Program-made: the position numbers and the translations under genes
The notes under the pieces: generated by a model
Database searches by the model: none
What the model saw: only the letters and a program-made list of their open reading frames with translations
What the model was told of the DNA's origin: nothing
In this document: positions 1 through 64,000 of the stretch, piece by piece
Layout of the letters: every line of letters starts with the position of its first letter
How positions within the stretch are numbered: position 1 is the stretch's first letter
NCBI GenBank assembly: GCA_964489875.1
Contig: CAZAZW010000002.1
Location: forward strand, 64,503-128,502
DNA length: 64,000 nucleotides
From: an uncultured Gammaproteobacteria bacterium
Lineage (GTDB): Bacteria; Patescibacteriota; Microgenomatia; Daviesbacterales; UBA10151
Direction of reading: 5' to 3'

Positions 1-2
1 GT

Positions 3-3000
3 TCACACACTGCCAGTGAAGTGAGTCAAACCGGCTACAGTGCATCTTCCTGGGGTGGAGATTGTAACAGTGACGGTACGATCACTTTGGCTTTGGGTGA
101 TAACAAAACCTGTACAATCACCAACGATGATACCCCGGCGTATCTGATTGTGATCAAACATGTTATCAAAGACAACGGCGGCAATGCAGTTGCTTCCGAT
201 TTCACTATGACTATCAATGATGTGATTGCTTCCGGAGGCAATTCTTTCCCCGGGCAAGCTGCACCCGGCACCAATAAAACACTCACTACCGTCGGCTCAT
301 ACAGCGTCACCGAAAGCGGGCCAACAGGTTATAATGCTAGCTTCTCCTCAGACTGTAACGGTTCGATCGCTTTGGGTCAAACCAAGACTTGTACTATTAC
401 CAATAATGATGTGGCGCCAACGATTCAACTGAATAAAGTGGTTATTAATAATAATGGAGGTAATGCTGGCTCCAATGACTTCGGTTTGACCATCGGTGGT
501 CAATCAGTTGACTCGGGCCAAACCCTAACTGTTAACGCTAATACCCCCCTTGCTATCAATGAAGCCGGACTTCCAGGTTATACCTTTGTCTCTATTACCG
601 GTGATGCCAAATGCCCGTCAGTCTTGGGCGGTTCAGTCACTTTAGATGAAGATGAAGATATTACCTGTACAATCACTAATAATGATGATGTCCCATCTTT
701 AACCTTGGTTAAGCAAGTAACTAATAATAATGGCGGTAATGCTCAAGCCACGGATTGGATTCTAACCGCCTCCGGCCCAACTGGATTTTCTGGCCCTGGC
801 CCCTCGGTTTCAAGTGATTCTTCTTTTAAAGCTGGCACTTACAATCTCTCGGAATCTGGTCCTTCCGGCTACAGCGCCAGTAGCTGGTTTTGTCAGGGCG
901 GCACTCAAGACGGAAACCACGTTACCCTTAATTTAGGAGAGAGCGCTACTTGTACCATCACCAATGATGACCAGTCGGCAAGTATTACTTTAATTAAAGA
1001 AGTAATTAATAATAACGGAGGTAATGCCGGCCCGAATGACTTTGGTATTTCTATCGGGGGACAGGTAGTCAATTCCGGAACTACACTAGATGTCAATTCC
1101 CATACTCCCATTGCTATTGATGAGGCAGGTTTAACGGGTTATAGTTTTGTCTCAATTACCGGCGATAATAAATGTCCGGCTACTTTGGGTGAAACAGTAG
1201 CCCTAAATGAGGGGGAGGATATTACCTGTACAATTACCAATGATGATCAACCGGCGCACCTCATTGTTATAAAGAAGGTGGTAAAAGACAACGGAGGAAC
1301 GGCAAATCCTGCTGACTTTACTATGACTATCAACGGGGTTGTCGTCCAAAGCGGAGGTAGTTCCTTCAATGGAGAAGATACTCCAGGTACCGTCAGAATA
1401 GTGGAACCCGGAACCTATAATGTCACTGAAAGCGGACCATCAGGTTATTCCAGCAACTTCTCGGCTGATTGTTCAGGGATAATTGCCCTGGGTGAAACTA
1501 AGACTTGTACCGTTACCAATAATGATATTGCTCCAACTTTGACTTTAATTAAATATTTACCTAATAATAATGGCGGAAGGGCTACTGAAAGTGACTTTAA
1601 AGTCTACGTTAATGGTCAACTTTCAAGTTGGGGCCAGCATACCCTCAGCGCAGGTCAATATACTATAAGCGAAGATACTTTGATCGGCTATGCGCCTTCC
1701 GCTTGGGGTACAGATTGTGATGTTGATGGGACAATTACTCTTAACCCCGGAGACAACAAGATTTGTACTATTACAAATGATGACGTGGAACCAACCCTGA
1801 CTTTGATAAAAAATCTTCCTAATAATAACGGAGGGACAGCTACCCAAGATGACTTTAATGTTTATATAGACGATGAGTCTGCAGTTTGGGGCCAAAATAC
1901 AGTTGACGCCGGGGATCTGACTGTTAGCGAAGACACTTTACCGGGTTATGAACCGTCAGTTTGGGGCGGTGATTGTGACGAGGATGGTGGAATCAGCTTA
2001 CTGCCTGGTGACAACAAGACTTGTGAGATTACCAATGATGACCAGCCAGCCCATCTCATTCTGGTTAAGAATCTACCAAACGATAATGGTGGTACCGCCA
2101 CCCAGGATGATTTCGATGTTTCTATTGACGAGCAAGAGGCGTTCTGGGGTGACAACGAAGTTAGTGCAGGTTCTCACACAGTCAACGAGAGCACGCTTGC
2201 CGGCTATACACCATCGGGATGGGGTCAAGACTGCGACGAAGATGGCAATGTGTCCCTTCTGCCAGGAGAGACTAAGACCTGTACAATCACAAATGATGAC
2301 GCTGCAGCTTTACTGGTAGTTAAGAAACAAGTCATTAATAACGATGGCGGAACCCTGGATGCCATTAACTTTACTCTTAATGTAACAGGCAATCAGCCTG
2401 ATCCTGCTTCTTTCCCGGGTTCTGAGTCCGGAACCATCGTGATCCTGGGCGCCGGAGCATATTCGGTTGATGAGACTGAGGTTCCTGGATATGAGAAGAG
2501 CTTAGGGGAAGATTGTGCCGGAACAATTGCTAATGGCGAAAGCAAAACCTGCATTATTACTAACGATGACCAGCCTGGTTCAATAAGCGGTATCAAGTGG
2601 AATGATGAGGATGGTAATGGCGAGCAGGATTGCGAGGATGATTCGGATGAGTTTTGTGAAACAGGTTTAGAAGGATGGACTATCTTTCTTGATAAGGATG
2701 ACAATGGAGTTCTGGATGAGGGTGAGGACTTTGAAGAAACTGATGAAGATGGATTTTATACTTTCACCGATTTGGACTCTGGCGCTTACCGGGTTTGTGA
2801 AGAGTTACAGGATGGCTGGGAGCAAACTTTCCCTGACAACGACGAGCTTAACAACTGCCATCTGGTGACTGTTTCCTCAGATGAGGATGTTGAAGACATT
2901 AATTTTGGCAATCAGGGCCGGGGTACTATTTCGGTTCATAAAAATGTTGACAATAATGGTGATGGTCAAGTGGATGAAGAAAACGCCACAAACTGGACTT

Positions 3001-4130
3001 GGGACATAGATGGACAGGGAGACTTTGCCACCGGTGACAGTGGCCAGGAGGTGGCAGCCGGTTCCTATGCTGTTTCGGAGGATCAAAAAGAAGGTTTCCA
3101 TGTAACTGATTTAGAGTGTAACGATGGAAATTTGTACGGTGCCTCTGAATCGGTTGATGTGACTTTAGAGGCAGGCCAGGATCTTTCTTGTACTTTTACC
3201 AACACCCGTGACAGCGGATCAATTACTATAGTTAAAGATATTGATAATAATGGGGATGGAGATGCCGATGATGTAGGAGATGTAAAGGGTGCTACTGACT
3301 GGACTTGGGACATTTTAGATGGCGATCAAGATAATCCGACTGGACAAACAAAAACTTTATCAACCGGGATATACACCATTAGCGAAGACCAAAAAGCAGG
3401 TCACCTGCTTTTGGGTTGGACTTGTTCCAATGAACAAACCGGCACCACTAATTCAATAAATATTAATGTCACAAGCGATTCGACAACCACCTGTACCTTC
3501 ACCAACCAATTGGTGCCGCCTGTTTTAACTTTAACAAAAGCAAATAATAGAACCGGAATTGATGTCGGAGCCGGATCAGATGTACTTTATACTTTAACAG
3601 TTACCTTAACCGGTAGTCCTCTTTCGAACGTTTCCTTAATTGATCTGCCTCCGGCTGGTTTTAAATACCGCTCAGGTTCTTGGACAGCCGTATCTTCCGA
3701 AAGGGGAGACTTAAAGCCTGAAATAACTACTGAGCCAACTTATGCCTCCCCCGGAACCTGGAGCTTAGGCGATATGGTAACCGGGGAAACTGTCACCCTG
3801 ACTTACATTGCAGATATTGATAACAGTACAGACCCGGGACTGTATAAAGATTTGGCCTGGTCTTCCGGTGAGGGTCAGACCTCAAGCACTGTTTTGGCTA
3901 ATGAAGATAGCGGATTCTTTGTCGGAACAGAAGTGAATGTGGTTGCTGGTAGCGGAGATTCAGCAGGAGTGAATGTTGTGCGGGAAGAGCGTGGTGAAGT
4001 TTTGGGGGTTTCTACTGAGCTTCCCCAAACAGGTATAAACACTCTCTGGTCAATTCTGGCTGTTCTTTTACTGGCAAGCGGTGCCGGACTTATTTTTGCC
4101 GGAATTAGTTTAAGGAGAAAATATGAATAA
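3..4130 (+). CDS. Giant cell-wall-anchored surface protein (adhesin-like), 5'-truncated at the window edge. It carries ~10 tandem ~90-aa SpaA/CnaB-like repeats, SdrD-B-like Ca-binding domains, a DUF11-like domain and a C-terminal LPQTG sortase signal.
   Basis: The reading frame is open from base 3 with no stop before the GTG at 21. The N-terminus begins mid-repeat (compare '..WGGDCDEDGGISLLPGDNKTCEITNDD') and has no signal peptide. The motif 'K(T/I)CTITNDD..LxLxK' recurs ~10 times at ~280-nt period, and 'G(T/S)Y.(V/L)(T/S)ESGP.GY' matches SpaA-isopeptide/CnaB-type domains. 'WNDEDGNGEQD..DKDDNGVLDEGED' is SdrD-B-like. The C-terminus is 'LPQTG' followed by a hydrophobic helix and 'RRKYE'. Confidence 0.8.
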   Translation, partial: SHTASEVSQTGYSASSWGGDCNSDGTITLALGDNKTCTITNDDTPAYLIVIKHVIKDNGGNAVASDFTMTINDVIASGGNSFPGQAAPGTNKTLTTVGSYSVTESGPTGYNASFSSDCNGSIALGQTKTCTITNNDVAPTIQLNKVVINNNGGNAGSNDFGLTIGGQSVDSGQTLTVNANTPLAINEAGLPGYTFVSITGDAKCPSVLGGSVTLDEDEDITCTITNNDDVPSLTLVKQVTNNNGGNAQATDWILTASGPTGFSGPGPSVSSDSSFKAGTYNLSESGPSGYSASSWFCQGGTQDGNHVTLNLGESATCTITNDDQSASITLIKEVINNNGGNAGPNDFGISIGGQVVNSGTTLDVNSHTPIAIDEAGLTGYSFVSITGDNKCPATLGETVALNEGEDITCTITNDDQPAHLIVIKKVVKDNGGTANPADFTMTINGVVVQSGGSSFNGEDTPGTVRIVEPGTYNVTESGPSGYSSNFSADCSGIIALGETKTCTVTNNDIAPTLTLIKYLPNNNGGRATESDFKVYVNGQLSSWGQHTLSAGQYTISEDTLIGYAPSAWGTDCDVDGTITLNPGDNKICTITNDDVEPTLTLIKNLPNNNGGTATQDDFNVYIDDESAVWGQNTVDAGDLTVSEDTLPGYEPSVWGGDCDEDGGISLLPGDNKTCEITNDDQPAHLILVKNLPNDNGGTATQDDFDVSIDEQEAFWGDNEVSAGSHTVNESTLAGYTPSGWGQDCDEDGNVSLLPGETKTCTITNDDAAALLVVKKQVINNDGGTLDAINFTLNVTGNQPDPASFPGSESGTIVILGAGAYSVDETEVPGYEKSLGEDCAGTIANGESKTCIITNDDQPGSISGIKWNDEDGNGEQDCEDDSDEFCETGLEGWTIFLDKDDNGVLDEGEDFEETDEDGFYTFTDLDSGAYRVCEELQDGWEQTFPDNDELNNCHLVTVSSDEDVEDINFGNQGRGTISVHKNVDNNGDGQVDEENATNWTWDIDGQGDFATGDSGQEVAAGSYAVSEDQKEGFHVTDLECNDGNLYGASESVDVTLEAGQDLSCTFTNTRDSGSITIVKDIDNNGDGDADDVGDVKGATDWTWDILDGDQDNPTGQTKTLSTGIYTISEDQKAGHLLLGWTCSNEQTGTTNSININVTSDSTTTCTFTNQLVPPVLTLTKANNRTGIDVGAGSDVLYTLTVTLTGSPLSNVSLIDLPPAGFKYRSGSWTAVSSERGDLKPEITTEPTYASPGTWSLGDMVTGETVTLTYIADIDNSTDPGLYKDLAWSSGEGQTSSTVLANEDSGFFVGTEVNVVAGSGDSAGVNVVREERGEVLGVSTELPQTGINTLWSILAVLLLASGAGLIFAGISLRRKYE

Positions 4131-5097
4131 TTTTAAGCTAATCACAACAAGTATACTTTTTGTGTTGATGTTTGTCTTAACAGGCCAAGTCTTTGCGGCG
4201 GATCTGTCTGTCAAAATTGAAACACCAAAAAGCTCAACCAGAGAAAACAGCTTTAAGATTGGTTTTGTGACCCTGGATATTCAGGGTAGATCAGTAACTG
4301 TGAAATGCTTGAAAAAAGGTCCTTCTGAAGGGAGCTTTACTCAATTCGGATCTGATTTTGTCTTTACGCCGGGAGGAAACAGCGGTAACTGTGAGGTGAC
4401 TTCCTCAATAATTTCCAGCCAAGGGACTTATCAATTTAAAGTTACTGCTCAAGCCGGAGCAGAGACAGCGGAGAGCTCAACTGTCTCTGTTTCATACGCA
4501 ACCGATTCTCCCAGCACACCGTCCTATTCTAAAGAGCAATTATCCTCTTGTGATTATAAAATTAAATTCAAAACTGCTGATGATGGCAGAACTGCTAAAG
4601 TGAAGATTTATAGATCTACCGAGACCAGCTTTACCGCTGATTCAGGGACAGAGATCGGCACTGTCAATATCGGCCCAAATCTGGAGGGAAGCTTTACTAA
4701 TTCTGTTCCGGATTGCAGCAAAACTTACTACTTTGCCATCAGGGCTTTTGATGATGCGGGTAATGGCTCTGGGGTAGCGAGTGATAGTGCAGTGACGGTA
4801 ATTACTACAACGACCACTGTGGCGGCATCCCCTACACCAGGTGGGGCTATTCCGGTAGCCGAGTCACAAGTCTCTGAAGGCTCTATTTTGGGAAGCACGG
4901 CGGCTGCCAGCGAAGAAGGGGTATTAGAAGAAGGGGTATTAGGAGAAGAAGCTACTCCCGGCTCAGAAATATCAGTTTCACCCACACCTCTGCCTCAGAC
5001 AGGACCCTTCACAAGGCTTTTTAGTTTAAGGAATTTAATCTATGCAGCTTTAGCAGGTTTGGTGATATACTTCCTCTATCGGCGGTCCCGCAAGTAA
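4123..5097 (+). CDS. LPXTG-anchored surface protein with signal peptide, Ig/FN3-like middle and a Thr/Ala-rich stalk.
   Basis: The N-terminus has signal peptide 'ILFVLMFVLTGQVFA'. The C-terminus is 'LPQTGPF' + TM helix + 'YRRSRK', the canonical sortase sorting signal. The start overlaps the upstream gene's stop (ATGA-type coupling). Confidence 0.75.
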   Translation: MNNFKLITTSILFVLMFVLTGQVFAADLSVKIETPKSSTRENSFKIGFVTLDIQGRSVTVKCLKKGPSEGSFTQFGSDFVFTPGGNSGNCEVTSSIISSQGTYQFKVTAQAGAETAESSTVSVSYATDSPSTPSYSKEQLSSCDYKIKFKTADDGRTAKVKIYRSTETSFTADSGTEIGTVNIGPNLEGSFTNSVPDCSKTYYFAIRAFDDAGNGSGVASDSAVTVITTTTTVAASPTPGGAIPVAESQVSEGSILGSTAAASEEGVLEEGVLGEEATPGSEISVSPTPLPQTGPFTRLFSLRNLIYAALAGLVIYFLYRRSRK

Positions 5098-5103
5098 ATC
5101 TTC

Positions 5104-5703
5104 ATGAAGAAATTATCACTTGTTCTGATAGCCTTAGGTTCTTTTAGTGTTATTTTGGCAGTTGCTATTTTTATAGCCATTTTCTATTCAGTAATTTCAG
5201 TGGAAGTAGGATATCAGATTAATCAGGTTTCTGGGCAGTCGGGAGTGAAAAAAGAAATAATCCCGCTTGATAAGGATTTTGGGGTAGTAATTCCTAAAAT
5301 TTCCGCCAATTCCAAAGTTATACCTAATGTGGATCCATTTAATGAGAAGGTATACCAAGAGGCCCTGACGCGTGGGGTGGCCCATGCCAAAGGAACAACC
5401 GTACCCGGAAAAGAAGGGAATGTTTTCTTATTTTCTCACTCTTCTGTAAATTTTTATGAGGCTAATCGATACAATTCAATTTTTTACCTTTTGGATAAAT
5501 TAACAGTTGGAGATGAAATAGACCTTTATTATTTAAACTCTAAATTTAAATATGTTGTTACTGAGAAAAAAGTGGTAGATGCTGCGGATGTAAAATATTT
5601 AGGCAACCTTGGATCAGGTAAAACTGTTACACTGATGACCTGTTGGCCGGCCGGGACCAGCTGGAAAAGACTGTTGGTAATAGGAACGTTAGCAGAAAAT
5701 TAA
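5104..5703 (+). CDS. Sortase (transpeptidase), membrane-anchored.
   Basis: N-terminal TM helix. Catalytic motifs are His 'GVAHAKGTTVPGKEGNVFLFSHS', Cys 'VTLMTCWP' (TLxTC) and the downstream Arg 'WKRLLVIG'. It lies immediately 3' of two LPQTG substrates. Confidence 0.85.
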   Translation: MKKLSLVLIALGSFSVILAVAIFIAIFYSVISVEVGYQINQVSGQSGVKKEIIPLDKDFGVVIPKISANSKVIPNVDPFNEKVYQEALTRGVAHAKGTTVPGKEGNVFLFSHSSVNFYEANRYNSIFYLLDKLTVGDEIDLYYLNSKFKYVVTEKKVVDAADVKYLGNLGSGKTVTLMTCWPAGTSWKRLLVIGTLAEN

Positions 5704-6503
5704 CCTTGAGTTGGAACTAATTCCTGAGTGAGAGCTATAGTAGCTGTGAATGCTAAGTTAATTGTACCAAGTTTTCCCATGATGCTTGCTCTATGATTAT
5801 TGGCTGTTTTTGGTGAGATAAAAAGCTGTTCTGATATTTCCTGGCTGGTTTTTCCTTGTACCAACAAAGCCAAAATTTCTGTCTCTCTTTCTGATAAGGA
5901 TTCACCTAGTGTAACCTTTTTAGCTGGAGGAAAAAATCTGCTTCTTTCCTCAGGCGGAACAGCAGCCAAAACCATGAAAATAGCTTCAACTCTATTTCCT
6001 GCGCCCAAATTATCTAAGATCGATGCTCGATGATTATCCGCAGTTTTAGGGCTGATGCAAAGTTTATCTCCTATTTCTGAACTTGTATACCCTGAAGCCA
6101 TCAAGCTAAAAACATCTTTCTCTCTTGGCCTAAATGCAACATTATTCCCACCAATTTGTAGGGTATGTACTGAATCTAACATGACTTTAAAAGCTAGGCT
6201 TGTTGCAACTCTTTCGTCTTCAGAAAACTTTTTGTTTATAGTAGCTTGGCGATCAGCGAGTTGATCTGGAGCGAGACCAAGTATCCATCTGATAGTAGTA
6301 GGATCCATTCCTTGAGCATTCAGATAAACAATCTTTTCTTCTAAGGGATCGAATCCTCCGTCAGGCAGCATTGTTTGTAAAAAGGCTGGCAGGCCTCTAT
6401 TATTTAAGTTTGGATTGGGTGGTCCTTCTTGATGTTGTAAATGTTCCATAAATTTAGCAATGTCTAATTTTGCAAGCCCATAGTTTAACATAACTTTTAT
6501 CAT
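5700..6503 (-). CDS. Transcriptional regulator with two tandem LuxR/GerE-type HTH domains.
   Basis: It has two copies of the LuxR C-terminal HTH signature: 'TSSEIGDKLCISPKTADNHRASILDNLG' and 'TSQEISEQLFISPKTANNHRASIMGKLG'. It converges on the sortase operon. Confidence 0.65.
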   Translation of the reverse strand: MIKVMLNYGLAKLDIAKFMEHLQHQEGPPNPNLNNRGLPAFLQTMLPDGGFDPLEEKIVYLNAQGMDPTTIRWILGLAPDQLADRQATINKKFSEDERVATSLAFKVMLDSVHTLQIGGNNVAFRPREKDVFSLMASGYTSSEIGDKLCISPKTADNHRASILDNLGAGNRVEAIFMVLAAVPPEERSRFFPPAKKVTLGESLSERETEILALLVQGKTSQEISEQLFISPKTANNHRASIMGKLGTINLAFTATIALTQELVPTQG

Positions 6504-6584
6504 TTGTCAAATATTTGTATCTAGGATCATTTTTAGATTCAATTTATATATAATGTATAGTGGAAAACTATAGGGAATTAAAAC

Positions 6585-7682
6585 TTGACAAGACATATTA
6601 GAGAAGACTATAACGTAGATGTTTCTATTTTAAATTTCCAAAAGAGAGGGGGTGAAAAAATATTGAATAAAGTAATAATGACAGTTTTTGGCATCTTCGT
6701 CTCTCTCTCTCTTCTATTTGTAACTCCAGCCTTAGCAGCAAAACCCGTTGATACTTGTCAGTATGTTGTGGACGGCAATATACCTTACGCACCTGGTCAC
6801 TATCTGGCTAGTCAGTTTTTAATGCCAGGATACGACGTATTTGGTTATAACTACCAAGCTCATATCTTTAACGGCAGTTTTGCTAATGCGTATCTAGGGA
6901 GACCGGGATCGGGATTACCGCCATATACGGGCGACGACACCGCTTATTTAGCGGAAAATCCTACTGCTGCGAGCCATTGGGCATGGCCGTTTAGGAATGT
7001 CCAGTTGCAGATGAAGTGGAATGACGCTTGGTTGGCTAATAAAGATTGCGGACCAGACGGTTTACTCGATAGACCTTCGCCCTATAAAGGTTCTGGAGCA
7101 TGGTTAACAAACCACGCAACAGGAACTTATGAAGGTAGCATATGGGATGCGACAGGTAACTATGTCATAAATGTAGAATATCTTGGGGTAGATTACCCAG
7201 AAGACTTAGTCCTGCTACAAAGCGGTAGTAGTATAACGGGCACTTCTCTAGAACTGGTTGGAGGTGGATCGCCATGGACAATAGATTCAGGTACCGTCAG
7301 TGGTAATTCAATAGAATTTGAAGGTTATTTTAACAGTAATCCTTCGATGAGAGTGCACTTTACAGGTAGTATTGCGGTTGATGGATCAATGAGCGGAAAT
7401 TGGGGAGATCTAGCACCGGGAACAAGAATAGGTATATGGGCCACAACATCCGGAGCGGCTATACATCCAATTTGTACAGTAAGCGATTTCGTCAAGATTA
7501 TTGCTCCACCTGCAACAGCAACAAAGGTAGCTGATGTTTGGTATACGGCTGATGAATCCGAAATCGGACAGGATATTTGGGGAGAGTTTGCCATAATCCA
7601 AGAAGAAGCCAGTGATCCTTGTAGTGAGTATGGAATCATTAACTACATGAGTCCTTTGAAAAAAGGTCTTGGAGGTTGGTAA
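6585..7682 (+). CDS. Secreted hypothetical protein; the true start is probably internal (TTG ~6663 or ATG 6678).
   Basis: Signal peptide 'MTVFGIFVSLSLLFVTPALAA' starts at the internal Met (6678). RBS-like 'agagagggggtg' lies at 6644-6655. I recognise no domain. Local GC looks higher than background. Confidence 0.55.
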   Translation: MTRHIREDYNVDVSILNFQKRGGEKILNKVIMTVFGIFVSLSLLFVTPALAAKPVDTCQYVVDGNIPYAPGHYLASQFLMPGYDVFGYNYQAHIFNGSFANAYLGRPGSGLPPYTGDDTAYLAENPTAASHWAWPFRNVQLQMKWNDAWLANKDCGPDGLLDRPSPYKGSGAWLTNHATGTYEGSIWDATGNYVINVEYLGVDYPEDLVLLQSGSSITGTSLELVGGGSPWTIDSGTVSGNSIEFEGYFNSNPSMRVHFTGSIAVDGSMSGNWGDLAPGTRIGIWATTSGAAIHPICTVSDFVKIIAPPATATKVADVWYTADESEIGQDIWGEFAIIQEEASDPCSEYGIINYMSPLKKGLGGW

Positions 7683-7866
7683 TAAGTAAAAAATTCAGCC
7701 CATCGGGTTATTACCCTGAGTGAACTTGTACTGAGCGAACTGGTGGTGAGCGTAGTCGAACCAGTCGAAGTAATCAAAGGGATGACTCGGTGGGTTGTTT
7801 TTTTGTCTTGCATTCAGTTTTGCAAAAGAGTATATTCCAATTGCTGCCTGAACAACTTTTCTTAAA

Positions 7867-8463
7867 ATGTCGGGCGTTTTTGTATTACTATTCTTAATTA
7901 CTTTTGTCCTTTTGATTATCAGTTTGGTTAAGCCTGGGTTCCTAAATCGAATAATCAAGAGAGAACTTTCAAGGAAACAAAGTTCGCTTGGTATAGGTGC
8001 AATATTATTAATACTTTTTGTCTTAATTGGTATAACAGGTCCTAAAACAGAAATAAAAGGTGAAAGCACAGTTCGAGAAAGTTCTCCTAGTCCTACACTA
8101 GAACCCACTCCTACACCAACTTTAAGTCCTAGTCCTACTCCAAGCCCGACACCATCTTCGACGCCAACCCCAACGCCATCACCGTCGCCGACGCCTAGTC
8201 TTTTGCCTTTGCCTACGCCTACATCTATACCAACTCCAACAATAATTGCTACCCCTACACCAACTCCTCAGCCAAATAATTCCTCAACATCTAATAACTG
8301 TGATCCTTCTTACCCAGATGTTTGTATACCAATAGGTGCTGCTGATTACGATTGTGCAGGTGGTAGCGGTAATGGTCCAAATTATATTCAGGGTCCAATT
8401 CGTGTTCTTCCACCAGATCCTTACGATCTAGATCGTGATAATGATGGAATCGGCTGCGAATAA
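7867..8463 (+). CDS. Membrane-anchored protein with Pro/Thr-rich linker and C-terminal Excalibur (extracellular Ca-binding) domain.
   Basis: N-terminal TM 'VFVLLFLITFVLLIISLV'. Linker is a '(P[TS])n' repeat. The C-terminal 'DLDRDNDGIGCE' matches the Excalibur DxDxDGxxCE motif. Confidence 0.7.
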   Translation: MSGVFVLLFLITFVLLIISLVKPGFLNRIIKRELSRKQSSLGIGAILLILFVLIGITGPKTEIKGESTVRESSPSPTLEPTPTPTLSPSPTPSPTPSSTPTPTPSPSPTPSLLPLPTPTSIPTPTIIATPTPTPQPNNSSTSNNCDPSYPDVCIPIGAADYDCAGGSGNGPNYIQGPIRVLPPDPYDLDRDNDGIGCE

Positions 8464-8550
8464 TGATGAATTCTGGAATAACCTTGCTTCCATTCGGTGG
8501 ATTGTTTTTTGTTGTTTTTGGGGAAATTTAAGCGATTCGGAGAGCAACAA

Positions 8551-9114
8551 TTACTGGACAACTTCACAACTATTTACATCAATAACTCCAACTGTTTGAC
8601 CACCGACAATCCCTCTTACAGTGACAGTTTGCCCATTTTTTAATGGCAGAAGTTGTTGCTTATCTTGTATCCTGCAACTAATTTGAGTTACCGAGAATTG
8701 CTTAGAAGCTACGTTATAAAATGAGATACCACTATCTGTGATATTTGATATTTGAGCTGAAAACTCGACAAGTTTATCCTTCCATTTATCTTTAGCTGCA
8801 ACTTGATTAGTGTCAAAATCATCTGCTAGATCTCTGGCACTTATTTTTTCAGGTGTTGGCGTTGCCTTAACCTCATTGCTAACATTTGTAGTTGTTACTC
8901 GATTGCTATTTTGATTACCACTGGTTGTAGATTGACCGCTATTCTTATTGCCGCTACTACCAATTGCTCCAATCATTCCGATTATAAATAAAACAAGAAT
9001 TCCAGTCAGGATTGGGTGTCGTCTAAACCAGCCTCTTTGATCCGTTTGGCAATGCGGACATTTTTTTGCTTTGCTGTCTATTTCCATTTGGCAACTCTTG
9101 CATTTTTTCGACAT
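8551..9114 (-). CDS. Zinc-ribbon / single-TM / DUF4352-like extracellular domain protein.
   Basis: N-terminal 'CKSCQ..x11..CPHCQ' zinc ribbon, then TM helix 'ILTGILVLFIIGMIGAIG', a Ser/Thr/Asn-rich linker and a beta-rich C-terminal domain. Confidence 0.55.
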   Translation of the reverse strand: MSKKCKSCQMEIDSKAKKCPHCQTDQRGWFRRHPILTGILVLFIIGMIGAIGSSGNKNSGQSTTSGNQNSNRVTTTNVSNEVKATPTPEKISARDLADDFDTNQVAAKDKWKDKLVEFSAQISNITDSGISFYNVASKQFSVTQISCRIQDKQQLLPLKNGQTVTVRGIVGGQTVGVIDVNSCEVVQ

Positions 9115-9222
9115 ATTATTCTGACCTTAATCTAATTTACAGTTTATCACAAGATATCAAGGTTTCTCAAAATCCTGTCTTGGTTGAACAAGCAAGAGAA
9201 AGACTAAAACAAATAAATTTAC

Positions 9223-10158
9223 TTAAAATTTCGGACTCACTCGAACATTCATAAAATGGGCATGTTCTCCAGGATAACACCTAAAACCTACTCTACCAAC
9301 TGAATAGTTCATAGGAACAAATTTTCTCAACAATTTAACCTTCTCTGTCTTTTCATTCTCTCTTTGGATTTCAACTATTTCTCCTGTTAATGGGCTAGGA
9401 ATTATGATGGGGTCTTGAATGAAATAATGTGCTGAGTGTTTTCCATTAAGATAGACATCGATATTACTACCAAGAACGAGAATTCTTACCTTTATCCATG
9501 TTAACAATTTTATTTCATCAGCATATTCCAATTCATCAACCTTAATTACTACCCATTGATAATCAATAGAACCAGGAATTTTAAGATGGAGTCTTAGTTT
9601 TGGGTTTTGTGGGTCTTCAAGATTAATCTGAATCATTAAATATTTACTTCTGTTTTCTGCCCGTACTATCCAACCCGCATTTTTCTCAATGATTTTCGTA
9701 TCGAAACTAAACTCATAATCGTTCCAGCTAAAACCTTTTTTTGTAATTCCTCCATCTGGAGAGTCGGACACGCTCAGTAGGGATTTGCCATCTTCATATT
9801 CAACTTTCCATCCTTCATCTCCATATTCCCACTTAACTAATCCATTGGTAAATTTATCATGGAATTCTCCAGAAACGAGCTTCAAATAACGTGACTTTGT
9901 AAACGCCCAAATGATTGCAATTAATACTAAAAACCAAAAGTATACGGGGATTCCAAATATAGGAACCATTAGATACCTTACTAATAGTTGAAGAGAATTA
10001 ATTAAATAATTATAGATAGTTTCCCAAAGACCAATGGTTTTGAGCAAAATGATTATTGCCGTTAAAGACCCGACAATGCGACCAATACCAGTCTTTAGAA
10101 AAAAATCACCAATTATTTTAAAGAAGTTAAGAAAATAATACCCAAAATTTTTATCCAT
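9223..10158 (-). CDS. Membrane-anchored DUF1080 / LamG-like (concanavalin-type) domain protein.
   Basis: Three N-terminal hydrophobic helices. The C-terminal domain has the DUF1080 pattern 'W..GDEGWKVE..DG.L....YEFSFDTKI...GWIV...' and 'GRVGFRCYPGEHAHFMNVRV' (compare 'GxIGLQxHGxxVxFRNIxI'). Confidence 0.55.
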   Translation of the reverse strand: MDKNFGYYFLNFFKIIGDFFLKTGIGRIVGSLTAIIILLKTIGLWETIYNYLINSLQLLVRYLMVPIFGIPVYFWFLVLIAIIWAFTKSRYLKLVSGEFHDKFTNGLVKWEYGDEGWKVEYEDGKSLLSVSDSPDGGITKKGFSWNDYEFSFDTKIIEKNAGWIVRAENRSKYLMIQINLEDPQNPKLRLHLKIPGSIDYQWVVIKVDELEYADEIKLLTWIKVRILVLGSNIDVYLNGKHSAHYFIQDPIIIPSPLTGEIVEIQRENEKTEKVKLLRKFVPMNYSVGRVGFRCYPGEHAHFMNVRVSPKF

Positions 10159-10244
10159 ATTTTGGGCAGGTTCAACTTAAATTGGTCAGATTAAGAAAAT
10201 TCAGCTCCCTGGATGGGATTTGGATTTCGAAGCCATTATATCAC

Positions 10245-10670
10245 TCAAATCCTGGGAAAATCTACTAAATTTTCTGTTATTGTTTTTGTGATAAGCTTGA
10301 AAATTTTATCTCTATCCTTTGGATTTGATTCAGAAACTAAACAGGCAAGCTTATAAAGATTAATGGGATCAATATTTATCCACTTTCCGTTTAAACTTAG
10401 AAAGGTAAGTATTGCCATGACAGCTATTCTCTTGTTGCCGTTTCTAAATGGATGATTTTTAATTAATGAATAAAATAGAATTGACGCTTGTTTCTCAAGA
10501 GTTGGGTAGAGAAGTTTTTGTTCAAAGGTTTGCTTTGGTGCTCCCAAAGAAGATTCTAGTAAACCATTATCTCTGGTTGAATAATCTGGTATGGGTTCCT
10601 GGTAAGTCATTAACTCTCTGGTAAGATCAAAACAAAGGAATTCAAAATCTTCGGGTTCTAACCATCTCAT
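10245..10670 (-). CDS. doc: Doc-family (Fic-fold) toxin of a type II toxin-antitoxin pair.
   Basis: 'HPFRNGNKRIAVMA' matches the Doc signature H-x-F-x-(D/N)-(A/G)-N-K-R. The size (141 aa) fits. Its start is translationally coupled (ATGA) to an upstream small ORF. Confidence 0.7.
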   Translation of the reverse strand: MRWLEPEDFEFLCFDLTRELMTYQEPIPDYSTRDNGLLESSLGAPKQTFEQKLLYPTLEKQASILFYSLIKNHPFRNGNKRIAVMAILTFLSLNGKWINIDPINLYKLACLVSESNPKDRDKIFKLITKTITENLVDFPRI

Positions 10671-10801
10671 GTAGAGGCAAGTTTTTTAAAGGTTAAGGCA
10701 TATTGTTTAACACCCTGCTCAACAGCTTTTTTGATTAAACTTGCTTTTTGCGGGTTTCGCTTTTGATATTTAGTAGGAGAGAACTTTTTCTTGTCATTCA
10801 T
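10667..10801 (-). CDS. Small basic ORF (44 aa) immediately upstream of and overlapping doc: candidate antitoxin. It is not in the supplied ORF track because it is under 60 aa.
   Basis: Manual reverse-complement translation gives 'MNDKKKFSPTKYQKRNPQKASLIKKAVEQGVKQYALTFKKLAST*'. Its TGA overlaps the doc ATG (ATGA). This position and size are typical of Phd/RHH-type antitoxins. Confidence 0.5.
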   Translation of the reverse strand: MNDKKKFSPTKYQKRNPQKASLIKKAVEQGVKQYALTFKKLAST

Positions 10802-10897
10802 GAGGATATTTTAACATAAAAGTAATTAGTTTAAAACTACAGGTAGGACATCTAGGTAAATTCGGTAGGTTGTTTTTTGGTGGTATAATGCAGCATT

Positions 10898-11503
10898 ATG
10901 AGTCTGGAGCACTTTAGTCAAACGCATCCGGCAAGTCCTGAACTTAGGGAAATAATGCTAAGAAAGAAGGAGAGGGGTAAAAACTCGGGGTCTCTGGTCA
11001 GTCTGTTGGCTTTCGATATGGCTCAGGCAGCAGGAAGTGGTATACAGGAATTAACCAGGGAGTTCAGTTATGCCAGGGTTGCCATGAATTTTGATCCTGA
11101 TTTATTTAAAAGAATGGATCCGAAAAATAGAAATGCTCTTATTCAACATCATGCAGCAGTTGTCTTTGGGGTTTCAGTACTTGGGATTGAGGATGCGTTG
11201 TGGACCAGGGTATTTGATAGAAGTGTGTGGTTTGTTCGCTATAACCTAGCCATGGCCGGTACACCATTTCGAGGTACAAATATGAGAGGAAAAGGTATTG
11301 AAGAGCTACCGGCAGAACAACATGCAACTATGATTTATCATGCCGGAAAAGACAAAACGCTCTCGGTTTTCTTTAATGGAGAGCTGAAAAGTTTGCCAAC
11401 CGGGCTCAGGTCTATTTTAGAGCAAGCTGGCCGGCTGCAACAAATCAGGTCAGGTGTTCTCCCGATATACTCTGAGCGTGCCCGTTTTCTGGTTGGTCAG
11501 TGA
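10898..11503 (+). CDS. Hypothetical protein (201 aa) with elevated local GC.
   Basis: Clean ORF with a 'tggtataat' -10 element upstream. I recognise no motif. It converges on and overlaps the Rad52-like gene by 7 nt. Confidence 0.5.
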   Translation: MSLEHFSQTHPASPELREIMLRKKERGKNSGSLVSLLAFDMAQAAGSGIQELTREFSYARVAMNFDPDLFKRMDPKNRNALIQHHAAVVFGVSVLGIEDALWTRVFDRSVWFVRYNLAMAGTPFRGTNMRGKGIEELPAEQHATMIYHAGKDKTLSVFFNGELKSLPTGLRSILEQAGRLQQIRSGVLPIYSERARFLVGQ

Positions 11504-11988
11504 ATTTTGTGGGAATATGCCGGTCTAGACCCTTCTTCACTTTCAGGAGCTTGAGTTTCCAACTCCTTCCAATAAACATCCCCGGCTATCCCCAACATTG
11601 AGGCGCACTTTTTTAAACAATCTGAAGAAGCTGCTTTTAGGTCATCGGCAATGGAAATAGGTTCTCCGGTAGTTCTGTTAAATTTAATATCTGCCCCGCC
11701 AAATTGACCTTTAACAATGGTGTGTCCCTTTGCCCTGACTGAGAGTTCCCCTCTGACCCAGACTTGTTTTTTGCCAATTTGTTGATCCAATATTCTAAAA
11801 TCCCAATCCCAGCCAAAGACCTGGTTTAGCATATTAATTACATAGCCAACTTCTACATAAGATAAGGGGATTCCTCCCGGCCCCGGCCTGGTTTTTATAA
11901 ATGCCCGGGGAGTTTTTTGGGTAATAAAATTTAACTGGGCCTGATTTAAATATTGAGGCAACACTGCTACTTCGCTCTTGTCAGCCAT
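11497..11988 (-). CDS. Rad52/Rad22-family (phage Sak-like) single-strand annealing protein.
   Basis: 'YVEVGYVINMLNQVFGWDWDFRILDQQIG' aligns with the Rad52 core '[29 protein letters not shown]'. 'DDLKAASSDCLKKCASMLGIAGDVY' aligns with '[29 protein letters not shown]'. Recall-based alignment, not a search. Confidence 0.6.
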   Translation of the reverse strand: MADKSEVAVLPQYLNQAQLNFITQKTPRAFIKTRPGPGGIPLSYVEVGYVINMLNQVFGWDWDFRILDQQIGKKQVWVRGELSVRAKGHTIVKGQFGGADIKFNRTTGEPISIADDLKAASSDCLKKCASMLGIAGDVYWKELETQAPESEEGSRPAYSHKIH

Positions 11989-12059
11989 AATAATATTAGT
12001 TTAATCTTTTCAGATTAATTAGGGATAAAATTAAGGTAAGGGATTTGTAAGTATTGTAC

Positions 12060-12089
12060 TTGACAGCAAAAGGGTAATTTGTAATAATG
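12060..12089 (+). promoter_or_regulatory. Sigma70-like promoter (TTGACA-17-TAATAAT) for the metzincin gene. The ATG lies ~8 nt downstream, suggesting a leaderless mRNA.
   Basis: ttgaca at 12060-12065, a 17-nt spacer, taataat at 12083-12089, ATG at 12097. Confidence 0.4.
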
Positions 12090-12096
12090 CATAAGA

Positions 12097-12870
12097 ATGA
12101 ATAAGATCAGTTCAAAGCTTATTCCGGCAGTACTGTTTTTTACCGCGACAATTCTTTTCAGCGTCTTCTCTTCTTCCGTTGCTTTAGCCAATCATTCCTG
12201 GGGTGGATATCATTGGGCCAGGACCGCTAATCCCTTTACTTTGAAATTAGGTGATAATGTTTCATCTGCCTGGGATCCCATCCTTGGCACCACTTCTTTT
12301 GATTGGAGTAAATCTACTGTCTTGGATACGAATATTGTGACCGGCGGTACCAAACCCCGCAGCTGCCGGGCCACCTCGGGTCGGGTGGAAGTCTGCAACT
12401 CCAAGTATGGAAATAACGGCTGGTTGGGTATAGCGCAAATTTGGGTGAGCGGCCTGCATATCGTGCAAGGGGTGACCAAAGTCAATGACACTTATTTTAA
12501 CACTAAAACTTACAATACTCTTGCCTGGCGTAATCTGGTGATGTGCCAGGAAGTTGGCCATACTTTGGGGCTGGACCATCAGGATGAGAATTTTGACAAT
12601 GGCAATTTAGGCAGCTGTATGGACTATACTTCTGATCCGAGTACCAATCAGCACCCTAATAAACATGATTACGATGAGTTGGAATTAATCTATGCTCATT
12701 TTGACGCCAGTACGACTCTTTCTCAAACACTTTTACATCCGGGTCAAGGTAACTTCGATAATCCGACAGAGTGGGGCAGATTAGTTAAAAAAGAAGGTCG
12801 TGTAGCAGTTTTTGAGAGGGACTTTGGTTTGGGGAACAAATTATTCACCTTCGTCATTTACGCCGACTAG
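12097..12870 (+). CDS. Secreted metzincin-type zinc metalloprotease (snapalysin/matrixin-like).
   Basis: Signal peptide present. 'EVGHTLGLDHQ' fits HExxHxxGxxH, followed by the Met-turn 'SCMDY'. Confidence 0.7.
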   Translation: MNKISSKLIPAVLFFTATILFSVFSSSVALANHSWGGYHWARTANPFTLKLGDNVSSAWDPILGTTSFDWSKSTVLDTNIVTGGTKPRSCRATSGRVEVCNSKYGNNGWLGIAQIWVSGLHIVQGVTKVNDTYFNTKTYNTLAWRNLVMCQEVGHTLGLDHQDENFDNGNLGSCMDYTSDPSTNQHPNKHDYDELELIYAHFDASTTLSQTLLHPGQGNFDNPTEWGRLVKKEGRVAVFERDFGLGNKLFTFVIYAD

Positions 12871-13277
12871 TTAGTCATTGGTAACTATTTCTTTAGTTGC
12901 TTTCAGCAGATTGCAGGTAACCACTAAATATGATTCTGATGTCCAGGGGGTTAATGCCAAAAATGGCGACAATAATCCCGGGCGCGGTTCAACTTCCAGT
13001 GAAAATAATAGTAAACAAACTGTTGTTTCTCCAACCGGCGCAAAGAGTAAAATTCAACCGAAAACAGTAACTACCAAGGAAACTGAAACAGAAAATGAGG
13101 TTGAAAAGGATTAGGTCCTAAATTCTTTCAAGCCACGCCTTCTGCTACACCTGTGAGTACATCTTCTGCCACCGTCAGCTTCTCCGGAAGAAGAACCAAT
13201 TTCCTCTCATTTCCTTCGGGTATTTTTCGTGGTAAAATGGACTGTCACCCTTGCGAAGCAATGGGCAAGATTTTCTT

Positions 13278-15251
13278 ATGGCAAAATTTAAAATTGTTTC
13301 CGGTTTCAAGCCTACCGGGGATCAGCCTCAAGCGATTGATAAGCTTGTACGCGGCCTAAATCAAGGAAGGGAGCATCAGGTTTTGCTGGGAGTAACTGGG
13401 TCGGGTAAAACGTTCTCAATTTGTAATGTAATTGAGCGAGTGCAAAAACCGACCCTAATAATTGTACAAAATAAGACTTTAGCAGGACAGCTTGCACAAG
13501 AATTTAGATCTCTATTTCCTCAAAATGCTGTGGAATATTTTGTTTCCTATTATGATTATTATCAACCTGAGGCTTATATCCCGCAAAGTGACACTTATAT
13601 TGAAAAAGATGCCTCAATAAATGAGGAAATTGAAAAACTTCGGTTGGCCACAACCGCTTCGCTTTTGACCCGTAAAGATGTTGTGGTGGTAGCTTCGGTT
13701 TCCTGTATTTATAACTTAGGTTCCCCGATTGAATATGGCCAGGCAATTTTGGAAATAGGAAAAGGCATGAAAGCGGGAATGCAACAGGTGATGAAAATTT
13801 TGCAGAAAATGTATTACGCGCGAAATGATATTGATTTTAAGCGCGGGACTTATCGGGTACGCGGCGACACAATTGATATTTTTCCTTCATACATGGATCT
13901 CGGTTACAGGTTACAGTTTTTAGGTGATAGGGTAGAAAAGGTAGCGAAGCTGGAAGTGGTCACAGGCAACACTGAGGAAATGTTAGGGACACAAGTAATT
14001 TATCCGGCAAAGCACTACATTACTCCGGAACAAAGGGTGGTGCCCGGAATGAAGCAAATAGAGATAGATTTAGAGTCTAGAATCAAGAGTCTAGAGTCAA
14101 GTGGTAAACTGGTAGAGGCACAGAGACTTCAGCAAAGAACTCGTTATGATTTGGAGATGATCCGGCAATTCGGCTATTGTAACGGCATTGAGAATTACTC
14201 CCGTTATTTTGACGGCAGAAAGCCGGGTGAGCCGCCTTATACCCTGCTAAATTACTTTCCTAAGGACTTTTTAGTAATTATTGATGAATCACATATCACC
14301 ATTCCGCAAATCCGGGGGATGTATAACGGAGACAGATCAAGAAAGGAAACTTTGATTGACTTTGGGTTCAGGCTGCCTTCAGCTTTGGATAATAGACCTC
14401 TTCGGTTTGACGAATTCATGAGAAATGTTAATCAGGCAATCTATACTTCTGCTACTCCTGATGAATATGAATTATCTTTGGCAGGAAAAGATGGTGTGGC
14501 CGAACAATTGATCAGACCGACCGGAGTCTTAGATCCGGTGATTTCTGTCCGGCCAATCCAGGGGCAAATTAATGACTTAATGCGGGAAATTGAGAAGCGG
14601 GTAGTGGACCACGAAAGGGTGCTGGTAACAACTTTAACTAAGAGGATGGCTGAGGATCTGGCCGAGTATTTACATGATAAAGGAATTAAAGTCCATTATT
14701 TACATTCTGATGTTAAAACACTGGAACGGAGCGATATCCTGCAGTCTTTGCGGCTGGGGGAATATGATGTGATTGTGGGAATTAATTTGCTAAGGGAGGG
14801 GTTGGATTTGCCTGAAGTGTCTTTGGTAGCTATTTTAGATGCGGATAAGGAAGGGTTTTTACGTTCAAGAACATCCTTGATTCAGACCATGGGACGGGCT
14901 GCAAGGCATGTAAACGGCCAGGTAATTATGTATGCGGATATCGTGACCGGATCGATGAAAGCTGCCATAGATGAGGTGGAGCGAAGAAGAAAATACCAGG
15001 CAGAATATAACAAAAGACACAATATTACCCCCAGAAGTATTGAAAAGGCTTTGCGGGAGAGGCTGATTGAAAAAGTGGAGGAGCTGGAGGAGAGTTTAGG
15101 CAAAAAAGATCTGACAATAGAGGATATTCCGGCCTCTGAGCGGGAAAAAATGATCAAAAACCTGGAAGCCCAGATGAAACAAGCAGCAGAGCTTTGGGAT
15201 TTTGAAGAAGCAGCCAGAATCAGGGATCAGATAAAGGAGTTAAGTATTTAA
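13278..15251 (+). CDS. uvrB: Excinuclease ABC subunit B (UvrB).
   Basis: 'FKIVSGFKPTGDQPQAIDKL', Walker A 'GVTGSGKT', helicase motifs, a beta-hairpin region and the C-terminal UVR domain 'WDFEEAARIRDQIKEL'. The ORF-track start 13251 is probably 9 codons too long. Confidence 0.93.
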   Translation: MAKFKIVSGFKPTGDQPQAIDKLVRGLNQGREHQVLLGVTGSGKTFSICNVIERVQKPTLIIVQNKTLAGQLAQEFRSLFPQNAVEYFVSYYDYYQPEAYIPQSDTYIEKDASINEEIEKLRLATTASLLTRKDVVVVASVSCIYNLGSPIEYGQAILEIGKGMKAGMQQVMKILQKMYYARNDIDFKRGTYRVRGDTIDIFPSYMDLGYRLQFLGDRVEKVAKLEVVTGNTEEMLGTQVIYPAKHYITPEQRVVPGMKQIEIDLESRIKSLESSGKLVEAQRLQQRTRYDLEMIRQFGYCNGIENYSRYFDGRKPGEPPYTLLNYFPKDFLVIIDESHITIPQIRGMYNGDRSRKETLIDFGFRLPSALDNRPLRFDEFMRNVNQAIYTSATPDEYELSLAGKDGVAEQLIRPTGVLDPVISVRPIQGQINDLMREIEKRVVDHERVLVTTLTKRMAEDLAEYLHDKGIKVHYLHSDVKTLERSDILQSLRLGEYDVIVGINLLREGLDLPEVSLVAILDADKEGFLRSRTSLIQTMGRAARHVNGQVIMYADIVTGSMKAAIDEVERRRKYQAEYNKRHNITPRSIEKALRERLIEKVEELEESLGKKDLTIEDIPASEREKMIKNLEAQMKQAAELWDFEEAARIRDQIKELSI

Positions 15252-15262
15252 TTTGCTTAAGA

Positions 15263-15613
15263 TCACTCTCTGCTGGGGCAATCTGTAGCTGGAACTCCTG
15301 CGTCTAAGTAACGTTCTATTAATTCTTCTTGAACAGCAGGGTCCTGAATTATTAAGTTTTGTTTAAAAAGTTTCTGAGTGTGTAAGTAGTGATTACGAAC
15401 TCCTTTTGCTGATTGACGAAATTCCTCCATTGCTTTGCCTGTTAAGTGATGAATAGTCTCATTGTAAATGCGTCTCTCTTCTGGTGTCAGGGGTTTACCG
15501 GAAGCGTCTACACCACGGTGTAATAATTGATTAAGACGGGCAATGGCTCCTTGGCCTCCAGCTTGGCCTTCCGGTAAGGTATCTACAAATTTCCCTGCTT
15601 CTATTTTGTCCAT
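15263..15613 (-). CDS. Hypothetical protein (116 aa).
   Basis: Clean ORF between uvrB and uvrA. I recognise no motif. Confidence 0.45.
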   Translation of the reverse strand: MDKIEAGKFVDTLPEGQAGGQGAIARLNQLLHRGVDASGKPLTPEERRIYNETIHHLTGKAMEEFRQSAKGVRNHYLHTQKLFKQNLIIQDPAVQEELIERYLDAGVPATDCPSRE

Positions 15614-15792
15614 TTCAGTATATTATACCCTATAATTATATACTTTAATCGAAACTGAGTCAAATCTTGCAAAATAAGAACCTGCTCGCACTTCGGTTTG
15701 AAACTATTTTACCTCGTGCTCGCAGAACCTTGCCTTTTGACTTTGTCGGAAAGGTAGGTTAAAATAGATGCTTAATTTCGGGAAAACTTCGC

Positions 15793-18717
15793 ATGGCTGT
15801 TGATAAAATAATCATCAAAGGTGCCAGAGAGCACAATCTCAAAAATATTGACCTGGAAATTCCCAAGAATCAGTTGGTGGTTTTAACCGGCATTTCCGGC
15901 TCAGGTAAATCCTCTTTGGCTTTTGATACTCTTTATGCGGAAGGACAGCGTAGATACGTGGAATCCCTCTCTTCTTATGCCAGACAGTTTTTAGGGGTCA
16001 TGGACAAACCTGATGTGGATTTAATCGAAGGACTTTCTCCGGCTATTTCTATTGACCAAAAGGGAGTTTCTCACAACCCCAGGTCTACTGTTGGTACAAC
16101 CACAGAAGTTTATGATTACTTAAGGCTGCTTTTTGCCAGGGTTGGCCATCCTCATTGTCCGATTTGTGGTAGAGAAGTTTCAAAGATGTCAGTAGAACAA
16201 ATTGCGGAAAGAGTGACTAGTGACAAGAGTATAGAGTCTAGTAAAAAAGGGAAGAGAATAATGATATTGGCGCCGGTGGTGAAAGACAGGAAGGGAGAAT
16301 ATTCCCAGCTTTTTGAGGATTTTAGGAAAAAGGGATTTTCTAAAGTAAGGGTTGACGGACAGGTTAGAGATCTATCTGACGACCTGGTTTTAATTAAAAC
16401 TAACAAGCATACAATTGATGTAGTGGTAGATCGGTTGGTAATAGAGTCAAGAGTCAAGAGTCAAGAGTCAAGTGAATCGCAGTCTAGGCTCTCGACTCTA
16501 GCGACTAGACTCTTCCAAAGCATTGAGACAGCGCTAAAATTAGGTGAAGGTTCAGTGATTATATCTGAAGTATTAGATGCCTCTTTAGAATTTCCTCAAA
16601 ACCCTAAAAAAATGAAGGATCAACTCTACTCTGAAAGATTTGCTTGCCCGGTAGATAATATTTCTTTGCCGGAAATTGAACCGAGACTCCTGTCATTTAA
16701 CTCCCCTCACGGAGCTTGTCCGACTTGTTCCGGATTAGGAACACTGCTAGAAATAGATGAGACAGCTATTTTAAATCCCATTCTTTCTATTGCCGAAGGA
16801 GGGATTTTGCCCTGGAGTAAACTTGCCACCAGTGATACTTGGTTTACCAGGTTGATTGAATCGGTAGGCAAAGAAAATAAGTTTGATTTAAATACCAGAT
16901 TGGGTAATTTAACACCCGAAGCCAGGAAAATCCTACTTTTCGGAAGTGGCAAGGAGGAGTTTAAAGTAGAAGGAAGAAACAGACAGGGAAGGTGGACACA
17001 TTTCTATTCAAGCTTTCAAGGATTAGTTACCTATCTCAAGGAAAGGTATACTACCTCTGAATCGGATTTTGTGAAATCGGAAATTGAAAAGTATATGGTT
17101 AAAGAAATTTGTCCAAAATGCAAGGGTGCCAGATTGAAAGATGAAGCGCTGTCAATCACGATAGAAGGATCTAATATTGCGGAGGTGACCGGTCAATCAA
17201 TAGTTCAGACACATGAATGGATTAAAGATATTAAGTTGTCTGATCGGGAGACCCAAATCGCCACCCCGGTTGTGAAAGAAATTAAGGCCAGACTACAGTT
17301 TTTAATTGATGTTGGTTTGGATTATTTGACTTTGGATCGGGCTGCTATGACTTTGGCCGGGGGAGAATCACAACGGATAAGGCTTGCTTCCCAAATCGGC
17401 TCAGGACTTTCCGGAGTGTTATATGTTTTGGATGAACCATCCATTGGTTTACACCAGCGGGATAACAGTCGGCTGATTGAAACTTTAAAAAAGCTAAGGA
17501 ACTTAGGTAACACTGTGATTGTCAATGAACATGACGCTGAAACCATGGAAGCGGCAGACATATTGATAGAAATAGGTCCTGGAGCCGGTGAACACGGTGG
17601 TAAAGTTGTGTTTATGGGAACTCCTGATGAAATGAAAAAAAGCTCCACTTCTTTAACCGGTCAATACCTTTCAGGGAAGAAAAAAGTAAAGGTGAACAGT
17701 GAATTACAAAGGGAACCGGTTAATATGGGTTATCTTAAACTCTTGGGAGCAGCAGAACATAACCTAAAAAATATCAACATCTCTTTTCCTTTAGGCAAAT
17801 TTATTGCAGTTACCGGTGTTTCCGGCTCAGGTAAATCAACTTTAATTCATGACATTTTGTATAAAGCTCTAGCGCAAAAGATCTACCGGTCAAGGGAAAG
17901 AGCTGGTCTCTACAAAGGGATGGAGGGAATAGAATACGTTGATAAAGTTGTATTGGTGGACCAATCACCGATTGGCCGGACTCCCCGATCTAATCCGGCT
18001 ACTTATACCGGAGCGTTTACTTTTATTAGGGAATTATTTGCCCAGAGTCCGGAAGCTAAGATCAGGGGTTACGGCCCGGGCAGATTTTCTTTTAACGTCA
18101 AAGGCGGCAGGTGTGAAGTTTGTGAAGGTGAAGGCACTTTAAAAATTGAAATGCAATTTTTGCCGGATGTTTATGTGACCTGTGAATCATGCAATGGTGC
18201 CAGATACAACCGTGAGGCTTTGGAAATTCATTTTAAAGATAAAAATATTGCCGAGGTTTTAGATATGACGGTTGAGGAATCCTTAAAGTTTTTTGAAAAT
18301 ATTCCCCAAATCAAGAATAAACTGCAGGTTTTATTTGACGTTGGGTTAGGGTATATCAGGTTGGGTCAGCCGGCTCCTACTTTGTCCGGGGGTGAAGCTC
18401 AGAGGATTAAACTGTCTTCGGAGTTGTCCAAACGATCCACAGGACAAACAATGTATATCCTGGATGAGCCTACTACAGGATTGCACTTTGCTGATATTGA
18501 AAGGCTATTAACCATACTTAGAAAGCTGGTAAACTTTGGTAATACAGTGGTTATTATTGAACATAACCTGGATGTGATTAAAAATACTGACTGGATTATA
18601 GATTTAGGACCGGAAGGCGGAGATCAGGGTGGACAGGTAATAGCGGAAGGCACTCCGGCTCAAGTGGCTAAACTTAAGGGTTCTTATACTGGTCAGTATT
18701 TGGCCAAGATCATATGA
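15793..18717 (+). CDS. uvrA: Excinuclease ABC subunit A (UvrA).
   Basis: 'NLKNIDLEIPKNQLVVLTGISGSGKSSLAFDTLYAEGQRRYVESLS', two ABC modules, zinc-finger Cys clusters, and 'LSGGE.QRI.LAS' signatures in both halves. Confidence 0.95.
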   Translation: MAVDKIIIKGAREHNLKNIDLEIPKNQLVVLTGISGSGKSSLAFDTLYAEGQRRYVESLSSYARQFLGVMDKPDVDLIEGLSPAISIDQKGVSHNPRSTVGTTTEVYDYLRLLFARVGHPHCPICGREVSKMSVEQIAERVTSDKSIESSKKGKRIMILAPVVKDRKGEYSQLFEDFRKKGFSKVRVDGQVRDLSDDLVLIKTNKHTIDVVVDRLVIESRVKSQESSESQSRLSTLATRLFQSIETALKLGEGSVIISEVLDASLEFPQNPKKMKDQLYSERFACPVDNISLPEIEPRLLSFNSPHGACPTCSGLGTLLEIDETAILNPILSIAEGGILPWSKLATSDTWFTRLIESVGKENKFDLNTRLGNLTPEARKILLFGSGKEEFKVEGRNRQGRWTHFYSSFQGLVTYLKERYTTSESDFVKSEIEKYMVKEICPKCKGARLKDEALSITIEGSNIAEVTGQSIVQTHEWIKDIKLSDRETQIATPVVKEIKARLQFLIDVGLDYLTLDRAAMTLAGGESQRIRLASQIGSGLSGVLYVLDEPSIGLHQRDNSRLIETLKKLRNLGNTVIVNEHDAETMEAADILIEIGPGAGEHGGKVVFMGTPDEMKKSSTSLTGQYLSGKKKVKVNSELQREPVNMGYLKLLGAAEHNLKNINISFPLGKFIAVTGVSGSGKSTLIHDILYKALAQKIYRSRERAGLYKGMEGIEYVDKVVLVDQSPIGRTPRSNPATYTGAFTFIRELFAQSPEAKIRGYGPGRFSFNVKGGRCEVCEGEGTLKIEMQFLPDVYVTCESCNGARYNREALEIHFKDKNIAEVLDMTVEESLKFFENIPQIKNKLQVLFDVGLGYIRLGQPAPTLSGGEAQRIKLSSELSKRSTGQTMYILDEPTTGLHFADIERLLTILRKLVNFGNTVVIIEHNLDVIKNTDWIIDLGPEGGDQGGQVIAEGTPAQVAKLKGSYTGQYLAKII

Positions 18718-19358
18718 AAAAACGTAAATTTGATGCAGCCTTATTTGATGTTGATGGCACAATTTTAGATACCGGCGAATATATCTTTCAAGCTTACAAA
18801 TATACCCTGGCTCTTCACTTAAAAAAAGAAGTCACCTGGGAAGACGTTGTTCCGGTTTTAGGTTTGCCATTTGACCAGTGTTACCGTTTACTGACAAACC
18901 TGGAAGAAGTGGATTACTTAATGGAAACTCACCACCAGTATCAGACTAAAAATCCACAGTTAGTTAGACCCTATGAACATACTTTACAGGCTTTAGGATC
19001 TTTGAAAAAAGCCGGAGTGGCCATTGGAGCTGTTACCAGCCATAGCGGTGAACTGCTGGTCAGAAATTTAAAAAATGCCGGAATAGATAAATTCTTTAAA
19101 GTTATTGTTACCCCTTTTGAAGTTATAAATCCCAAACCGCATCCCGAATCGGTTTTTAAGGCTTTGGAGGTTCTTAAAGTCAAACCAAACAAGACGGTTT
19201 TTATCGGAGACAGTAAGGCTGATATAGAAGCCGGCAAGGGTGCAGGAGTTAAAACGATAGCAGCCTTATATGGATTTCATGGAGAAAAACTTCGGGAAAC
19301 AAAACCGGATTATGCAGTTTCGGATATCCAGGAAGTAGTTTCGATTATACTCGAGTGA
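18714..19358 (+). CDS. HAD-superfamily hydrolase (phosphoglycolate-phosphatase-like).
   Basis: Motif I 'ALFDVDGTILDT' and motif IV 'VFIGDSKADIEAG'. It is coupled to the uvrA stop (ATGA). Confidence 0.75.
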   Translation: MKKRKFDAALFDVDGTILDTGEYIFQAYKYTLALHLKKEVTWEDVVPVLGLPFDQCYRLLTNLEEVDYLMETHHQYQTKNPQLVRPYEHTLQALGSLKKAGVAIGAVTSHSGELLVRNLKNAGIDKFFKVIVTPFEVINPKPHPESVFKALEVLKVKPNKTVFIGDSKADIEAGKGAGVKTIAALYGFHGEKLRETKPDYAVSDIQEVVSIILE

Positions 19359-19377
19359 TAAACTTTGCTACAATATA

Positions 19378-21282
19378 ATGATGGCTTTGATCCAAAAACT
19401 TGCAATTTTACTGCTTTTTTTATTTTTTCTCTTGCCAGTCAAGGTGTTAGCTGCAGGAGAGTTTGCTACCTCTTATGATGTCTTATATGACGTGGATGAA
19501 TCCGGGGTCACCACAGTCACCGAAAAAGTTACCCTCAAGAATTTGACTTCGGAGTATTTTGCCAATCAGTTTAAATTAACTATCGGTGCAACGAAGATTT
19601 CTGATATTAAGGCTTCTGATCCGGGAGGGGCATTAGATGTGACTCAGGAACAAAAGGATAATCTCACTACCATCGGAGTCAAATTTAACCAGCAGGTAGC
19701 AGGGCTCGGGAAAAGTTTGCCTTGGACTATTACTTTCAAATCCAAGGATTTTGCCGAAAAATTGGGTAAAGTGTGGGAAATTAGAGTACCCAGAGTTTCT
19801 TCTTCTTCAAACCTGGAATCATATAACCTAACCTTGTCAGTGCCTCAAAGCTTTGGTTCTCCTTCTTTGATCAGCCCCACTCCTAAAAGTCAATCTACTT
19901 CTGCCGGTAAAATATTTTTAACTTTTGATAAAGAAAGCCTGCAGGAACAGGGAATTTCTGCCAATTTCGGTAGTATCCAACTCTTTGATTTTGATCTTGC
20001 CTACCATCTGGAAAATAATAATTTAATGCCGATTCTCACAAATATTGCCCTGCCGCCGGATACTTCTTATCAGGATGTTATCTACCAAAGAATAGATCCT
20101 AAACCCCTTAATGTGACGGTAGACAGCGATGGCAATTATTTAGCATGGTACAGGTTAAACCGGAGCCAAAAAATTGATGTGAAGGTTTTTGGTTCGGCAA
20201 AACTTTATACAAACTCGAAGGTACGAAGTCCTTCTTTAGACGAGGCCTCAAGAAAAAAATATACGGAGACTCAGAAATATTGGGAGAAGGATAATCCCCA
20301 AATAGTAAGTAAACTGAAGGAAATCCTAGGTGATAATCCTCCAGCAAGCAGCGAAGAAAAGGCCAGACTGCTGTTTCAATTTGTAGTAGATCATTTAAAG
20401 TACGACTCGAAGCGACTAACAGACTCTATAGAAAGACTGGGTGCTGTCACAGCCTTAAGTAATCCTGATTCAGCTGTTTGTATGGAATTCACGGATTTAT
20501 TTATAGCCCTTTCCCGGGCCGCCGGTATTCCGGCCAGAGAGCTAAATGGTTTTGCTTACACTGCTAATACGACTCTCAGGCCGCTTTCTTTAACAAAAGA
20601 TATTCTGCATGCTTGGCCCGAATACTGGGATGAACGACGCGGTTGGGTAATGGTAGATCCTACTTGGGAAAATACTACCGGCGGAATGGATTATTTTAGT
20701 AAACTGGATTTAAATCATTTTACTTTTGTAGTAAAGGGGTCATCTTCTACAGAACCCATCCCCGCCGGTTCGTATAAGCAAAGCTTGCGACAGGATTCAC
20801 GCGATGTGAAAGTATCTTTGTCAGATACCGATTTTTTGGGGAAAGCACAGATAGATATTCAAGTTGAGGCTGCCGATCCAATCATTGCCGGTTTTCCCGG
20901 TAAGGTTAAAGTCAAAATTACCAACATAGGTAATTCTTTCTTTCCTTCTACTCCGCTGGGTTTGAGCGCTACTAGGATTTTAGTCTTAAGTTCCCTGGGT
21001 CAGAAATCAGGACCGATACCTGCTTTTGGTAACGGCGAGTTTACCTTTAATATACGGACAGGATCGCTTTTAGATTCCTATCAGGATCAAATTACCGTGT
21101 TGGTGGGAGGACAAAAGATTACTAAAGATGCTACGGTCAAGCCCTTTTTCCTTTTCCAGACAATACCTTTGGTAATAGGAGGGGTTGTGGGACTTATGAT
21201 TCTGATTTATTTTGTGGTATTAGGAGGCCATTTTTACCAGAAGAGAATGAAGAAGAAAACTAAAAAGAAGAGTGGAAAATGA
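19378..21282 (+). CDS. Transglutaminase-like (Cys-His-Asp) domain protein with signal peptide and C-terminal TM anchor.
   Basis: 'CMEFTDLFIALSRAAGIPAR' carries the core Cys and 'HAWPEYWDERRGWVMVDPT' the His and Asp. The C-terminus is a TM helix followed by a Lys-rich tail. Confidence 0.65.
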   Translation: MMALIQKLAILLLFLFFLLPVKVLAAGEFATSYDVLYDVDESGVTTVTEKVTLKNLTSEYFANQFKLTIGATKISDIKASDPGGALDVTQEQKDNLTTIGVKFNQQVAGLGKSLPWTITFKSKDFAEKLGKVWEIRVPRVSSSSNLESYNLTLSVPQSFGSPSLISPTPKSQSTSAGKIFLTFDKESLQEQGISANFGSIQLFDFDLAYHLENNNLMPILTNIALPPDTSYQDVIYQRIDPKPLNVTVDSDGNYLAWYRLNRSQKIDVKVFGSAKLYTNSKVRSPSLDEASRKKYTETQKYWEKDNPQIVSKLKEILGDNPPASSEEKARLLFQFVVDHLKYDSKRLTDSIERLGAVTALSNPDSAVCMEFTDLFIALSRAAGIPARELNGFAYTANTTLRPLSLTKDILHAWPEYWDERRGWVMVDPTWENTTGGMDYFSKLDLNHFTFVVKGSSSTEPIPAGSYKQSLRQDSRDVKVSLSDTDFLGKAQIDIQVEAADPIIAGFPGKVKVKITNIGNSFFPSTPLGLSATRILVLSSLGQKSGPIPAFGNGEFTFNIRTGSLLDSYQDQITVLVGGQKITKDATVKPFFLFQTIPLVIGGVVGLMILIYFVVLGGHFYQKRMKKKTKKKSGK

Positions 21283-22552
21283 CGTGATCCCTGCTTTCTT
21301 CGACAGATCTAAGATTCCTCATAAGCCCGGTGTCTACATTTACAAAAGTAAGGGCGGGAGGGTTATCTATGTTGGTAAGGCAATTGATTTAAGTAGTCGA
21401 GTATCCTCATATTTCCATTCCAAAGATAAGAATTCAAAAACAGAGGTTTTGGTAAAGGAAATAAGTCAGGTGGAGACGATTATAGTTGAATCGGAACTGG
21501 AAGCCTTGATTCTGGAAGCAAACTTAATTAAAAAATATCTGCCGCCATTTAATGTCCGCCTCACCGATGATAAAGATTATCTGTATATAATGGTGACTAA
21601 AGAAGATTTCCCCAAGATCCTGACTGCGAGAAAAAAGGACTTAGGGGTTGCAAAAAAATACTGGGGCCCTTTTCCTTCCAGTAGAACTGTAAAAGAAACC
21701 TTGAAGTCATTAAGAAGAGTTTTCCCTTGGTGTTCCATAGGTAAACGGGTCGCTACTTGGCATGCTCGTCCCTGCTTCTATTACCACTTGGAACAGTGCC
21801 CCGGTGCTTGCGCCGGTTTAATTTCCCGGAAAGATTACCAAAAAATAATCAAAAACTTCTCTAAATTTATGGATGGAAAAAAAGATGAATTGGTGGCAAA
21901 TTTACTGACGGAGATAGGTGAAGAATCAAAACATCAAAGGTTTGAAGCTGCTTCCCGGATTAAAAAAATCCTGGATGGTATTACCTATATGACTCAACCT
22001 AACAGGGTTAAGCTTTATTTGGAAAACCCGAATTTTCTGGAAGAAGAAAGGCAACTTGCTTTAGTTGCGCTAAAAGAGGATTTAAAGCTAAAAAAAATTC
22101 CGGAAAGAATTGAAGGGTATGATATTTCTAATATCCAGGGGAAAGAAGCTACCGGCTCTATGGTGGTTCTAACCGATGGTGAAATAGATAAGAGCCAGTA
22201 TCGGAAATTTAAAATACGGATTTCAGGTAAGCCAAATGATGTTGGTATGATGCGAGAAATGATAAGACGAAGATTTACTCATAAAGAGTGGATGAAACCT
22301 GATTTAATTATTGTGGATGGAGGAAAACCACAGGTTAATGGGGTGAAATTAGAAATTAGAAATTTGAAATTAGAAATTCCTCTTTATGGTCTGGCTAAAA
22401 GACTGGAGTGGTTGTATCCGCCGGAAGGGGAGGCTCTAAAACTGCCCAGGAAAAGTCTTTCCCTAAAATTGCTTCAGAAACTTCGTGATGAGGCTCACAG
22501 ATTTGCCATAAGTTATCATAAGAAATTACGTGGTAATATGTTATTGAGATGA
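21272..22552 (+). CDS. uvrC: Excinuclease ABC subunit C (UvrC), compact form lacking the C-terminal (HhH)2 domain.
   Basis: GIY-YIG 'GVYIYKSKGGRVIYVGKA', a Cys cluster, a UVR motif, the RNaseH-like 'YDISNIQGKEATGSMVV' and 'DEAHRFAISYH'. The protein ends at 426 aa. Confidence 0.85.
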   Translation: MENDVIPAFFDRSKIPHKPGVYIYKSKGGRVIYVGKAIDLSSRVSSYFHSKDKNSKTEVLVKEISQVETIIVESELEALILEANLIKKYLPPFNVRLTDDKDYLYIMVTKEDFPKILTARKKDLGVAKKYWGPFPSSRTVKETLKSLRRVFPWCSIGKRVATWHARPCFYYHLEQCPGACAGLISRKDYQKIIKNFSKFMDGKKDELVANLLTEIGEESKHQRFEAASRIKKILDGITYMTQPNRVKLYLENPNFLEEERQLALVALKEDLKLKKIPERIEGYDISNIQGKEATGSMVVLTDGEIDKSQYRKFKIRISGKPNDVGMMREMIRRRFTHKEWMKPDLIIVDGGKPQVNGVKLEIRNLKLEIPLYGLAKRLEWLYPPEGEALKLPRKSLSLKLLQKLRDEAHRFAISYHKKLRGNMLLR

Positions 22553-22950
22553 AAAAACTGCTCCGTTATTTTTTAATAAATCTGGTATCCCTTTGGGCAG
22601 CCACTCAGATTATCCCCGGCCTAACCTATACAGGAGGGGTAAAGAGCTTAATTGTGGGAGGGATAGCATTCATGGCAATTAACTTGCTTTTAGTTCCACT
22701 GCTTAAGGTGTTACTTCTGCCCCTTAATCTTTTGACTTTAGGAGTTTTTGCCTGGATTACTAATGTTTTAGCGCTCTATGCCCTAACTACCATAATTTCT
22801 GATTTTCGCTTGGTTCCCTATGCTTTTTCCGGTTTTAACTACAACGGAATTACAATTCCCTCATATGAACTATCTTCATTTATGGTAGCTGTGGTAGCCT
22901 CACTTCTAATCGGATTGATCACACATTTTTTACAATGGCTAACCCACTAG
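22549..22950 (+). CDS. YvlD/DUF360 ('phage holin 4-2' superfamily) small membrane protein.
   Basis: Four TM segments. 'IIPGL...GG..SLIVGGIAF..INLLLVPLLKVLLLPLNLLTLGVF' matches the family pattern. Confidence 0.55.
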   Translation: MKKLLRYFLINLVSLWAATQIIPGLTYTGGVKSLIVGGIAFMAINLLLVPLLKVLLLPLNLLTLGVFAWITNVLALYALTTIISDFRLVPYAFSGFNYNGITIPSYELSSFMVAVVASLLIGLITHFLQWLTH

Positions 22951-22975
22951 ATTTGGTGGTATAATCCTTAGAAAG

Positions 22976-23191
22976 ATGCAAGCGATTGTTTTCTTAATAC
23001 AAATTATTTTAGGCATTTTGCTTATTTTTGTCATTATTATTCAACAAAAGGGCTCCGGTTTGGGATCTTCTTTTGGAGGAGATATGTCTTTTTACCGTAC
23101 CAGAAGAGGCGCAGAAAAGTTCCTTTTCTACGGTACTATTGGAATTGCCTTAGCCTTTATACTTTTCTCCTTAGTCGGTCTTTTGGTTTAA
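22976..23191 (+). CDS. secG: Preprotein translocase subunit SecG.
   Basis: 'IQQKGSGLGSSFGG..SF..RRGAEKFLFYGTIGIALAFILFSL' matches the SecG signature. Confidence 0.7.
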   Translation: MQAIVFLIQIILGILLIFVIIIQQKGSGLGSSFGGDMSFYRTRRGAEKFLFYGTIGIALAFILFSLVGLLV

Positions 23192-23194
23192 GTT

Positions 23195-24577
23195 ATGAAC
23201 TTAAAATCTGCAAAACTTTTTCTACTTATAACCATTAAGTACATAAGGAGAAACAAAATATGGTTTGTAGCCGGGGCTGCTTCACTGATAGTTCTGGTAA
23301 TCTTCCTAATTAAATTAAGTTTCCTTTATTCACAGAGTGCTTTAAGGATAGGTGTAATTGGAACCTACCAGGAGCATGATTTACCGGAAGAGGTAACAAG
23401 ACTGATCTCAACGGCTTTAATTAAAGCGGGCGGAAGCGGTAAGGTGTTACCAAACCTAGTCAGCGGCTGGGAAGTAAATAATGATGCTACCAGCTTTAAA
23501 TTTAAATTACAGGATGGTCTTAAATGGGCTGACGGAACAAAAATAAGATCATCTGATCTGGAATTTGCCATTCCCAATACCAGTGCCACCTACCCTGACG
23601 ACAAAACAATACAATTTGACCTTAAGGAATCTTATTCTCCCTTGCCGTCACTTTTAGCCAAACCGATTTTTAAAAAAGGAACCCTGATTGGTACAGGTCC
23701 ATACCAGATTAAAAAGATTGAAAAAAGCCGAATTTTTATTACTAAAATTACTTTGGAGGCAAGTGACCAGCAATTGCCTGTCATCCATATTCGCTTTTAC
23801 CCTAATGAAAAAGTGGCTGTTACCGGTTTTAATTTAGGTGAGGTTTCGGTGCTTTCAGGTGTGACTAATCCAAAAGCTATTCCGGCAAATTCCCTGATTC
23901 GCATCAATAAAAAAACCGACTATTCTAAAATCGTGACAGTGCTATTTCAGACAACAGACTCGCTTCTTAGGAATCGGTCACTGCGTCAAGCTTTAGCATA
24001 TCAGGCTCCGCAAATTTCCGGTGAGGAGACTGCTAACAATCCTTTTCCTCCGGGCTCCTGGGCTTACAATAATCTTTCCAAAAAGTATCTATCCAATCCC
24101 GAAGAAGCAGAGGAAGCACTGGAGAGGGCCAAATCATCTATATCAGAAGATATGATGAATTCAGAGATAATTTTGACAGCTACTCCCAATTTGGAAGAGG
24201 TAGGAAAAATGATCGTAGAATCCTGGAAAAAATTGGGGTTTGACATCAAGCTTAGAATAGAGTCAGGTATCCCCCAGAACTTCCAGGCGCTTTTAATTAC
24301 ACAAAGCATTCCCACTGATCCAGACCAATATTTTCTCTGGCATGCTACTCAAACCAAGACCAATTTAACAAAATATAATTCCAAAAGAGTAGATAAGGAT
24401 TTAGAAGATGGCAGAAAAATTATTACCGAAGAGGAAAGAAAAGAAAAATATTTTGATTTTCAAAAAACCCTACTGGAAGACACCCCGGCCATTTTTCTCT
24501 ACTTTCCCAAAAACAATATAGTATATCTTAAAAAGGTGGAAACTCTTCTAAATAAAGTCCTTCTTTTGGGGGGTTGA
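23195..24577 (+). CDS. Membrane-anchored solute-binding protein, family 5 (Opp/Dpp-like); weak call.
   Basis: N-terminal TM anchor. 'LKWADGTKIRSSDLEFAI' resembles the SBP-5 'W(S)DG.P.TA.D' region. Size ~460 aa. Confidence 0.45.
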   Translation: MNLKSAKLFLLITIKYIRRNKIWFVAGAASLIVLVIFLIKLSFLYSQSALRIGVIGTYQEHDLPEEVTRLISTALIKAGGSGKVLPNLVSGWEVNNDATSFKFKLQDGLKWADGTKIRSSDLEFAIPNTSATYPDDKTIQFDLKESYSPLPSLLAKPIFKKGTLIGTGPYQIKKIEKSRIFITKITLEASDQQLPVIHIRFYPNEKVAVTGFNLGEVSVLSGVTNPKAIPANSLIRINKKTDYSKIVTVLFQTTDSLLRNRSLRQALAYQAPQISGEETANNPFPPGSWAYNNLSKKYLSNPEEAEEALERAKSSISEDMMNSEIILTATPNLEEVGKMIVESWKKLGFDIKLRIESGIPQNFQALLITQSIPTDPDQYFLWHATQTKTNLTKYNSKRVDKDLEDGRKIITEEERKEKYFDFQKTLLEDTPAIFLYFPKNNIVYLKKVETLLNKVLLLGG

Positions 24578-24671
24578 CTTAAAGTAGCTTCAGTGAAACA
24601 ATAAACCCGCAATCTCGAAAAACCTACACAGACGGTTATATGGGATTTTTTGTGTTTAAGAGAAGGTAATT

Positions 24672-25763
24672 ATGACTAAAACTCTGAAGGAAACGCTAAA
24701 GGAAATTCAGATTCTGCTGGGGCAACCTCACCGGAAAATTGCCGGGACCCTAAAAGGCTACTTGAATTTCTTAAATCCGCCTGAAAATGGAGAAAAAGTT
24801 TCCGAGCTTAAAAATGGACAAAAAATACAAACTATACATCATGGCAAAATTACCTGGGTCGATGTTAAAGATCCTAGTCGTAGAGAAATTAGCCAACTGG
24901 CGGAAAAATTTCCTTTCCATCCGCTTCATCTTGAAGATTGCGTTTCTAAGGGACAATTTCCGAAGTTAGAACAAAGCGATGAAGATAAATACTTATTTTT
25001 ATTGTTTCGTCTCCCACGCTTTCATTCCCGCGCAGGAAATATAACAATTAACCAAATCAGCTTCTTTTTGGGAGAGAATTATCTTGTAACTATACATGAG
25101 GATAGTGGCGATACCATCTCCACCATATTTACAGACTGTAAGGAAAATGTTGAACATCGCAAAGCATATATTAATAACTCTACTTCCCACCTTTTTTATA
25201 CAATCCTGGAGAAGCTAACAGATGATTTGTCGCCTATTTTGCAAAGTATCCTAAAAGAAGTTGATGAAACAGAAGATATCGTGTTTGATGATAAAGTTTC
25301 CGGTGTATATAAAGTAGGCCAACTAAGAAGGAAGATTATCAGCCTAAGGAGAGTGATAGGACCCTTAAGGGTACTTCTTAAGGATATAGAGGAGAGGATC
25401 AATAAATTCGCCAAAAGTAATTTAACAGTTTATTTTGTTGATATTGCCCACCGTATTGATAAGACCTGGGAAACCCTGGAGGAGGCCAGGGAAACGGTGG
25501 ATATTTATAAGGATGCAGATTTCATAGCCAGTACCGAAAAAACAAACAGGATTTTGGCAATGTTAACTTTAATCTTTACCTTATCCATCCCGGCCACTGT
25601 CATCGGGTCGTTTTATGGGATGAATATTCTGCTTCCGGGTGGTCTAGAGAGTGGTTCGTTTGCATTCCTGGGAAAATATACCACCTTTATCCTAATTCTG
25701 ATTGCTGCAGCGCTGCCGGCATTTTTGATGTTCATTCTTTTTAGAAAAAGGGGCTGGTTTTGA
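24672..25763 (+). CDS. corA: CorA-family Mg2+/Co2+ transporter.
   Basis: 'FYGMNILLPG' (GMN motif) lies between two C-terminal TM helices. The N-terminus is acidic and soluble. Confidence 0.85.
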   Translation: MTKTLKETLKEIQILLGQPHRKIAGTLKGYLNFLNPPENGEKVSELKNGQKIQTIHHGKITWVDVKDPSRREISQLAEKFPFHPLHLEDCVSKGQFPKLEQSDEDKYLFLLFRLPRFHSRAGNITINQISFFLGENYLVTIHEDSGDTISTIFTDCKENVEHRKAYINNSTSHLFYTILEKLTDDLSPILQSILKEVDETEDIVFDDKVSGVYKVGQLRRKIISLRRVIGPLRVLLKDIEERINKFAKSNLTVYFVDIAHRIDKTWETLEEARETVDIYKDADFIASTEKTNRILAMLTLIFTLSIPATVIGSFYGMNILLPGGLESGSFAFLGKYTTFILILIAAALPAFLMFILFRKRGWF

Positions 25764-25856
25764 GAGTAATTTTGGGGGGTTGACAGGTCACCGAAATGGG
25801 TGGACAATTAATTTTAGAATCTCTAAAACTGAAGAAAAGAGCAGGTTAGGGATTTT

Positions 25857-26282
25857 TTGATGGTTAGCCCAGGAAACTTTATCATGGCGAATAACATTAA
25901 AAAATTCGGTCCGCTACTTTTTCTGCTTTTCCATCCGGTTTTTCTGGTTTCGGTTTTTGTTCTCAAATTTATGGAGATTATCAGTGAGCATCTGGCGCTC
26001 CTTTTAATCGGCGCGCTTTCTTTGGAGGCAATTTACCTTGCCTCTTTTATTTGGGCGAAGTTGGCTCGAACAGCTAACTACTTAAGGGAAGTGCAAAAAG
26101 AGATGGCGGATTTAAGAGAAGATACGGCAGATCTGCCCAGAATGCAGCGGGAGCTTATTTATGCAGGACATCAGATTAAGACTCTCCAGATGGACCTTGA
26201 CGCTTTGAAAAAAACAGGTAGCATTAAGCTCTCCGGCAACGGTCACAGAAGATCCCACCCACCAGCAATATCACATTCTTAA
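25857..26282 (+). CDS. Small membrane protein, hypothetical.
   Basis: Two TM helices followed by a coiled segment. I recognise no motif. Confidence 0.45.
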   Translation: MMVSPGNFIMANNIKKFGPLLFLLFHPVFLVSVFVLKFMEIISEHLALLLIGALSLEAIYLASFIWAKLARTANYLREVQKEMADLREDTADLPRMQRELIYAGHQIKTLQMDLDALKKTGSIKLSGNGHRRSHPPAISHS

Positions 26283-26370
26283 CTTCTTTTAACACAATTC
26301 TATTCTTTCTTACACATTTTTCTGTTTAAATGTAGCAGTAAATCTATTAAAGAGGGGAGGTGAACTAAAA

Positions 26371-26592
26371 ATGGATGCTATGCCAATGTCGAGTCAGCCT
26401 ATGAGCAGATCTGATGCAATGAAACACATGGACCATGTAGATTATCCCGCAAGCAAAGAAGATTTAGTCAAAGCTTGCAATAATATGTCGGATGTATCCA
26501 ATGAGGATAAGAAATGGTTTATGGAAAGTTTGCCGGAGGGCAGTTATAACAGCCCTGATGAGGTCAAAGAAGCTCTGGGATCATCAATGTAG
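26371..26592 (+). CDS. DUF2795-like small protein.
   Basis: 'KHMDHVDYPASKEDLVKACNN..SDVS...LPEGSYNSPDEVKEALG' fits the DUF2795 pattern. A strong RBS 'agaggggaggtga' is present. Confidence 0.5.
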   Translation: MDAMPMSSQPMSRSDAMKHMDHVDYPASKEDLVKACNNMSDVSNEDKKWFMESLPEGSYNSPDEVKEALGSSM

Positions 26593-26698
26593 GCCTTCAA
26601 GGCCTTCCCTGATTTCTAAAGTCCTTCTGCCCAGGACCCATTCTGAATAGAAGCTGTAATCTGTGTAGTATACTTGTTTTGGCAAGGAGGGGAGTGAT

Positions 26699-27457
26699 TT
26701 ATTTTCTACTTAGTAACTTTATAAGCACATCTAAAGCAAAATTTTGATCAATGAAATCTGGACTGGTAGCAATGGTAATAACTCCAGCCCTATTCATAGC
26801 TTCCTTTAAGCTGAGAAGTTGCTTTGAAGTTGGCTCGATTGGTTGTCCCGCATCCTCAAACACATCTATGTCTATATCGAGGATCGTATACTGAGGATTA
26901 CCTCTTATATCCATTAAAATATCCTCCAGATCCCCCAAATTATATTGATAAACTTCTTTAATAAGCCCTGAATGCATGGCAGGAATTATAAATGAATTAA
27001 TCGGTAATTCCGTAGTATATTCGGCAATTTCTTGTAAAGTTAAATGAGGAGTTGGCATAAGTATTGGTACTGTAGTGTCAGGATGACCGTCAAGGTGATA
27101 CAGTGTGCTTCCTTGAGCTATCGAACCTTCCAAAAGGGCTTCGTTCCAGGCATAAAAGGCATGGTTATGGTCATCGAAAATATATGTAGGAATACTATTT
27201 TTACCAAACGGCATTCTGATATATTCCTTAAGAGCCTGGATTGGTTCACCGGAGATTGTGATGTTAGTAATCTCGATATCTGAAATTTCTCCAAATCTCA
27301 AGGGTCTTGATTTCGCAAAGAAAATAATTCCACCGCCATAAACAGGCCGGACATTTTCGGTTCTATAATATAGGGAGCGACCTTCATTATCATACCCACT
27401 CGGATATTCCGGCTTTGCCATGAGCCGTATTGTATGCATCATGAAAGCCAAAGTCAA
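26699..27457 (-). CDS. UPF0489-like protein.
   Basis: 'FDDHNHAFYAW....LYHLDGHPD' resembles the UPF0489 'DxHxxxxxW...HxDxHxD' pattern. Confidence 0.45.
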   Translation of the reverse strand: MTLAFMMHTIRLMAKPEYPSGYDNEGRSLYYRTENVRPVYGGGIIFFAKSRPLRFGEISDIEITNITISGEPIQALKEYIRMPFGKNSIPTYIFDDHNHAFYAWNEALLEGSIAQGSTLYHLDGHPDTTVPILMPTPHLTLQEIAEYTTELPINSFIIPAMHSGLIKEVYQYNLGDLEDILMDIRGNPQYTILDIDIDVFEDAGQPIEPTSKQLLSLKEAMNRAGVITIATSPDFIDQNFALDVLIKLLSRK

Positions 27458-27505
27458 AATTGCAGACTAGCTCAAAGTTACAAGAGTCTTTTGCTCTAAG
27501 ATTTG

Positions 27506-27577
27506 TGAGCCGCCTCGGACTCGAACCGAGAACCTATTCCTTAAGAGGGAAGTGCTCTACCATTGAGCTAGCGGCCC
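27506..27577 (-). tRNA. tRNA-Lys (anticodon CTT).
   Basis: The reverse complement folds as a cloverleaf (acceptor GGGCCGC/GCGGCTC, D stem GCTC/GAGC, anticodon loop CTCTTAA, T loop TTCGAGT). CCA is not encoded. Confidence 0.85.
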
Positions 27578-27639
27578 ATCACTGCTTATTCTAACAATTT
27601 ACACCCTAAATCTCCACCTTTTAGGATATACTTAAATTA

Positions 27640-28314
27640 ATGCTATATTTTCTCCTTTTTATTCTTGAGCTTTTACTGCTTTTTTTCTTATCAAAAAAGC
27701 TGATTAACTCTTTAGCTCGGCTGATCTTTAGGCTTACCAAAAGCCACCAGATGGTGGTCCGTATTCTGGCCATATTATTTTTACCGGGAACAATCATTCA
27801 CGAACTGGCCCATCTTTTATTTGCCGGTGTAATGCTTGTCCCGGTCGGGGAAATAAATGTAATTCCGGAGATTGAAGGGGCCGGCGTAAGATTAGGCAGT
27901 GTGCAAATAGGGAAAACTGACCCGTTCAGGAGAACCATTGCGGGAGTGGCCCCGGTCCTTTTGGGGATGATTTTAATTTTCTCCATATTTGTTTTTGTCA
28001 AAATTGGTGTTAGTCCCTGGTGGCAAATAATTTTAGCTATATATTTGCTTTTTGAGATCGGTAATACTATGTTTTCTTCAAAGAAAGATATAGAAAACAG
28101 CGTTCTTTTTATAATTTTAATACTGGTAATGTTTGCAGTGATATTGGCAGCTTTGTATTCCCTAAATCCAGGCTTTCTGCAAGCCACCTGGGCATATTTA
28201 AGTAATCTAGATCTTGAATTTGCAGCCAATTTTTTCAAACAAGCCTTAATTTACCTGTTAGTGCCGGTATCATTAGATTTATTAGTTATATTGTCTACCA
28301 GGTTGTTTCTTTGA
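27640..28314 (+). CDS. Polytopic membrane protein with an intramembrane HExxH motif (putative membrane metallopeptidase).
   Basis: 'IIHELAHLLFAG' sits inside a predicted TM helix. Six or more hydrophobic segments follow. Confidence 0.4.
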   Translation: MLYFLLFILELLLLFFLSKKLINSLARLIFRLTKSHQMVVRILAILFLPGTIIHELAHLLFAGVMLVPVGEINVIPEIEGAGVRLGSVQIGKTDPFRRTIAGVAPVLLGMILIFSIFVFVKIGVSPWWQIILAIYLLFEIGNTMFSSKKDIENSVLFIILILVMFAVILAALYSLNPGFLQATWAYLSNLDLEFAANFFKQALIYLLVPVSLDLLVILSTRLFL

Positions 28315-28351
28315 TCTCAAAATGGTATGATACGCACAGCTGCTTAATGGA

Positions 28352-28374
28352 CCCCGCCATGGCGGGGTTTTTTG
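28352..28374 (+). terminator. Rho-independent terminator.
   Basis: 'ccccgccatggcgggg' hairpin followed by 'ttttttg'. Confidence 0.7.
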
Positions 28375-28387
28375 ATGACAGAACAAT

Positions 28388-30169
28388 ATGACAAACATTC
28401 GAAATGTTGCTATCATCGCTCACGTTGACCACGGCAAAACTACTTTGGTAGATGCCCTGCTTCGCCAATCACAAACCCCTCTGGGAAAGCAGTTTACTGA
28501 AACTTCCGAGCTGATTATGGACTCTAATGACCTGGAAAAAGAGCGGGGAATCACTATTTTCTCCAAAAATGCTTCTGTAAATTGGAAAGGTACCAAAATC
28601 AATATTATAGACACTCCCGGCCATGCTGATTTTGGCGGGGAAGTGGAGAGAGTGTTAAAAATGGCTGACGGTTGTCTTTTGCTGATTGATGCTAAGGAAG
28701 GCCCGATGCCGCAAACTCGGTTTGTCTTAAAAAAAGCGCTGGAAATGAGGCATAAAGTTATTGTGGTCATCAACAAAATTGATAAGCCTGACGCCAGAAT
28801 AACCTATGTTATCAACAAAACCTTTGATTTATTCATGGAACTTGGAGCAGACGAAGAGGTTGCCTATTTTCCCACTATTTATTCCTCCGGCAAGTACGGT
28901 AAAGCAGGGCTGGGATCTGATCTTTCCAAAATGGATGATATTGCCCCTGTTTTTGATGCTATTCTGGAACATATCCCGCCGCCGGAAGCTTATACAGATA
29001 AACCTTTGCAGGTTTTAATTACCAATACGATTTATGACAATTTTAAAGGTAGGATTGCTACAGGCAGGGTTCAAAGTGGAACTATAAAAGCGGGCCAGGA
29101 AATTGCCCACATAAACCGGGATGGTGTGGTCAAGAAGTTCAGATTAACATCTCTCCTGGGTTTTGAAGGATTAGAGCGGGTTGATATTACGGAAGCTCAC
29201 GCCGGAGACATTATTGCCCTTTCCGGAATCCCGGATATTACCATCGGTGAAACTATTGCCGACCCGGCTAACCCGATTGCTTTGCCGGTTTTAGATATAG
29301 AGCAGTCAACTGTCAGGATGCGTTTTGGGGTTAACACTTCCCCGCTTGCGGGTTTGGAAGGTGAATTTAAAACTGCCAGGCAAATCAGGGAAAGGTTATA
29401 TAAAGCAGCGGAAGCCGATGTAGCTTTGAAAGTAGAAGATGGTCTCTCAGGTGATCTGATCGTGAGCGGCAGAGGAGAGTTACACTTGGCAATATTAATA
29501 GAGCGGCTGCGCCGTGAAGGATATGAGTTTGAAGTAGGCAAGCCCCAAGTTATAGAGAAAACGGAAAACGGCAAATTAATGACGCCTTTTGAGAAAGTGG
29601 CCATTGAGGTTCCGGAGGAATTATCAGGAACGGTGATGCAAAAGATGGGACTACGGCACGCCGAGCTTTTGGATATGAATACGGAAAACGGGGTGGTTTT
29701 CCTGGAATTTTTGGTTGCCACAAAAGAATTTTTCGGTTACAGGAGCCAATTTATCACAGACACTAAAGGTTTAGGCATTATCAGCAGCTCTTTTTTTGAA
29801 TACAGGGCAGATTCGGGCCAAAAGTTTGAAAGAGCCAATGGATCCTTGGTGGTACATGAATCAGGTAATACCAAGCTGTATGCTCTGGTCGGCGCCCAGG
29901 ATAGGGGAACACTTTTTGTCGGGCCGGGGGTTAATGTTTACAAAGGCCAGGTTATAGGGATGAACTCGCGGGAAGATGATATAGTAATCAACGTCTGCAA
30001 AGAAAAAAAGCAGACTAATCACCGCTCAAGCGGGGAAGGCACCTCGGAACACTTTAATACCCCTAAAATAATGAGCCTGGAAAATGCCATTGAATATATT
30101 GATGATACAGAATTAGTAGAAGTTACCCCCAAAAATATCAGGATTAGAAAAATTGATCTAAACCGTTAG
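28388..30169 (+). CDS. typA: Translational GTPase TypA/BipA.
   Basis: 'NVAIIAHVDHGKTTLVD', 'DTPGHADFGGEVER' and 'NKIDKP', at the typical ~600 aa length. Confidence 0.93.
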   Translation: MTNIRNVAIIAHVDHGKTTLVDALLRQSQTPLGKQFTETSELIMDSNDLEKERGITIFSKNASVNWKGTKINIIDTPGHADFGGEVERVLKMADGCLLLIDAKEGPMPQTRFVLKKALEMRHKVIVVINKIDKPDARITYVINKTFDLFMELGADEEVAYFPTIYSSGKYGKAGLGSDLSKMDDIAPVFDAILEHIPPPEAYTDKPLQVLITNTIYDNFKGRIATGRVQSGTIKAGQEIAHINRDGVVKKFRLTSLLGFEGLERVDITEAHAGDIIALSGIPDITIGETIADPANPIALPVLDIEQSTVRMRFGVNTSPLAGLEGEFKTARQIRERLYKAAEADVALKVEDGLSGDLIVSGRGELHLAILIERLRREGYEFEVGKPQVIEKTENGKLMTPFEKVAIEVPEELSGTVMQKMGLRHAELLDMNTENGVVFLEFLVATKEFFGYRSQFITDTKGLGIISSSFFEYRADSGQKFERANGSLVVHESGNTKLYALVGAQDRGTLFVGPGVNVYKGQVIGMNSREDDIVINVCKEKKQTNHRSSGEGTSEHFNTPKIMSLENAIEYIDDTELVEVTPKNIRIRKIDLNR

Positions 30170-30172
30170 GGT

Positions 30173-30430
30173 TTAACTTTTTTCCTGGTGTTCTAATTCA
30201 TCCTTGTGGATTTCCTCATCAATCCCCAATTCCCCTTGATGTTCCTCATCTTGGTTTTCATATAATCCAGCCTTATGTGCTGCATCCAGAACATTGTCAT
30301 CCGATTCCGGGTCAGGCGTAGAACCGCTTATGCTTTGCTCACCTGTTTTGATATCTTCATCTAAAGTATCCTGATGTTTCTGATCATCAGAGACGATACT
30401 GTGTTTATTCTTTGTCAGCATATTTCTCAC
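30173..30430 (-). CDS. Small acidic hypothetical protein.
   Basis: ORF only; low-complexity acidic sequence. Confidence 0.3.
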   Translation of the reverse strand: MRNMLTKNKHSIVSDDQKHQDTLDEDIKTGEQSISGSTPDPESDDNVLDAAHKAGLYENQDEEHQGELGIDEEIHKDELEHQEKS

Positions 30431-30459
30431 CTCACCTTAATATTTATCTGTTGATTATG

Positions 30460-30532
30460 CGCGCCTGGAGGGAATCGAACCCCCAACCGCCTCGTCCGAA
30501 GCGAGGTGCTCTATCCGTTAAGCTACAGGCGC
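30460..30532 (-). tRNA. tRNA-Arg (anticodon TCG).
   Basis: The reverse complement is GCGCCTGTAGCTTAACGG...CCTCG-CTTCGGA-CGAGG...GGTTCGATTCC...CAGGCGCG. Confidence 0.85.
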
Positions 30533-30546
30533 ATACATGGTAAATT

Positions 30547-31368
30547 TTACCACTTCAGGAGTTCTAATGCCCCATATAAACCGCCGTCATGACCCAATGT
30601 AGCTAAAACTATTTGGGGTACTTGGGGAAATATTTTAAGCTCATTTTTGAGATGGGCTGCGACTTTATCAAGCGGCAGGCTTTTCATAACCGATCCACCC
30701 AAAACTACTACGTCCGGTGACCAGTGGACTATAGTGTTATTTAAACCAAGGCCTAAATGCTTGGCTATTTTATCCCAGATAGCGGGATTTTTTATATCTT
30801 CAGCTTTTTGGTGATAAATTTTTTCTATGTATAATCCTCCAACATAGCTTTCCAGGTGGCCTTTGCCTCCGCAGTTACAGAGGTTTCCATCAGGTATTAT
30901 GATCTGATGTCCTGGTTCAAAACCTAAACTGTTTGAATCAACTCTTTGGTCAACTATTCGGGCTCCTCCGATACCTGTGCCTATAGCCAGATAAGCCACA
31001 ATTTTCTTTCCAACTCCAGCTCCTTTGACTGCTTCTCCGATTCCGCCCATGACAGTGTCATTCTCCAAAATTACTCGGCAGCCAAAAATGCTTTCCAACT
31101 CAGGTTTTAAGGGCTTGTTAATCCATCTGGGAATGTGGGGGCTTTTAGCTAAACCTGTTTTATCTTTATCTAGCGGTCCAGCAATCCCTCCTGCTATACC
31201 GGAAATTTTTTCTCCTCCAGACAATTCATCAGCAGTTTGCTTAAAAGCCAAAATGCCTTGGTCAAAATCTTGGGGTGTGGGGACTATTCTAGACCCGGTG
31301 ATAGTTGATCCATCGCTTGAAACACCAATTCGCATATTTGTCCCGCCGATGTCAAAAACCAGATACAT
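30547..31368 (-). CDS. ROK-family glucokinase.
   Basis: 'LVFDIGGTNMRIGV' and 'GIGGA', plus the Cys/His zinc motif 'CNCGGKGHLE'. Confidence 0.85.
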   Translation of the reverse strand: MYLVFDIGGTNMRIGVSSDGSTITGSRIVPTPQDFDQGILAFKQTADELSGGEKISGIAGGIAGPLDKDKTGLAKSPHIPRWINKPLKPELESIFGCRVILENDTVMGGIGEAVKGAGVGKKIVAYLAIGTGIGGARIVDQRVDSNSLGFEPGHQIIIPDGNLCNCGGKGHLESYVGGLYIEKIYHQKAEDIKNPAIWDKIAKHLGLGLNNTIVHWSPDVVVLGGSVMKSLPLDKVAAHLKNELKIFPQVPQIVLATLGHDGGLYGALELLKW

Positions 31369-31375
31369 ATAGCTT

Positions 31376-32239
31376 TTATTTTAACATAAGAAAATAATCA
31401 AGGATTTTGAGGATACCGTCATCGTTAACCGAGGGTCCAACGAAATATTTCCCTTCCCCTTTTGATTCCACTAATCTTTTAAGCTCAGGGCTGGCATCTT
31501 CCATAGTTGCAGCATAGCCGCAAAGCTTCATAAATTCCCAATCCCCCAGAGTATCTCCGACTCCTAAAGTCTCTTCAAAAGAAATACCCAGTTCTTCTGC
31601 CACAGTCCTTGCTGCATGAGCTTTTGAGGCTTCAGTTGATGTTATCACACAATATTCCCATTCTTTAGTTGAAGGATGCATAGTCCAAGTAGATGTTATT
31701 TGTCCTTGGAACTTCTCTAATATCTTCTCTGTTTTCCTTCTTTCCTCCTCGTTTCTACTAACAATTATGAGTTTAATAACATTGTGTTTTTCTGCCTCTT
31801 TAGCCAGGGATTCAACAACAATAGGGTTTCTTTGTAATATAGCAATACGCTGAGGTAATATTTCGCCTCCTATATTTTTTTGGGTAAAATAATCATCTAT
31901 GGAATACATTTCAGTGTGGATATAATTTTGAAGACATACATTAATAATGCTGGAAACTAAAACTGTTTCTATATTAAATGAGTAAACTTCTTTTGCAATC
32001 GGGTTAATGATAAGTGATCCGGCGTCGGTGATGTGAGGATTGTCAAGATTTGCCTGCAAAATAATTGGTTCTATGACAGGGTGGTATTTTCCTGAACAAA
32101 GCACCACAGGAATTCCTATTTGTCTGACTTTTTTAAGAGCAGAAAGTACTTTCGGGCTGGGATAGGGAAAATTAACTCCCTTTTTGTGTCCAACAATCAC
32201 CCCATCCACATCCATAATAATCAGTTTAACCATTGTCAT
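31376..32239 (-). CDS. HAD-IIB (Cof-like) sugar-phosphatase.
   Basis: Motif I 'LIIMDVDGVIV' and motif IV 'GVGDTLGDWEFMKLCGYAATMEDAS'. Confidence 0.7.
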   Translation of the reverse strand: MTMVKLIIMDVDGVIVGHKKGVNFPYPSPKVLSALKKVRQIGIPVVLCSGKYHPVIEPIILQANLDNPHITDAGSLIINPIAKEVYSFNIETVLVSSIINVCLQNYIHTEMYSIDDYFTQKNIGGEILPQRIAILQRNPIVVESLAKEAEKHNVIKLIIVSRNEEERRKTEKILEKFQGQITSTWTMHPSTKEWEYCVITSTEASKAHAARTVAEELGISFEETLGVGDTLGDWEFMKLCGYAATMEDASPELKRLVESKGEGKYFVGPSVNDDGILKILDYFLMLK

Positions 32240-32269
32240 ATTATACCTAATTTAGTAGAGTAAGCTTAT

Positions 32270-33229
32270 ATGAAAATTGGGTATATTGGCCTGGGTCGGA
32301 TGGGGAAGAATATGGTACTTTTGCTCTTGGAGAAGGGGATTGAGGTGGTGGCTTGGAATAGGTCACCGGAACCCAGAGAAGAATTAAAATCTGAAGCAAG
32401 AATATTAAAAAGCGGCTCGGAAAATCTAACAGTAGCAGAAAGCCTGGATGAGCTAATAAATGGTCTTCCGGCCCCAAAAGTAATTTGGCTAATGGTTACA
32501 GCCGGACCGGCAGTTGATGAGGTTTTAAAACAATTATCTGAGAAGCTGCAACCCGGAGATTTAGTGATAGACGGCGGCAATTCCTTTTATAAGGATACTC
32601 TAGGGAGAAATGAGATACTGGCTGCTAAAGGTATTCACTACATGGATGCCGGGACTTCCGGAGGAGTGGAGGGGGCCAGGACCGGCGCGTGTATTATGGT
32701 AGGCGGAGCCAAAGAGGATTTTGATAAAATTAAACCTGTTTTACAAGCGGCTGCCATGCCAGAAGCTTATGCCTATTTGGGTTCTGTTGGAGCGGGACAT
32801 TTTGCCAAAACTATTCATAACGGCATTGAATACGGCATGATGGAAGCTATTGGTGAAGGAGCAGCCATGTTAAAAAATTCCCAGTTTAACTTCGACCTTA
32901 GGGAAGTTTTTCGAATCTACAATACCGGCTCAATTATTGAATCAAGGTTAGTGGGATGGACTTTAGCTGAACTAAAAAATGATCCTGAACTTGCCAATAT
33001 TTCTTCAGTTATTGGTTCAGCAGGTGGAGCAGGCAAAGCCAAAGGGGAAGGACATTGGACAGTTGAGCTGGCTCATGAAATGGGGATAGATGTACCTGTA
33101 ATTGAGGCTTCTGTTAAAGTTAGGGATAATTCTGATGCAGACGCGGAAGATTCTCCCAATGGTTTCAGGAATAAAGTAGTAGCTGCCATGCGTTGGCAAT
33201 TTGGTCGCCACCCTGTTAAAAAAAGCTGA
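32270..33229 (+). CDS. gnd: 6-phosphogluconate dehydrogenase, short (YqeC-type, decarboxylating-like).
   Basis: Rossmann 'IGYIGLGRMGKNM', 'GGNSFYKDT' and 'GTSGGVEGARTGACIMVGG'. Size ~319 aa. Confidence 0.8.
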   Translation: MKIGYIGLGRMGKNMVLLLLEKGIEVVAWNRSPEPREELKSEARILKSGSENLTVAESLDELINGLPAPKVIWLMVTAGPAVDEVLKQLSEKLQPGDLVIDGGNSFYKDTLGRNEILAAKGIHYMDAGTSGGVEGARTGACIMVGGAKEDFDKIKPVLQAAAMPEAYAYLGSVGAGHFAKTIHNGIEYGMMEAIGEGAAMLKNSQFNFDLREVFRIYNTGSIIESRLVGWTLAELKNDPELANISSVIGSAGGAGKAKGEGHWTVELAHEMGIDVPVIEASVKVRDNSDADAEDSPNGFRNKVVAAMRWQFGRHPVKKS

Positions 33230-33739
33230 CTATTTTAGGGGGAATTTGCCGACAATCCGCCAATCCTCAATTTCCCCGCCTTTGAGTAAATGCACGCTGT
33301 TAATTTCAAACTTAATTGATTGATCTCTTCCAATTTCTCTGATTATTTTTTCCTTAATTTCTATAGGAAATGTTCCATAAAGTAAGCTTAGGTGCGGCAT
33401 GTATTCCAGAGCGCCATTCATCTGAAATATTTCTTTTGCCCGGGTGTTTAGAAAAAGCAGCTCCGGCGTTTTTTTAGCTCTTACAAAAAGTGTTCTGAAA
33501 AAGTAATCTTCGTAGTCAATTTGCTCCATTTCTATCGTAAAAGGTTTTTGGCCGGAAACCAGCTGTTTAGTCAACTTTATACATTCTTCCTCAGGCTGCA
33601 TAAAGTCTCCTAATAATGTTACGTGAGGAATAAATACAGGTGCATTATATTCCTCTGCCAGTTTTTTTATTAAGTTTGAGAACTTCTGATATGCTTGTCC
33701 AGTTGGCATTAACCAAAGCGTGTGTCCTTTTGATTGCAT
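33230..33739 (-). CDS. 2H-phosphoesterase superfamily protein (LigT / 2'-5' RNA ligase-like).
   Basis: Two H-x-(T/S)-x motifs: 'PHVTLLG' and 'PHLSLLYG'. Confidence 0.7.
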   Translation of the reverse strand: MQSKGHTLWLMPTGQAYQKFSNLIKKLAEEYNAPVFIPHVTLLGDFMQPEEECIKLTKQLVSGQKPFTIEMEQIDYEDYFFRTLFVRAKKTPELLFLNTRAKEIFQMNGALEYMPHLSLLYGTFPIEIKEKIIREIGRDQSIKFEINSVHLLKGGEIEDWRIVGKFPLK

Positions 33740-33741
33740 AA

Positions 33742-34545
33742 TTATTTGTTAATTAATTCTAATATTTTGTTATGCAAAATCCCATTAGTCGCAAGCATTG
33801 CTGGATTAAAAATATCCCAATCCTCTCCAGATGGAGTCGTAATTTTGCCGCCTGCTTTCCTTATAAATAGAGATGAAGCTGCTATATCCCATGGTTTTAT
33901 GCCGTAAATAAGGTATACGTCCATTTTGCCATTGGCAAGGGTTGCTGGTTCTGCTACGGCACTGTTTGCGCATTTTATCTGCCTGACATGAGGAACTATT
34001 TTATCTAGCCACCTTATTAGTATTAGTCTTTCCCCTTTCTCCCATCCCCAATCACAGCCAAATACAGTTTCTTTTAGCTCTCTTGTAGATGAAACTTTCA
34101 AGGTTCTTCCATTAAGGCAAGCCTCCTCTTTGTCGGCTTGAGCCCAATATAAATTATTTTCCATAGGCAGGTATACCACACCCAGTTTCGATATCCCTTT
34201 ATTAACTAGACCAACTGAGATGGCAAAATGTGGATTGCCTCTTGCGAAATTAACCGTTCCATCAATCGGATCAATCACCCATAAATTATCCATTTTTTTA
34301 AGGGATGAATAATCTTTAGGGGCTGTTTCTTCTGTTAAGAGGAAGGTTTGTGGGTATTGTCTTTTAATATTTTCCCTCAGAAATTTATCAATTTCTTCAT
34401 CAGCTTGAGTAATAAGATCGACCCCTCCTTTTGATTTAGAGGTAAATTTACCGGAGGAAAAATATTTTTTTAAAATGTTCCCGGCTTCAGATACCAATTT
34501 TAAAACATATTCCTGTGCTTGATTTAAGTTAATTTGATCATTCAT
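33742..34545 (-). CDS. Inositol-monophosphatase-family phosphatase.
   Basis: 'WVIDPIDGTVNFARG' and 'EE' metal-binding motifs. Confidence 0.8.
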   Translation of the reverse strand: MNDQINLNQAQEYVLKLVSEAGNILKKYFSSGKFTSKSKGGVDLITQADEEIDKFLRENIKRQYPQTFLLTEETAPKDYSSLKKMDNLWVIDPIDGTVNFARGNPHFAISVGLVNKGISKLGVVYLPMENNLYWAQADKEEACLNGRTLKVSSTRELKETVFGCDWGWEKGERLILIRWLDKIVPHVRQIKCANSAVAEPATLANGKMDVYLIYGIKPWDIAASSLFIRKAGGKITTPSGEDWDIFNPAMLATNGILHNKILELINK

Positions 34546-34548
34546 AGT

Positions 34549-35991
34549 CTATATTCTACAAAACTCCATTGATGGTTCAAGCCAAGCTCTGCCGTCTTTT
34601 TCCAGTAAATCACCTGCCTTTTTGGGCCCCCAGGAACCTTTCCGGTATATGGCCGGCTTGCTGCGTTTTTTGATCAACGGGTCAATAAATGCCCACTGGG
34701 CTTCTATCTCTGCAGCATCATTAAAAAATGTTTGGTCACCTCTGATGGTATCAACTAAAAGCCGCTCGTACGGATCAGGGACATAATGAGTATGAGGGTC
34801 TATCCGATAACAATATTGCATGTATTCCGGCTGCAATCTCGCTTCGTAGCCCGGAACCTTGATTAAAATCTTTAAAACTATTCCTTCATTGGGTTGGATT
34901 CGGTAAATTAGAACATTAGGTTCGTCTCCGCACTCCGGATCCCTCAATAGTCGATGCACAGGATTTTTAAAGACAATGGATATTTCAGTGACAGTTTGTT
35001 TTAGGTTTTTGCCTGCCCTGATGTAGATGGGAACATCCTTAAAGCGTTCATTGTTGATATAAGTCTTCAGGGCATAAAAAGTATCTGTTTGAGAATTCTC
35101 TGCTACATTTTCCTCTTTCTGGTATCCTTCATACTGGCCATACACTATTTTCTCTGGCAGTGGAGTGAGATTCTGCAGGATTTTAAGTCTTTCTTTAGTA
35201 ACTGCTTCATTGCTAAATTCGCTTGGATCATTCATGGTGGCAAAAGCCAACATTTGTAATTGATGGTTTTGGCCAACATCCTTGAGTGAGCCCACCTGGT
35301 CGTAATATCCACCACGTTTGCCGATTCCAAAATCCTCTGAAGCAGTAATTTGGATGTGATCAATATGATCTTTGTTGATTAAAGGTTCAAAAATATCATT
35401 GGCAAACCGGAAGGTCAGGATATTTTGCAGGGTTTCCTTTCCTAAGTAATGGTCCAGCCGAAAAATTTGGTCTTCAGTGAAGTATTTTAAAAGCAGGTTA
35501 TTCAGGGCTTTTGCTGAAGGTAAATCATTTCCAATGGGTTTTTCAATCATCAACCTGACCCAGCCGCCATTTTGTTTGTTCAATTTATTTTTTTGCAGAT
35601 TTTCAAAAACATACTGGTATAAATCAGGATAGGTAGCCAGGTAAAAAATCCGGTTATTGTGGTCTAAAAATTTACTTAATTTTTCATAAAGCTGCTGGTC
35701 TTCCACACTGCCGGTTAGGTACCTGAGCCTGCTGCAGAATTTTTTAAAAGTTACCTCCTTAATCTCATGCTTGTGGTGAATATTCTCAAGGTGCAGGACT
35801 GAGTTGACATACTCTTTAAAGCTACTATCGGACATCTCTCTTCTTGATATACCAATAATGGTCATCTTTTCCGGCAGCAACCCTTTTTCTTCCATGTCAT
35901 AAAGAGCGGGGATCAATTTAATTTGAGCTAAGTTACTGGTGATGCCGAAGATGACTAAAACAAACGGATCCATTGCACTAAAAGATACCAT
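34549..35991 (-). CDS. zwf: Glucose-6-phosphate 1-dehydrogenase.
   Basis: 'IFRLDHYLGKE' (G6PD active-site signature), an NADP-binding N-terminus and 480 aa length. The probable start is the Met at ~35973. Confidence 0.9.
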   Translation of the reverse strand: MVSFSAMDPFVLVIFGITSNLAQIKLIPALYDMEEKGLLPEKMTIIGISRREMSDSSFKEYVNSVLHLENIHHKHEIKEVTFKKFCSRLRYLTGSVEDQQLYEKLSKFLDHNNRIFYLATYPDLYQYVFENLQKNKLNKQNGGWVRLMIEKPIGNDLPSAKALNNLLLKYFTEDQIFRLDHYLGKETLQNILTFRFANDIFEPLINKDHIDHIQITASEDFGIGKRGGYYDQVGSLKDVGQNHQLQMLAFATMNDPSEFSNEAVTKERLKILQNLTPLPEKIVYGQYEGYQKEENVAENSQTDTFYALKTYINNERFKDVPIYIRAGKNLKQTVTEISIVFKNPVHRLLRDPECGDEPNVLIYRIQPNEGIVLKILIKVPGYEARLQPEYMQYCYRIDPHTHYVPDPYERLLVDTIRGDQTFFNDAAEIEAQWAFIDPLIKKRSKPAIYRKGSWGPKKAGDLLEKDGRAWLEPSMEFCRI

Positions 35992-37045
35992 TTTTTTTAA
36001 TGAAAGTCATTATGATAAAATAGACAGGATGGATAATTTAGACCCCAAAAATGTGCTTGGTTCAACTAAGATGCTGGCAGATCAGTGCGATTATATTTGG
36101 GCGCTGGCTAAAACTGTAGAATTTCCCGCAGATTATAAATCCTTGGAAAATATCACCCTTTGCGGCATGGGTGGATCAAGGTATGGTGCATACATTGTAA
36201 AAAATCTTTACTGGGATTTACTTAAAGTTCCTCTTCTAGAATACGGAGATTACCATCTGCCGGCATATCTTAATAAAAAAAGTTTGTTTATTCTTTCCAG
36301 CTATTCCGGTGGAACAGAAGAGCCACTTAATTCTGCCAAGGAAGCTCTGGAAAAAGGTTACTCTGTTGTTGGATTAACCAGTGGTGGAGAAGCGCTGGAG
36401 ATGTCTAAAAATTACAATTTTCCATCTATCGTATTCAATCAAAAGTACAACCCGTCTGGCCAACCGCGCCTTGGTACCGGATATATGGTGTTGGGTACTA
36501 TTGCGCTTCTGACAAGGTTAGGTTATCTCCAAGTTAGCGATGGGGTGGTAGAAAAGGCAATCAGTGAACTCCGGGCATCTCGGGAGGAAGTAGAGTCAAG
36601 GGCAAAAGAGCTGGCCCAAGCTCTCTACGGCCATATTCCTGTTTATTTTGCTGCGGAATTTCTAAACGGCAACATCCATATTATTAGAAACCAGACTAAT
36701 GAAACAGCAAAAAGTTTTTCTGCATTTTCAGAGCTTCCTGAACTAAATCACCATCTTATGGAAGGACTTAGGAACCCTAAGGAAAAAAAATTATTTATGT
36801 TGTTTATATCCTCAGATTTGTATTCGGATAAATTAAAGAAACGTTTGGAGTTAACGAAAGATGTAGTGGGGAAAAATGGGGTAGCCTTTGATGAATATAA
36901 ACCTTCAGGTAGCTCTAAGCTATCCCAGATGTTAAATGTGCTTTCTTTTGGTGGTTACTTAAGCCTTTATCTTGCTTTCCTGTATAAACAAGACCCCAGC
37001 TTAATTCCCTGGGTAGATTATTTCAAAGACCAATTAGCAAAGTAG
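35939..37045 (+). CDS. pgi: SIS-domain bifunctional phosphoglucose/phosphomannose isomerase (archaeal-type PGI).
   Basis: 'LCGMGGSRYGAYIV' and a second SIS half. The ORF-track start overlaps zwf by ~50 nt, so the true start is probably a downstream Met. Confidence 0.75.
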   Translation: MMPKMTKTNGSIALKDTIFFNESHYDKIDRMDNLDPKNVLGSTKMLADQCDYIWALAKTVEFPADYKSLENITLCGMGGSRYGAYIVKNLYWDLLKVPLLEYGDYHLPAYLNKKSLFILSSYSGGTEEPLNSAKEALEKGYSVVGLTSGGEALEMSKNYNFPSIVFNQKYNPSGQPRLGTGYMVLGTIALLTRLGYLQVSDGVVEKAISELRASREEVESRAKELAQALYGHIPVYFAAEFLNGNIHIIRNQTNETAKSFSAFSELPELNHHLMEGLRNPKEKKLFMLFISSDLYSDKLKKRLELTKDVVGKNGVAFDEYKPSGSSKLSQMLNVLSFGGYLSLYLAFLYKQDPSLIPWVDYFKDQLAK

Positions 37046-37219
37046 TCCCGGAACCCGAAAGGCTCACTCCCGAAGAATACGCCCAAAAACTCTCTTTAAA
37101 GCCTTAATGGTTACTGTTTCATTTATGCCACGGCCGTGGGTCATTTGAAACAAAAATCAATTAGCTTGCAACCTGAAAGGTTACCGTGTCATCATACTCC
37201 TACCTCCGAGGTAGGAGTC

Positions 37220-37822
37220 CTAGTTAGGCTGAAGTATAAAATCCAGCCATTTTTTTCTGTATATAGTAATGGTAGCAGCGATAGCTAATACATGTTCAGG
37301 TATAGGGATTTCTATATTGGTTGCCCCATCTAAAGTTGAGGTGTTGGCCGGAACCAATTCATCCCAAATAGAAGATACGGTCATGATTCTATCTTTATCC
37401 TCTTTCGAAAAAAGCTTAGTATTTTCTTCAGCCCAGATAACTGATTCATAAAAGGCTTCGCTACTTTTTGCTGACAGGACTAGAGGGGGAAAGTCTCCGA
37501 TTCCCCTGTTTAACCTTCCGCAAACAATTATCACTTTTGAGACTGCGCTTCTTCGTTCAGCATATCCATTTAGTGCTAGACTACCAAAGGCACTTATTCC
37601 AACTAAGCTTATGCTCCTACCGGCTAATGAATCAATCTTATCAATCAATCCATTCAATTTTGGATCCAGATTATCTGGATCTTTCTTCCAGGGAGCCGGA
37701 TGAAGGTGGAAATTGAATATTGCATCCTTATAAATCAATTTTCTTGGTATGAATCTTTGCACCAAACCAATGCGGTCACTTAGCCCCGGCCCCATGATGA
37801 TGTCATATTCCTGTCTATTCAT
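37220..37822 (-). CDS. Small alpha/beta-hydrolase-like protein.
   Basis: Nucleophile elbow 'GISAFG' (GxSxG). It is translationally coupled to the ABC permease upstream. Confidence 0.45.
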   Translation of the reverse strand: MNRQEYDIIMGPGLSDRIGLVQRFIPRKLIYKDAIFNFHLHPAPWKKDPDNLDPKLNGLIDKIDSLAGRSISLVGISAFGSLALNGYAERRSAVSKVIIVCGRLNRGIGDFPPLVLSAKSSEAFYESVIWAEENTKLFSKEDKDRIMTVSSIWDELVPANTSTLDGATNIEIPIPEHVLAIAATITIYRKKWLDFILQPN

Positions 37823-39005
37823 ACCTTAAGGCCTGGATGGGGTTGAGTTTGGCGGCGCGGATGGCCGGGGCTACCCCAAAGATGACCCCTACTGCCATTG
37901 AGAATCCAAAAGATAGTAAAACTGACCACCAGGGGACAGTGGTAGTGAAAAACCTGCCGATAATAAATGCAAAGCCGAAACCTAAGATAATACCGATAAC
38001 TCCGCCTAAACCAGACAGTATCACTGCCTCAATTAGAAACTGGTTTCTGATATCAGACGGCCTGGCCCCCACGGCTTTGCGAAGCCCGATTTCCCTGGTT
38101 CGCTCTGTTACAGACACCAGCATAATGTTCATAATGCCAATTCCGCCCACTACTAAAGAAATGGCGGCAATTCCTCCCAAAGCTATGGTTAATACCCCGG
38201 TAATTTGGGAAATAGTAGAAAGGGTTTGTTCTTGGGTTTGGACTGAAAACTCATCTTCAGACAACCTTTTTTTCAAGACGTTTGTAGCTTTAGTTTGTAC
38301 GTCCTTAACATCACTTGAATTATTGGCCGAGATATAGATAGTATTTAGCCGGTCTATTCCGAATTGCCGTTCAGCTGAGGAAAAAGGCACATAAATAGAA
38401 TTATCCAGATCTACCCCGAAAACCGATCCTCTTTGTTCTAGCGTCCCAATAACCGTATATTTTAACCCTGCCACGTCAATAATTTTACCTAAAGCTTGCC
38501 CCGATCCGAAAAGGTTAGTTTGGACAGTTTGACCAATAACAGCAACTTTTCTAACAGACTGTTGTTCCGACTCCCTAAAAAACCTGCCCGCTGGAATCTT
38601 TAGGGTGATAACTTTTGGATAATTGGCATCTACCCCAAAAATAGCCACCCCCTTGTCATTCTTATTACCTACTTTTAAAGTGGCATTCCGCTGGATTGCC
38701 GCGGAAACTTCTGCTTCACCTGTAAGTTTACTTCTTAAATTAACAGCATCTGTATAAACCAGTCTGTTTGCCTGTACTCCTCCGGGTGAACGGGCTCCGC
38801 CGATTCTGCCGGGAATCACAAACATTAAATTGGATCCCAGACCCTGGATTTGGCCGGTAATAAAAGTTTGAAGACCCGACACAACAGCAATCAGCAAAAT
38901 TACTGAGGTAACACCAATTACTATGCCCAGGGTGGTCAAAAAGGATCTCATTCGATTGGCCAAAATGGCATTTATAGCTGAAGTTGCAGTCTCAAAAATA
39001 TCCAT
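37815..39005 (-). CDS. ABC transporter permease, MacB/FtsX family.
   Basis: One N-terminal TM, a large extracytoplasmic domain and three C-terminal TMs. Confidence 0.8.
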   Translation of the reverse strand: MDIFETATSAINAILANRMRSFLTTLGIVIGVTSVILLIAVVSGLQTFITGQIQGLGSNLMFVIPGRIGGARSPGGVQANRLVYTDAVNLRSKLTGEAEVSAAIQRNATLKVGNKNDKGVAIFGVDANYPKVITLKIPAGRFFRESEQQSVRKVAVIGQTVQTNLFGSGQALGKIIDVAGLKYTVIGTLEQRGSVFGVDLDNSIYVPFSSAERQFGIDRLNTIYISANNSSDVKDVQTKATNVLKKRLSEDEFSVQTQEQTLSTISQITGVLTIALGGIAAISLVVGGIGIMNIMLVSVTERTREIGLRKAVGARPSDIRNQFLIEAVILSGLGGVIGIILGFGFAFIIGRFFTTTVPWWSVLLSFGFSMAVGVIFGVAPAIRAAKLNPIQALRYE

Positions 39006-39673
39006 TATTGTATTTCTCCATCCTTTATCCTGATTATCCTTCTGGCATTCTTTGCAATATCTGTTTCATGGGTAATCATAATGATGGTTTTACCCTCTTT
39101 GTTTAACCTTCTAAAAATTTCCATGATTTCCTTACCGCTTCTAGAATCTAAATTCCCAGTAGGTTCATCTGCCAAAATTATTTCCGGATTATTAACCAGC
39201 GCTCTGGCAATAGCCACCCTTTGTTGTTGACCGCCTGAGAGTTGGTTAGGGTGCGAGGAAAGCTTATCCCCGAGTCCTACCTGAGCTAAGGCTAGCTTTG
39301 CCCTTTCCATGCGTTCGTTTTTAGATACCCCGGCATAAATTAACGGCATAGCAACATTATCTAGCGCACTTGTCCGCGGCAGTAAATTAAATGATTGGAA
39401 AACAAAACCGATTTTTTTATTTCTGATACCAGCCAAGTGATCTTCTTTGAGCGAGGAGGTATCCTGCCCCTCAAGTTCATAAGCTCCCGAGGTGGGTTTA
39501 TCTAACAAGCCGATGATATTCATCAGGGTAGATTTGCCGGACCCTGAAGCGCCGATAACAGCGACAAATTCATTTTTCGTTATCACCAGATTGATGTCTT
39601 TAAGCGCTTTAAAGGAAATTTCCCCGGTTTCGTAAACTTTATTTACTTTAGAAAGTTTGACTAGTAAATCCAT
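39005..39673 (-). CDS. ABC transporter ATP-binding protein (MacB/LolD-type).
   Basis: Walker A 'GASGSGKST', signature 'LSGGQQQRVAIARAL' and Walker B 'ILADEPTGNLD'. Confidence 0.9.
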   Translation of the reverse strand: MDLLVKLSKVNKVYETGEISFKALKDINLVITKNEFVAVIGASGSGKSTLMNIIGLLDKPTSGAYELEGQDTSSLKEDHLAGIRNKKIGFVFQSFNLLPRTSALDNVAMPLIYAGVSKNERMERAKLALAQVGLGDKLSSHPNQLSGGQQQRVAIARALVNNPEIILADEPTGNLDSRSGKEIMEIFRRLNKEGKTIIMITHETDIAKNARRIIRIKDGEIQ

Positions 39674-40825
39674 TTATCTGCCCCTGCCTACTGTGCCGCG
39701 GGGGCCGCCTCCCACAAAACGCAGCAGTCCGCTCAAAGGATTCCTGTTTTGGCGATTTATTAGATTACTACCGGGAGCCGGCGGGTTTAACAAAATTTGC
39801 TCACCTTCTTTTAAACCCTCCTTAATTTCAACTTCAGTATCAGACCGGATTCCGGGGGTAACCTTCTGAGGACGCAGAGTCTGTCCCTGTTGGACGATCA
39901 CCGTGTCATCCTCACGCAATGCTTCTTGAGGGATGGTAAAAGCATTTTTGGCAGATTCAATTATGATAGAGGCTTGACCGGTTAAACCGTTTATGAATGG
40001 GGTGACCGGATCATCTAATATAATCCTTATGGTGACAACTGTTGCGCCTTGGGAGGTGGCTTTTGTTTGGGGCAGAATTTGGTCAACAGTACCTGTAAAG
40101 ATAGAATCAGGATAGGCATCCAGGATTACCTCGGCAGGCAGCCCCACTTTAATTTTGCTGATATCCGCTTCATCTATATCAGTGTCAAAATAAACAGCTG
40201 ATGTATCTACCACCTGGGCAATTAAATCAGCGCCGGTAACTGTCTGGTTTGGTACCTGGATTGCTGAAGTAACCAGTCCACCGATCGGGGAAATTATGAC
40301 TGTATCTTGAAAATCCCTTTGTATGGCTTTTATGGAATCAAAAGCATTGTCGCGGCTTACTTCTGCAGTAGTTCTAAGCTGCCTCTGGGTCATGGTTTCA
40401 TTGGCTGTCCCCACATTTGCAAACCCGCCATTACCATATTGGAATAGGTGAATATCATCTAATACTTTGTCAGTAGTAGCTTGCTTATCCCTTAAGGTGT
40501 TTTGAGCTTGTTGTAAATTTATAGCCAGCTCCTGGGTATCCAATCCGGCAATGACTTGGCCGGGAAAAACCTTATCCCCGGTTTTTACATTAATAAAGGT
40601 AAGTTTTCCGGCAGATCTAAACTTTAAATCAGCGCTGTTTTTACCTGTCAGATTCCCGGAAGAAGAGACAGTAAATTTGATATCCTGTTTTTTAACTTCC
40701 GTAAATTCCAGAGGAGTTTGTTTTGGTCTGCCAAAAAAATTAAAGCCCAGTATAGCAATAATGATGATGGCCACCATAATAAATACTTTTTTTCTGGTTG
40801 GCCTCAAAAGCTTAAGAATACCCAT
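39674..40825 (-). CDS. HlyD/MacA-family periplasmic adaptor (membrane-fusion) protein.
   Basis: N-terminal TM, coiled-coil, and lipoyl/beta-barrel motifs 'GKLTFINVKTGDKVFPGQVIAGLD'. Confidence 0.75.
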   Translation of the reverse strand: MGILKLLRPTRKKVFIMVAIIIIAILGFNFFGRPKQTPLEFTEVKKQDIKFTVSSSGNLTGKNSADLKFRSAGKLTFINVKTGDKVFPGQVIAGLDTQELAINLQQAQNTLRDKQATTDKVLDDIHLFQYGNGGFANVGTANETMTQRQLRTTAEVSRDNAFDSIKAIQRDFQDTVIISPIGGLVTSAIQVPNQTVTGADLIAQVVDTSAVYFDTDIDEADISKIKVGLPAEVILDAYPDSIFTGTVDQILPQTKATSQGATVVTIRIILDDPVTPFINGLTGQASIIIESAKNAFTIPQEALREDDTVIVQQGQTLRPQKVTPGIRSDTEVEIKEGLKEGEQILLNPPAPGSNLINRQNRNPLSGLLRFVGGGPRGTVGRGR

Positions 40826-41059
40826 AGTCTGCGTATTTTAATACTTTAGGCCAAAAAAAGAAAGCCCCTCCGCTCCGTCATTGCGAGGAACGAGTGAAAC
40901 CGAGTCAGACTCGGTGAAACGAGTGACGTGGCAATCTATGTTTGCGGAATTACATTCCCACATTCCATGTGGGGAAGCTTTTCATGTGGGGAAGCTTTTC
41001 TCTTGATAACAAAATAGTGTACGGCCGTCCAATGTTTTGTTATGAGGTACTGGTATTTT
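40826..41059 (-). promoter_or_regulatory. Structured intergenic element upstream of the efflux operon (tandem 17-bp repeat plus multiple palindromes).
   Basis: See findings. Confidence 0.4.
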
Positions 41060-41860
41060 CTAGAAAGGGAATTTAGGCCTGCCGTTAACAATTGGGTATT
41101 TGGGAAGAGCTTTTGGTTCTGAACGTAGAAGAGTAAAATCTTCACGGTTTACATGCCAGGCAATTCTAGCTGCATCAGCTAATGAATAATTGGGAAAGTC
41201 TCTCCCGGGTAAATCGGCTCCAACAAGCCGATTCATAAGTTCTATTATTCTTTTACTGCTTCTGGTGGGATAATCGGTTTCGTAACATAGGTATATCCCT
41301 TCGTGCTGAAGTGCTTGTAATTCGTGTCTCCAAAAATTCTCTGATAAGTTTCCGGGTAATCCTTTAGGTAGACCATCATAAGTTTCGCCTCCTACGATCA
41401 GTTTATAGACAAATGTATCATCTTGACCTCGATTTTTTCGATACACTTCTATATTTCGTGGGAAACGATCAAACCAGGGATAGTTCATTGCATCCCCTGG
41501 AGCAATGATAAACGTGACTAAGGGGCTTCTGATTGCATCCAATTCTCCAGCAATATCTCTGCCGACCAATTTCAAAAATGAGTGCTCTTCTACTGCATCT
41601 TCTATATCCTGTATCTCAGGGACATCAAACTGTGCCCCCAAGCGAAAAGCTCTGTACATACCAAGTGCTGTATTAAACGCTGCCAAATCAGAATAATCCA
41701 GCAGTCTTCTGCCGAACCACATTGATATTATGGTTAATTCTTCTTTTAAGATTCGTCTTTCTCCCAGACTATATTCTGGTCTACCTAGCGGTATAATCCC
41801 TGTATTTGTTATTATAATATCTGTGCCTGGTTGGACACCATCGTTGCTTTCTAAACCCAT
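41060..41860 (-). CDS. Hypothetical protein (266 aa) with no recognisable domain.
   Basis: Clean ORF; I recognise no motif. Confidence 0.5.
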   Translation of the reverse strand: MGLESNDGVQPGTDIIITNTGIIPLGRPEYSLGERRILKEELTIISMWFGRRLLDYSDLAAFNTALGMYRAFRLGAQFDVPEIQDIEDAVEEHSFLKLVGRDIAGELDAIRSPLVTFIIAPGDAMNYPWFDRFPRNIEVYRKNRGQDDTFVYKLIVGGETYDGLPKGLPGNLSENFWRHELQALQHEGIYLCYETDYPTRSSKRIIELMNRLVGADLPGRDFPNYSLADAARIAWHVNREDFTLLRSEPKALPKYPIVNGRPKFPF

Positions 41861-41904
41861 ATGCGAGATTTTATCACACTATAAGTTCTAAAACAAATGA
41901 TTGT

Positions 41905-42885
41905 TTAGCGATTTACAAAAAGGATAGCATTAGGGATACTTCTACCTGGGCCAGCCTTGTATCCGCCGTGCCAGAGGGCTGTGGAGCCGCCCTGGTCCAG
42001 ATTCAAAGCTCCATCCATTCCTAGCGTTTTTAATACTTTGGCAGACTCACCCATAGAAGCACTGTGGACAATGCCGATGTAGACCATATTTCCCTTAGCA
42101 GCTATAAAGGTTCGGCTGGCTTTTCCGCCGAATTTGGGTTCATTAGGTGCCTCTGTAAAATTTATGTTGTTGCCGGCGATCAAAAGCGGATAATTGGCAA
42201 TGACAGAGTCAGGGCTGGTATCCCGTCCCCATTCCAGGGATTGGCCAACAAACCTGGCAGAGCCCGCTGAAAAAATGGCTGCCGGAACAGTAGAATAAAC
42301 ATTATTATCGGAATTAAAGTAGCGTTTATTTTTGTTCATTAAAAGGGTATCAAAAGAATTTGTTTTCCCGGCGCAACTGGAGTAATCTGCAGGACAGAAG
42401 TATGAACCGTTAATTCCTGCATAAGCTCCGTTTCTTCCAACGTAATCAGCCAAGGATAAAACTGGGCAATCATTTGAGCAATCTGACTCGGATGCCGTAT
42501 CTACTATTACTTTGGTCGAATTTAAATCGGCTGCGACTATGGAGACTGTATAATTTTGTCCGTCAGCACTGACAGTTTGTTTGGAAAAGCCGGACCCTGG
42601 AGGATTATTGTTTGTACTAACCGGGACAGGCGCTACGGACGGTTTCGGTACAGGGGTCGGTTTGGGTGTTGGAGTAGGTATTGGAGTGGGGGATGGAGTT
42701 GGAGAAGGAGTCGGTGTAGGTACTGGTGTAGCGCTGGGAGAAGCTATTTGGATAATAGTTGGGGCCAGCGAGCTCTTGTTTACTTTTCTCTGATTAGTGG
42801 ATTCAAAAAATATTGCTGAAGAGAGAACTGCCAGTATTATGATGATGGCAATAGGCGCGATTCCTCTTTGGTTAATAAATTTCAT
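41905..42885 (-). CDS. Secreted phosphodiester-glycosidase (DUF2233/NAGPA-like) domain protein with a Pro/Thr linker.
   Basis: Signal peptide, 'PTPTPSPTPSPTPIPTPTPKPTPVP', and a C-terminal 'LDQGGSTALW' like the DUF2233 'LDGGGS' motif. Confidence 0.5.
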   Translation of the reverse strand: MKFINQRGIAPIAIIIILAVLSSAIFFESTNQRKVNKSSLAPTIIQIASPSATPVPTPTPSPTPSPTPIPTPTPKPTPVPKPSVAPVPVSTNNNPPGSGFSKQTVSADGQNYTVSIVAADLNSTKVIVDTASESDCSNDCPVLSLADYVGRNGAYAGINGSYFCPADYSSCAGKTNSFDTLLMNKNKRYFNSDNNVYSTVPAAIFSAGSARFVGQSLEWGRDTSPDSVIANYPLLIAGNNINFTEAPNEPKFGGKASRTFIAAKGNMVYIGIVHSASMGESAKVLKTLGMDGALNLDQGGSTALWHGGYKAGPGRSIPNAILFVNR

Positions 42886-42898
42886 CGGCAGATGCAGT

Positions 42899-43459
42899 TT
42901 AAGAACTGTGATTTTCTATGATTTGAATTATTTTGTCAACTGTTTGATCTAACTTTCCTGGTATATTTTCCACCACAAAATCATAATTTCCTTTATATTC
43001 TTCCCAGTATTGCTGATCTTCTCGCATTCTTTTCTCAATATCCTTTTCATTGAAGCCCCTTTTCTTTAGCCTTTCTAAAACTACCGAATCGGGAACTGTC
43101 AAATATATTACTAAAACCGGAGAATCAATTAACTGTCTGATTTTGCCTGCCCTGGACGGATCTATTCTCCAGATGAGGCCCTGGCCGGTACTTGCAAGTT
43201 GGGTTTTCTCCGTGCCATAGAAATTACCTCCATATTCTACATATTCAAAAAATAAACCCTGATCAATTTTGCTTTTAAAATCTGCCTTAGAGATAAAAAA
43301 ATAATCAACCCCGTTTTTTTCACCTGCTCTTGGAGTCCGGGAAGTAGTAGTCATAACCTTTTTAAAATTAGGAAACTTGGATAGAAGTTTCGCTATCACA
43401 GTATCCTTGCCTGAGGCTGTTTTTCCGGTAAGAATAATAAGCATGGAAGGATTAGTCAC
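42899..43459 (-). CDS. gmk: Guanylate kinase.
   Basis: P-loop 'LTGKTASGKDT' and 'TTTSRTPRAGEKNGVDYFFIS' (GMP-binding). Confidence 0.8.
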   Translation of the reverse strand: MTNPSMLIILTGKTASGKDTVIAKLLSKFPNFKKVMTTTSRTPRAGEKNGVDYFFISKADFKSKIDQGLFFEYVEYGGNFYGTEKTQLASTGQGLIWRIDPSRAGKIRQLIDSPVLVIYLTVPDSVVLERLKKRGFNEKDIEKRMREDQQYWEEYKGNYDFVVENIPGKLDQTVDKIIQIIENHSS

Positions 43460-43823
43460 GTGATATATTTTTGTCTATGGAGATCAGTTTATCAAGTGAG
43501 TAATTTTTATAAATGACTTGGCGGTGGGCTTTAGGAACTGTTAAACCATGAATAATCCCGCCTAAAAGAATACCTTTTGTAACAATATAATCTACTATTC
43601 CCATGGAAATAAAAAAAGACAGCCCCAGCACAATGGAAAAAGACACCCAGTGGTGCAAGTGTATAACCCGGTTGAAAATCCTAAACCGAAGGACCGGGAA
43701 AATTTGCACTCTCTTGGTCTTGATGTTGGGTAATTTTCTTCTGATGCGGGATGTGGGGTGAGTGGTAACTCTAAGCGTCAAGTACCCGAGGGCCGTTGCC
43801 GGTATGAAAGATAAGTATTCCAT
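43452..43823 (-). CDS. Small membrane protein, hypothetical.
   Basis: Two TM helices. It overlaps the gmk start by 8 nt. Confidence 0.45.
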   Translation of the reverse strand: MEYLSFIPATALGYLTLRVTTHPTSRIRRKLPNIKTKRVQIFPVLRFRIFNRVIHLHHWVSFSIVLGLSFFISMGIVDYIVTKGILLGGIIHGLTVPKAHRQVIYKNYSLDKLISIDKNISRD

Positions 43824-43907
43824 ATATTAGCTTAATTTAATTCTAGTAAAACCAGCTTGCAATTGCAAATCACCCCTGTTTTTAAGACTAGCTTAGAGTG
43901 GTATAAT

Positions 43908-44150
43908 ATGGGCGTGACTGCACAGGAAATCTTAAATACTCTGCTGATCATAGGCTTTCTTATCATTACTATATGTATTGCTTTTGTAAGCTTCTTTTTA
44001 GTCAAAACCTTAAGAGCTATCATAAATCTCACGCAGTCTTTGGAAGAAACTAGCGATAATATAAAACAGAAATTGCAGATGAGGTTTTTAACGGCAATTC
44101 CGGCAATTTTAGTAGCTTTAATCGGAAGATTTCTTAAAAGAGGGAGGTGA
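43908..44150 (+). CDS. DUF948-like small membrane protein (start moved to the internal Met).
   Basis: 'tggtataat' -10 element just upstream. TM helix followed by a coiled segment. Confidence 0.45.
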   Translation: MGVTAQEILNTLLIIGFLIITICIAFVSFFLVKTLRAIINLTQSLEETSDNIKQKLQMRFLTAIPAILVALIGRFLKRGR

Positions 44151-44154
44151 TTTT

Positions 44155-44421
44155 ATGGCTAATGATAAAAAAGGAATAAGCCCATTGGCAACAGGTGTGG
44201 CAGGAGCTGTGATTGGTGCAGCAGCCGCAGCTGCAGCAATAGCGCTGTCAGATGAGAAAAACAGAAAAAAGGCTGAAAAAGTTCTGGAAACCTTGCAGAA
44301 ACAAGGTAATAGCGTCTTAAAGGAGATAACCAAAAGGGCAATGGAAATGAAGGATGCAGTGGGAAAAGGAGCAGAGGAAGCTAAAGAAGAGATTAAAAAA
44401 CTAAATAGTAAAAAGAAATAA
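44155..44421 (+). CDS. YtxH-like small protein.
   Basis: A Gly/Ala-rich helix 'GVAGAVIGAAAAAAAIAL' followed by a Lys/Glu-rich coiled segment, typical of the YtxH neighbour of DUF948. Confidence 0.45.
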   Translation: MANDKKGISPLATGVAGAVIGAAAAAAAIALSDEKNRKKAEKVLETLQKQGNSVLKEITKRAMEMKDAVGKGAEEAKEEIKKLNSKKK

Positions 44422-44529
44422 ACCATTTAAGGCATTAGTTGTTATTTTTCTTGACCTTACCTAAAAATAATTCTTCTCTTAATAAGAACTTGCTTATAGT
44501 ATACTTTTTGTGCTAAAATCCCGAAAACT

Positions 44530-46053
44530 ATGGGTGCATTTGTGGAAACAAGAGCAAGAGAATCAATATTTAATTCAGTATCAGCGAAAGAACCGATTCA
44601 AGGAAGGGTTCTTGGTGTTGATTTGGATGATAGTGCTCTTTGGAGAGAAGTATTCACCCGTTATTTTGGGCATGCGAAGGATGTAATACTTAAACCGTTG
44701 CTCCCCAAGAAAACTCTTGAAGATATTCCAAAGTTAGATCACAGTCCCGTGGACCGTTCTATTAAAGGCCCAATGGAAATCGTATCAGCTTTTTTTCATT
44801 TCAGAAGGACTGCTATCCCGGGTGTTACAGAAAAAATTCGGGAGGTGATTATTAACAAAGCACCGGTATATGTAATTTCAGGTAGAAGAGCTACCAAGCC
44901 GTGGTTTGAGATGACAGAAGCCCAATTAATTCAGGAAAATATTCCCATTTCAAATAAAAATATTTATTTGACACCAAAGGGATCCTCGAGCCTGGAAAGT
45001 AAAGCTGATTGTATAAGAGAGTTGGGAATTACGGAAGTCATTGAGGACAACAAAAGAACTGCTCTTTATCTTGCGAAATTATTCCCGCATGTCAGGATTG
45101 ATTATATTGATCAAGGACTAGCCCATTTGAGTAAAAAAGACTTGGATGAGAATCCAAATATAACAGTAATTCCTATAGAAGAAGTCGCCAGAGCTAAGGA
45201 TGTACAGGAAAAAGAGTCTACAGTCAGGAATTCAAAGTATAGAGAGTATACCAATTTTTCTGATGGGGCAGTAGAATTGCTTCATAAGAATTTTCCTTGG
45301 CTAAAAGCCTGGCATCTTACAGCTTTAGGAGTAGGATTTTCAATTTTAGGTATAGAATTGGCTGAACATCAAAATAGAACCGGAAAACACTCAGTTAGGA
45401 CTACCGTTTTGGCGTTTCTTTCTTCGTTTCTAGGAGCCGCTCTTGATGTGGGTGACGGAAAAAAAGCAAGGCTGGAAAGAAGCGAAATGACTGATCAAAA
45501 GGCAATCGAAGAAGACGAAGAGCGCGGTGGGGCAATAGATGCGGCAGGTGATGGTGTTGTAGAGGGTTGGCAGGCAGGATCCGCTGCTTATACCGCAGCA
45601 AAAAACGGTGATCGCCTTGGTGTAAAGTTAGCATTGTTTAGGTTAGCCATGACGAATTTACCCAGAGCTACAAAAGCCTTTGTAGGCTGTTTTGGTTTTA
45701 AGGTACCGGAAACCTATCGTATAACAGATGTTCTGCATGGTGATATAAGATTCTTTGGTACAAGTTTGGGCAGAAAAATCCCCAACTATCTTGCTACATT
45801 ATTTAATAAGCCCAAAGGCTTACCTGTTCAAACAGTGACAGATATTATTGCCCCAACAGCAAGTGCCATAGTTACAGCAAAAAGATTAAGCGCTCTTATA
45901 ACTCCTGAGGGAGAAAGAGAACTAAGCACTAAAGAGATGAGGCATGCACGAGCAAGAGTTTTTGTATTGGGTGGTGAGGCTCTACTTTTTGGAGGAACTG
46001 CCTTTCTTTTGGGTAAACACTTACTTGGACAAATAGATAAAAATAAAAAATGA
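44530..46053 (+). CDS. Fusion protein: N-terminal HAD-like phosphatase domain plus C-terminal polytopic domain with a CDP-alcohol phosphatidyltransferase motif.
   Basis: HAD motifs 'VLGVDLDDSAL' (I), 'VYVISGRR' (II) and 'K...VIEDNKRT' (III/IV). The C-terminal half has ~6 hydrophobic segments with 'AALDVGDGKKAR' (= DxxDGxxAR) at the end of the second helix, then after an 18-aa acidic loop 'GGAIDAAGD' (= Gx3Dx3D). Confidence 0.5.
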   Translation: MGAFVETRARESIFNSVSAKEPIQGRVLGVDLDDSALWREVFTRYFGHAKDVILKPLLPKKTLEDIPKLDHSPVDRSIKGPMEIVSAFFHFRRTAIPGVTEKIREVIINKAPVYVISGRRATKPWFEMTEAQLIQENIPISNKNIYLTPKGSSSLESKADCIRELGITEVIEDNKRTALYLAKLFPHVRIDYIDQGLAHLSKKDLDENPNITVIPIEEVARAKDVQEKESTVRNSKYREYTNFSDGAVELLHKNFPWLKAWHLTALGVGFSILGIELAEHQNRTGKHSVRTTVLAFLSSFLGAALDVGDGKKARLERSEMTDQKAIEEDEERGGAIDAAGDGVVEGWQAGSAAYTAAKNGDRLGVKLALFRLAMTNLPRATKAFVGCFGFKVPETYRITDVLHGDIRFFGTSLGRKIPNYLATLFNKPKGLPVQTVTDIIAPTASAIVTAKRLSALITPEGERELSTKEMRHARARVFVLGGEALLFGGTAFLLGKHLLGQIDKNKK

Positions 46054-47012
46054 GAACTGAAGCAGTAAGGGAATTGAATTGGCAAGATTCGGAGTTGGGT
46101 TTAGTTAGACCTGACTCTTTTGCCACATATTATCCCCCGAATATAATAAATTTGCCACTTGAAAGAGCAATCAGAAGAATTGGTGGAGATAGTATTGAAC
46201 GGGCGCATGCCTATGGTTCCTTTGTTAGTGGTGATGCTACAAAAAGCAGCCTGATGGATGTTCTTCTAATTGTTAGGAACCCCTGGCGTTTTTACCAAGA
46301 AGCAGCTGCATGCAAAGATATAAAACTCGGGACTACCAACAATGCCGGATTTCATGCGATGTGGAGTTACGAAAAGGGTAGTTACTATTTAGCAACTTTG
46401 GATCTTGATGGTTACCGGCAGGAGGCAAAATTTGCAGTAATTAGCCACGGTGAATTGCTTAAACATACTAAAGGTGGTAGGCCTGATCCGGAAGGCAAAG
46501 GTATGTTATATCAGGCCGGTAGACTTCATAAAGTTGTCCTCCCTATTATTTTCGATGATACTACTCCTGAGGAGCGAAATGAAATAGACCATGCTATTAA
46601 TCGGGCCAGGATTGACGGGATGTGGTTGGCTTTAGGGTTAACTCCCCGTTATTTTGATTTTGACCAACTTGCTGGAATTTATGTGAATTTAAGCTACGCT
46701 GCTGACAAAAGAGTCGAAAAAGCTAATAAGTCGCAAACTTTGCTTACTAAAAGTTATGATGACTACTGCAAGATGTTTGATCCAATGCTGCGCTGTTTTG
46801 AAGAGGCAGAGATAATAAGATTATTACCTGGAGAATCGGGAGTTTATGAAAAACTAATGTCTTTACCTGAAGATGCCGTTAGAGAATGGTTAAAGAAATC
46901 AGCTTCATATGCTTTTAAAGTCAATTTTACCCAAAACGTTTGGACCATGGGACCCCTTAATGGAGTATTATATGGTCTGGCAAAAGTTAAAAGGGCAAAG
47001 GGTTGGAGCTAA
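46050..47012 (+). CDS. Tam41/MMP37-like nucleotidyltransferase (putative phosphatidate cytidylyltransferase).
   Basis: 'AYGSFVSGDATKSSLMDVLLIVRNPWRFYQE' and 'YQAGRLHKVVLPI' resemble the Tam41 'GYGSGVF...IDhIhGV..P..FH..N..QNP' and 'YLAGRLQKPVKIL' regions (from memory). The start is translationally coupled (ATGA) to the upstream gene. Confidence 0.5.
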   Translation: MRTEAVRELNWQDSELGLVRPDSFATYYPPNIINLPLERAIRRIGGDSIERAHAYGSFVSGDATKSSLMDVLLIVRNPWRFYQEAAACKDIKLGTTNNAGFHAMWSYEKGSYYLATLDLDGYRQEAKFAVISHGELLKHTKGGRPDPEGKGMLYQAGRLHKVVLPIIFDDTTPEERNEIDHAINRARIDGMWLALGLTPRYFDFDQLAGIYVNLSYAADKRVEKANKSQTLLTKSYDDYCKMFDPMLRCFEEAEIIRLLPGESGVYEKLMSLPEDAVREWLKKSASYAFKVNFTQNVWTMGPLNGVLYGLAKVKRAKGWS

Positions 47013-47186
47013 AATCAGATATAAATAAAGGATTCTTTCTATTTGCTTTTAGGCATAGGAAATGTTATACTATTATTTAGTTGATTTAGAATTTTAAGCT
47101 ATAGATGATTTTTTCCTCTTAAGGACTAACTTTTCAAGTAGCTCCTTTAATTTTTAAATTTTAAAAATTCAAGTTTCTTTTTCAAT

Positions 47187-47226
47187 ATATTAAGTGTTCT
47201 TCTTCATCCTTTTTTAAATCGTGATG
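47187..47226 (+). promoter_or_regulatory. Stem-loop (12/13-bp arms) in the 5' leader of the DEAD-box helicase gene.
   Basis: gttcttcttcatc ... gatgaagaagatc, 25 nt upstream of the ATG, in an AT-rich leader. Confidence 0.4.
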
Positions 47227-47250
47227 AAGAAGATCCAATTTTAAAATAAT

Positions 47251-48507
47251 ATGTACAACGGTAGCAGATATCGAAAACGAACATCAATCCGCGGAAGCGG
47301 TTTCAATAGTAGATTCGGAAGACCACCTCAAAGAGGTGAGTTTAATAATTCCAGGGGTTTTTCAGGTAACAGAGGTAGGGGTCAAAGAAGAAGCCAGCTG
47401 GAAGGGGCGGATATTAACATGTTTATCAGGAAAGCTGAGCAAACTATTCCAGTAGACACGCAAACTACAGTACAAAACTTTGACAGTTTTAACCTGCATG
47501 AAATTTTACAGCAAAATATTTCCGCTCTTGGATACGAAATTCCCACCCCTGTCCAATCTCAATCAATAGGACCTATTTTAGAAGGCCGGGATGTTATTGG
47601 CTTGGCTTCTACCGGCACAGGCAAAACTGCCGCTTTTTTAATTCCCCTGATTCAAAAAATTTATCAGAGTAGAGATCAAAAAGCCTTAATTATTGTTCCG
47701 ACCAGGGAGCTGGCATTACAGATCAATCAGGAGTTTAGAGACTTAAGCCGGAATATGAACTTGTATTCGGCATTTATAATCGGCGGAACCAATATGCACA
47801 GACAGATCCAGGATTTAAGACGGAATCCTCATTTGGTCATTGCCACCCCGGGGCGTTTAAGAGACCTGATAGAGAGAAAAAACATATTTTTGGAGGATTA
47901 TTCTAATATTGTTTTGGACGAAGTGGATCTAATGGTCGATATTGGGTTTATTAATGATGTAAAATTTTTCGTTTCTTTAATGCCAAAGGCAAGACAATCC
48001 CTTTTCTTTTCAGCTACAATTTCACCTAAAATACAAGATATTCTGCGTTCTTTTGTAACTGATCCGATAACTGTTTCCGTCAAAAAACAAGATACTTCTG
48101 AAAATGTGAACCAGGATGTTATCAGGGTAGCAAGCTCTGATAAGAAAATAGACCAGCTTCACGATCTCCTGATCAAGGATGGCTTTGATAAAGTCCTGAT
48201 ATTCGGCAGGACAAAACACGGAATTGAAAAACTTAATAAGGAACTGGAATTTCGGGGTTTTAAAGTAGGAGCAATTCACGGCAATAAAAGACAGAGCCAA
48301 AGGCAGCGGGTGCTGGCGAGTTTTAAACAAAATCAAATACAGGTCCTTTTGGCCACAGATGTGGCTTCCCGGGGTTTAGACATAGATAATGTTACTCATG
48401 TTATCAACTACGATCTTCCTCAAACTTATGATGATTATATTCACAGAATAGGCAGGACAGGCAGGGCAGGAAAAACCGGTTTTGCCTTAACCTTCGTCAA
48501 CAATTAA
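47251..48507 (+). CDS. DEAD-box ATP-dependent RNA helicase with an N-terminal RG/RGG-rich extension.
   Basis: Q-motif, 'ASTGTGKT', 'DEVD' (DEAD variant), 'SAT' and 'HRIGRTGRAG'. The N-terminal 50 aa are rich in R/G/S/F/N. Confidence 0.9.
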   Translation: MYNGSRYRKRTSIRGSGFNSRFGRPPQRGEFNNSRGFSGNRGRGQRRSQLEGADINMFIRKAEQTIPVDTQTTVQNFDSFNLHEILQQNISALGYEIPTPVQSQSIGPILEGRDVIGLASTGTGKTAAFLIPLIQKIYQSRDQKALIIVPTRELALQINQEFRDLSRNMNLYSAFIIGGTNMHRQIQDLRRNPHLVIATPGRLRDLIERKNIFLEDYSNIVLDEVDLMVDIGFINDVKFFVSLMPKARQSLFFSATISPKIQDILRSFVTDPITVSVKKQDTSENVNQDVIRVASSDKKIDQLHDLLIKDGFDKVLIFGRTKHGIEKLNKELEFRGFKVGAIHGNKRQSQRQRVLASFKQNQIQVLLATDVASRGLDIDNVTHVINYDLPQTYDDYIHRIGRTGRAGKTGFALTFVNN

Positions 48508-48515
48508 CTCTTCGT

Positions 48516-48995
48516 TTGTGTTATACTAAGCCAGTGCAAACCCCCTCCTTCTATGCAAGCGGATTCCTTTATAGCCTTAAAACTCACCAAATTCTCTTAT
48601 TAAAACCCCAACAAACAGATAGCGCTGACTCTTTATGGTCCACTCTTGGAGGGGAAAGTGGTGAGGGGGAAGAAGCAGAAGCAGCTTTCCAAAGGATTGT
48701 AAACGAGTTATTGGATGTAAACCTTAAAACAAAAGATATTTATCCGGTCTATGATTATTTTCACGAGACGAAGGATAAAATCAATTATGTATTCTATGGT
48801 GAAGTGAAAAATCCCAAAAAATTTAATCATTTTAAAGAAAATATCTGTTCATGGGTGACTTTTCATGAGATACCAAAGCTCCCATTTACCACCCATTCTA
48901 AACAGGATGTGATAGTTGGGGAGCGGGTTATCAATGCCAAATGGCGGGATGATGAAGCCAGAAAATTAGAATCCTTTCCTGAAACTACACTTTAA
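48516..48995 (+). CDS. NUDIX-like hydrolase (degenerate Nudix box).
   Basis: 'GGESGEGEEAEAAFQRIVNELLDV' approximates Gx5Ex7REUxEExGU. Confidence 0.4.
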   Translation: MCYTKPVQTPSFYASGFLYSLKTHQILLLKPQQTDSADSLWSTLGGESGEGEEAEAAFQRIVNELLDVNLKTKDIYPVYDYFHETKDKINYVFYGEVKNPKKFNHFKENICSWVTFHEIPKLPFTTHSKQDVIVGERVINAKWRDDEARKLESFPETTL

Positions 48996-49068
48996 AAGAC
49001 CTAAGCTATGCTAAAATACTTCTGTGATAATTACAAAAGAGGTATTAAAATTTAGCTTCAAAATACGT

Positions 49069-49144
49069 TGGGGTGGCTGAGGGGAGTTGAACCCCCCACA
49101 TTCTGTTCCACAAACAGACGCTCTACCGCTGAGCTACAGCCACC
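49069..49144 (-). tRNA. tRNA-His (anticodon GTG) with genomically encoded G-1 and 3'-CCA.
   Basis: The reverse complement is G(-1)+GTGGCTG TA GCTC AGCGGTA GAGC G TCTGT-TTGTGGA-ACAGA ATGT GGGGG-TTCAACT-CCCCT CAGCCAC C CCA. Confidence 0.85.
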
Positions 49145-49184
49145 ACGAGTTTCTATTTTACCAGATTCAATGTTTTTAATCACT

Positions 49185-49206
49185 AAAAAACCCACCTTGC
49201 GGCGGG
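49185..49206 (-). terminator. Rho-independent terminator after the GH5-like gene.
   Basis: The minus-strand RNA forms cccgcc-gcaa-ggtggg followed by UUUUUU. Confidence 0.6.
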
Positions 49207-49344
49207 TCTCTTAGAGAACCTGTCAATTACCGGTCTTGCGACTGATGCAAACTTTTTGTCTTGCGACGGAAGTTTTTAACAGGTCTAATCAATTTACATC
49301 AGTTAATATACTCTGTCAACTAGGACAAACTGGATCAAAATAGG

Positions 49345-51120
49345 TCAATTTGAAAATGGCAGAAGTTGCCAGAGTTCATTTGGATGGAGGAGGGCAGATG
49401 CTATGTCCGGCTGGAGAACCCCGAAATCCAGAGCATTGACTCCGGCAGATACTTTTTGGTTTATAGTTTTGGGTTTGTAAAAAGGCCTTTCTAAAGAAAA
49501 CTCAAATGAATAATCCGGTAGCAAATATCTGGCCTCTATTTCAGGAGACACCCCTTCCGAATTTAGGGTTACGGCTTGGGCGCTTTCTCCGTTAACACCT
49601 CTAACTTTTAGGATATAACCCCCTGCTGAATCTTTTTTCCAACCCAGCTTACTCATAATTTTTAGAATCACCGGTGATTTAACTTCAGTTGTAAATTCAA
49701 CAGGTGTTGTATCAAATTGACGATCTCCTTCAAACAAATTAAGGGAAACTTGGTAAGTTCCGCCGAGGGGAGCTTTCAAATTTAAGTTGAAAGTATATTC
49801 CTCTCCCGGTTCAACTTTTTTATCTTTTGGTAATTTAAAAGCTAGAATGCCTAAATCTTGTCCTCCTTTAATGGGTTTTAGACTGATTTCTTCTTTATCA
49901 TTCCAAATTGATTGGCCGACATTTTTAAAAGATAAAGAAATGGTATAACTTTCTCCGGCAACTATGGAACTATAAATTTCTCCTTTTGTAAGTTCTGCTT
50001 TTACCTCCTGAATAGGTTTACCAATAATCTTTGGTATGCTTTGTATCACTTGATACACGGAATAATATTCAGGATATTGTGTTCCCAAAACCTGAGTACG
50101 GAGAAGTTTCTCAGTTTGTTTCTCACCGGTTATTCTCTTAAATGAAAAATGGTCAAAAGGGGCCTCCTGGTAGTTTAATAAAAAGGGAGTAATGGCAACT
50201 ATTTTGTTAGTATTCCAGGCATTTTCAAAAGCCTGCGAGTAATATTTGGCTACGGTTTCTTCAGCCGGTAACCTTGAATCGTACTTTAAGCCTTCCGCAT
50301 GTTTCCAACCTGTTTCTGTAATGAATACCGGCAAATCTTTTTTAAGACCTAAATTTCGCAGTTGTTGCAGCTCCCAAGCATAAGTTCTAACAGTGCCCCG
50401 GCCAACGTCATCCGGTGACCCGGCAAATGCCGGATTGGGGTAAGAGTGAGATACCCAACCATCCAGTTTTTCAAAAATTCCGGGGACAGCAGTATTCATC
50501 TCTTTCATAAATAACAGTTCGTCTTCATACCTGGGAGGTTGAGAAGGTGTTGAGGCGTCAAAGCCTCCGTTGAGTACAAAAAAGTCCCGATTTTTATTTT
50601 TAAGCGCTGTAATAGTCTTATCTAGAACTTCTGCGTAAGATTTTGCGTCAACTTTATTTCCCCATTCTGTACCATGATTAGGTTCGTTATAAATAGTAAC
50701 GTAACGGTTTTTAGTCGGCCAATTTAAAGAATCTAAAAAATCTGCCCAAGCTATCTCTTCACCTTCATAAGGCCTTTTCCAAAAATTACCATCAGGCTCT
50801 GTGGCTAATCTGACAAGGGGAATTAAGTGACGGCGACGTAGGTCATTAAAAAACTCCTGCCATTTTTCATGATTTCTGTCTTTGCTTTCAATTAAAACTG
50901 TAATATAGCCCCAGTCACCATTAGTATTGACAAGCGCTGCAGCCGGTGAGGATTCCTCCAGGGTAGCTTGGATAATATGGATCCCAAACTTGTTATTTGG
51001 TACTGCTAACGGATTAACTATGGCATAGGTGGGTGTTGAAAATAAAGCTGTTATAATCAGGAACAAAAAGAAAATCGCCCCTTGATATTTGGGTTTATTT
51101 CGGGTTATATTAAAAACCAT
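49345..51120 (-). CDS. Secreted GH-A-clan (GH5-like) glycoside hydrolase with C-terminal beta-sandwich (CARDB/Ig-like) domains.
   Basis: 'VTIYNEPNHG' (acid/base NEP) and 'VFITETGW' (nucleophile TExG). The signal peptide starts at an internal Met (51120). The ORF-track start 51255 lacks a signal. Confidence 0.65.
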   Translation of the reverse strand: MVFNITRNKPKYQGAIFFLFLIITALFSTPTYAIVNPLAVPNNKFGIHIIQATLEESSPAAALVNTNGDWGYITVLIESKDRNHEKWQEFFNDLRRRHLIPLVRLATEPDGNFWKRPYEGEEIAWADFLDSLNWPTKNRYVTIYNEPNHGTEWGNKVDAKSYAEVLDKTITALKNKNRDFFVLNGGFDASTPSQPPRYEDELLFMKEMNTAVPGIFEKLDGWVSHSYPNPAFAGSPDDVGRGTVRTYAWELQQLRNLGLKKDLPVFITETGWKHAEGLKYDSRLPAEETVAKYYSQAFENAWNTNKIVAITPFLLNYQEAPFDHFSFKRITGEKQTEKLLRTQVLGTQYPEYYSVYQVIQSIPKIIGKPIQEVKAELTKGEIYSSIVAGESYTISLSFKNVGQSIWNDKEEISLKPIKGGQDLGILAFKLPKDKKVEPGEEYTFNLNLKAPLGGTYQVSLNLFEGDRQFDTTPVEFTTEVKSPVILKIMSKLGWKKDSAGGYILKVRGVNGESAQAVTLNSEGVSPEIEARYLLPDYSFEFSLERPFYKPKTINQKVSAGVNALDFGVLQPDIASALLHPNELWQLLPFSN

Positions 51121-51432
51121 GTTAGAAATCATCGAACCTATTAATGTTTGGGTGTTTTTTGACAAAAACAGCATTATTCCTGATTCCTTTTTTTGGCGTG
51201 GCCGACAAATCAAAATAGAGAAAGTTAATCTAATCCATACCTCCAGAAATGGCAATACGCTATTTTATCATTTTTCCGTAACCTCTGGGGGGAATTTTTA
51301 CAAACTTCAATTTGATACTAGTAAGTTAAAGTGGACTTTAGAAGCCTTGGAGGAAGGATAAAAAATGAGAACTATTCTGCATGTTGACTTCAATAGTTTA
51401 GATCGCCGCAGGCGAGCGCAAGAATTGTACCT

Positions 51433-52695
51433 ATGAATAAAATTATTTTCCATATTGACTTCAATTCTTATTTTGCCACTGTTGAACAACAGGCAAATCC
51501 CAGACTTCGTGGTAAGCCAATTGGTGTAACCGGAGGGGACCGGATGAAACGGACTGTTTTAGGCGCAGCTTCAATAGAAGCCAAGAAATTTGGGGTCAAA
51601 ACCGGGATGCAAATTTGGGAAGCTAAAAAGCTTTGCCCTCAAATTATTCTGGTGCCGGGGGACTCTGATAAGTATTTGGAGGTAACTAAACGATTTTTGA
51701 ATATCCTAAAAGACTACAGCCCATATCTGGAAGTGTTTTCAATAGATGAAGCATTTCTCCAGTATACCGGTAAATCCGTGGATCAGCGTATCAGTATTGC
51801 CTTGGAGATCAAAAGCCGGATTCGGTACGAGGTGGGTGAGTGGATAACCTGTTCTATTGGTATTTCTTATAATAAGTTAATTGCTAAGCTAGCTGGATCG
51901 CTGCAGAAACCTGATGGTTTAGTAGTAATTCAAAATCAAGAAGAAGCAATCAAAATTCTTGATCAGATCGAACTGGATGAAATTTGCGGAATCGGGCCCA
52001 GAATTAAAAAGAGGTTAAATAATACGGGAATTTTTAATTTTTATCAGCTAAGACAGGTGCCCTTAAAAAGTTTATTAGCTTCTTTTAAAAGTTACGGACA
52101 GATTCTGTATAACATGGCCAGGGGTATTGATAATTCACCGATTGTGCCTTTCTACGAAAAAGGAGAGGTCAAAAGCATAGGACACAGACATACAATAAAT
52201 CATGATACTGCCGACCGGGAAGAAATAAAACAACTCCTTTTGAAGCTTTCCGAAATGGTGGCCAGGAGGCTACGAGCTAAAAACCTAGTAGGAAAAACTA
52301 TCCATTGCTGGTATCGTTCAGCTTTCCACCCCCGGGGTGTAATCGCATCTTTTCACCCTGGGGGTGTGTTCGATGGCGATGGCATGCAAACTACAATTTT
52401 ATTTACAGATGATGGATTGGATATTTTTAAAGCTGCCTGGAAAATTTTCCAAAGCATCTGGGATGGCGGGAAGATTAGAATGATTGGCGTATCCGTTTCC
52501 AATCTAAAGCCACAAACCCCACAGAATTTAAGTTTTCTGCCTGAAGTTAGAAGAAAAGAAATTATCACCCGGGCTTTAGATAAAATTAATGATAAATACG
52601 GTGAGTTTACCCTGCAGCGTGGGGTTTTGCTTACTTCGGCTAAAATCCGCCGCAAGCCCAACCCGTTTCTCTCAGACAGACGTTTCAAATTGTGA
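51433..52695 (+). CDS. dinB: DNA polymerase IV (DinB, Y-family).
   Basis: 'IFHIDFNSYFATVEQ', 'SIDEAFL' and the little-finger domain, with a ~60-aa insertion containing 'FHPRGV..FHPGGV'. Confidence 0.9.
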   Translation: MNKIIFHIDFNSYFATVEQQANPRLRGKPIGVTGGDRMKRTVLGAASIEAKKFGVKTGMQIWEAKKLCPQIILVPGDSDKYLEVTKRFLNILKDYSPYLEVFSIDEAFLQYTGKSVDQRISIALEIKSRIRYEVGEWITCSIGISYNKLIAKLAGSLQKPDGLVVIQNQEEAIKILDQIELDEICGIGPRIKKRLNNTGIFNFYQLRQVPLKSLLASFKSYGQILYNMARGIDNSPIVPFYEKGEVKSIGHRHTINHDTADREEIKQLLLKLSEMVARRLRAKNLVGKTIHCWYRSAFHPRGVIASFHPGGVFDGDGMQTTILFTDDGLDIFKAAWKIFQSIWDGGKIRMIGVSVSNLKPQTPQNLSFLPEVRRKEIITRALDKINDKYGEFTLQRGVLLTSAKIRRKPNPFLSDRRFKL

Positions 52696-54109
52696 CTACT
52701 TTAATTGTGTCTGTTGTCCCGCTTACTCCAAGCAGAGAACCGCTTGCTATTACCACTTTATCCCCCTTGGCAGCAATCTTATTTTTATTTATTGTCTCGA
52801 TTATCAGCTTCCAAAAAACATTATAGTCCTGAGTAAACTCCATTATAAAACATTCAACTCCCCAAACTAGCTGAAGCTGGTTTCTGACTTGTTCATTATG
52901 AGTGGTAGCGATGATTTGCGCCTCAGGCCGAAATGAAGCCAAAATTTTGGCCGTATTTCCGGAAGTAGTGGCCACCACCACAGTTTTGGCTTTGATTCTA
53001 TAAGCAATATTGGCTGCGGATGAAACTATGGCGCTGACAACCTTAAGCTTCAGGGGAATATTTTGCCAATCTATCTGAATCAGGTGTTTATATTGCTGGT
53101 GCCTTTCTACGGAAATAATAATTTCACTCATGGTTTTTACAGCTTCCACAGGATATGCTCCCACGGCAGTCTCTGCCGAAAGCATTACCGCATCTACTTG
53201 GTTTAAAACCGCGTAGGCTACATCAGAAGTTTCAGCTCTGGTAGGCCGGGGATTTTGAATCATGGATTCAAGCATTTGGGTGGCAATTATGACCGGCTTC
53301 TGAAATTGCCTCGCCAGGTTGATGATTTTTTGCTGTGTTAGCGGGACTTCGGAGGCTTTCATTTCTATTCCCAGATCACCCCTGGCAATCATCACCGCAT
53401 CAGTTGCTTTTATTATTTCATCCAGGTTTTCAACAGCCATTTTCTTTTCAATTTTGGCAATTATTTTAACTTTGGATTTTTTGTTTTCAATGACTTCCCG
53501 GGCGGCTTTTAAATCAGCGGCTGTTTGAATAAAAGATAAAGCTATAAAATCAACTCCCTCATTCAGTGCGAATTTCAAGTCTGCTCTATCTTTTTGTGTG
53601 AAACTGGGAGTTTTAATCGCGGTATCCGGAATATTTACACCTTTATTGGAAGAAATAATGCCGTCATTTTGGGCTTGGGCCTGAATATTTTTTTTGTTAA
53701 CTTCGGTGATTTTGAATTCAACTAACCCGTCACTCACGAAAATCCTTTCTCCTTTGGAAACATATGCTGTCAGGTCAAATTGTATCGGGATTTCCTGCTG
53801 AACTGGGTTGGTGCTGAAGGAGACAATATTGCCTTTTTTAATCTTCCTCACCTCACTAAATATTCCCAAACGAAGTTTCGGCCCTTGCAGGTCTGCCATT
53901 ATAGCTACCGGTATCTTAAGTTCTCGGGAGATATTCCTGATGTTTTGGATCTGATTCTTTTTTTCCTGATATGTACCGTGGGAGAAATTTAATCTTGCCA
54001 CATTAAGTCCGGCTTTTATTAAAGCCCTGATGGTTTTGGGTGAGGACGATGCAGGCCCAATAGTTGCTATGATTTTTGTTCTTTTACCACTTGTCATACT
54101 TGAATGCAT
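52685..54109 (-). CDS. pyk: Pyruvate kinase.
   Basis: 'KIIATIGPAS', 'NFSHG' and 'MIARGDLGIE'. Confidence 0.92.
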   Translation of the reverse strand: MHSSMTSGKRTKIIATIGPASSSPKTIRALIKAGLNVARLNFSHGTYQEKKNQIQNIRNISRELKIPVAIMADLQGPKLRLGIFSEVRKIKKGNIVSFSTNPVQQEIPIQFDLTAYVSKGERIFVSDGLVEFKITEVNKKNIQAQAQNDGIISSNKGVNIPDTAIKTPSFTQKDRADLKFALNEGVDFIALSFIQTAADLKAAREVIENKKSKVKIIAKIEKKMAVENLDEIIKATDAVMIARGDLGIEMKASEVPLTQQKIINLARQFQKPVIIATQMLESMIQNPRPTRAETSDVAYAVLNQVDAVMLSAETAVGAYPVEAVKTMSEIIISVERHQQYKHLIQIDWQNIPLKLKVVSAIVSSAANIAYRIKAKTVVVATTSGNTAKILASFRPEAQIIATTHNEQVRNQLQLVWGVECFIMEFTQDYNVFWKLIIETINKNKIAAKGDKVVIASGSLLGVSGTTDTIKVVTI

Positions 54110-54135
54110 ATTTTATCACGTAGTATAGTTAACTA

Positions 54136-55095
54136 ATGAGAACGATAGTTACGGGAGGCGCCGGGTTTTTGGGATCGCATTTATGTGACAAATTAATTGA
54201 AAGAGGTGATCAGGTTCTTTGTGTAGATAATCTATTAACCGGTAATCCTGCTAATATAGCTCATTTGCAAAATAGTCCTAGCTTTGAATTTGTGGAAGCT
54301 GAGGCCAGTGACGGCCTGCCCACAGATTTGGACTTTGATGCTCTCTATCACCTGGCTTCTCCTGCTTCTCCCAACAAAAATAACCCACAAAGTTATATAG
54401 CTCTTCCCTTTGAGACTATGCAGATAAATTCTATAGGGACTTGGACTCTATGCGAAGAAGTCCTGTCACGAGGAGCTAAGTTTTTATTTGCTTCAACCTC
54501 AGAGGCCTACGGTGATCCGCTGGAACACCCGCAAAAAGAAAGCTACAAAGGCAATGTTTCAACCACCGGTCCCAGATCCGTATATGATGAATCAAAAAGA
54601 TTCGGCGAAACCATTACCGCCGCTTACGTCCGCTATCACAAGTTAGATGCCAGGATTGTCCGCATTTTCAATACCTATGGCCCCAGGATGGCCTCAGACG
54701 GCCGGGTGGTAATTGAATTTATCACGGCTGCTTTGCAGAATAAGCCTTTTCCGATTTTTGGTGACGGTAAGCAAACCAGGTCTTTTTGCTATGTATCTGA
54801 TTTAATAGACGGGATAATTGCTGCCATGGATAAAGGAGAGAAGGGGGAAATATATAATTTAGGAAATCCTCACGAATTTACCTTATTAGAATTAGTTGAG
54901 GTGGTTAAAAAACTTACAGGGACTAGCTCAGAGGTGGAGTTCGTAGAAAAATTACCAACTGATGATCCGCTCAAGCGTTGTCCGGATATTACCAAGGCCA
55001 AAGAAAAGTTGGGCTGGGAGCCTAAGGTAGAGCTGGAAGAGGGTTTGAAGAAATTGATTGTGTATTTACAAAACATCAAAGAACCTCCGGCATAG
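54136..55095 (+). CDS. UDP-glucuronate decarboxylase / NAD-dependent sugar epimerase-dehydratase (UXS-like).
   Basis: 'IVTGGAGFLGSHL', 'YDESKRFGE' (YxxxK) and 319 aa. Confidence 0.85.
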   Translation: MRTIVTGGAGFLGSHLCDKLIERGDQVLCVDNLLTGNPANIAHLQNSPSFEFVEAEASDGLPTDLDFDALYHLASPASPNKNNPQSYIALPFETMQINSIGTWTLCEEVLSRGAKFLFASTSEAYGDPLEHPQKESYKGNVSTTGPRSVYDESKRFGETITAAYVRYHKLDARIVRIFNTYGPRMASDGRVVIEFITAALQNKPFPIFGDGKQTRSFCYVSDLIDGIIAAMDKGEKGEIYNLGNPHEFTLLELVEVVKKLTGTSSEVEFVEKLPTDDPLKRCPDITKAKEKLGWEPKVELEEGLKKLIVYLQNIKEPPA

Positions 55096-55134
55096 CTTTC
55101 CAAATCAGTCCAAAATTGATAAAATGTACTTCAA

Positions 55135-55207
55135 GCGCCCGTAGCTCAGTGGATAGAGCAGGACGGTTCTAACGTCAAGGTCGGGGGTTCGAATCCCTCC
55201 GGGCGCG
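55135..55207 (+). tRNA. tRNA-Arg (anticodon TCT).
   Basis: GCGCCCG TA GCTC AGTGGATA GAGC A GGACG-GTTCTAA-CGTCA ... GGGGG-TTCGAAT-CCCTC CGGGCGC G. Confidence 0.8.
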
Positions 55208-55295
55208 CAAGGAAATTTCTTGTAATAAATCTTACTGAAAAATTGCTGATCGGGGTCTACTATGTCAATTGAGTCGCTAGTTCAACGGGAGAACA

Positions 55296-55316
55296 GTCTT
55301 TTTTTGAAAAAAAGAC
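55296..55316. terminator. Perfect 10-bp-arm palindrome gtcttttttt-g-aaaaaaagac: a bidirectional terminator between convergent tRNA-Arg and the SPW-like gene.
   Basis: Seen directly. Either strand gives a hairpin plus a U-run. Confidence 0.55.
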
Positions 55317-55372
55317 AAACCAGAGTCCGACACTCTGACGACTCACACCTATATTCTAACCCTCCAAACAAT

Positions 55373-55699
55373 TCACCTATAGCGGGGTCTTTCTGGGAAA
55401 AGCTTCACCCAGGCTACTACAACTGCTCCTCCACCTACCACCAGTAGAGTCCACAGTGCAGTTGTAAGGGTACTAAACCCCAATACAAACGGAGCCAGAA
55501 TTGCTCCTACGCCGACAATGCCTGCCACCCAATACTCCCATCTTTCTCTGTCTGCTGCAACTCCCTCAAAAATAGAGGAAACGAGTAAAACCCCTCCAAT
55601 TATCAAACTAGTCCATAGTGCCACTACATCATTATCATATCCAAACAAATAGGGTGATACTATCGCCAGTATTCCTAGAAAACCGGTTAATAGATACAT
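55373..55699 (-). CDS. SPW-repeat-like small membrane protein.
   Basis: Four TM helices; 'VSPYLFGY' and 'LAPFVLGF' resemble SPW repeats. Confidence 0.4.
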   Translation of the reverse strand: MYLLTGFLGILAIVSPYLFGYDNDVVALWTSLIIGGVLLVSSIFEGVAADRERWEYWVAGIVGVGAILAPFVLGFSTLTTALWTLLVVGGGAVVVAWVKLFPERPRYR

Positions 55700-55785
55700 C
55701 TTTTCTCACCTCCAGTTCATTTTAACCTTAATCCTTTGGAATAATTTTTTCAGTAATCAATATTACGTAAAAAGAAGGGGAGACT

Positions 55786-57474
55786 TTAAAATAATCCCAC
55801 TACGGCGCCTTTTGAATCAATATCAATTCTTTCTCCAGCAGGAGAGGAGGGAAGACCGGGCATGGTCCGCATCTCGCCCAAGAGAGGATAAAGAAAACCG
55901 GCACCAGCTGATAACCTGACATCCCGGATGGAGACCGTAAATCCACGAGGCCTTCCCTTAAGGTGTTTCTCATGAGAAAGTGATTCGTGAGTTTTTGCCA
56001 TACAGATAGGTAAATTAGCATAACCCATTTCTGTATACATTTTGATCGCCTGCTCAGCCGCGTGAAGGTAGCTAACACCATCTGCGCCGTAAATCTTCTT
56101 GGCAATAATTTCAATTTTATCCTTGATCGGTATATCAAGCGGATACAGAAACCGGAAATTATTTGGTTGTTCACAAGCTTTAGCCACAGCCTCGGCCATT
56201 TCTTTCCCGCCTTCACCACCTCTTGCGTGTATATCACTGGTGCAAGCTGCAAAGGCGCCAGCCCTCCGTGAGACCTTTTTAACCAACTCTATTTCAGCTT
56301 CAGTATCAGTAGCAAAACGATTAATTGCCACAACCACCGGAATACCAAAATATCGCATATTCTCGATTTGTTTTTCCAAATTCTCAGAGCCAGCTCCTAC
56401 AGCCTCCAGGTTTTCTTCCATAAGACCAGGATCAAGCGGTTTTCCGGCAATAACCTTAAAACTACCACTGTGCATCTTCAAAGCCCTGATTGTAGCCACA
56501 ACCACTACTGCATCAGGAACCAAACCACTATTACGGCATTTGATATTCATGAACTTTTCGGCGCCTAAATCTGCACCAAACCCGCTTTCCGTCACTACAT
56601 AATCTGCCAGTTTTAGACCGATGGCATCAGCCAGAATTGAGCTATTGCCATGAGCTATGTTTGCAAAAGGGCCGCAGTGAACAAAAGCCGGTGTATTTTC
56701 CAGCGTTTGCATCAAGTTGGGCTTGATGGCGTCCCTCAGAAGCACTGTCATTGCCCCGTCTACCCTTAAATCTTTAGCAGTAACCGGTTTACCTCCCTTG
56801 GTGGTGCCAATGACTATTTTTCCCAAGCGTTTTCGAAGATCCGCTAAATCCGTAGTAAGAGCCAGAATAGCCATCACTTCCGAGGCAACGGTAATATCGT
56901 ATCCGGTCTCGCGTACCGTACCTTCTTTATTTAAACCGATGATGATATTGCGAAGAGCCCTGTCGGACACATCAACTACCCGACGGAAAGTAACTGCTTG
57001 CGGATCAATATTTAGCTTGTTGCCATGAAAAATATGGTTATCAATAAAAGCAGCCAAGAGGTTATGAGCAAGTCCAATAGCGTGAACATCGCCTGTCAAG
57101 TGAAGATTAAAATCCTCCATGGGGATGATTTGAGAATAACCTCCGCCGGCTGCTCCTCCTTTTATACCAAAAACAGGGCCAAGCGAGGGCTGGCGGATAC
57201 AAATTATGGCCTTTTTACCGATTTTATTGAGCGCTTGTCCCAAACCAACTGTGGTAGTAGTTTTACCCTCACCCAACGGAGTAGGGGTGATCGCCGTCAC
57301 ATCTATATACTTCCCGTTTGGTCTACTTTTTAGTCTTTTCAGAACATCTAGGGAGACTTTTGCCTTGTATTTGCCATAGGTTTCAATTTCAGAATCAAGT
57401 AACCCAATTTCTGCTGCAATTTCTGATATAGGTTTTAGTTTGGCCGCTTGGGCTATTTTAAGATCACTCAGCAT
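55786..57474 (-). CDS. fhs: Formate--tetrahydrofolate ligase.
   Basis: '[16 protein letters not shown]', 562 aa, and the C-terminal 'NIAHGNSS'. Confidence 0.93.
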
Positions 57475-57544
57475 AGGTTTAAAATTATATCATTTTTATA
57501 GCAAACATTGACAAAATATATAACCTTTGATAAGGTAACAAATA

Positions 57545-58246
57545 ATGTCTAAATTTCCCATCATTAAAACTTCTGCGATTTTAATTGGTCTTTCAATGCT
57601 TGCCGTAGTCATTTATCCTGCTCTTGCCGAAGATGGAACTACCTCAGCGGTTAGACCTGCTGTTAGGAAAAATCAACTTGTTCAGGAAAGGATAGAGGCG
57701 AGAAGGGAAAATATCCAGGATAAAATAGCAGCATTAAGAGAAAAAATTGCCTCCAAAGAAGCAGCCCTTCGCTTAAGACTACAAGAATTTAGAGATAAGA
57801 AGAAGGCGGAAACAGCAGAAAGGGTTAATACCAACTTAAATAGGATAAATCAAAACCGTACTACCCAGATGCAAAAGCACTTAGAAAAAATGTCGGAGAT
57901 TTTGGACAAGCTGGAAAACAGGGTCAATCAAGCTAAACCGGACATAAAGGATCCGGCAACAGCCAAAGCTGCCATTGCGGCTGCCAAACTTAGTATTTCT
58001 ACAGCATCGGCTTCTGTATCCGCTCAAGCATTAAAGGATTATACAATTGTGGTAACGACCGAGAGCAGAATTGGAGTAGATGCCAAAATTCAAAGAGACA
58101 AGCTGCATACAGATCTTGTAGCCCTAAGGAGATTAGTTATAGATGCAAAACAGGCTGTTGCAAATGCCATTAGAGTAGCCAAATCAGGTAAAATAGGGCC
58201 TGATTTTGAGCCTGGGAAGGAGGGAACAAACAGTGGACGGGAGTAA
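57545..58246 (+). CDS. Secreted coiled-coil hypothetical protein.
   Basis: Signal peptide followed by heptad-like, Ala/Lys/Glu-rich sequence. Confidence 0.5.
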   Translation: MSKFPIIKTSAILIGLSMLAVVIYPALAEDGTTSAVRPAVRKNQLVQERIEARRENIQDKIAALREKIASKEAALRLRLQEFRDKKKAETAERVNTNLNRINQNRTTQMQKHLEKMSEILDKLENRVNQAKPDIKDPATAKAAIAAAKLSISTASASVSAQALKDYTIVVTTESRIGVDAKIQRDKLHTDLVALRRLVIDAKQAVANAIRVAKSGKIGPDFEPGKEGTNSGRE

Positions 58247-58253
58247 CCAAGCT

Positions 58254-58583
58254 ATGCAACCACCAGCAAGTGCACCACAAGCTCCAGAGCCACAGCCAGC
58301 GGTGCCACAAGTGCCGGTATCTGAACCCCCTTCCGGTGATTCAAATAAAATGGTACTTTGGCTTGTAATAGGATTAGTTGTAGTTATTGTTTTGGTAGGA
58401 GGAATTTATTTCTTCCTAAATCAACAGCAAGCGGGAAATAGTGCACAGCAAGCTACCGAGCAGGAAGTTGTGCAAAATACACCGGATACTCTAGATGCTT
58501 TGGAAAAAGATTTAAGTACTCTTAATATAGAAGATACAGAGACTGATTTTGTTCCAATAGACCAAGATTTAGAACAACTCTAA
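58254..58583 (+). CDS. Small single-TM protein with a Pro/Gln-rich N-terminus. The start is moved to the Met after the upstream stop.
   Basis: TM 'MVLWLVIGLVVVIVLVGGIYFFL'. The ORF-track start 58206 overlaps the upstream gene by 41 nt. Confidence 0.4.
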   Translation: MQPPASAPQAPEPQPAVPQVPVSEPPSGDSNKMVLWLVIGLVVVIVLVGGIYFFLNQQQAGNSAQQATEQEVVQNTPDTLDALEKDLSTLNIEDTETDFVPIDQDLEQL

Positions 58584-58601
58584 AAGGACTGCCTTAAAAA
58601 T

Positions 58602-59468
58602 TTAACCTGTCAGCTTCACTCCCAGCATTCTTTCAGCAAGTCTTTTTGGAATAATCATGGCTTTCAAGCCAAAACTCTCGGCTACTTTTTCTTTATCCAC
58701 GAATGCTTCAACATCTCCGCTAAAACCTCTTCCTTCGGGCTTGGTCTTAGTCATCATCACGATCTGCGAACCCTCGAAAACAGGTTCCCAAAATCTTGTG
58801 CTGCCGATACTCTGAAACATCGGTATCCCATTTAATTCTTCGCCCAAATTAAGCGCAGTGACCGCAGCGGCTTGAGCCATTGCCTCAATCAGCTGGTCCG
58901 GCAGAAGCTTCCCTCTAAATGATCTCTCTTGGGACAACCTAACGTCTAGTCCTGCAATTTCTGCAACCACCTTTTTTCCTCTTTTAATCTCTATGACTCT
59001 AGCCTGCAGCAGAGGATCTTCTTGCTTCAGGGATATTCGAAGCTGGCTGTCCGGGAGGTCTGGGAGCACGACCCCCTTGAAGGCGACACTATCGAAACCG
59101 CGGATTTGTATTTGATCGATATGAGATTTACAGTCAAAAGTAGGGCCTGCGCGCACGGCCAGATACGCTGCTGCTGCCCTAATCACTTTATGTCCCGGAA
59201 ACACTCGAATTTCTTTAAAGTGGTCAACTGCGTGCTTAGCTGTAACATCTAGGAATCCCATAGGCACCCCATTAGAATCGAGTTCAATTCTATCTAAAGC
59301 AGGTGGATCAAATCTACGGCTGACCTGAGCTAGAGAAGGTGTATAAAGACACAATGCCATTTTAACTCCATCTAGATCTTGCTTGCCTAATCTCCTGATT
59401 CTCTCAACATAGATAGCCTTTGGTCCATAAAATCGGGCAAGTGTTTTATTTAGATACTCAACTCCCAT
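58602..59468 (-). CDS. Hot-dog-fold (FabZ/FabA-like dehydratase) domain protein.
   Basis: 'LPDQLIEAMAQAAAV' resembles the FabZ 'PG.L.IEAMAQ' helix. 288 aa; elevated GC. Confidence 0.4.
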   Translation of the reverse strand: MGVEYLNKTLARFYGPKAIYVERIRRLGKQDLDGVKMALCLYTPSLAQVSRRFDPPALDRIELDSNGVPMGFLDVTAKHAVDHFKEIRVFPGHKVIRAAAAYLAVRAGPTFDCKSHIDQIQIRGFDSVAFKGVVLPDLPDSQLRISLKQEDPLLQARVIEIKRGKKVVAEIAGLDVRLSQERSFRGKLLPDQLIEAMAQAAAVTALNLGEELNGIPMFQSIGSTRFWEPVFEGSQIVMMTKTKPEGRGFSGDVEAFVDKEKVAESFGLKAMIIPKRLAERMLGVKLTG

Positions 59469-59539
59469 AGGTTGTGACTTTAGCAGGAATAGTTTTGTTT
59501 TTCAACATTTCTGAGCGGGCAAGGAAAATTTAAGAAATA

Positions 59540-60130
59540 CTATTTCTTTTTTGAGGATTTTTTCTTAGCAACTTTTACTTTTTCTTCAACAACCTGTTCT
59601 TCGATCGGTTGGTCAGATGCGCCGTCAATCACTATTTCCTCAGCAACTACCGGAGCTACTTTCTCAAAAGCATTAGGAGCTAGCAGTATTAATATTTTAT
59701 CCAGTTTATTATTTAACTCTGCAAGCTGATCTTTGTATTGAGGCTGAACTTGATCACTATTTCTGTTTCCGGCTCCCTTTTTCTCTCCAAAACAATTGCT
59801 ACAATAAACCGGCTTTCCGCCACTTGGTTGAAAAGGCACTTTGCAACTTTGTCCACACTCATCGCAAACTGCTTCAAACATTTGTCGGTCGTCAGAAGAG
59901 GTGGGTCTTCTGGAATCAGAACCCCGGTTATTTTGAAAACAATCACTGCAAAAAATAGGCTTACCGCTGGTTGGCCGGAAAGGCACTTCACAATTCTTTC
60001 TGCAATTGTCACAAACTGCCTGATGCATTTCCACAGGCCCTCTTGAACCTCGGTCACTAAAGCCTCTTCTTTCAAAGCCCCTGCCTCCACCGGATCTGCT
60101 ACCACGATTAAAATTTCCCATAGCATTCAT
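59540..60130 (-). CDS. RGG-box protein with two tandem CxxC-x17-CxxC zinc ribbons.
   Basis: 'RGSRSGGGRGFERRGFSDRGSRG', then 'CDNCRKNCEVPFRPTSGKPIFCSDCF' and 'CDECGQSCKVPFQPSGGKPVYCSNCF', and a Lys-rich tail. Confidence 0.6.
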   Translation of the reverse strand: MNAMGNFNRGSRSGGGRGFERRGFSDRGSRGPVEMHQAVCDNCRKNCEVPFRPTSGKPIFCSDCFQNNRGSDSRRPTSSDDRQMFEAVCDECGQSCKVPFQPSGGKPVYCSNCFGEKKGAGNRNSDQVQPQYKDQLAELNNKLDKILILLAPNAFEKVAPVVAEEIVIDGASDQPIEEQVVEEKVKVAKKKSSKKK

Positions 60131-60187
60131 TGTACCATCTAATCATTTTAAATGTGTACCCAAAAGTGAAAGAATCAAAGATTCGTG

Positions 60188-60259
60188 AGCGGGATAGGGG
60201 AGTTGCACCCCTGACATTCTGCTTGGAAAGCAGACGTTCTGCTACTGAACTAATCCCGC
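60188..60259 (-). tRNA. tRNA-Gly (anticodon TCC).
   Basis: The reverse complement is GCGGGAT TA GTTC AGTAGCA GAAC G TCTGC-TTTCCAA-GCAGA ... AGGGG-TGCAACT-CCCCT ATCCCGC T. Confidence 0.8.
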
Positions 60260-60342
60260 TTCTCACTTCGTTCGAAGTAAACTTCTTAACCCGAAGTAAA
60301 GTTTATTTTAGCTGAAATAGGGGGCTTATTTCAAGAAAAGGA

Positions 60343-61086
60343 TTATTGAATTTCGTAGCTTAGGGTAACCATTACTTTAATTTCAGAAGATCCTGGTTCT
60401 ACTGCTGTTTCCAATTGCTGGGCCTCCGGGGCCCCGGCACTCAACCGAAGAGGCAGGGGCCGCGGTTCTCCTTCAAAGTTTTCGGAATAATTAACCATTC
60501 TGCCCAACTTAAAGCCGGCAATCTTGGCAGCGCTTTCAGCCTTGTTTTTAGCCTCCGTCACTGCTTTTTGCCTGGCTTCATTTTCTATCTTGGTTTTATC
60601 ATCCACATCAAAGCTAATTCCTCCGACTTGGTTAGCTCCACTTTCTGTAGCTTGGTCAATCACTTGGTTTACCAAATCAATGTTACGGACTTTAATATTA
60701 AGATTCGTAGATGCAGAATACCCAGTGATACGCTGTATGTTGCCTTGAAAGTCATAATTGGGATTAATATTGTAATTAGTTGTCTGGATATCCTTTTGTT
60801 CAACACCCAATTTTTTAATAGCTTCTGCCACTTTATTGATGGCAGCATTAATTTGATCCTGGGCAGCTTTGACTGTTGAACCTTGGGCCTGGATTCCTAC
60901 ATTCAAAGTGGCTATGTCCGGCTTTGCGGCCACAGACCCTTCACCAGTCACATTAAAAGTATCAGATTTGTTGGTAGTAACGCTGTTTACAGAAAAGGGT
61001 ATTGGCCCAGCAATTTTTGTATAGAGAAATAATAGGATAAAGAAAATAACTATTGGAACAACTATTACGGTAATAGATTTCATCAC
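60343..61086 (-). CDS. SIMPL (DUF541) family periplasmic/secreted protein.
   Basis: N-terminal TM anchor; 'VTGEGSVAAKPDIATLNVGI' and 'ISFDVDDKTKIENEARQKAVTEAKNKAESAAKIAG' match the family pattern. Confidence 0.65.
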   Translation of the reverse strand: MMKSITVIVVPIVIFFILLFLYTKIAGPIPFSVNSVTTNKSDTFNVTGEGSVAAKPDIATLNVGIQAQGSTVKAAQDQINAAINKVAEAIKKLGVEQKDIQTTNYNINPNYDFQGNIQRITGYSASTNLNIKVRNIDLVNQVIDQATESGANQVGGISFDVDDKTKIENEARQKAVTEAKNKAESAAKIAGFKLGRMVNYSENFEGEPRPLPLRLSAGAPEAQQLETAVEPGSSEIKVMVTLSYEIQ

Positions 61087-61166
61087 TTGAACTATTGGTT
61101 AACCTTATTTTATCACACCCCAAGTTCGGTTTGTTTCTTCAAGGAAATTCCAGTATCATTTAAAGT

Positions 61167-62027
61167 ATGGCAGAAGGTGTTGATGCACAAAATCCTTCAG
61201 GACCTCAAGCATCTGTTAATCACGAAGCTAAAGAGCGGGAAGGATTACGAATAAATTTTACTATCGATAATAGACATCTGATTGCTCACACGCTTTATCG
61301 TATGGGTGAAGGGTCATTTCCTGCAACTGAACATACGGATGACTTGGTTTCGCTTCAAAACTTTGCGCGGGGAATATCTGAGAAATGTTCTGACTTTGTT
61401 GCATGGAGACTTACAGAAGAACAGTTTCTTGAATCAGGGGGAAACCTAGGCGAGGTCACAAACTTTTTACGGCAGGTAGAAAATAGCAGTGAATTTGGTA
61501 GAGTGAGGCAGCAGACCCAAGAATATCTTGAGTCTGTTAAATCTCAATGGGAAAGGAATTATCCTAAATCATCTCAGACAGTTAGTGAGCTTACAGGTTT
61601 AAATTTAAATAAAGTGGTTAGTGTTTATGTGATCCACCCAGGTTTAATGATGGGACAATACTTAGGAGATGATGCTATTGCTTGGGGTCATCCTGAGGAT
61701 TGGCAAAACTATTCTACAGTGTATTTATGGCATGAAATTCTTCACTCTTACATGGATTACACAGACTTGAGCCATGCACTGATTCAATTAGTAACTGATA
61801 ATGAATTACGTGTTCAACTAAATGAGGGAGAAACTTATCCCCCTTTTGAGGGACACGAAAATCTTTTTCCTTTAATGAATAAGTTATTACCTCATTGGCA
61901 GGCATATCTGGCTGAAATACCAGAGGGTGGGAAAAGAAATCTTTTAGCCTTTGAAGAAAGATTGAAAACTATGCCTGAATTTCGTGAGGAAAAACCAAAA
62001 GAACCTGAAACAAAAATTATTGAATAA
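61167..62027 (+). CDS. Hypothetical protein with an HExxH motif ('LWHEILHSY').
   Basis: ORF with a 'ttgaca...tataat'-like upstream region. HExxH is the only recognisable feature. Confidence 0.45.
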   Translation: MAEGVDAQNPSGPQASVNHEAKEREGLRINFTIDNRHLIAHTLYRMGEGSFPATEHTDDLVSLQNFARGISEKCSDFVAWRLTEEQFLESGGNLGEVTNFLRQVENSSEFGRVRQQTQEYLESVKSQWERNYPKSSQTVSELTGLNLNKVVSVYVIHPGLMMGQYLGDDAIAWGHPEDWQNYSTVYLWHEILHSYMDYTDLSHALIQLVTDNELRVQLNEGETYPPFEGHENLFPLMNKLLPHWQAYLAEIPEGGKRNLLAFEERLKTMPEFREEKPKEPETKIIE

Positions 62028-62140
62028 AGCCAACCAGTGCTACAACCTAGTCGGGGACCAGGGAATAAGATAGGGTCGCCTTGAACACGTTCAATGGTGC
62101 TTCCTTCTTTATCCCTGTTCCACCTTCTTCGATGACTCAG

Positions 62141-62212
62141 TCGGGGACCAGGGAATTGAACCCTGTGCTTCTCGCTCCCAAAGCGAGCGTTCTACCGATG
62201 AACTAGTCCCCG
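62141..62212 (-). tRNA. tRNA-Pro (anticodon TGG).
   Basis: The reverse complement is CGGGGAC TA GTTC ATCGGTA GAAC G CTCGC-TTTGGGA-GCGAG ... GGGTTCAATTCCC ... GTCCCCG A, with C1-G72 typical of tRNA-Pro. Confidence 0.8.
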
Positions 62213-62217
62213 GGATG

Positions 62218-62299
62218 TGCTGGTGAAGGGAGTCGAACCCTTATGCCTTTTGGGCACTCGCTCTTAAGGCGAGCGTGTATGCCATTCCACCACACCAGC
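62218..62299 (-). tRNA. tRNA-Leu (anticodon TAA), long variable arm.
   Basis: The reverse complement is GCTGGTG TG GTGG AATGGCATA CACG CTCGC-CTTAAGA-GCGAG TGCCCAAAAGGCATA AGGGTTCGACTCCCTT CACCAGC A. Confidence 0.8.
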
Positions 62300-62365
62300 A
62301 TCCTTGGTATTGTATCAAAAAAGTATTGACAATTTAAGTATCGTACATTAATCTAAACTCCTGAT

Positions 62366-63034
62366 ATGACAAGTCTGCAGAAAAAATTATTCTTCTTGGC
62401 ACTTTTTTCTATCGTTGGTTTTATTACCCTGCAGATTCCTTTCAATAAAATCATGGGCTCAAGTGTGTCTTTTACTCTTTTTGACTTTTTTGCTCCAATG
62501 GCAGGAGGATTTTTGGGGCCGGTTTTTGGAGTAGCGTCCGTGTTCACAGTAGAGGTAATTAATTTACTTGTAAAACAAACTCCCCTGACTACAGGATCTG
62601 TTATCAGGCTGTTTCCAACTCTTTTTGCAGTTTTATACTTCGCCCTGGCTTCAAAGAAAAATTTTACCGGAAAATGGTTCCTAGCTATCCCTATGCTTTG
62701 TATCATAGCTTTTATTGTCCACCCAATAGGCAGGCAGGTGCCTTATTATGCCCTAATGTTTTGGTCCATACCGGTAATTGCTTATTTTAAAAAAGACAAT
62801 CTGTTTATTAAAAGCCTGGGATCGACCTTTACCGCTCATGCAGTAGGCGGAGCCCTCTGGATTTGGGCCTTTAATTTACCGGCAGCGGTCTGGAACGGAC
62901 TTATCCCGGTAGTGATTACAGAAAGACTCCTTTTTGCCACAGGCATTGCAGTTTCATACGTTGTAGTGAAACACACCCTTGAATTTCTCACTGCTAAGAA
63001 AATCCTTCCAAAGCTCGATATTGTCACCTCTTAA
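62366..63034 (+). CDS. ECF-transporter S-component-like membrane protein (substrate unknown, possibly flavin-related given its neighbour).
   Basis: Six hydrophobic helices, ~220 aa, Gly-rich 'FFAPMAGGFLGPVFG'. Confidence 0.4.
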   Translation: MTSLQKKLFFLALFSIVGFITLQIPFNKIMGSSVSFTLFDFFAPMAGGFLGPVFGVASVFTVEVINLLVKQTPLTTGSVIRLFPTLFAVLYFALASKKNFTGKWFLAIPMLCIIAFIVHPIGRQVPYYALMFWSIPVIAYFKKDNLFIKSLGSTFTAHAVGGALWIWAFNLPAAVWNGLIPVVITERLLFATGIAVSYVVVKHTLEFLTAKKILPKLDIVTS

Positions 63035-63670
63035 ATGGTTTATCCAAACCTAAGGTTTCCTAAACGCACAAATAGACCCTTTTTCTATACCAACTTTGTT
63101 TCTACCGTTGACGGTAAGGTCCAAGTCTTAAAAAACACTAGAGACTATTGGCCAATAGGGAGTAAAGCCGACTATCAATTACTCTTGGAACTTCGAGCTC
63201 ATGCAGATTGCTTAATTCATGGAAAGAATCTGGCTCAGCAATTTGGAGAAACTACTCTAAAAAGCCTGGAAAACTCAGCATTTAAAAAAATGCGGAAGCA
63301 GATGGGAAAACAGCCTGCTTTACCATATTATATTATTTCTCACCGTCCCGGGGCTTTGGCAGATCTTGAACCAAGAGCAACCATTGTTTCTTCTGATCTA
63401 GCAATACTTGCCAAAAAGCTACATAAAGCCGGTCTTAGGAATGTGCTGGTTGAAGGCGGTCCACACCTTTTAACTTCATTTCTAAAGATCAATTTTATCG
63501 ATGAAATATTTTTAACAATTACCCCAAGAATTTTCGGCAATGCGCTGGGAAGCACCTTAACCTTGGTGGAAGGCTATTTATTCCCAAAAAATGCCATTAT
63601 AAATTTAAGCCTTTTGTCGGTTAAAAAGCTGGAATCCGAACTATTCTTGCATTACAAGGTAGTTGGGTAA
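63035..63670 (+). CDS. RibD C-terminal-domain (DHFR-like) reductase.
   Basis: 'VLVEGGPHLLTSFLKINFIDEIFLTITPRIFG' matches the RibD_C 'hhVEGG..L..F...LhDEh.L.h.P.h.G' pattern. Confidence 0.65.
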   Translation: MVYPNLRFPKRTNRPFFYTNFVSTVDGKVQVLKNTRDYWPIGSKADYQLLLELRAHADCLIHGKNLAQQFGETTLKSLENSAFKKMRKQMGKQPALPYYIISHRPGALADLEPRATIVSSDLAILAKKLHKAGLRNVLVEGGPHLLTSFLKINFIDEIFLTITPRIFGNALGSTLTLVEGYLFPKNAIINLSLLSVKKLESELFLHYKVVG

Positions 63671-63673
63671 AAT

Positions 63674-63934
63674 TTAGCGGTCTTCTCGAGGACGAGCAAT
63701 GTTAACAACGATCTTACGACCTTCAACATCTGTGCCGTTTAAGTTTTTGACTGCGTTTTGAGCCTCTTCATCAGAAGACATCTCAACGAAACCAAATCCT
63801 CTGGATCTGCCTGTTTCACGGTCCTTAACAACCTGTGCGCTGACAACAGTACCTGCTTGAGCAAAAAGCTGAGCAAGCCCGGCATCGTCAATAGCCCAAG
63901 GTAGCGAACCTACGAACAATTTTTTGTTATTCAA
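63674..63934 (-). CDS. RRM-type RNA-binding protein.
   Basis: RNP-2 'LFVGSL' and RNP-1 'RGFGFVEM'. Confidence 0.8.
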   Translation of the reverse strand: MNNKKLFVGSLPWAIDDAGLAQLFAQAGTVVSAQVVKDRETGRSRGFGFVEMSSDEEAQNAVKNLNGTDVEGRKIVVNIARPREDR

Positions 63935-64000
63935 AAAAATTCACCTCCTTTTTTGTTTATTTGTGAAGGTGAATTACTGTATAAACACTAAACACACTCT

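Follow-up and report, generated by a model that had tools for sequence, protein, structure and literature searches.

Within the 64 kb stretch of DNA analysed here (the window), a giant repeat protein, a smaller surface protein and a sortase are encoded one after another, raising the question whether this is an ordinary adhesin with its sortase or part of a larger system, and what the protein between the two contributes. The initial annotation described a sortase locus that encodes a giant repeat adhesin of LPXTG type; this was confirmed, as was its occurrence in a CPR (Microgenomates/Daviesbacteria-like) genome, while the interpretation of the locus given there was partly supported. The genes follow in the order adhesin, ORF2 and sortase, all on the plus strand, and then a convergent regulator on the minus strand (Table 1); the adhesin and ORF2 carry the only two credible sorting signals of the whole window. 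Over half of the CPR genomes contain a sortase family that within Microgenomates is almost ubiquitous (PMC6744442). Altogether, the locus represents an ordinary sortase/adhesin mechanism within a three-part adhesin-ORF2-sortase cassette, which recurs across the candidate phyla radiation and is so far undescribed. We consider it likely that the locus serves as an operon for sortase-dependent surface display in a CPR (Microgenomates) bacterium, with ORF2 as an obligatory partner and with the two surface proteins derived from a split precursor.

Table 1. Features of the locus, with positions in the window
Feature	Position (nt)	Strand	Basis
Giant surface adhesin, N-terminus cut by window edge	3..4130	+	open frame, 1,375 codons and stop
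One partial (nt 3-131) and nine complete SpaA_2/CnaB-like repeats, aa 44-856	3..2570	+	segmentation
SdrD_B-like acidic module, aa 857-968	2571..2906	+	PF17210, 30.8 bits (cutoff 29.7)
Two longer SpaA_4-like repeats, aa 969-1069 and 1070-1170, ending CTFTN	2907..3512	+	PF24514
DUF11/TIGR01451-type domain, wall-proximal module	3534..3848	+	PF01345, 28.5 bits (cutoff 24.6, passed only if the C-terminal 276 aa are scanned alone)
Adhesin sorting signal: VLG (3999-4007), LPQTG (4020-4034), hydrophobic stretch, RRKYE tail	3999..4127	+	
Predicted translational-coupling junction	4112..4130	+	read from sequence
ORF2, 324 aa, uncharacterised CPR family	4123..5097	+	gene order, AF2, Foldseek
ORF2 signal peptide, aa 1-25	4123-4197	+	
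ORF2 tandem FN3/Ig ectodomain with four invariant Cys, aa 26-226	4198-4800	+	
ORF2 disordered linker with VLG motif	VLG 4936-4944	+	
ORF2 LPQTG	4990-5004	+	
ORF2 TM helix, then RRSRK tail	TM 5032-5079	+	
Sortase, 199 aa, N-terminal membrane anchor about aa 4-28	5104..5703	+	PF04203, E 9e-22
Sortase catalytic residues	H112 5437-5439; C180 5641-5643; R189 5668-5670	+	
Regulator, 267 aa, two GerE/LuxR-type HTH domains	5700..6503	-	Pfam, E 3.4e-33
Regulator HTH domains	about 5970-6137 and 5751-5903	-	

The adhesin and its repeats

The adhesin frame runs uninterrupted over 4,128 nt and is open at the window edge, so that the protein has at least 1,375 aa, in line with the more than 1,369 aa initially read. 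Its ortholog in a Ca. Daviesbacteria locus (L002) is full length, carries LPATG and begins with a hydrophobic segment that, read by eye, is signal-peptide-like; the window adhesin is colinear with it. Since this closest full-length ortholog has 2,474 aa, the complete window adhesin probably measures about 2,000-2,450 aa. A Pfam search revealed SpaA_2 in 11 stretches (E 1.5e-108), SpaA_4 twice, SdrD_B once, and SpaA (PF17802, 29.8 bits) over the same module as SdrD_B. Thus, SdrD-B-like sequence is present, but as a single module instead of the several claimed before; its DxDxDG-type loops, as judged by eye, are putatively Ca2+-binding. Both the DUF11 domain and the LPQTG signal were recovered, the latter with the LPXTG anchor model TIGR01167 (19.1 vs cutoff 15.9), while TIGR01451 stayed at 21.5 bits under its cutoff of 24.

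Splitting the adhesin at the motif C-x-[IVF]-T-N delimited a partial first copy and nine complete SpaA_2 repeats of 86-95 aa ending CT[IV]TN[DN]D, which agrees with the approximately ten SpaA/CnaB-like repeats of about 90 aa noted earlier. They follow the pattern L-x-[LV]-x-K ... NNNGG ... [ST]-E ... G-Y ... C ... C-T-[IV]-T-N-[DN]-D. In an alignment of 11 repeats, the last two rows of which are the longer SpaA_4-like repeats, K9, G17, G41, E61, G66, C87, T90 and N91 were invariant throughout, the SpaA_4-like repeats keeping the K/E/N positions of the SpaA_2 repeats, so that the Lys/Asn/Glu triad is conserved in 11/11. An AF2 model of a SpaA_2 repeat (pLDDT 95.6) was all-beta, and its top Foldseek neighbours in the PDB were all isopeptide-bonded pilin or CnaB domains, in matches that are weak (E about 1e-3, TM 0.45-0.68). 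The invariant Lys, Glu and Asn fit CnaB-type isopeptide locks. The mature product would be a long stalk, in which at least 12 beta-sandwich domains of CnaB/SpaA type are combined with one putative Ca2+-binding SdrD_B-like module; each domain would probably be locked by a disulfide and by an isopeptide bond between Lys and Asn (Glu as catalyst), and the stalk would keep a presumed N-terminal binding region, outside the window, off the cell for contact with a host or partner cell. A CPR family of thiol-disulfide oxidoreductases, which has been compared to MdbA and often lies beside VKOR (PMC6744442), could be the maker of these disulfides.

Overall, the system resembles Gram-positive sortase-anchored CnaB/SpaA/SdrD-type adhesins (MSCRAMM-like: Cna, SdrD, FbaB) in its LPXTG-hydrophobic-basic signal, its tandem prealbumin/CnaB-like array with a Lys/Glu/Asn triad, its SdrD_B-like module and an adjoining sortase with a His-Cys-Arg triad and TLxTC. 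In contrast to these, it belongs to a CPR host, a conserved pair of additional Cys marks its SpaA_2/SpaA_4 repeats, for which no close structure has been solved (best sequence match in the PDB E 0.03), its sortase falls into no NCBIfam class among A-F and GN, and ORF2 probably forms an obligatory third component.

Sortase, ORF2 and gene junctions

The sortase matched TIGR01076 with 52.6 bits (cutoff 39.35) and stayed under every class-specific NCBIfam cutoff, the best being class C with 61.9 bits vs 160; it aligns to SrtD (4d70) and to class C structures. The active-site Cys persisted on proper alignment: C180 sits in T-L-M-T-C-W-P-A-G-T and is, like H112 and R189, invariant in 81/81 sortase sequences. 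The protein ends 10 aa past R189 and has no C-terminal TM. Following the established sortase mechanism, the adhesin would be exported via Sec, as suggested by the signal-peptide-like segment of its ortholog, and be held in the membrane by the LPQTG-hydrophobic-RRKYE signal at its C-terminus; the His-Cys-Arg sortase, itself anchored in the membrane and encoded 1 kb further downstream, would cut it between Thr and Gly, with VSTELPQTGINT-type peptides as the expected cleavage substrate, and pass it to a cell-wall precursor amine. In the annotated parts of the 64 kb window, genes for peptidoglycan synthesis were absent, so that anchoring of the sortase substrate to a wall is presumed here from what holds for CPR in general.

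ORF2 had been noted as a second LPXTG protein. While the LPQTG is present, the protein really belongs to a TM-anchored tandem-FN3 family mostly without LPxTG. No Pfam family and only a sub-threshold NCBIfam match were found for it. AF2 modelled the blocks of its ectodomain with pLDDT 83-96, and Foldseek matched them to tandem FN3 proteins and to RbmA, which was among the top hits; a short conserved N-terminal strand covers aa 28-32. The family comprises 735 clusters at 50% identity, has no existing domain model and is C-terminally TM-anchored in almost all cases. LPxTG is confined to this strain and to relatives with an identity of 92% or more, and the ORF2 ortholog of L002 (67% identical) lacks it.

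Adhesin and ORF2 overlap by 8 nt (4123-4130): a Shine-Dalgarno sequence, AAGGAG (4112-4117), lies within the Arg-Arg-Lys codons of the adhesin, upstream of the ORF2 ATG at 4123 and the adhesin TAA at 4128-4130. Because of this Shine-Dalgarno position and overlap, translational coupling would yield ORF2 in fixed proportion to the adhesin. Overlapping start and stop codons had been read between ORF2 and sortase, where in fact a gap of 6 nt is found; the second true overlap, of 4 nt, joins sortase and regulator, stop codon on stop codon. The tight packing supports one operon for the three plus-strand genes, so that the proposed co-transcription of the whole unit would hold for these but not for the regulator, which is encoded on the opposite strand.

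Recurrence across CPR and alternative readings

A homologue of ORF2 lies directly upstream of this sortase clade in 67/80 CPR loci, which come from MAGs bearing the labels Microgenomates, Moranbacteria and WWE3 and in which the identity of ORF2 falls as low as about 30%. ORF2 is the most conserved partner of the sortase clade and mostly occurs as an in-frame fusion with the adhesin, both of which the initial annotation had missed. In L002, the order adhesin-ORF2-sortase is the same and the sortase is 70% identical. The VLG..LPxTG-TM-basic layout of the adhesin was seen in 62 of the 64 testable related loci, where LPxTG, TM and basic stretch precede the ORF2 domain by 29-68 aa. In 52 of these 62, adhesin and ORF2 share one frame without a stop, the internal signal being followed by a signal-peptide-like helix ending AxA; ORF2 is a separate gene in 10/62 loci and in 46/136 database representatives. 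An independent check on database gene calls revealed the internal LPxTG signal in 89/90 long proteins, and in one locus (L019) an ORF search and translation confirmed the fusion as a single ORF of 3,294 aa. Fused relatives carry VWA and SpaA/SdrD_B domains, as in tip adhesins.

We infer the role of ORF2 from gene order and fusion only. In most CPR relatives, adhesin and ORF2 would be made as one precursor, from which sortase and signal peptidase would release two surface proteins; in the window lineage, the precursor would have been split into two genes and ORF2 would secondarily have gained its own LPQTG, staying where membrane and wall meet as a partner that the system requires. Viral envelope polyproteins contain internal stop-transfer and signal sequences and are cut by signal peptidase. 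Similarly, fused CPR relatives show a stop-transfer with a basic loop before the AxA helix, a topology that would place both flanking domains outside the cytoplasm; unlike the viral proteins, they are bacterial, their first cut would be made by sortase at LPxT/G, and the window encodes a split two-gene version.

The simplest alternative, a canonical sortase/adhesin pair with ORF2 as an unrelated operon neighbour and the fusions as incidental mergers, agrees with the lack of a recognisable catalytic or binding family in ORF2, with its generic tandem FN3 fold and with the loci in which it is a separate gene. We regard it as unlikely in view of the ORF2 adjacency maintained over these MAGs and down to such low identity, the junction design kept in the 52 fused loci and 89/90 long proteins, and the VLG motif common to adhesin and ORF2. 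Class GN 'marine' sortases (TIGR03784) pair with an adjacent VWA-domain target, and the window sortase likewise lies beside an apparent single large substrate, but it matches TIGR03784 weakly (28.5 bits, cutoff 158); to our knowledge, an extra ORF2 partner and a fused internal-signal architecture are not features of such one-sortase/one-target cassettes.

A quite unlikely reading takes PamR (QHN43270.1) as the model for ORF2. PamR has been proposed to tether the Pam pilus of CPR to the membrane, and its description is that of a 32.8 kDa RbmA-like protein with tandem FnIII domains, one additional strand at the N-terminus and a TM helix at the C-terminus (bioRxiv 10.64898/2026.03.03.709456). By analogy, ORF2 would act as an assembly scaffold or a membrane tether that binds non-covalently. 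ORF2, also from CPR, shares by description the size (about 33 kDa), the RbmA-like tandem fold, the TM helix and the strand, and would dock to the adhesin base or the sortase by beta-strand complementation, using this strand or the shared VLG strand. However, a likeness by description may be merely that of generic FN3 tandems, Pam is described as working by donor-strand exchange, and the main text and supplement of that study mention 'sortase' just once, in the introduction (bioRxiv 10.64898/2026.03.03.709456).

Very improbable is a pilus-like assembly, in which the sortase would link the LPXT carboxyl of the adhesin with ORF2, at the amine of a Lys or at that of the N-terminus exposed by signal-peptide cleavage, and ORF2 as basal subunit would anchor the adhesin to the membrane or, in the window lineage, through its own LPQTG to the wall. 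Like sortase-assembled pilus islands, the locus is a small cluster, in which a large adhesin is joined by a smaller protein with LPQTG, as expected of a basal pilin, and by a dedicated sortase, whose best NCBIfam and PDB similarities are to classes C and D; moreover, the N-terminal region of fused relatives resembles a VWA tip adhesin, and a motif E-x-P-K-[ST]-P near the mature N-terminus of ORF2 is invariant among 25 close homologues. Family-wide, though, no pilin-motif Lys is conserved in ORF2 (K36 18/67, K137 30/67, K200 22/67), its fold matches are FN3 proteins and not pilins, its family is almost always TM-anchored, and the locus has no major pilin gene. A C-terminal TM is typical of class C sortases; the window sortase lacks it and falls far short of the class C cutoff.

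That the adhesin is a decaying or misassembled repeat ORF is hardly credible: the window edge truncates its frame, and assemblies from short reads break off here (L001 starts inside ORF2, L082 inside the adhesin), but the long open frame keeps the invariant residues in all repeats, is colinear with orthologs at 73% (L082) and about 40% aa identity and has an intact sorting signal, and the repeats (60-76%) are too diverged for assembly collapse.

Regulator, DNA repeats and shadow ORFs

The convergent regulator does contain two LuxR-type domains, as first described; no family match was found for its N-terminal 120 aa. It is kept only in the near-identical relatives L001 and L082 and absent from the other 80 related loci; it is taken as a lineage-specific neighbour, not as an established part of the system.

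At the DNA level, the repeats of about 280 nt stood as a real periodicity of 258-285 nt, but identity among the copies is only 60-76%, and no array was reported by Tandem Repeats Finder. At this identity, slippage-driven polymorphism in repeat number seems unlikely, and comparison with the closest relative revealed none over 1,053 aa. The repeats had also been thought to explain the antisense ORFs of the region. This explanation is weak, because the shadow ORFs are out of register with the repeats, although they are denser in the adhesin (five, or 1.21 per kb) than elsewhere (0.52 per kb).

Architecture of the adhesin and its repeats

The adhesin frame is open from the window edge onward, with a total of 1,375 codons. 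Pfam analysis revealed eleven stretches of SpaA_2 (E 1.5e-108), two of SpaA_4, and one SdrD_B/SpaA module at threshold, and splitting of the protein wherever C-x-[IVF]-T-N recurs led to the segmentation shown in the table. SdrD_B passed marginally (PF17210, 30.8 bits vs. a cutoff of 29.7), the loops of this module being NDEDGNGEQD, DKDDNGVLDEGE, and TDEDGFY (DxDxDG-type). DUF11 was detected when the C-terminal 276 aa were scanned on their own (PF01345, 28.5 vs. 24.6), and TIGR01451 on the full adhesin scored 21.5, under its cutoff of 24. At the C-terminus (LPQTG-INTLWSILAVLLLASGAGLIFAGISL-RRKYE, with LPQTG lying in the stretch VSTELPQTGINT), LPXTG motif, hydrophobic stretch, and basic tail are all present, and TIGR01167 for the LPXTG anchor gave 19.1 against a cutoff of 15.9; across the whole 64 kb, only this signal and that of ORF2 were credible. 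The core of the initial annotation, a giant sortase-anchored CnaB-repeat adhesin in a reduced-genome bacterium, was upheld, and as such it belongs to an ordinary, known type.

Features of the sortase locus and its surroundings (nucleotide positions of the window; aa, residues of the respective protein)
Feature	Position	Strand	Length	Basis or remark
Adhesin	3–4130	+		edge-truncated; TAA at 4128–4130
One partial and nine complete repeats	adhesin aa 1–856	+	86–95 aa each	C-x-[IVF]-T-N segmentation
Acidic module with DxDxDG loops	adhesin aa 857–968	+		segmentation; putatively Ca2+-binding (by eye)
Two longer repeats	adhesin aa 969–1170	+		segmentation
DUF11	adhesin, C-terminal to longer repeats	+		PF01345
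Adhesin tail	adhesin C-terminus	+		...RGEVLGVSTELPQTG-hydrophobic-RRKYE; sequence reading
VLG motif of adhesin	3999–4007	+
ORF2	4123–5097	+	324 aa
VLG motif of ORF2	4936–4944	+
Sortase	5104–5703	+	199 aa	PF04203, TIGR01076
Sortase N-terminal anchor	sortase aa 4–28 (about)	+		hydrophobic LSLVLIALGSFSVILAVAIFIAIFY; read from sequence
Sortase DPF	sortase aa 76–78	+		aligned with usual pre-beta1 segment; inspection
Regulator	5700–6503	-	267 aa	PF00196 (GerE), 113.5 bits, two stretches (aa ~123–178 and 201–251)
ORF without family	6585–7682	+	365 aa	no Pfam/NCBIfam family
Membrane-anchored protein	7867–8463	+		Pro/Thr/Ser-rich linker
uvrB-uvrA-HAD hydrolase-transglutaminase-like protein-uvrC	13251–22552	+		transglutaminase-like protein of 634 aa

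In locus L002 from Ca. Daviesbacteria, the ortholog of the adhesin comprises 2,474 aa and displays LPATG and, by eye, a hydrophobic signal-peptide-like N-terminus. The first 43 residues of the window adhesin match this ortholog near residue 690, and colinearity is best from its residue 1080 onward; about 700–1,100 N-terminal residues are therefore probably missing. An exact-protein look-up of ORF2 and exact-match scans of a metagenome collection gave no match to the upstream contig, and a look-up of the sortase resulted only in a 4-kb Logan contig beginning inside ORF2. The contig of the near-identical relative L082 is also broken inside the adhesin. When the adhesin C-terminus was used as query in a word-indexed homology search, the known orthologs were missed and only proteins of at most 903 aa and at most 52% identity were returned. 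The L002 ortholog revealed no VWA match, and its ~600 N-terminal residues belonged to no family.

The initial annotation had suggested a check for repeat-number polymorphism, of which nothing was seen in the comparison with L082, whose adhesin is colinear over 1,053 aa (73% identity) with an unchanged number of repeats. The L002 ortholog harbors ~400 additional residues past the shared repeat; as its identity to the window adhesin is only ~40%, these reflect between-species divergence rather than such a polymorphism.

Intramolecular isopeptide bonds of the CnaB type are formed between a Lys in the first and an Asn in the last strand, with a Glu between them. Alignment of the 11 complete repeats revealed K9, G17, G41, E61, G66, C87, T90, and N91 as invariant, so that the Lys/Asn/Glu triad of CnaB/SpaA-type domains, which the initial annotation had proposed to look for, was found in 11/11 repeats as K9/N91/E61. 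An AF2 model of one repeat (pLDDT 95.6) placed K9, E61, and N91 in strands 3–12, 55–62, and 84–92, respectively. Its best PDB neighbours were all isopeptide-bonded pilin or adhesin domains, namely Spy0128-type T antigens, Cpa, GBS52, PitA, and CnaB2, though these matches were weak (E ~1e-3, TM 0.45–0.68), and no significant solved relative emerged when a sequence profile built from the 11 repeats was searched in the PDB (best E 0.03). The predicted isopeptide locks are therefore well supported by conservation. A second Cys is also conserved, which suggests that each repeat holds one disulfide. In CPR, a family of thiol-disulfide oxidoreductases, likened to MdbA and often adjoining VKOR, has been reported (PMC6744442).

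At the DNA level, the proposed ~280-nt repeats were recovered as a periodicity of 258–285 nt, with copies only 60–76% identical and no array reported by Tandem Repeats Finder. Their suggested role in generating antisense ORFs appears doubtful, as the five shadow ORFs in the 4.1 kb of the adhesin (about twice the density elsewhere) are out of register with the repeats.

A sortase outside the class models

The predicted sortase and the double-GerE protein were confirmed by PF04203 (77.6 bits vs. cutoff 26.6), TIGR01076 (52.6 bits vs. cutoff 39.35), and two GerE domains. The sortase could be aligned to SrtD (4d70) and class C structures, its His, Cys, and Arg residues falling at the proper positions; H112, T176-L-M-T-C180, and R189 correspond to catalytic residues of 4d70 and 4g1j. 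H112, R189, and C180, the active-site Cys predicted beforehand, are invariant in 81/81 homologues, and likewise the extended signature T-L-M-T-C-W-P-A-G-T. The protein stayed under every class-specific NCBIfam cutoff tested (classes A–F and GN), with class C as the best model (61.9 bits vs. 160), followed by classes D (47.1 vs. 165) and E (35.3 vs. 160), GN (28.5 vs. 158), and class F (16.7 vs. 166). Class C sortases, which polymerise pilins, possess a C-terminal TM helix and an N-terminal lid. Since the window sortase ends 10 residues past R189, it does not have the C-terminal helix of class C. The clade is unclassified and marked by its fixed signature; its preferred motif is LPATG in most relatives and LPQTG in the window. 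The 287-aa NCBI protein P0171 from Ca. Daviesbacteria displays 75% identity to the first half of ORF2 plus a sortase Pfam domain; ORF2 and sortase are fused in it, unless the record reflects a frameshift or an error of assembly. It is named a class E sortase, a label that the class E model does not support for the window sortase.

ORF2 family and proposed fused precursors

The order adhesin, ORF2, sortase is tightly packed. Adhesin stop and ORF2 start overlap by 8 nt, and a perfect AAGGAG is located 5 nt upstream of the ORF2 start, within the Arg-Arg-Lys codons of the adhesin tail. Instead of the overlap described earlier for ORF2 and the sortase, a gap of 6 nt was found; the second overlap is that of the convergent stop codons of sortase and regulator.

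ORF2 (N-terminal peptide ADLSVKIETPKS) carries a signal peptide, LPQTG (within PTPLPQTGPFT), a TM helix, and the tail RRSRK, and no Pfam or NCBIfam model matched its family. By tblastn, 67 of the 80 loci have a homologue (30–67% identity) directly ahead of the sortase, and clustering at 50% identity divides the family into 735 clusters, of which 588 reach E 1e-10 or better. Four Cys, P35, P130, S216, and the Ala of the signal-peptidase site are invariant family-wide, and a VLG motif in the linker is also conserved. The ectodomain is predicted to consist of two FN3/Ig sandwiches (block pLDDT 83–96) and is similar to tandem FN3 proteins, among them RbmA of V. cholerae (Foldseek 4kkp, 4be5; E ~1e-6).

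LPQTG in ORF2 is restricted to the window, its near-identical relatives L001 and L082, and the database homologue P0094 (92% identity), with another homologue (P0097) displaying LPGRG at this position; LPxTG occurs in 0/67 locus homologues and is absent from other close homologues as well. Because the motif is absent from all homologues except relatives with at least 92% identity to the window, the family consists of C-terminally TM-anchored proteins in which a sorting motif is not a family trait. The LPQTG of the window ORF2 is a recent acquisition. The VLG motif is located 2–8 aa ahead of LPxTG in the adhesins (EVLGVSTELPQTG in the window, VLGAS..LPATG in most loci) and, as [GS]VLGE, 20–35 aa ahead of the C-terminal TM helix in 57–65 of 67 sequences of the ORF2 family, which has no LPxTG.

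Ahead of the ORF2 domain, an LPxTG-hydrophobic-basic signal was detected at a distance of 29–68 aa in 62 of the 64 testable loci, and in 52 of these 62, signal and domain share one frame without a stop. Inspection of ORF and translation in locus L019 directly revealed such a fusion, namely a single ORF of 3,294 aa ending 20 nt before the sortase and reading ...EVLGASTELPATG-TM-MKKAKK-LFMILFAIAGLSYVLNVKANA-FSLPQPVVRISEPKSP...SVLGEE...TM-KKKKA. Independent gene calls from databases added 136 representatives, including 90 long ones (up to 2,789 aa) with the internal signal in 89/90; domains of the long proteins are VWA, SpaA, SpaA_2/4, SdrD_B, and DUF11. The giant ORFs of L019 and L021 harbor VWA near the N-terminus (aa ~445–642), as in pilus tip adhesins. 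The predicted topology of the fused form is self-consistent: from the adhesin on the outside, the chain would enter the membrane by a stop-transfer helix, form a basic loop in the cytoplasm, return through a signal-like helix that ends in AxA, and expose the ORF2 domain outside before the last TM helix. The split, translationally coupled two-gene form was found in the window's lineage and nine other Microgenomates-type loci. A scan for C-terminal LPXTG only had found 18/80 loci, and the resulting reading that most loci have no substrate was overturned once internal signals were counted. Annotation by such scans would overlook most substrates of this sortase clade.

We tentatively propose, with somewhat less than even confidence in the scheme as a whole, that adhesin, ORF2, and the TLMTCWPAGT-type sortase constitute a CPR-specific three-component display module, whose ancestral and still prevalent form is a secretory polyprotein. 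An internal LPxTG stop-transfer signal would be followed by an internal signal peptide, and double processing of the fused precursors by sortase and signal peptidase would result in a wall-linked giant adhesin and a membrane-tethered tandem-FN3 partner needed for display or function at the host-cell interface. In the window, following the established sortase mechanism, the enzyme would cleave LPQTG between T and G and transfer the adhesin to a wall precursor. Isopeptide bonds and disulfides would lock the adhesin stalk, and ORF2 synthesis would be coupled to that of the adhesin.

Possibly, ORF2 acts as a non-covalent tether or scaffold, like PamR, the proposed membrane tether of the CPR Pam pilus (bioRxiv 10.64898/2026.03.03.709456). 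Its RbmA-like fold of tandem FnIII domains, its C-terminal TM helix, and an additional strand at the N-terminus agree with the architecture described for PamR; no pam-like genes were recognised in the annotated parts of the window. A role as Lys acceptor or basal pilin is disfavoured, since K36, K137, and K200 are invariant among close ORF2 homologues but no Lys is conserved across the 67-member set. Gene conversion between the LPQTG signals of adhesin and ORF2 was rejected, with no DNA similarity beyond the motif.

Searchable literature records CPR sortases; in it we found neither their substrates nor this cassette described, nor any natural precursor with an internal LPXTG. Since the comparison revealed a CPR-wide cassette and a prevalent fused precursor, the locus is more than an ordinary adhesin locus, and what appears to be new is the adhesin-ORF2-sortase cassette across CPR, the unclassified sortase clade, the unmodelled partner family, and the prevalence of a fused precursor with an internal signal. 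CPR bacteria (Patescibacteria) account for much of bacterial diversity and seem to live attached to other cells; to our knowledge, little is known of their attachment machinery beyond type IV pili and the Pam pilus, which was reported only recently. The locus offers a concrete attachment candidate, with a giant adhesin of CnaB repeats, a fixed-signature sortase clade with its preferred motif, and a partner family for which no model exists. For bacteria, a processing route in which substrate and partner are joined in one frame, with a sorting signal inside, would be unusual. Sortase domain, peptides, and single repeats are small enough for direct biochemistry.

Source organisms, regulator, and neighbouring genes

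All 80 loci recovered with the sortase derived from CPR/Patescibacteria MAGs, the best being Ca. Daviesbacteria RIFCSPLOWO2_01_FULL_39_12 (70% identity). Many records (L005, L009, L018, L030, and others) are titled "uncultured Gammaproteobacteria", "Bdellovibrionales", or "Pseudomonadales", though their cassette is of CPR type; judged by gene content, these automated TPA assemblies probably bear the wrong taxon names. Earlier work (PMC6744442; PMC7143001) has described sortases as common among CPR and as present in nearly all Microgenomates.

The regulator, which the initial annotation had counted as part of the sortase locus, was rejected as a component, as it lies on the opposite strand and was found only in the near-identical relatives L001 and L082, being absent from the other 80 loci. 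Promoter and terminator scans stayed at background level, no better than shuffled sequence, and neither these scans nor conservation gave evidence of its control over the locus. With its tandem GerE/LuxR HTH domains behind a 120-aa N-terminus without match, it could be a single-chain "pseudo-dimer".

The remainder of the window contains housekeeping genes, namely uvrABC, pentose-phosphate enzymes, BipA, a MacB-type ABC system, and tRNAs. A transglutaminase-core protein is encoded between uvrA and uvrC; since ORFs of similar size trail the L002 sortase locus, this suggests conserved synteny of the uvr string. In the 365-aa ORF, a clear signal peptide (MTVFGIFVSLSLLFVTPALA, followed by AKP) comes after an internal Met; a 36%-identical homologue was found in L071 and a short match just past the sortase in L002. 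The long linker of the membrane-anchored protein is accompanied by a Cys-containing C-terminal DLDRDNDGIGCE motif with a weak, below-cutoff match to an Excalibur-like Ca-binding domain (E 0.008).

Five loci with more distant sortases (32–49% identity), namely L062, L067, L078, L079, and L081, harbor a small protein of 170–270 aa (~10,450–11,480) with a C-terminal LPATG, LPETG, or VPETG signal, the latter in three WWE3 loci. As this protein directly adjoins the sortase downstream, these loci suggest a second, distinct cassette type.

Follow-up and report, generated by a model that had tools for sequence, protein, structure and literature searches.

A solitary Rad52-family gene near uvrB in Daviesbacteria-like CPR bacteria, bordered by a strain-variable slot

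The bacterial protein whose role is most often compared with that of Rad52 is RecO, which acts as a mediator and anneals ssDNA coated with SSB; RecO is a functional analogue only, of a fold and family unrelated to Rad52. Within the Rad52 family itself, human RAD52 1-212 (PDB 1KN0, 1H2I, 5XRZ and 8BJM) shows the order helix, beta-hairpin, helix, three-stranded sheet and long helix, with R55, Y65, K152 and R153 in its ssDNA groove. The phage Rad52-like group (lactococcal phage ul36 Sak type, phrog_37405) consists of proteins of about 200-220 aa encoded in replication and recombination modules. PMC2896510 describes annealing proteins, phage Rad52-like ones among them, as promoting oligonucleotide recombination. 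In Deinococcus radiodurans, the chromosomal Rad52-family protein DdrA (DR0423) belongs to a damage regulon; Thermus has a homologue (PMC1978522). DdrA is described as an end-protection factor and is under the control of the RDRM motif.

The window, i.e. the whole 64,000-nt stretch of DNA analysed here, carries a gene of this family close to uvrB. The features discussed are listed below; all the open reading frames of the original prediction lie where it had placed them.

6620-10862, no strand: variable (accessory) slot, between a GerE-type regulator (5700-6503) and the 201-aa gene
7785-7807: further copy of the 23-nt repeat ATTCGGTGGATTGTTTTTTGTTG
8492-8514, plus strand: left copy of the 23-nt repeat (repeat search)
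8515-10859, minus strand: low-GC cassette within the slot (Pfam, PHROG, NCBIfam and PADLOC matches; GC; tetranucleotides)
8551-9114, minus strand: Zn-ribbon/TM/OB-fold protein, 187 aa
9223-10158, minus strand: membrane-anchored DUF1080 protein, 311 aa
10245-10670, minus strand: Doc toxin (PF02661, TIGR01550)
10667-10801, minus strand: antitoxin candidate, 44 aa, upstream of Doc
10860-10882, plus strand: 23-nt repeat, right copy, coinciding exactly with the right-hand boundary of the slot
10898-11503, plus strand: conserved 201-aa protein, convergent with Rad52
11497-11988, minus strand: Rad52-family single-strand annealing protein, 163 aa (Pfam, PHROG, profile, fold, residues)
11989-12096, no strand: divergent intergenic region between Rad52 and the 257-aa gene, with promoter-like sites on both strands
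12036-12051, minus strand: CTTAC-N6-CTTACC of the Rad52 promoter-like block, followed after 17 nt by TAATCT
12060-12088, plus strand: near-consensus promoter TTGACA-17-AATAAT of the 257-aa gene (promoter scan, 11/12 matches)
12097-12870, plus strand: predicted secreted protein, 257 aa, with a metzincin-like QEVGHTLGLDH motif
13251-15251, plus strand: uvrB, conserved neighbour of Rad52 (Pfam domains of homologues, tblastn)
15793-18717, plus strand: uvrA (Pfam domains of homologues, tblastn)
21272-22552, plus strand: short uvrC (GIY-YIG and UvrC RNase H endonuclease domains)

Beyond an N-terminal annealing domain, the 163-aa protein has just a short acidic linker and, at its C-terminus, a conserved 'YSHK' tail. 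It matches the Pfam family of human RAD52, Rad52_Rad22 (PF04098), with an E-value of 9.2e-9 and 35.8 bits (cut-off 20.3), and phrog_37405 with an E-value of 3e-33. A direct profile search of the PDB retrieved human RAD52 (E=6e-6) as well as yeast RAD52, in agreement with the original prediction of a Rad52 annealing core. The AF2 model (pLDDT 75) has the order helix, hairpin, helix, three strands and long helix, like human RAD52. All 13 Foldseek matches in the PDB at E<=0.001 are human RAD52 (best E=1.7e-7), and phage 'Rad52/59/22' proteins are also among the best matches. In an hhalign alignment, R34, Y44, K126 and K127, which are invariant in 20 homologues, pair with the human groove residues R55, Y65, K152 and R153. 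Judged by family, modelled fold and aligned DNA-binding residues, this is a genuine Rad52-family protein. It differs from human RAD52 in being bacterial, with only about 20-28% identity, and in lacking the RPA/RAD51-binding C-terminal half.

The homologue search with Rad52 yielded 466 clusters (90% identity) at E<=1e-3. The best 120 of these are 68-91% identical; their contigs reach 1 Mb, and those with a name are Daviesbacteria or Patescibacteria. Many of the loci bear the record title 'uncultured Gammaproteobacteria', taken here as a probable mislabelling. A scan of species representatives gave 21 loci at 69-87% identity (from 19 different genomes), with the other 19 loci at 44% or less. In a neighbour-joining tree, which is based simply on distances and carries no support values, CPR Rad52 forms a monophyletic clade with a long stem, and viral contigs are its nearest outgroups. 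Within this clade of Daviesbacteria-like CPR bacteria, identity is at least 69%. Outside this clade, the closest relatives belong to the phage group introduced above, here including the IMG/VR contigs L051-L055: hypothetical proteins of Polaribacter phages P12002L/S are 47.7% identical to CPR Rad52 and the viral contigs up to 53%. In the viral L051, L053 and L054, an exonuclease gene directly follows Rad52, whereas the CPR loci examined contain none. Unlike the phage versions, the CPR gene is solitary, chromosomal and uvrB-syntenic, and is under strong purifying selection (dN/dS 0.017-0.075). Both an exonuclease partner and phage genes are absent at the Rad52 locus of the window; the gene is indeed an orphan, as had been proposed, with no partner gene beside it.

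In 12 genomes, that of the window among them, Rad52 is divergent from uvrB at a distance of 80-2741 bp, followed by uvrA; in the window, uvrC completes this nucleotide-excision-repair neighbourhood. By tblastn, the uvrB-Rad52 distance is 0.1-2.7 kb in 12 loci and 6.4 kb in a thirteenth (L022). The two genes are directly divergent, with no 257-aa gene between them, in L003, L008, L012 and L013; elsewhere genes often intervene, such as the 257-aa gene in the window and a gene for a 328-aa protein in L001. In L017, L023, L024, L048 and L050, no uvrB was found within 8 kb of Rad52. Since the linkage is not universal and intervening genes are common, co-regulation with nucleotide excision repair is unproven. 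Away from uvrB, the neighbours of Rad52 are housekeeping genes: guanylate kinase and pentose-phosphate genes in L048 and, in L023, L024 and L026, a same-strand gene for a thioredoxin-like/AhpC-NHL (redoxin-NHL) protein that follows Rad52. In the window and 13 other loci (12 other genomes), the Rad52 ATG is preceded at 60-72 nt by the motif CTTRC-N6-CTTAC(C)-N17-TRAnnT. It was rejected as the mark of a repair regulon because unrelated genes in CPR loci carry the same motif upstream. A uvrB operator-like block was searched for upstream of Rad52 and not found.

Rad52 evolves as slowly as UvrB. The mean pairwise identities are 0.786 and 0.785, respectively, and the two correlate with r=0.58, a value computed from non-independent pairs that include one duplicated locus (L003/L004). 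Between species, synonymous sites are saturated.

On the other side of Rad52, the 201-aa protein matches nothing in Pfam or the PDB, and its AF2 model has a pLDDT of just 39.5. It had been described as being of no recognisable family, which holds for Pfam; it is not an orphan, however, as 161 clusters at 50% identity, mostly of proteins of about 200 aa, came up in an exhaustive HMMER search. A word-index search had returned only five close homologues. With a dN/dS of 0.20-0.29, the ORF is therefore a real gene. Its DNA identity to L005 is 52-77%, against 91-97% for Rad52. The predicted 7-nt overlap of Rad52 with the convergent stop (11497-11503) is present, but shrinks to 4 nt in L005, while the two genes of L001 are kept apart by a peptidase gene; the overlap is incidental. 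In the lineage of the window, the 257-aa gene has been inserted in the space from Rad52 to uvrB, and its L005 copy is 85% identical at the protein level. Its assignment as a metzincin was not confirmed: Pfam gives only sub-threshold matches to DUF4953 and Peptidase_M10 (E=0.03-0.08), and a Gln conserved in L005 occupies the expected first-His position of the motif. The label 'leaderless' is probably mistaken, since the N-terminus, read by eye, looks like a signal peptide.

To the left of the 201-aa gene, blastn homology to L005 and L006 ends at 6619 and 6588 and restarts at 10868 and 10863, respectively. The interval is 4.2 kb in the window, just 0.9 kb in L006 and 1.3 kb in L005, where it holds DUF4926 and DUF6883 genes, and a related-locus search found the slot genes of the window in no other related locus. 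By these alignments, approximately 6620-10862 is a true strain-variable slot. The 201-aa gene lies where the recombining region ends on the right, and belongs with Rad52 and the 257-aa gene to the conserved flank. The neighbourhood left of Rad52 is a recombination hot spot.

Compared with 32 window genes (GC 0.412±0.027), Rad52 (0.431, z=+0.7) and the 201-aa gene (0.450, z=+1.4) are close to background. They had been called GC-rich, an impression caused by the adjoining low-GC genes (0.33-0.38): DUF1080 at 0.333, Doc at 0.329, the antitoxin candidate at 0.341 and the Zn-ribbon protein at 0.376 (z between -1.4 and -3.1). Tetranucleotide distance peaks at 8.5-11 kb (z=2.0-2.3) and is below average at 10.5-13 kb. 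The compositional outlier is 8.5-10.8 kb; the Rad52, 201-aa and 257-aa genes have background composition.

The low-GC part (8515-10859), with the OB-fold membrane protein, the DUF1080 protein and the Doc module, is a recently acquired cassette. The 187-aa protein combines a Zn-ribbon, as predicted, and a TM helix with a tRNA_anti-like OB fold (PF12869, E=2e-16), which replaces its earlier reading as DUF4352. The 311-aa protein is a DUF1080 protein as proposed, in a family now named 3keto-disac_hyd (PF06439). Of the Doc pair, the Doc/Fic toxin is likewise supported (PF02661, E=2e-15; TIGR01550, 48 bits, over the cut-off), and a candidate antitoxin ORF overlaps it by 4 nt. Together, Doc, the OB-fold protein and the DUF1080 protein make up a small but genuine accessory cassette. 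It is bracketed by 23-nt direct repeats, present in three copies in the window against none expected (100 shuffles). The right copy lies just upstream of the TGgTATAAT promoter-like site of the 201-aa gene, and in L001, L005 and L006 the repeat has relatives that make up the 3' half of hairpins resembling terminators.

The original prediction had taken 8551-12870 for one accessory patch, a decayed prophage or defence island with Rad52 as its orphaned recombinase. Part of this stands: a small patch with a Doc module exists, Rad52-family proteins are typical of phages, and Doc and a protein resembling superinfection exclusion (Sie-like) lie 0.8-3 kb from Rad52. Nevertheless, the patch excludes the Rad52, 201-aa and 257-aa genes: all three have background composition and lie outside the slot, and Rad52 is retained next to uvrB in 12 genomes, its divergence tracking that of UvrB. 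A dN/dS of 0.02-0.08 is at odds with decay, and integrase, att site, exonuclease and structural genes are absent (the lack of integrase, terminase and att site in the window had been noted correctly). Background composition and a syntenic Rad52 across a broad CPR clade had both been named in advance as speaking against such an island, which we regard as highly improbable. The hot spot and the variable genes between Rad52 and uvrB could also reflect a small, widespread mobile element or satellite that carries Rad52 and has targeted the region upstream of uvrB again and again in different species; this is barely credible, with Rad52 identity following that of UvrB, saturated synonymous sites, no integrase or repeats flanking Rad52, and Rad52 also occurring in other purely cellular contexts.

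Two further readings concern function. Rad52 might be a DdrA-like end-protection factor, shielding 3' ssDNA ends from nucleases under stress, for instance desiccation or oxidative damage, rather than an annealase. The damage-regulon DdrA and the AhpC-NHL gene in three loci hint in this direction, but the conserved groove residues are those with which human RAD52 binds and anneals ssDNA, and both activities can coexist; end protection instead of annealing seems unlikely. CPR bacteria commonly encode DNA-uptake machinery, and Rad52 could, instead of repairing damage, serve RecA-independent integration of incoming ssDNA (natural transformation, recombineering-like annealing at replication forks), a role in line with the oligonucleotide recombination promoted by its phage relatives. 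However, no competence genes are linked to Rad52 in any locus examined and its recurrent neighbours are uvrB and uvrA, which makes this very unlikely.

We consider it probable that Rad52 is a fixed, vertically inherited gene of Daviesbacteria-like CPR bacteria for annealing in host repair, with a strain-variable slot next to it, and is no relic of an element integrated at this site. As the nearest outgroups are viral, with an adjacent exonuclease, its ancestor probably came from the recombination module of a phage in a single, ancient capture. The exonuclease partner would then have been lost, leaving Rad52 as a solitary, monocistronic gene preceded by a promoter-like block of its own, which is conserved; in many species it is held divergent from uvrB inside the uvrB-uvrA-uvrC neighbourhood. 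By analogy with the Rad52 N-terminal domain, the protein probably forms a ring with a basic groove (R34, Y44, K126, K127) for ssDNA binding, and probably pairs complementary strands by ATP-independent annealing. From homology and neighbourhood we infer a function in host repair, e.g. single-strand annealing of resected breaks or ssDNA gap repair, which may be RecO-like or DdrA-like. DdrA, although from another phylum, is by description comparable: a Rad52-family protein of bacterial cells, inherited vertically and linked to recovery from DNA damage (PMC1978522). Rad52 of these bacteria would thus be an anciently domesticated, solitary Rad52-type annealing protein, for which Deinococcus DdrA is the cellular precedent.

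All ORFs named in the original prediction, which had read 8551-12870 as a single acquired patch, are present where it placed them. The convergent 201-aa and 163-aa genes overlap by 7 nt (TCAGTGA), also as predicted. The region reads as follows:

8551-9114, minus strand: 187-aa ORF, Zn-ribbon and tRNA_anti-like OB fold (PF12869, E=2e-16), also resembling phage Sie-like proteins
9223-10158, minus strand: 311-aa ORF, DUF1080, current name 3keto-disac_hyd (Pfam)
10245-10670, minus strand: 141-aa ORF, Doc/Fic toxin (Pfam, NCBIfam, PHROG)
10667-10801: 44-aa ORF, antitoxin candidate with a 4-nt overlap with the Doc start
10898-11503, plus strand: 201-aa ORF, family without a Pfam name
11497-11988, minus strand: 163-aa ORF, Rad52_Rad22
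12097-12870, plus strand: 257-aa ORF, sub-threshold metzincin matches only
13251-15251: uvrB, downstream of the Rad52 region
15793-18717: uvrA, downstream of the Rad52 region
21272-22552: short uvrC (426 aa), GIY-YIG and UvrC RNase H domain

The uvrB-uvrA-uvrC cluster (13251-22552) is interspersed with HAD hydrolase and transglutaminase-like genes. Upstream genes encode a SpaA-repeat protein, a 324-aa protein, a sortase and a regulator with two GerE domains. Together they form a surface-structure locus (21-6503), in which the first protein is 1369 aa long with 11 SpaA_2 prealbumin-like repeats and the divergent regulator carries its GerE domains as LuxR-type HTH domains. This locus is conserved in the close relatives L005 (1-6509) and L006 (3-5546), and nowhere in the window does tetranucleotide composition deviate more than in its SpaA-repeat region (z up to 4.2). 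An Rfam scan of the window returned tRNAs and nothing else.

The 163-aa protein is a Rad52-family member, as had been proposed. It matches PF04098 over residues 22-138 with 35.8 bits (gathering score 20.3, E=9.2e-9), a match found in all 120 of its listed homologues, and phrog_37405 with E=3e-33. A 20-homologue profile retrieves human and yeast RAD52 from the PDB at E=6e-6. The AF2 model (pLDDT 75) has the elements H16-25, E31-35, E41-45, H47-58, E61-71, E75-86, E89-100 and H113-131, i.e. a helix, a hairpin, a helix, a three-strand sheet and a long helix, which is the order expected for the Rad52 N-terminal fold. With Foldseek, all 13 PDB matches at E<=0.001 are human RAD52 (best E=1.7e-7), with modest TM scores of 0.31-0.45, and the top BFVD match is a phage Rad52/59/22 protein (E=4e-12, TM 0.58). 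Using hhalign, residues 22-135 align with human RAD52 43-161, so that R34, Y44, K126 and K127 pair with R55, Y65, K152 and R153 of the human ssDNA groove; residues 38-93 of the human sequence used were confirmed against the PDB profile match. All four residues are invariant in a 20-sequence alignment. These invariant groove positions, together with the fold, make it likely that the protein binds and anneals ssDNA independently of ATP in host repair or recombination. Its residues 140-163 (11497-11570) consist of a variable acidic linker followed by a (P)AYSH(K/R)(I/V) ending in most homologues from CPR (Patescibacteria) genomes, absent from 4 of the 20 aligned sequences. This C-terminal motif may be a partner-binding tail.

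A protein search with the 163-aa sequence yielded 466 clusters (90% identity level), of which the best 120 are 68-91% identical and lie on contigs of up to 1 Mb; those with a name belong to Candidatus Daviesbacteria or Patescibacteria. Among species representatives, a scan turned up 21 loci from 19 different genomes with 69-87% identity; the other 19 loci, from other phyla, are at most 44% identical. Viral contigs reach 53% identity at most, and the best GenBank phage relatives, Polaribacter phages P12002L/S, 47.7%. In a neighbour-joining tree, the CPR sequences group in a single clade with a long stem, and the nearest outgroups are viral contigs. Across 13 loci, Rad52 and UvrB have mean pairwise identities of 0.786 and 0.785, and the two correlate with r=0.58, a value from non-independent pairs that include one duplicated locus. 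The dN/dS of Rad52 is 0.017-0.075, with synonymous sites being saturated. On these comparisons, the gene is judged to be slowly evolving and vertically inherited. Most of the high-identity loci carry 'uncultured Gammaproteobacteria' titles, as do many records from 'binchicken' and other co-assembly MAGs (L008, L009, L011-L013, L015-L018, L021, L025, L027 and L035). These labels look wrong, since the proteins of those with a uvrA or uvrB match (L008, L009, L011-L013, L016 and L018) are 72-86% identical to those of the window.

Rad52 is divergently oriented to uvrB, followed by uvrA, in the window and in 11 other genomes. The gap between Rad52 and uvrB is 80-107 bp in loci L003, L008, L012 and L013, and 0.5-2.7 kb where genes have been inserted. 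In loci with no uvrB nearby, Rad52 still has cellular neighbours: guanylate kinase, an ABC/MacB transporter and pentose-phosphate genes in L048, UDG, HD and CTP synthase in L050, and a thioredoxin-like/NHL protein, GT9 and DUF1846 in L023, L024 and L026. In these last three loci, from more distant CPR lineages, the thioredoxin-like/NHL protein is conserved, measures about 500 aa and is encoded after Rad52 on the same strand (L023 8426-9928, L024 8564-10039, L026 5669-7177). It combines a thioredoxin-like (AhpC/TSA) domain with NHL repeats, which suggests a different conserved context, possibly linked to oxidative stress. In locus L017, a 495-aa protein combining a DnaQ/RNase T-type exonuclease and a GIY-YIG nuclease (9936-11423) is encoded on the opposite strand, 1.5 kb from Rad52.

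The original prediction had read the patch with Rad52 as fitting a decayed integrated element or defence/accessory island, and had noted that Rad52 and the 201-aa gene looked GC-rich. Computed composition does not bear this out. The window has a GC content of 0.410 and its 32 background genes average 0.412±0.027, making Rad52 (0.431, z=0.7) and the 201-aa gene (0.450, z=1.4) ordinary. The outliers are low in GC, namely DUF1080 (0.333), Doc (0.329), the antitoxin candidate (0.341) and the Zn-ribbon/OB protein (0.376), and the apparent GC-rich pair is therefore a contrast effect of its neighbours. The tetranucleotide distance is highest over 8.5-11 kb (z=2.0-2.3); over 10.5-13 kb it falls below the average. 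Synteny argues likewise against a prophage, integrated element or defence island containing Rad52, as the gene is present and syntenic in 12 genomes, and neither an integrase at the locus nor flanking repeats around Rad52 were found. No integrase or phage structural gene adjoins Rad52 in the CPR loci examined; a single integrase in L003 lies 5 kb from it, beyond lexA. A phage two-component module was also considered. In such modules an exonuclease sits beside the annealing protein, and in three IMG/VR viral contigs (L051, L053 and L054) an exonuclease (phrog_5715) directly follows the Rad52 homologue. In contrast, the CPR Rad52 stands without one: tblastn retrieved no phrog_5715-type exonuclease in the window or in any CPR locus, and this reading was rejected.

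The idea of a decayed element survives for the left part only. DNA homology to L005 and L006 runs through the SpaA-sortase-GerE block, ends at 6619/6588 and restarts at 10868/10863. The slot in between measures 4.2 kb in the window, 1.3 kb in L005, where it holds a different pair (DUF4926 and DUF6883), and 0.9 kb in L006; the slot genes of the window were not found in any other related locus. From this alignment, the accessory region spans about 6.6-10.9 kb only, and the island boundaries are corrected accordingly, with the 201-aa gene at the slot's edge and the Rad52 side left outside. A 23-nt direct repeat, ATTCGGTGGATTGTTTTTTGTTG, occurs three times (7785-7807, 8492-8514 and 10860-10882; 0 expected by chance) at gene-module junctions of the slot, and its last two copies bracket the low-GC block 8515-10859. 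Related copies in L001 and L005 form the 3' halves of terminator-like hairpins. Within the block, the Doc toxin is confirmed by PF02661 (E=1.9e-15), TIGR01550 (48.2 bits, cut-off 38.65) and phrog_577 (Doc-like toxin), and its Fic-type motif, sought as HxFx(D/N)(A/G)NKR, reads HPFRNGNKR. The 44-aa antitoxin candidate has no Pfam, NCBIfam or PADLOC family match. The DUF1080 assignment of the 311-aa protein is backed by Pfam, while the 187-aa protein, thought to be DUF4352-like, instead has a Zn-ribbon and the PF12869 OB fold.

For the 201-aa protein, no Pfam, PHROG, NCBIfam or PADLOC match was found, and a 50-member profile of its family gave nothing significant against PDB and Pfam; the best profile match, 3c9p (SP1917, E=0.4), was taken as chance. 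An AF2 model from five sequences was unusable (pLDDT 39.5). A word-index search with the 50-member profile found 7 proteins only, and an exhaustive HMMER search brought up 161 clusters (50% identity level), whose members are mostly about 200 aa long. The protein thus belongs to a family, one that lacks a Pfam or PDB relative. Its dN/dS of 0.2-0.29 indicates that the ORF is a real gene. Members of the family lie close to Rad52 in its nearest relatives alone (L001, L002 and L005-L007) and are missing from the remaining CPR loci, so a general partnership with Rad52 was rejected. In L048, an unrelated convergent 162-aa gene overlaps Rad52. Between the window (10898-11503) and L005 (8001-8618), the 201-aa gene has 52-77% DNA identity, compared to 91-97% for Rad52, with a sharp step around 11482, where the 3' ends of the two genes meet. 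At synonymous sites, divergence is 0.99 in the 201-aa gene and 0.31 in Rad52. The 201-aa gene has two allele types (window/L006/L007 and L005/L001). This pattern is consistent with recombination that replaced one allele with another and stopped at the gene junction.

On the other side of Rad52, the 257-aa protein had been described as a leaderless metzincin. Its Pfam metzincin matches of 13-14 bits are below the cut-offs of about 24, and where HEXXHXXGXXH/D was sought the sequence reads QEVGHTLGLDH, with Gln at the first zinc-ligand position instead of His, also in L005. The protein thus loses its assignment as a metzincin and appears metzincin-like at most; it may be an inactive or atypical metalloprotease. 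Nor does this predicted secreted protein look leaderless, given a signal-peptide-like N-terminus (read by eye).

Upstream of Rad52, a CTTRC-N6-CTTAC(C)-N17-TRAnnT block precedes the ATG by 60-72 nt in the window (11989-12096), as it does in 13 further loci from 12 other genomes. The block resembles a promoter whose -35 region is unusual. An operator specific to Rad52 or to repair was considered and rejected: similar motifs precede unrelated CPR genes, e.g. those for Gly/Tyr-rich small proteins in L024 and L026, so the block probably represents a promoter type of the lineage, possibly a sigma-factor type, and not an operator for repair genes. In the window, CTTRC-N6-CTTAC occurs once (1.5 expected). 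The uvrB promoter carries another block, CTTCGGGTATTTTTCGTGGTAAAAT (13205-13240), common to L001, L009, L011, L012, L016, L018 and L019, in which the spacer preceding an extended -10 (TGgTAAAAT) contains a TTCG...TTCG direct repeat with an 11-nt period. The block could be the operator of a repressor, perhaps a LexA-like one because lexA is located 5 kb from Rad52 in L003. A copy with three mismatches abuts the uvrA start (15777-15793). The exact block TTCGGGTATTTTTCGTG occurs in the window at uvrB alone, and approximate matches are not enriched (17 versus 12.5 expected); Rad52 does not have this block, and a common uvrB/Rad52 operator was rejected.

The CPR Rad52 gene is best explained as a single ancient capture of a phage-type annealing protein. 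The captured gene would have lost its exonuclease partner and become a fixed host gene in Daviesbacteria-like CPR, often beside nucleotide-excision-repair genes. UvrB-like conservation, the uvrB-uvrA-uvrC setting and the loss of the exonuclease point to a role in host repair or recombination, kept under strong selection although these organisms have very few genes. The closest conceptual precedent is DdrA of Deinococcus, a chromosomal Rad52-family protein of a damage regulon, the likeness being limited to that of a cellular Rad52-family repair protein (PMC1978522). Among the papers covered by full-text searches, none connects Rad52 with CPR or Patescibacteria taxa.

In this lineage, with genomes of about 1 Mb, Rad52 is as conserved as UvrB. 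Bacterial Rad52-family annealing proteins are usually taken for phage cargo, and for this reason annotators and island-finders tend to call them prophage remnants. The CPR Rad52 would be a second cellular bacterial example beside DdrA. Being small and highly conserved, it could also serve as a candidate annealing protein for recombineering tools. A further-reaching proposal, which we regard as rather unlikely, is that the domesticated phage Rad52 is a core part of host recombination and repair in these ultra-small, gene-poor bacteria, where it might take over from RecFOR-type mediators or act alongside them, or carry out RecA-independent single-strand annealing tied to nucleotide excision repair. 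If true, Rad52-type annealing would be a cellular pathway in a major bacterial lineage, beyond eukaryotes and phages.
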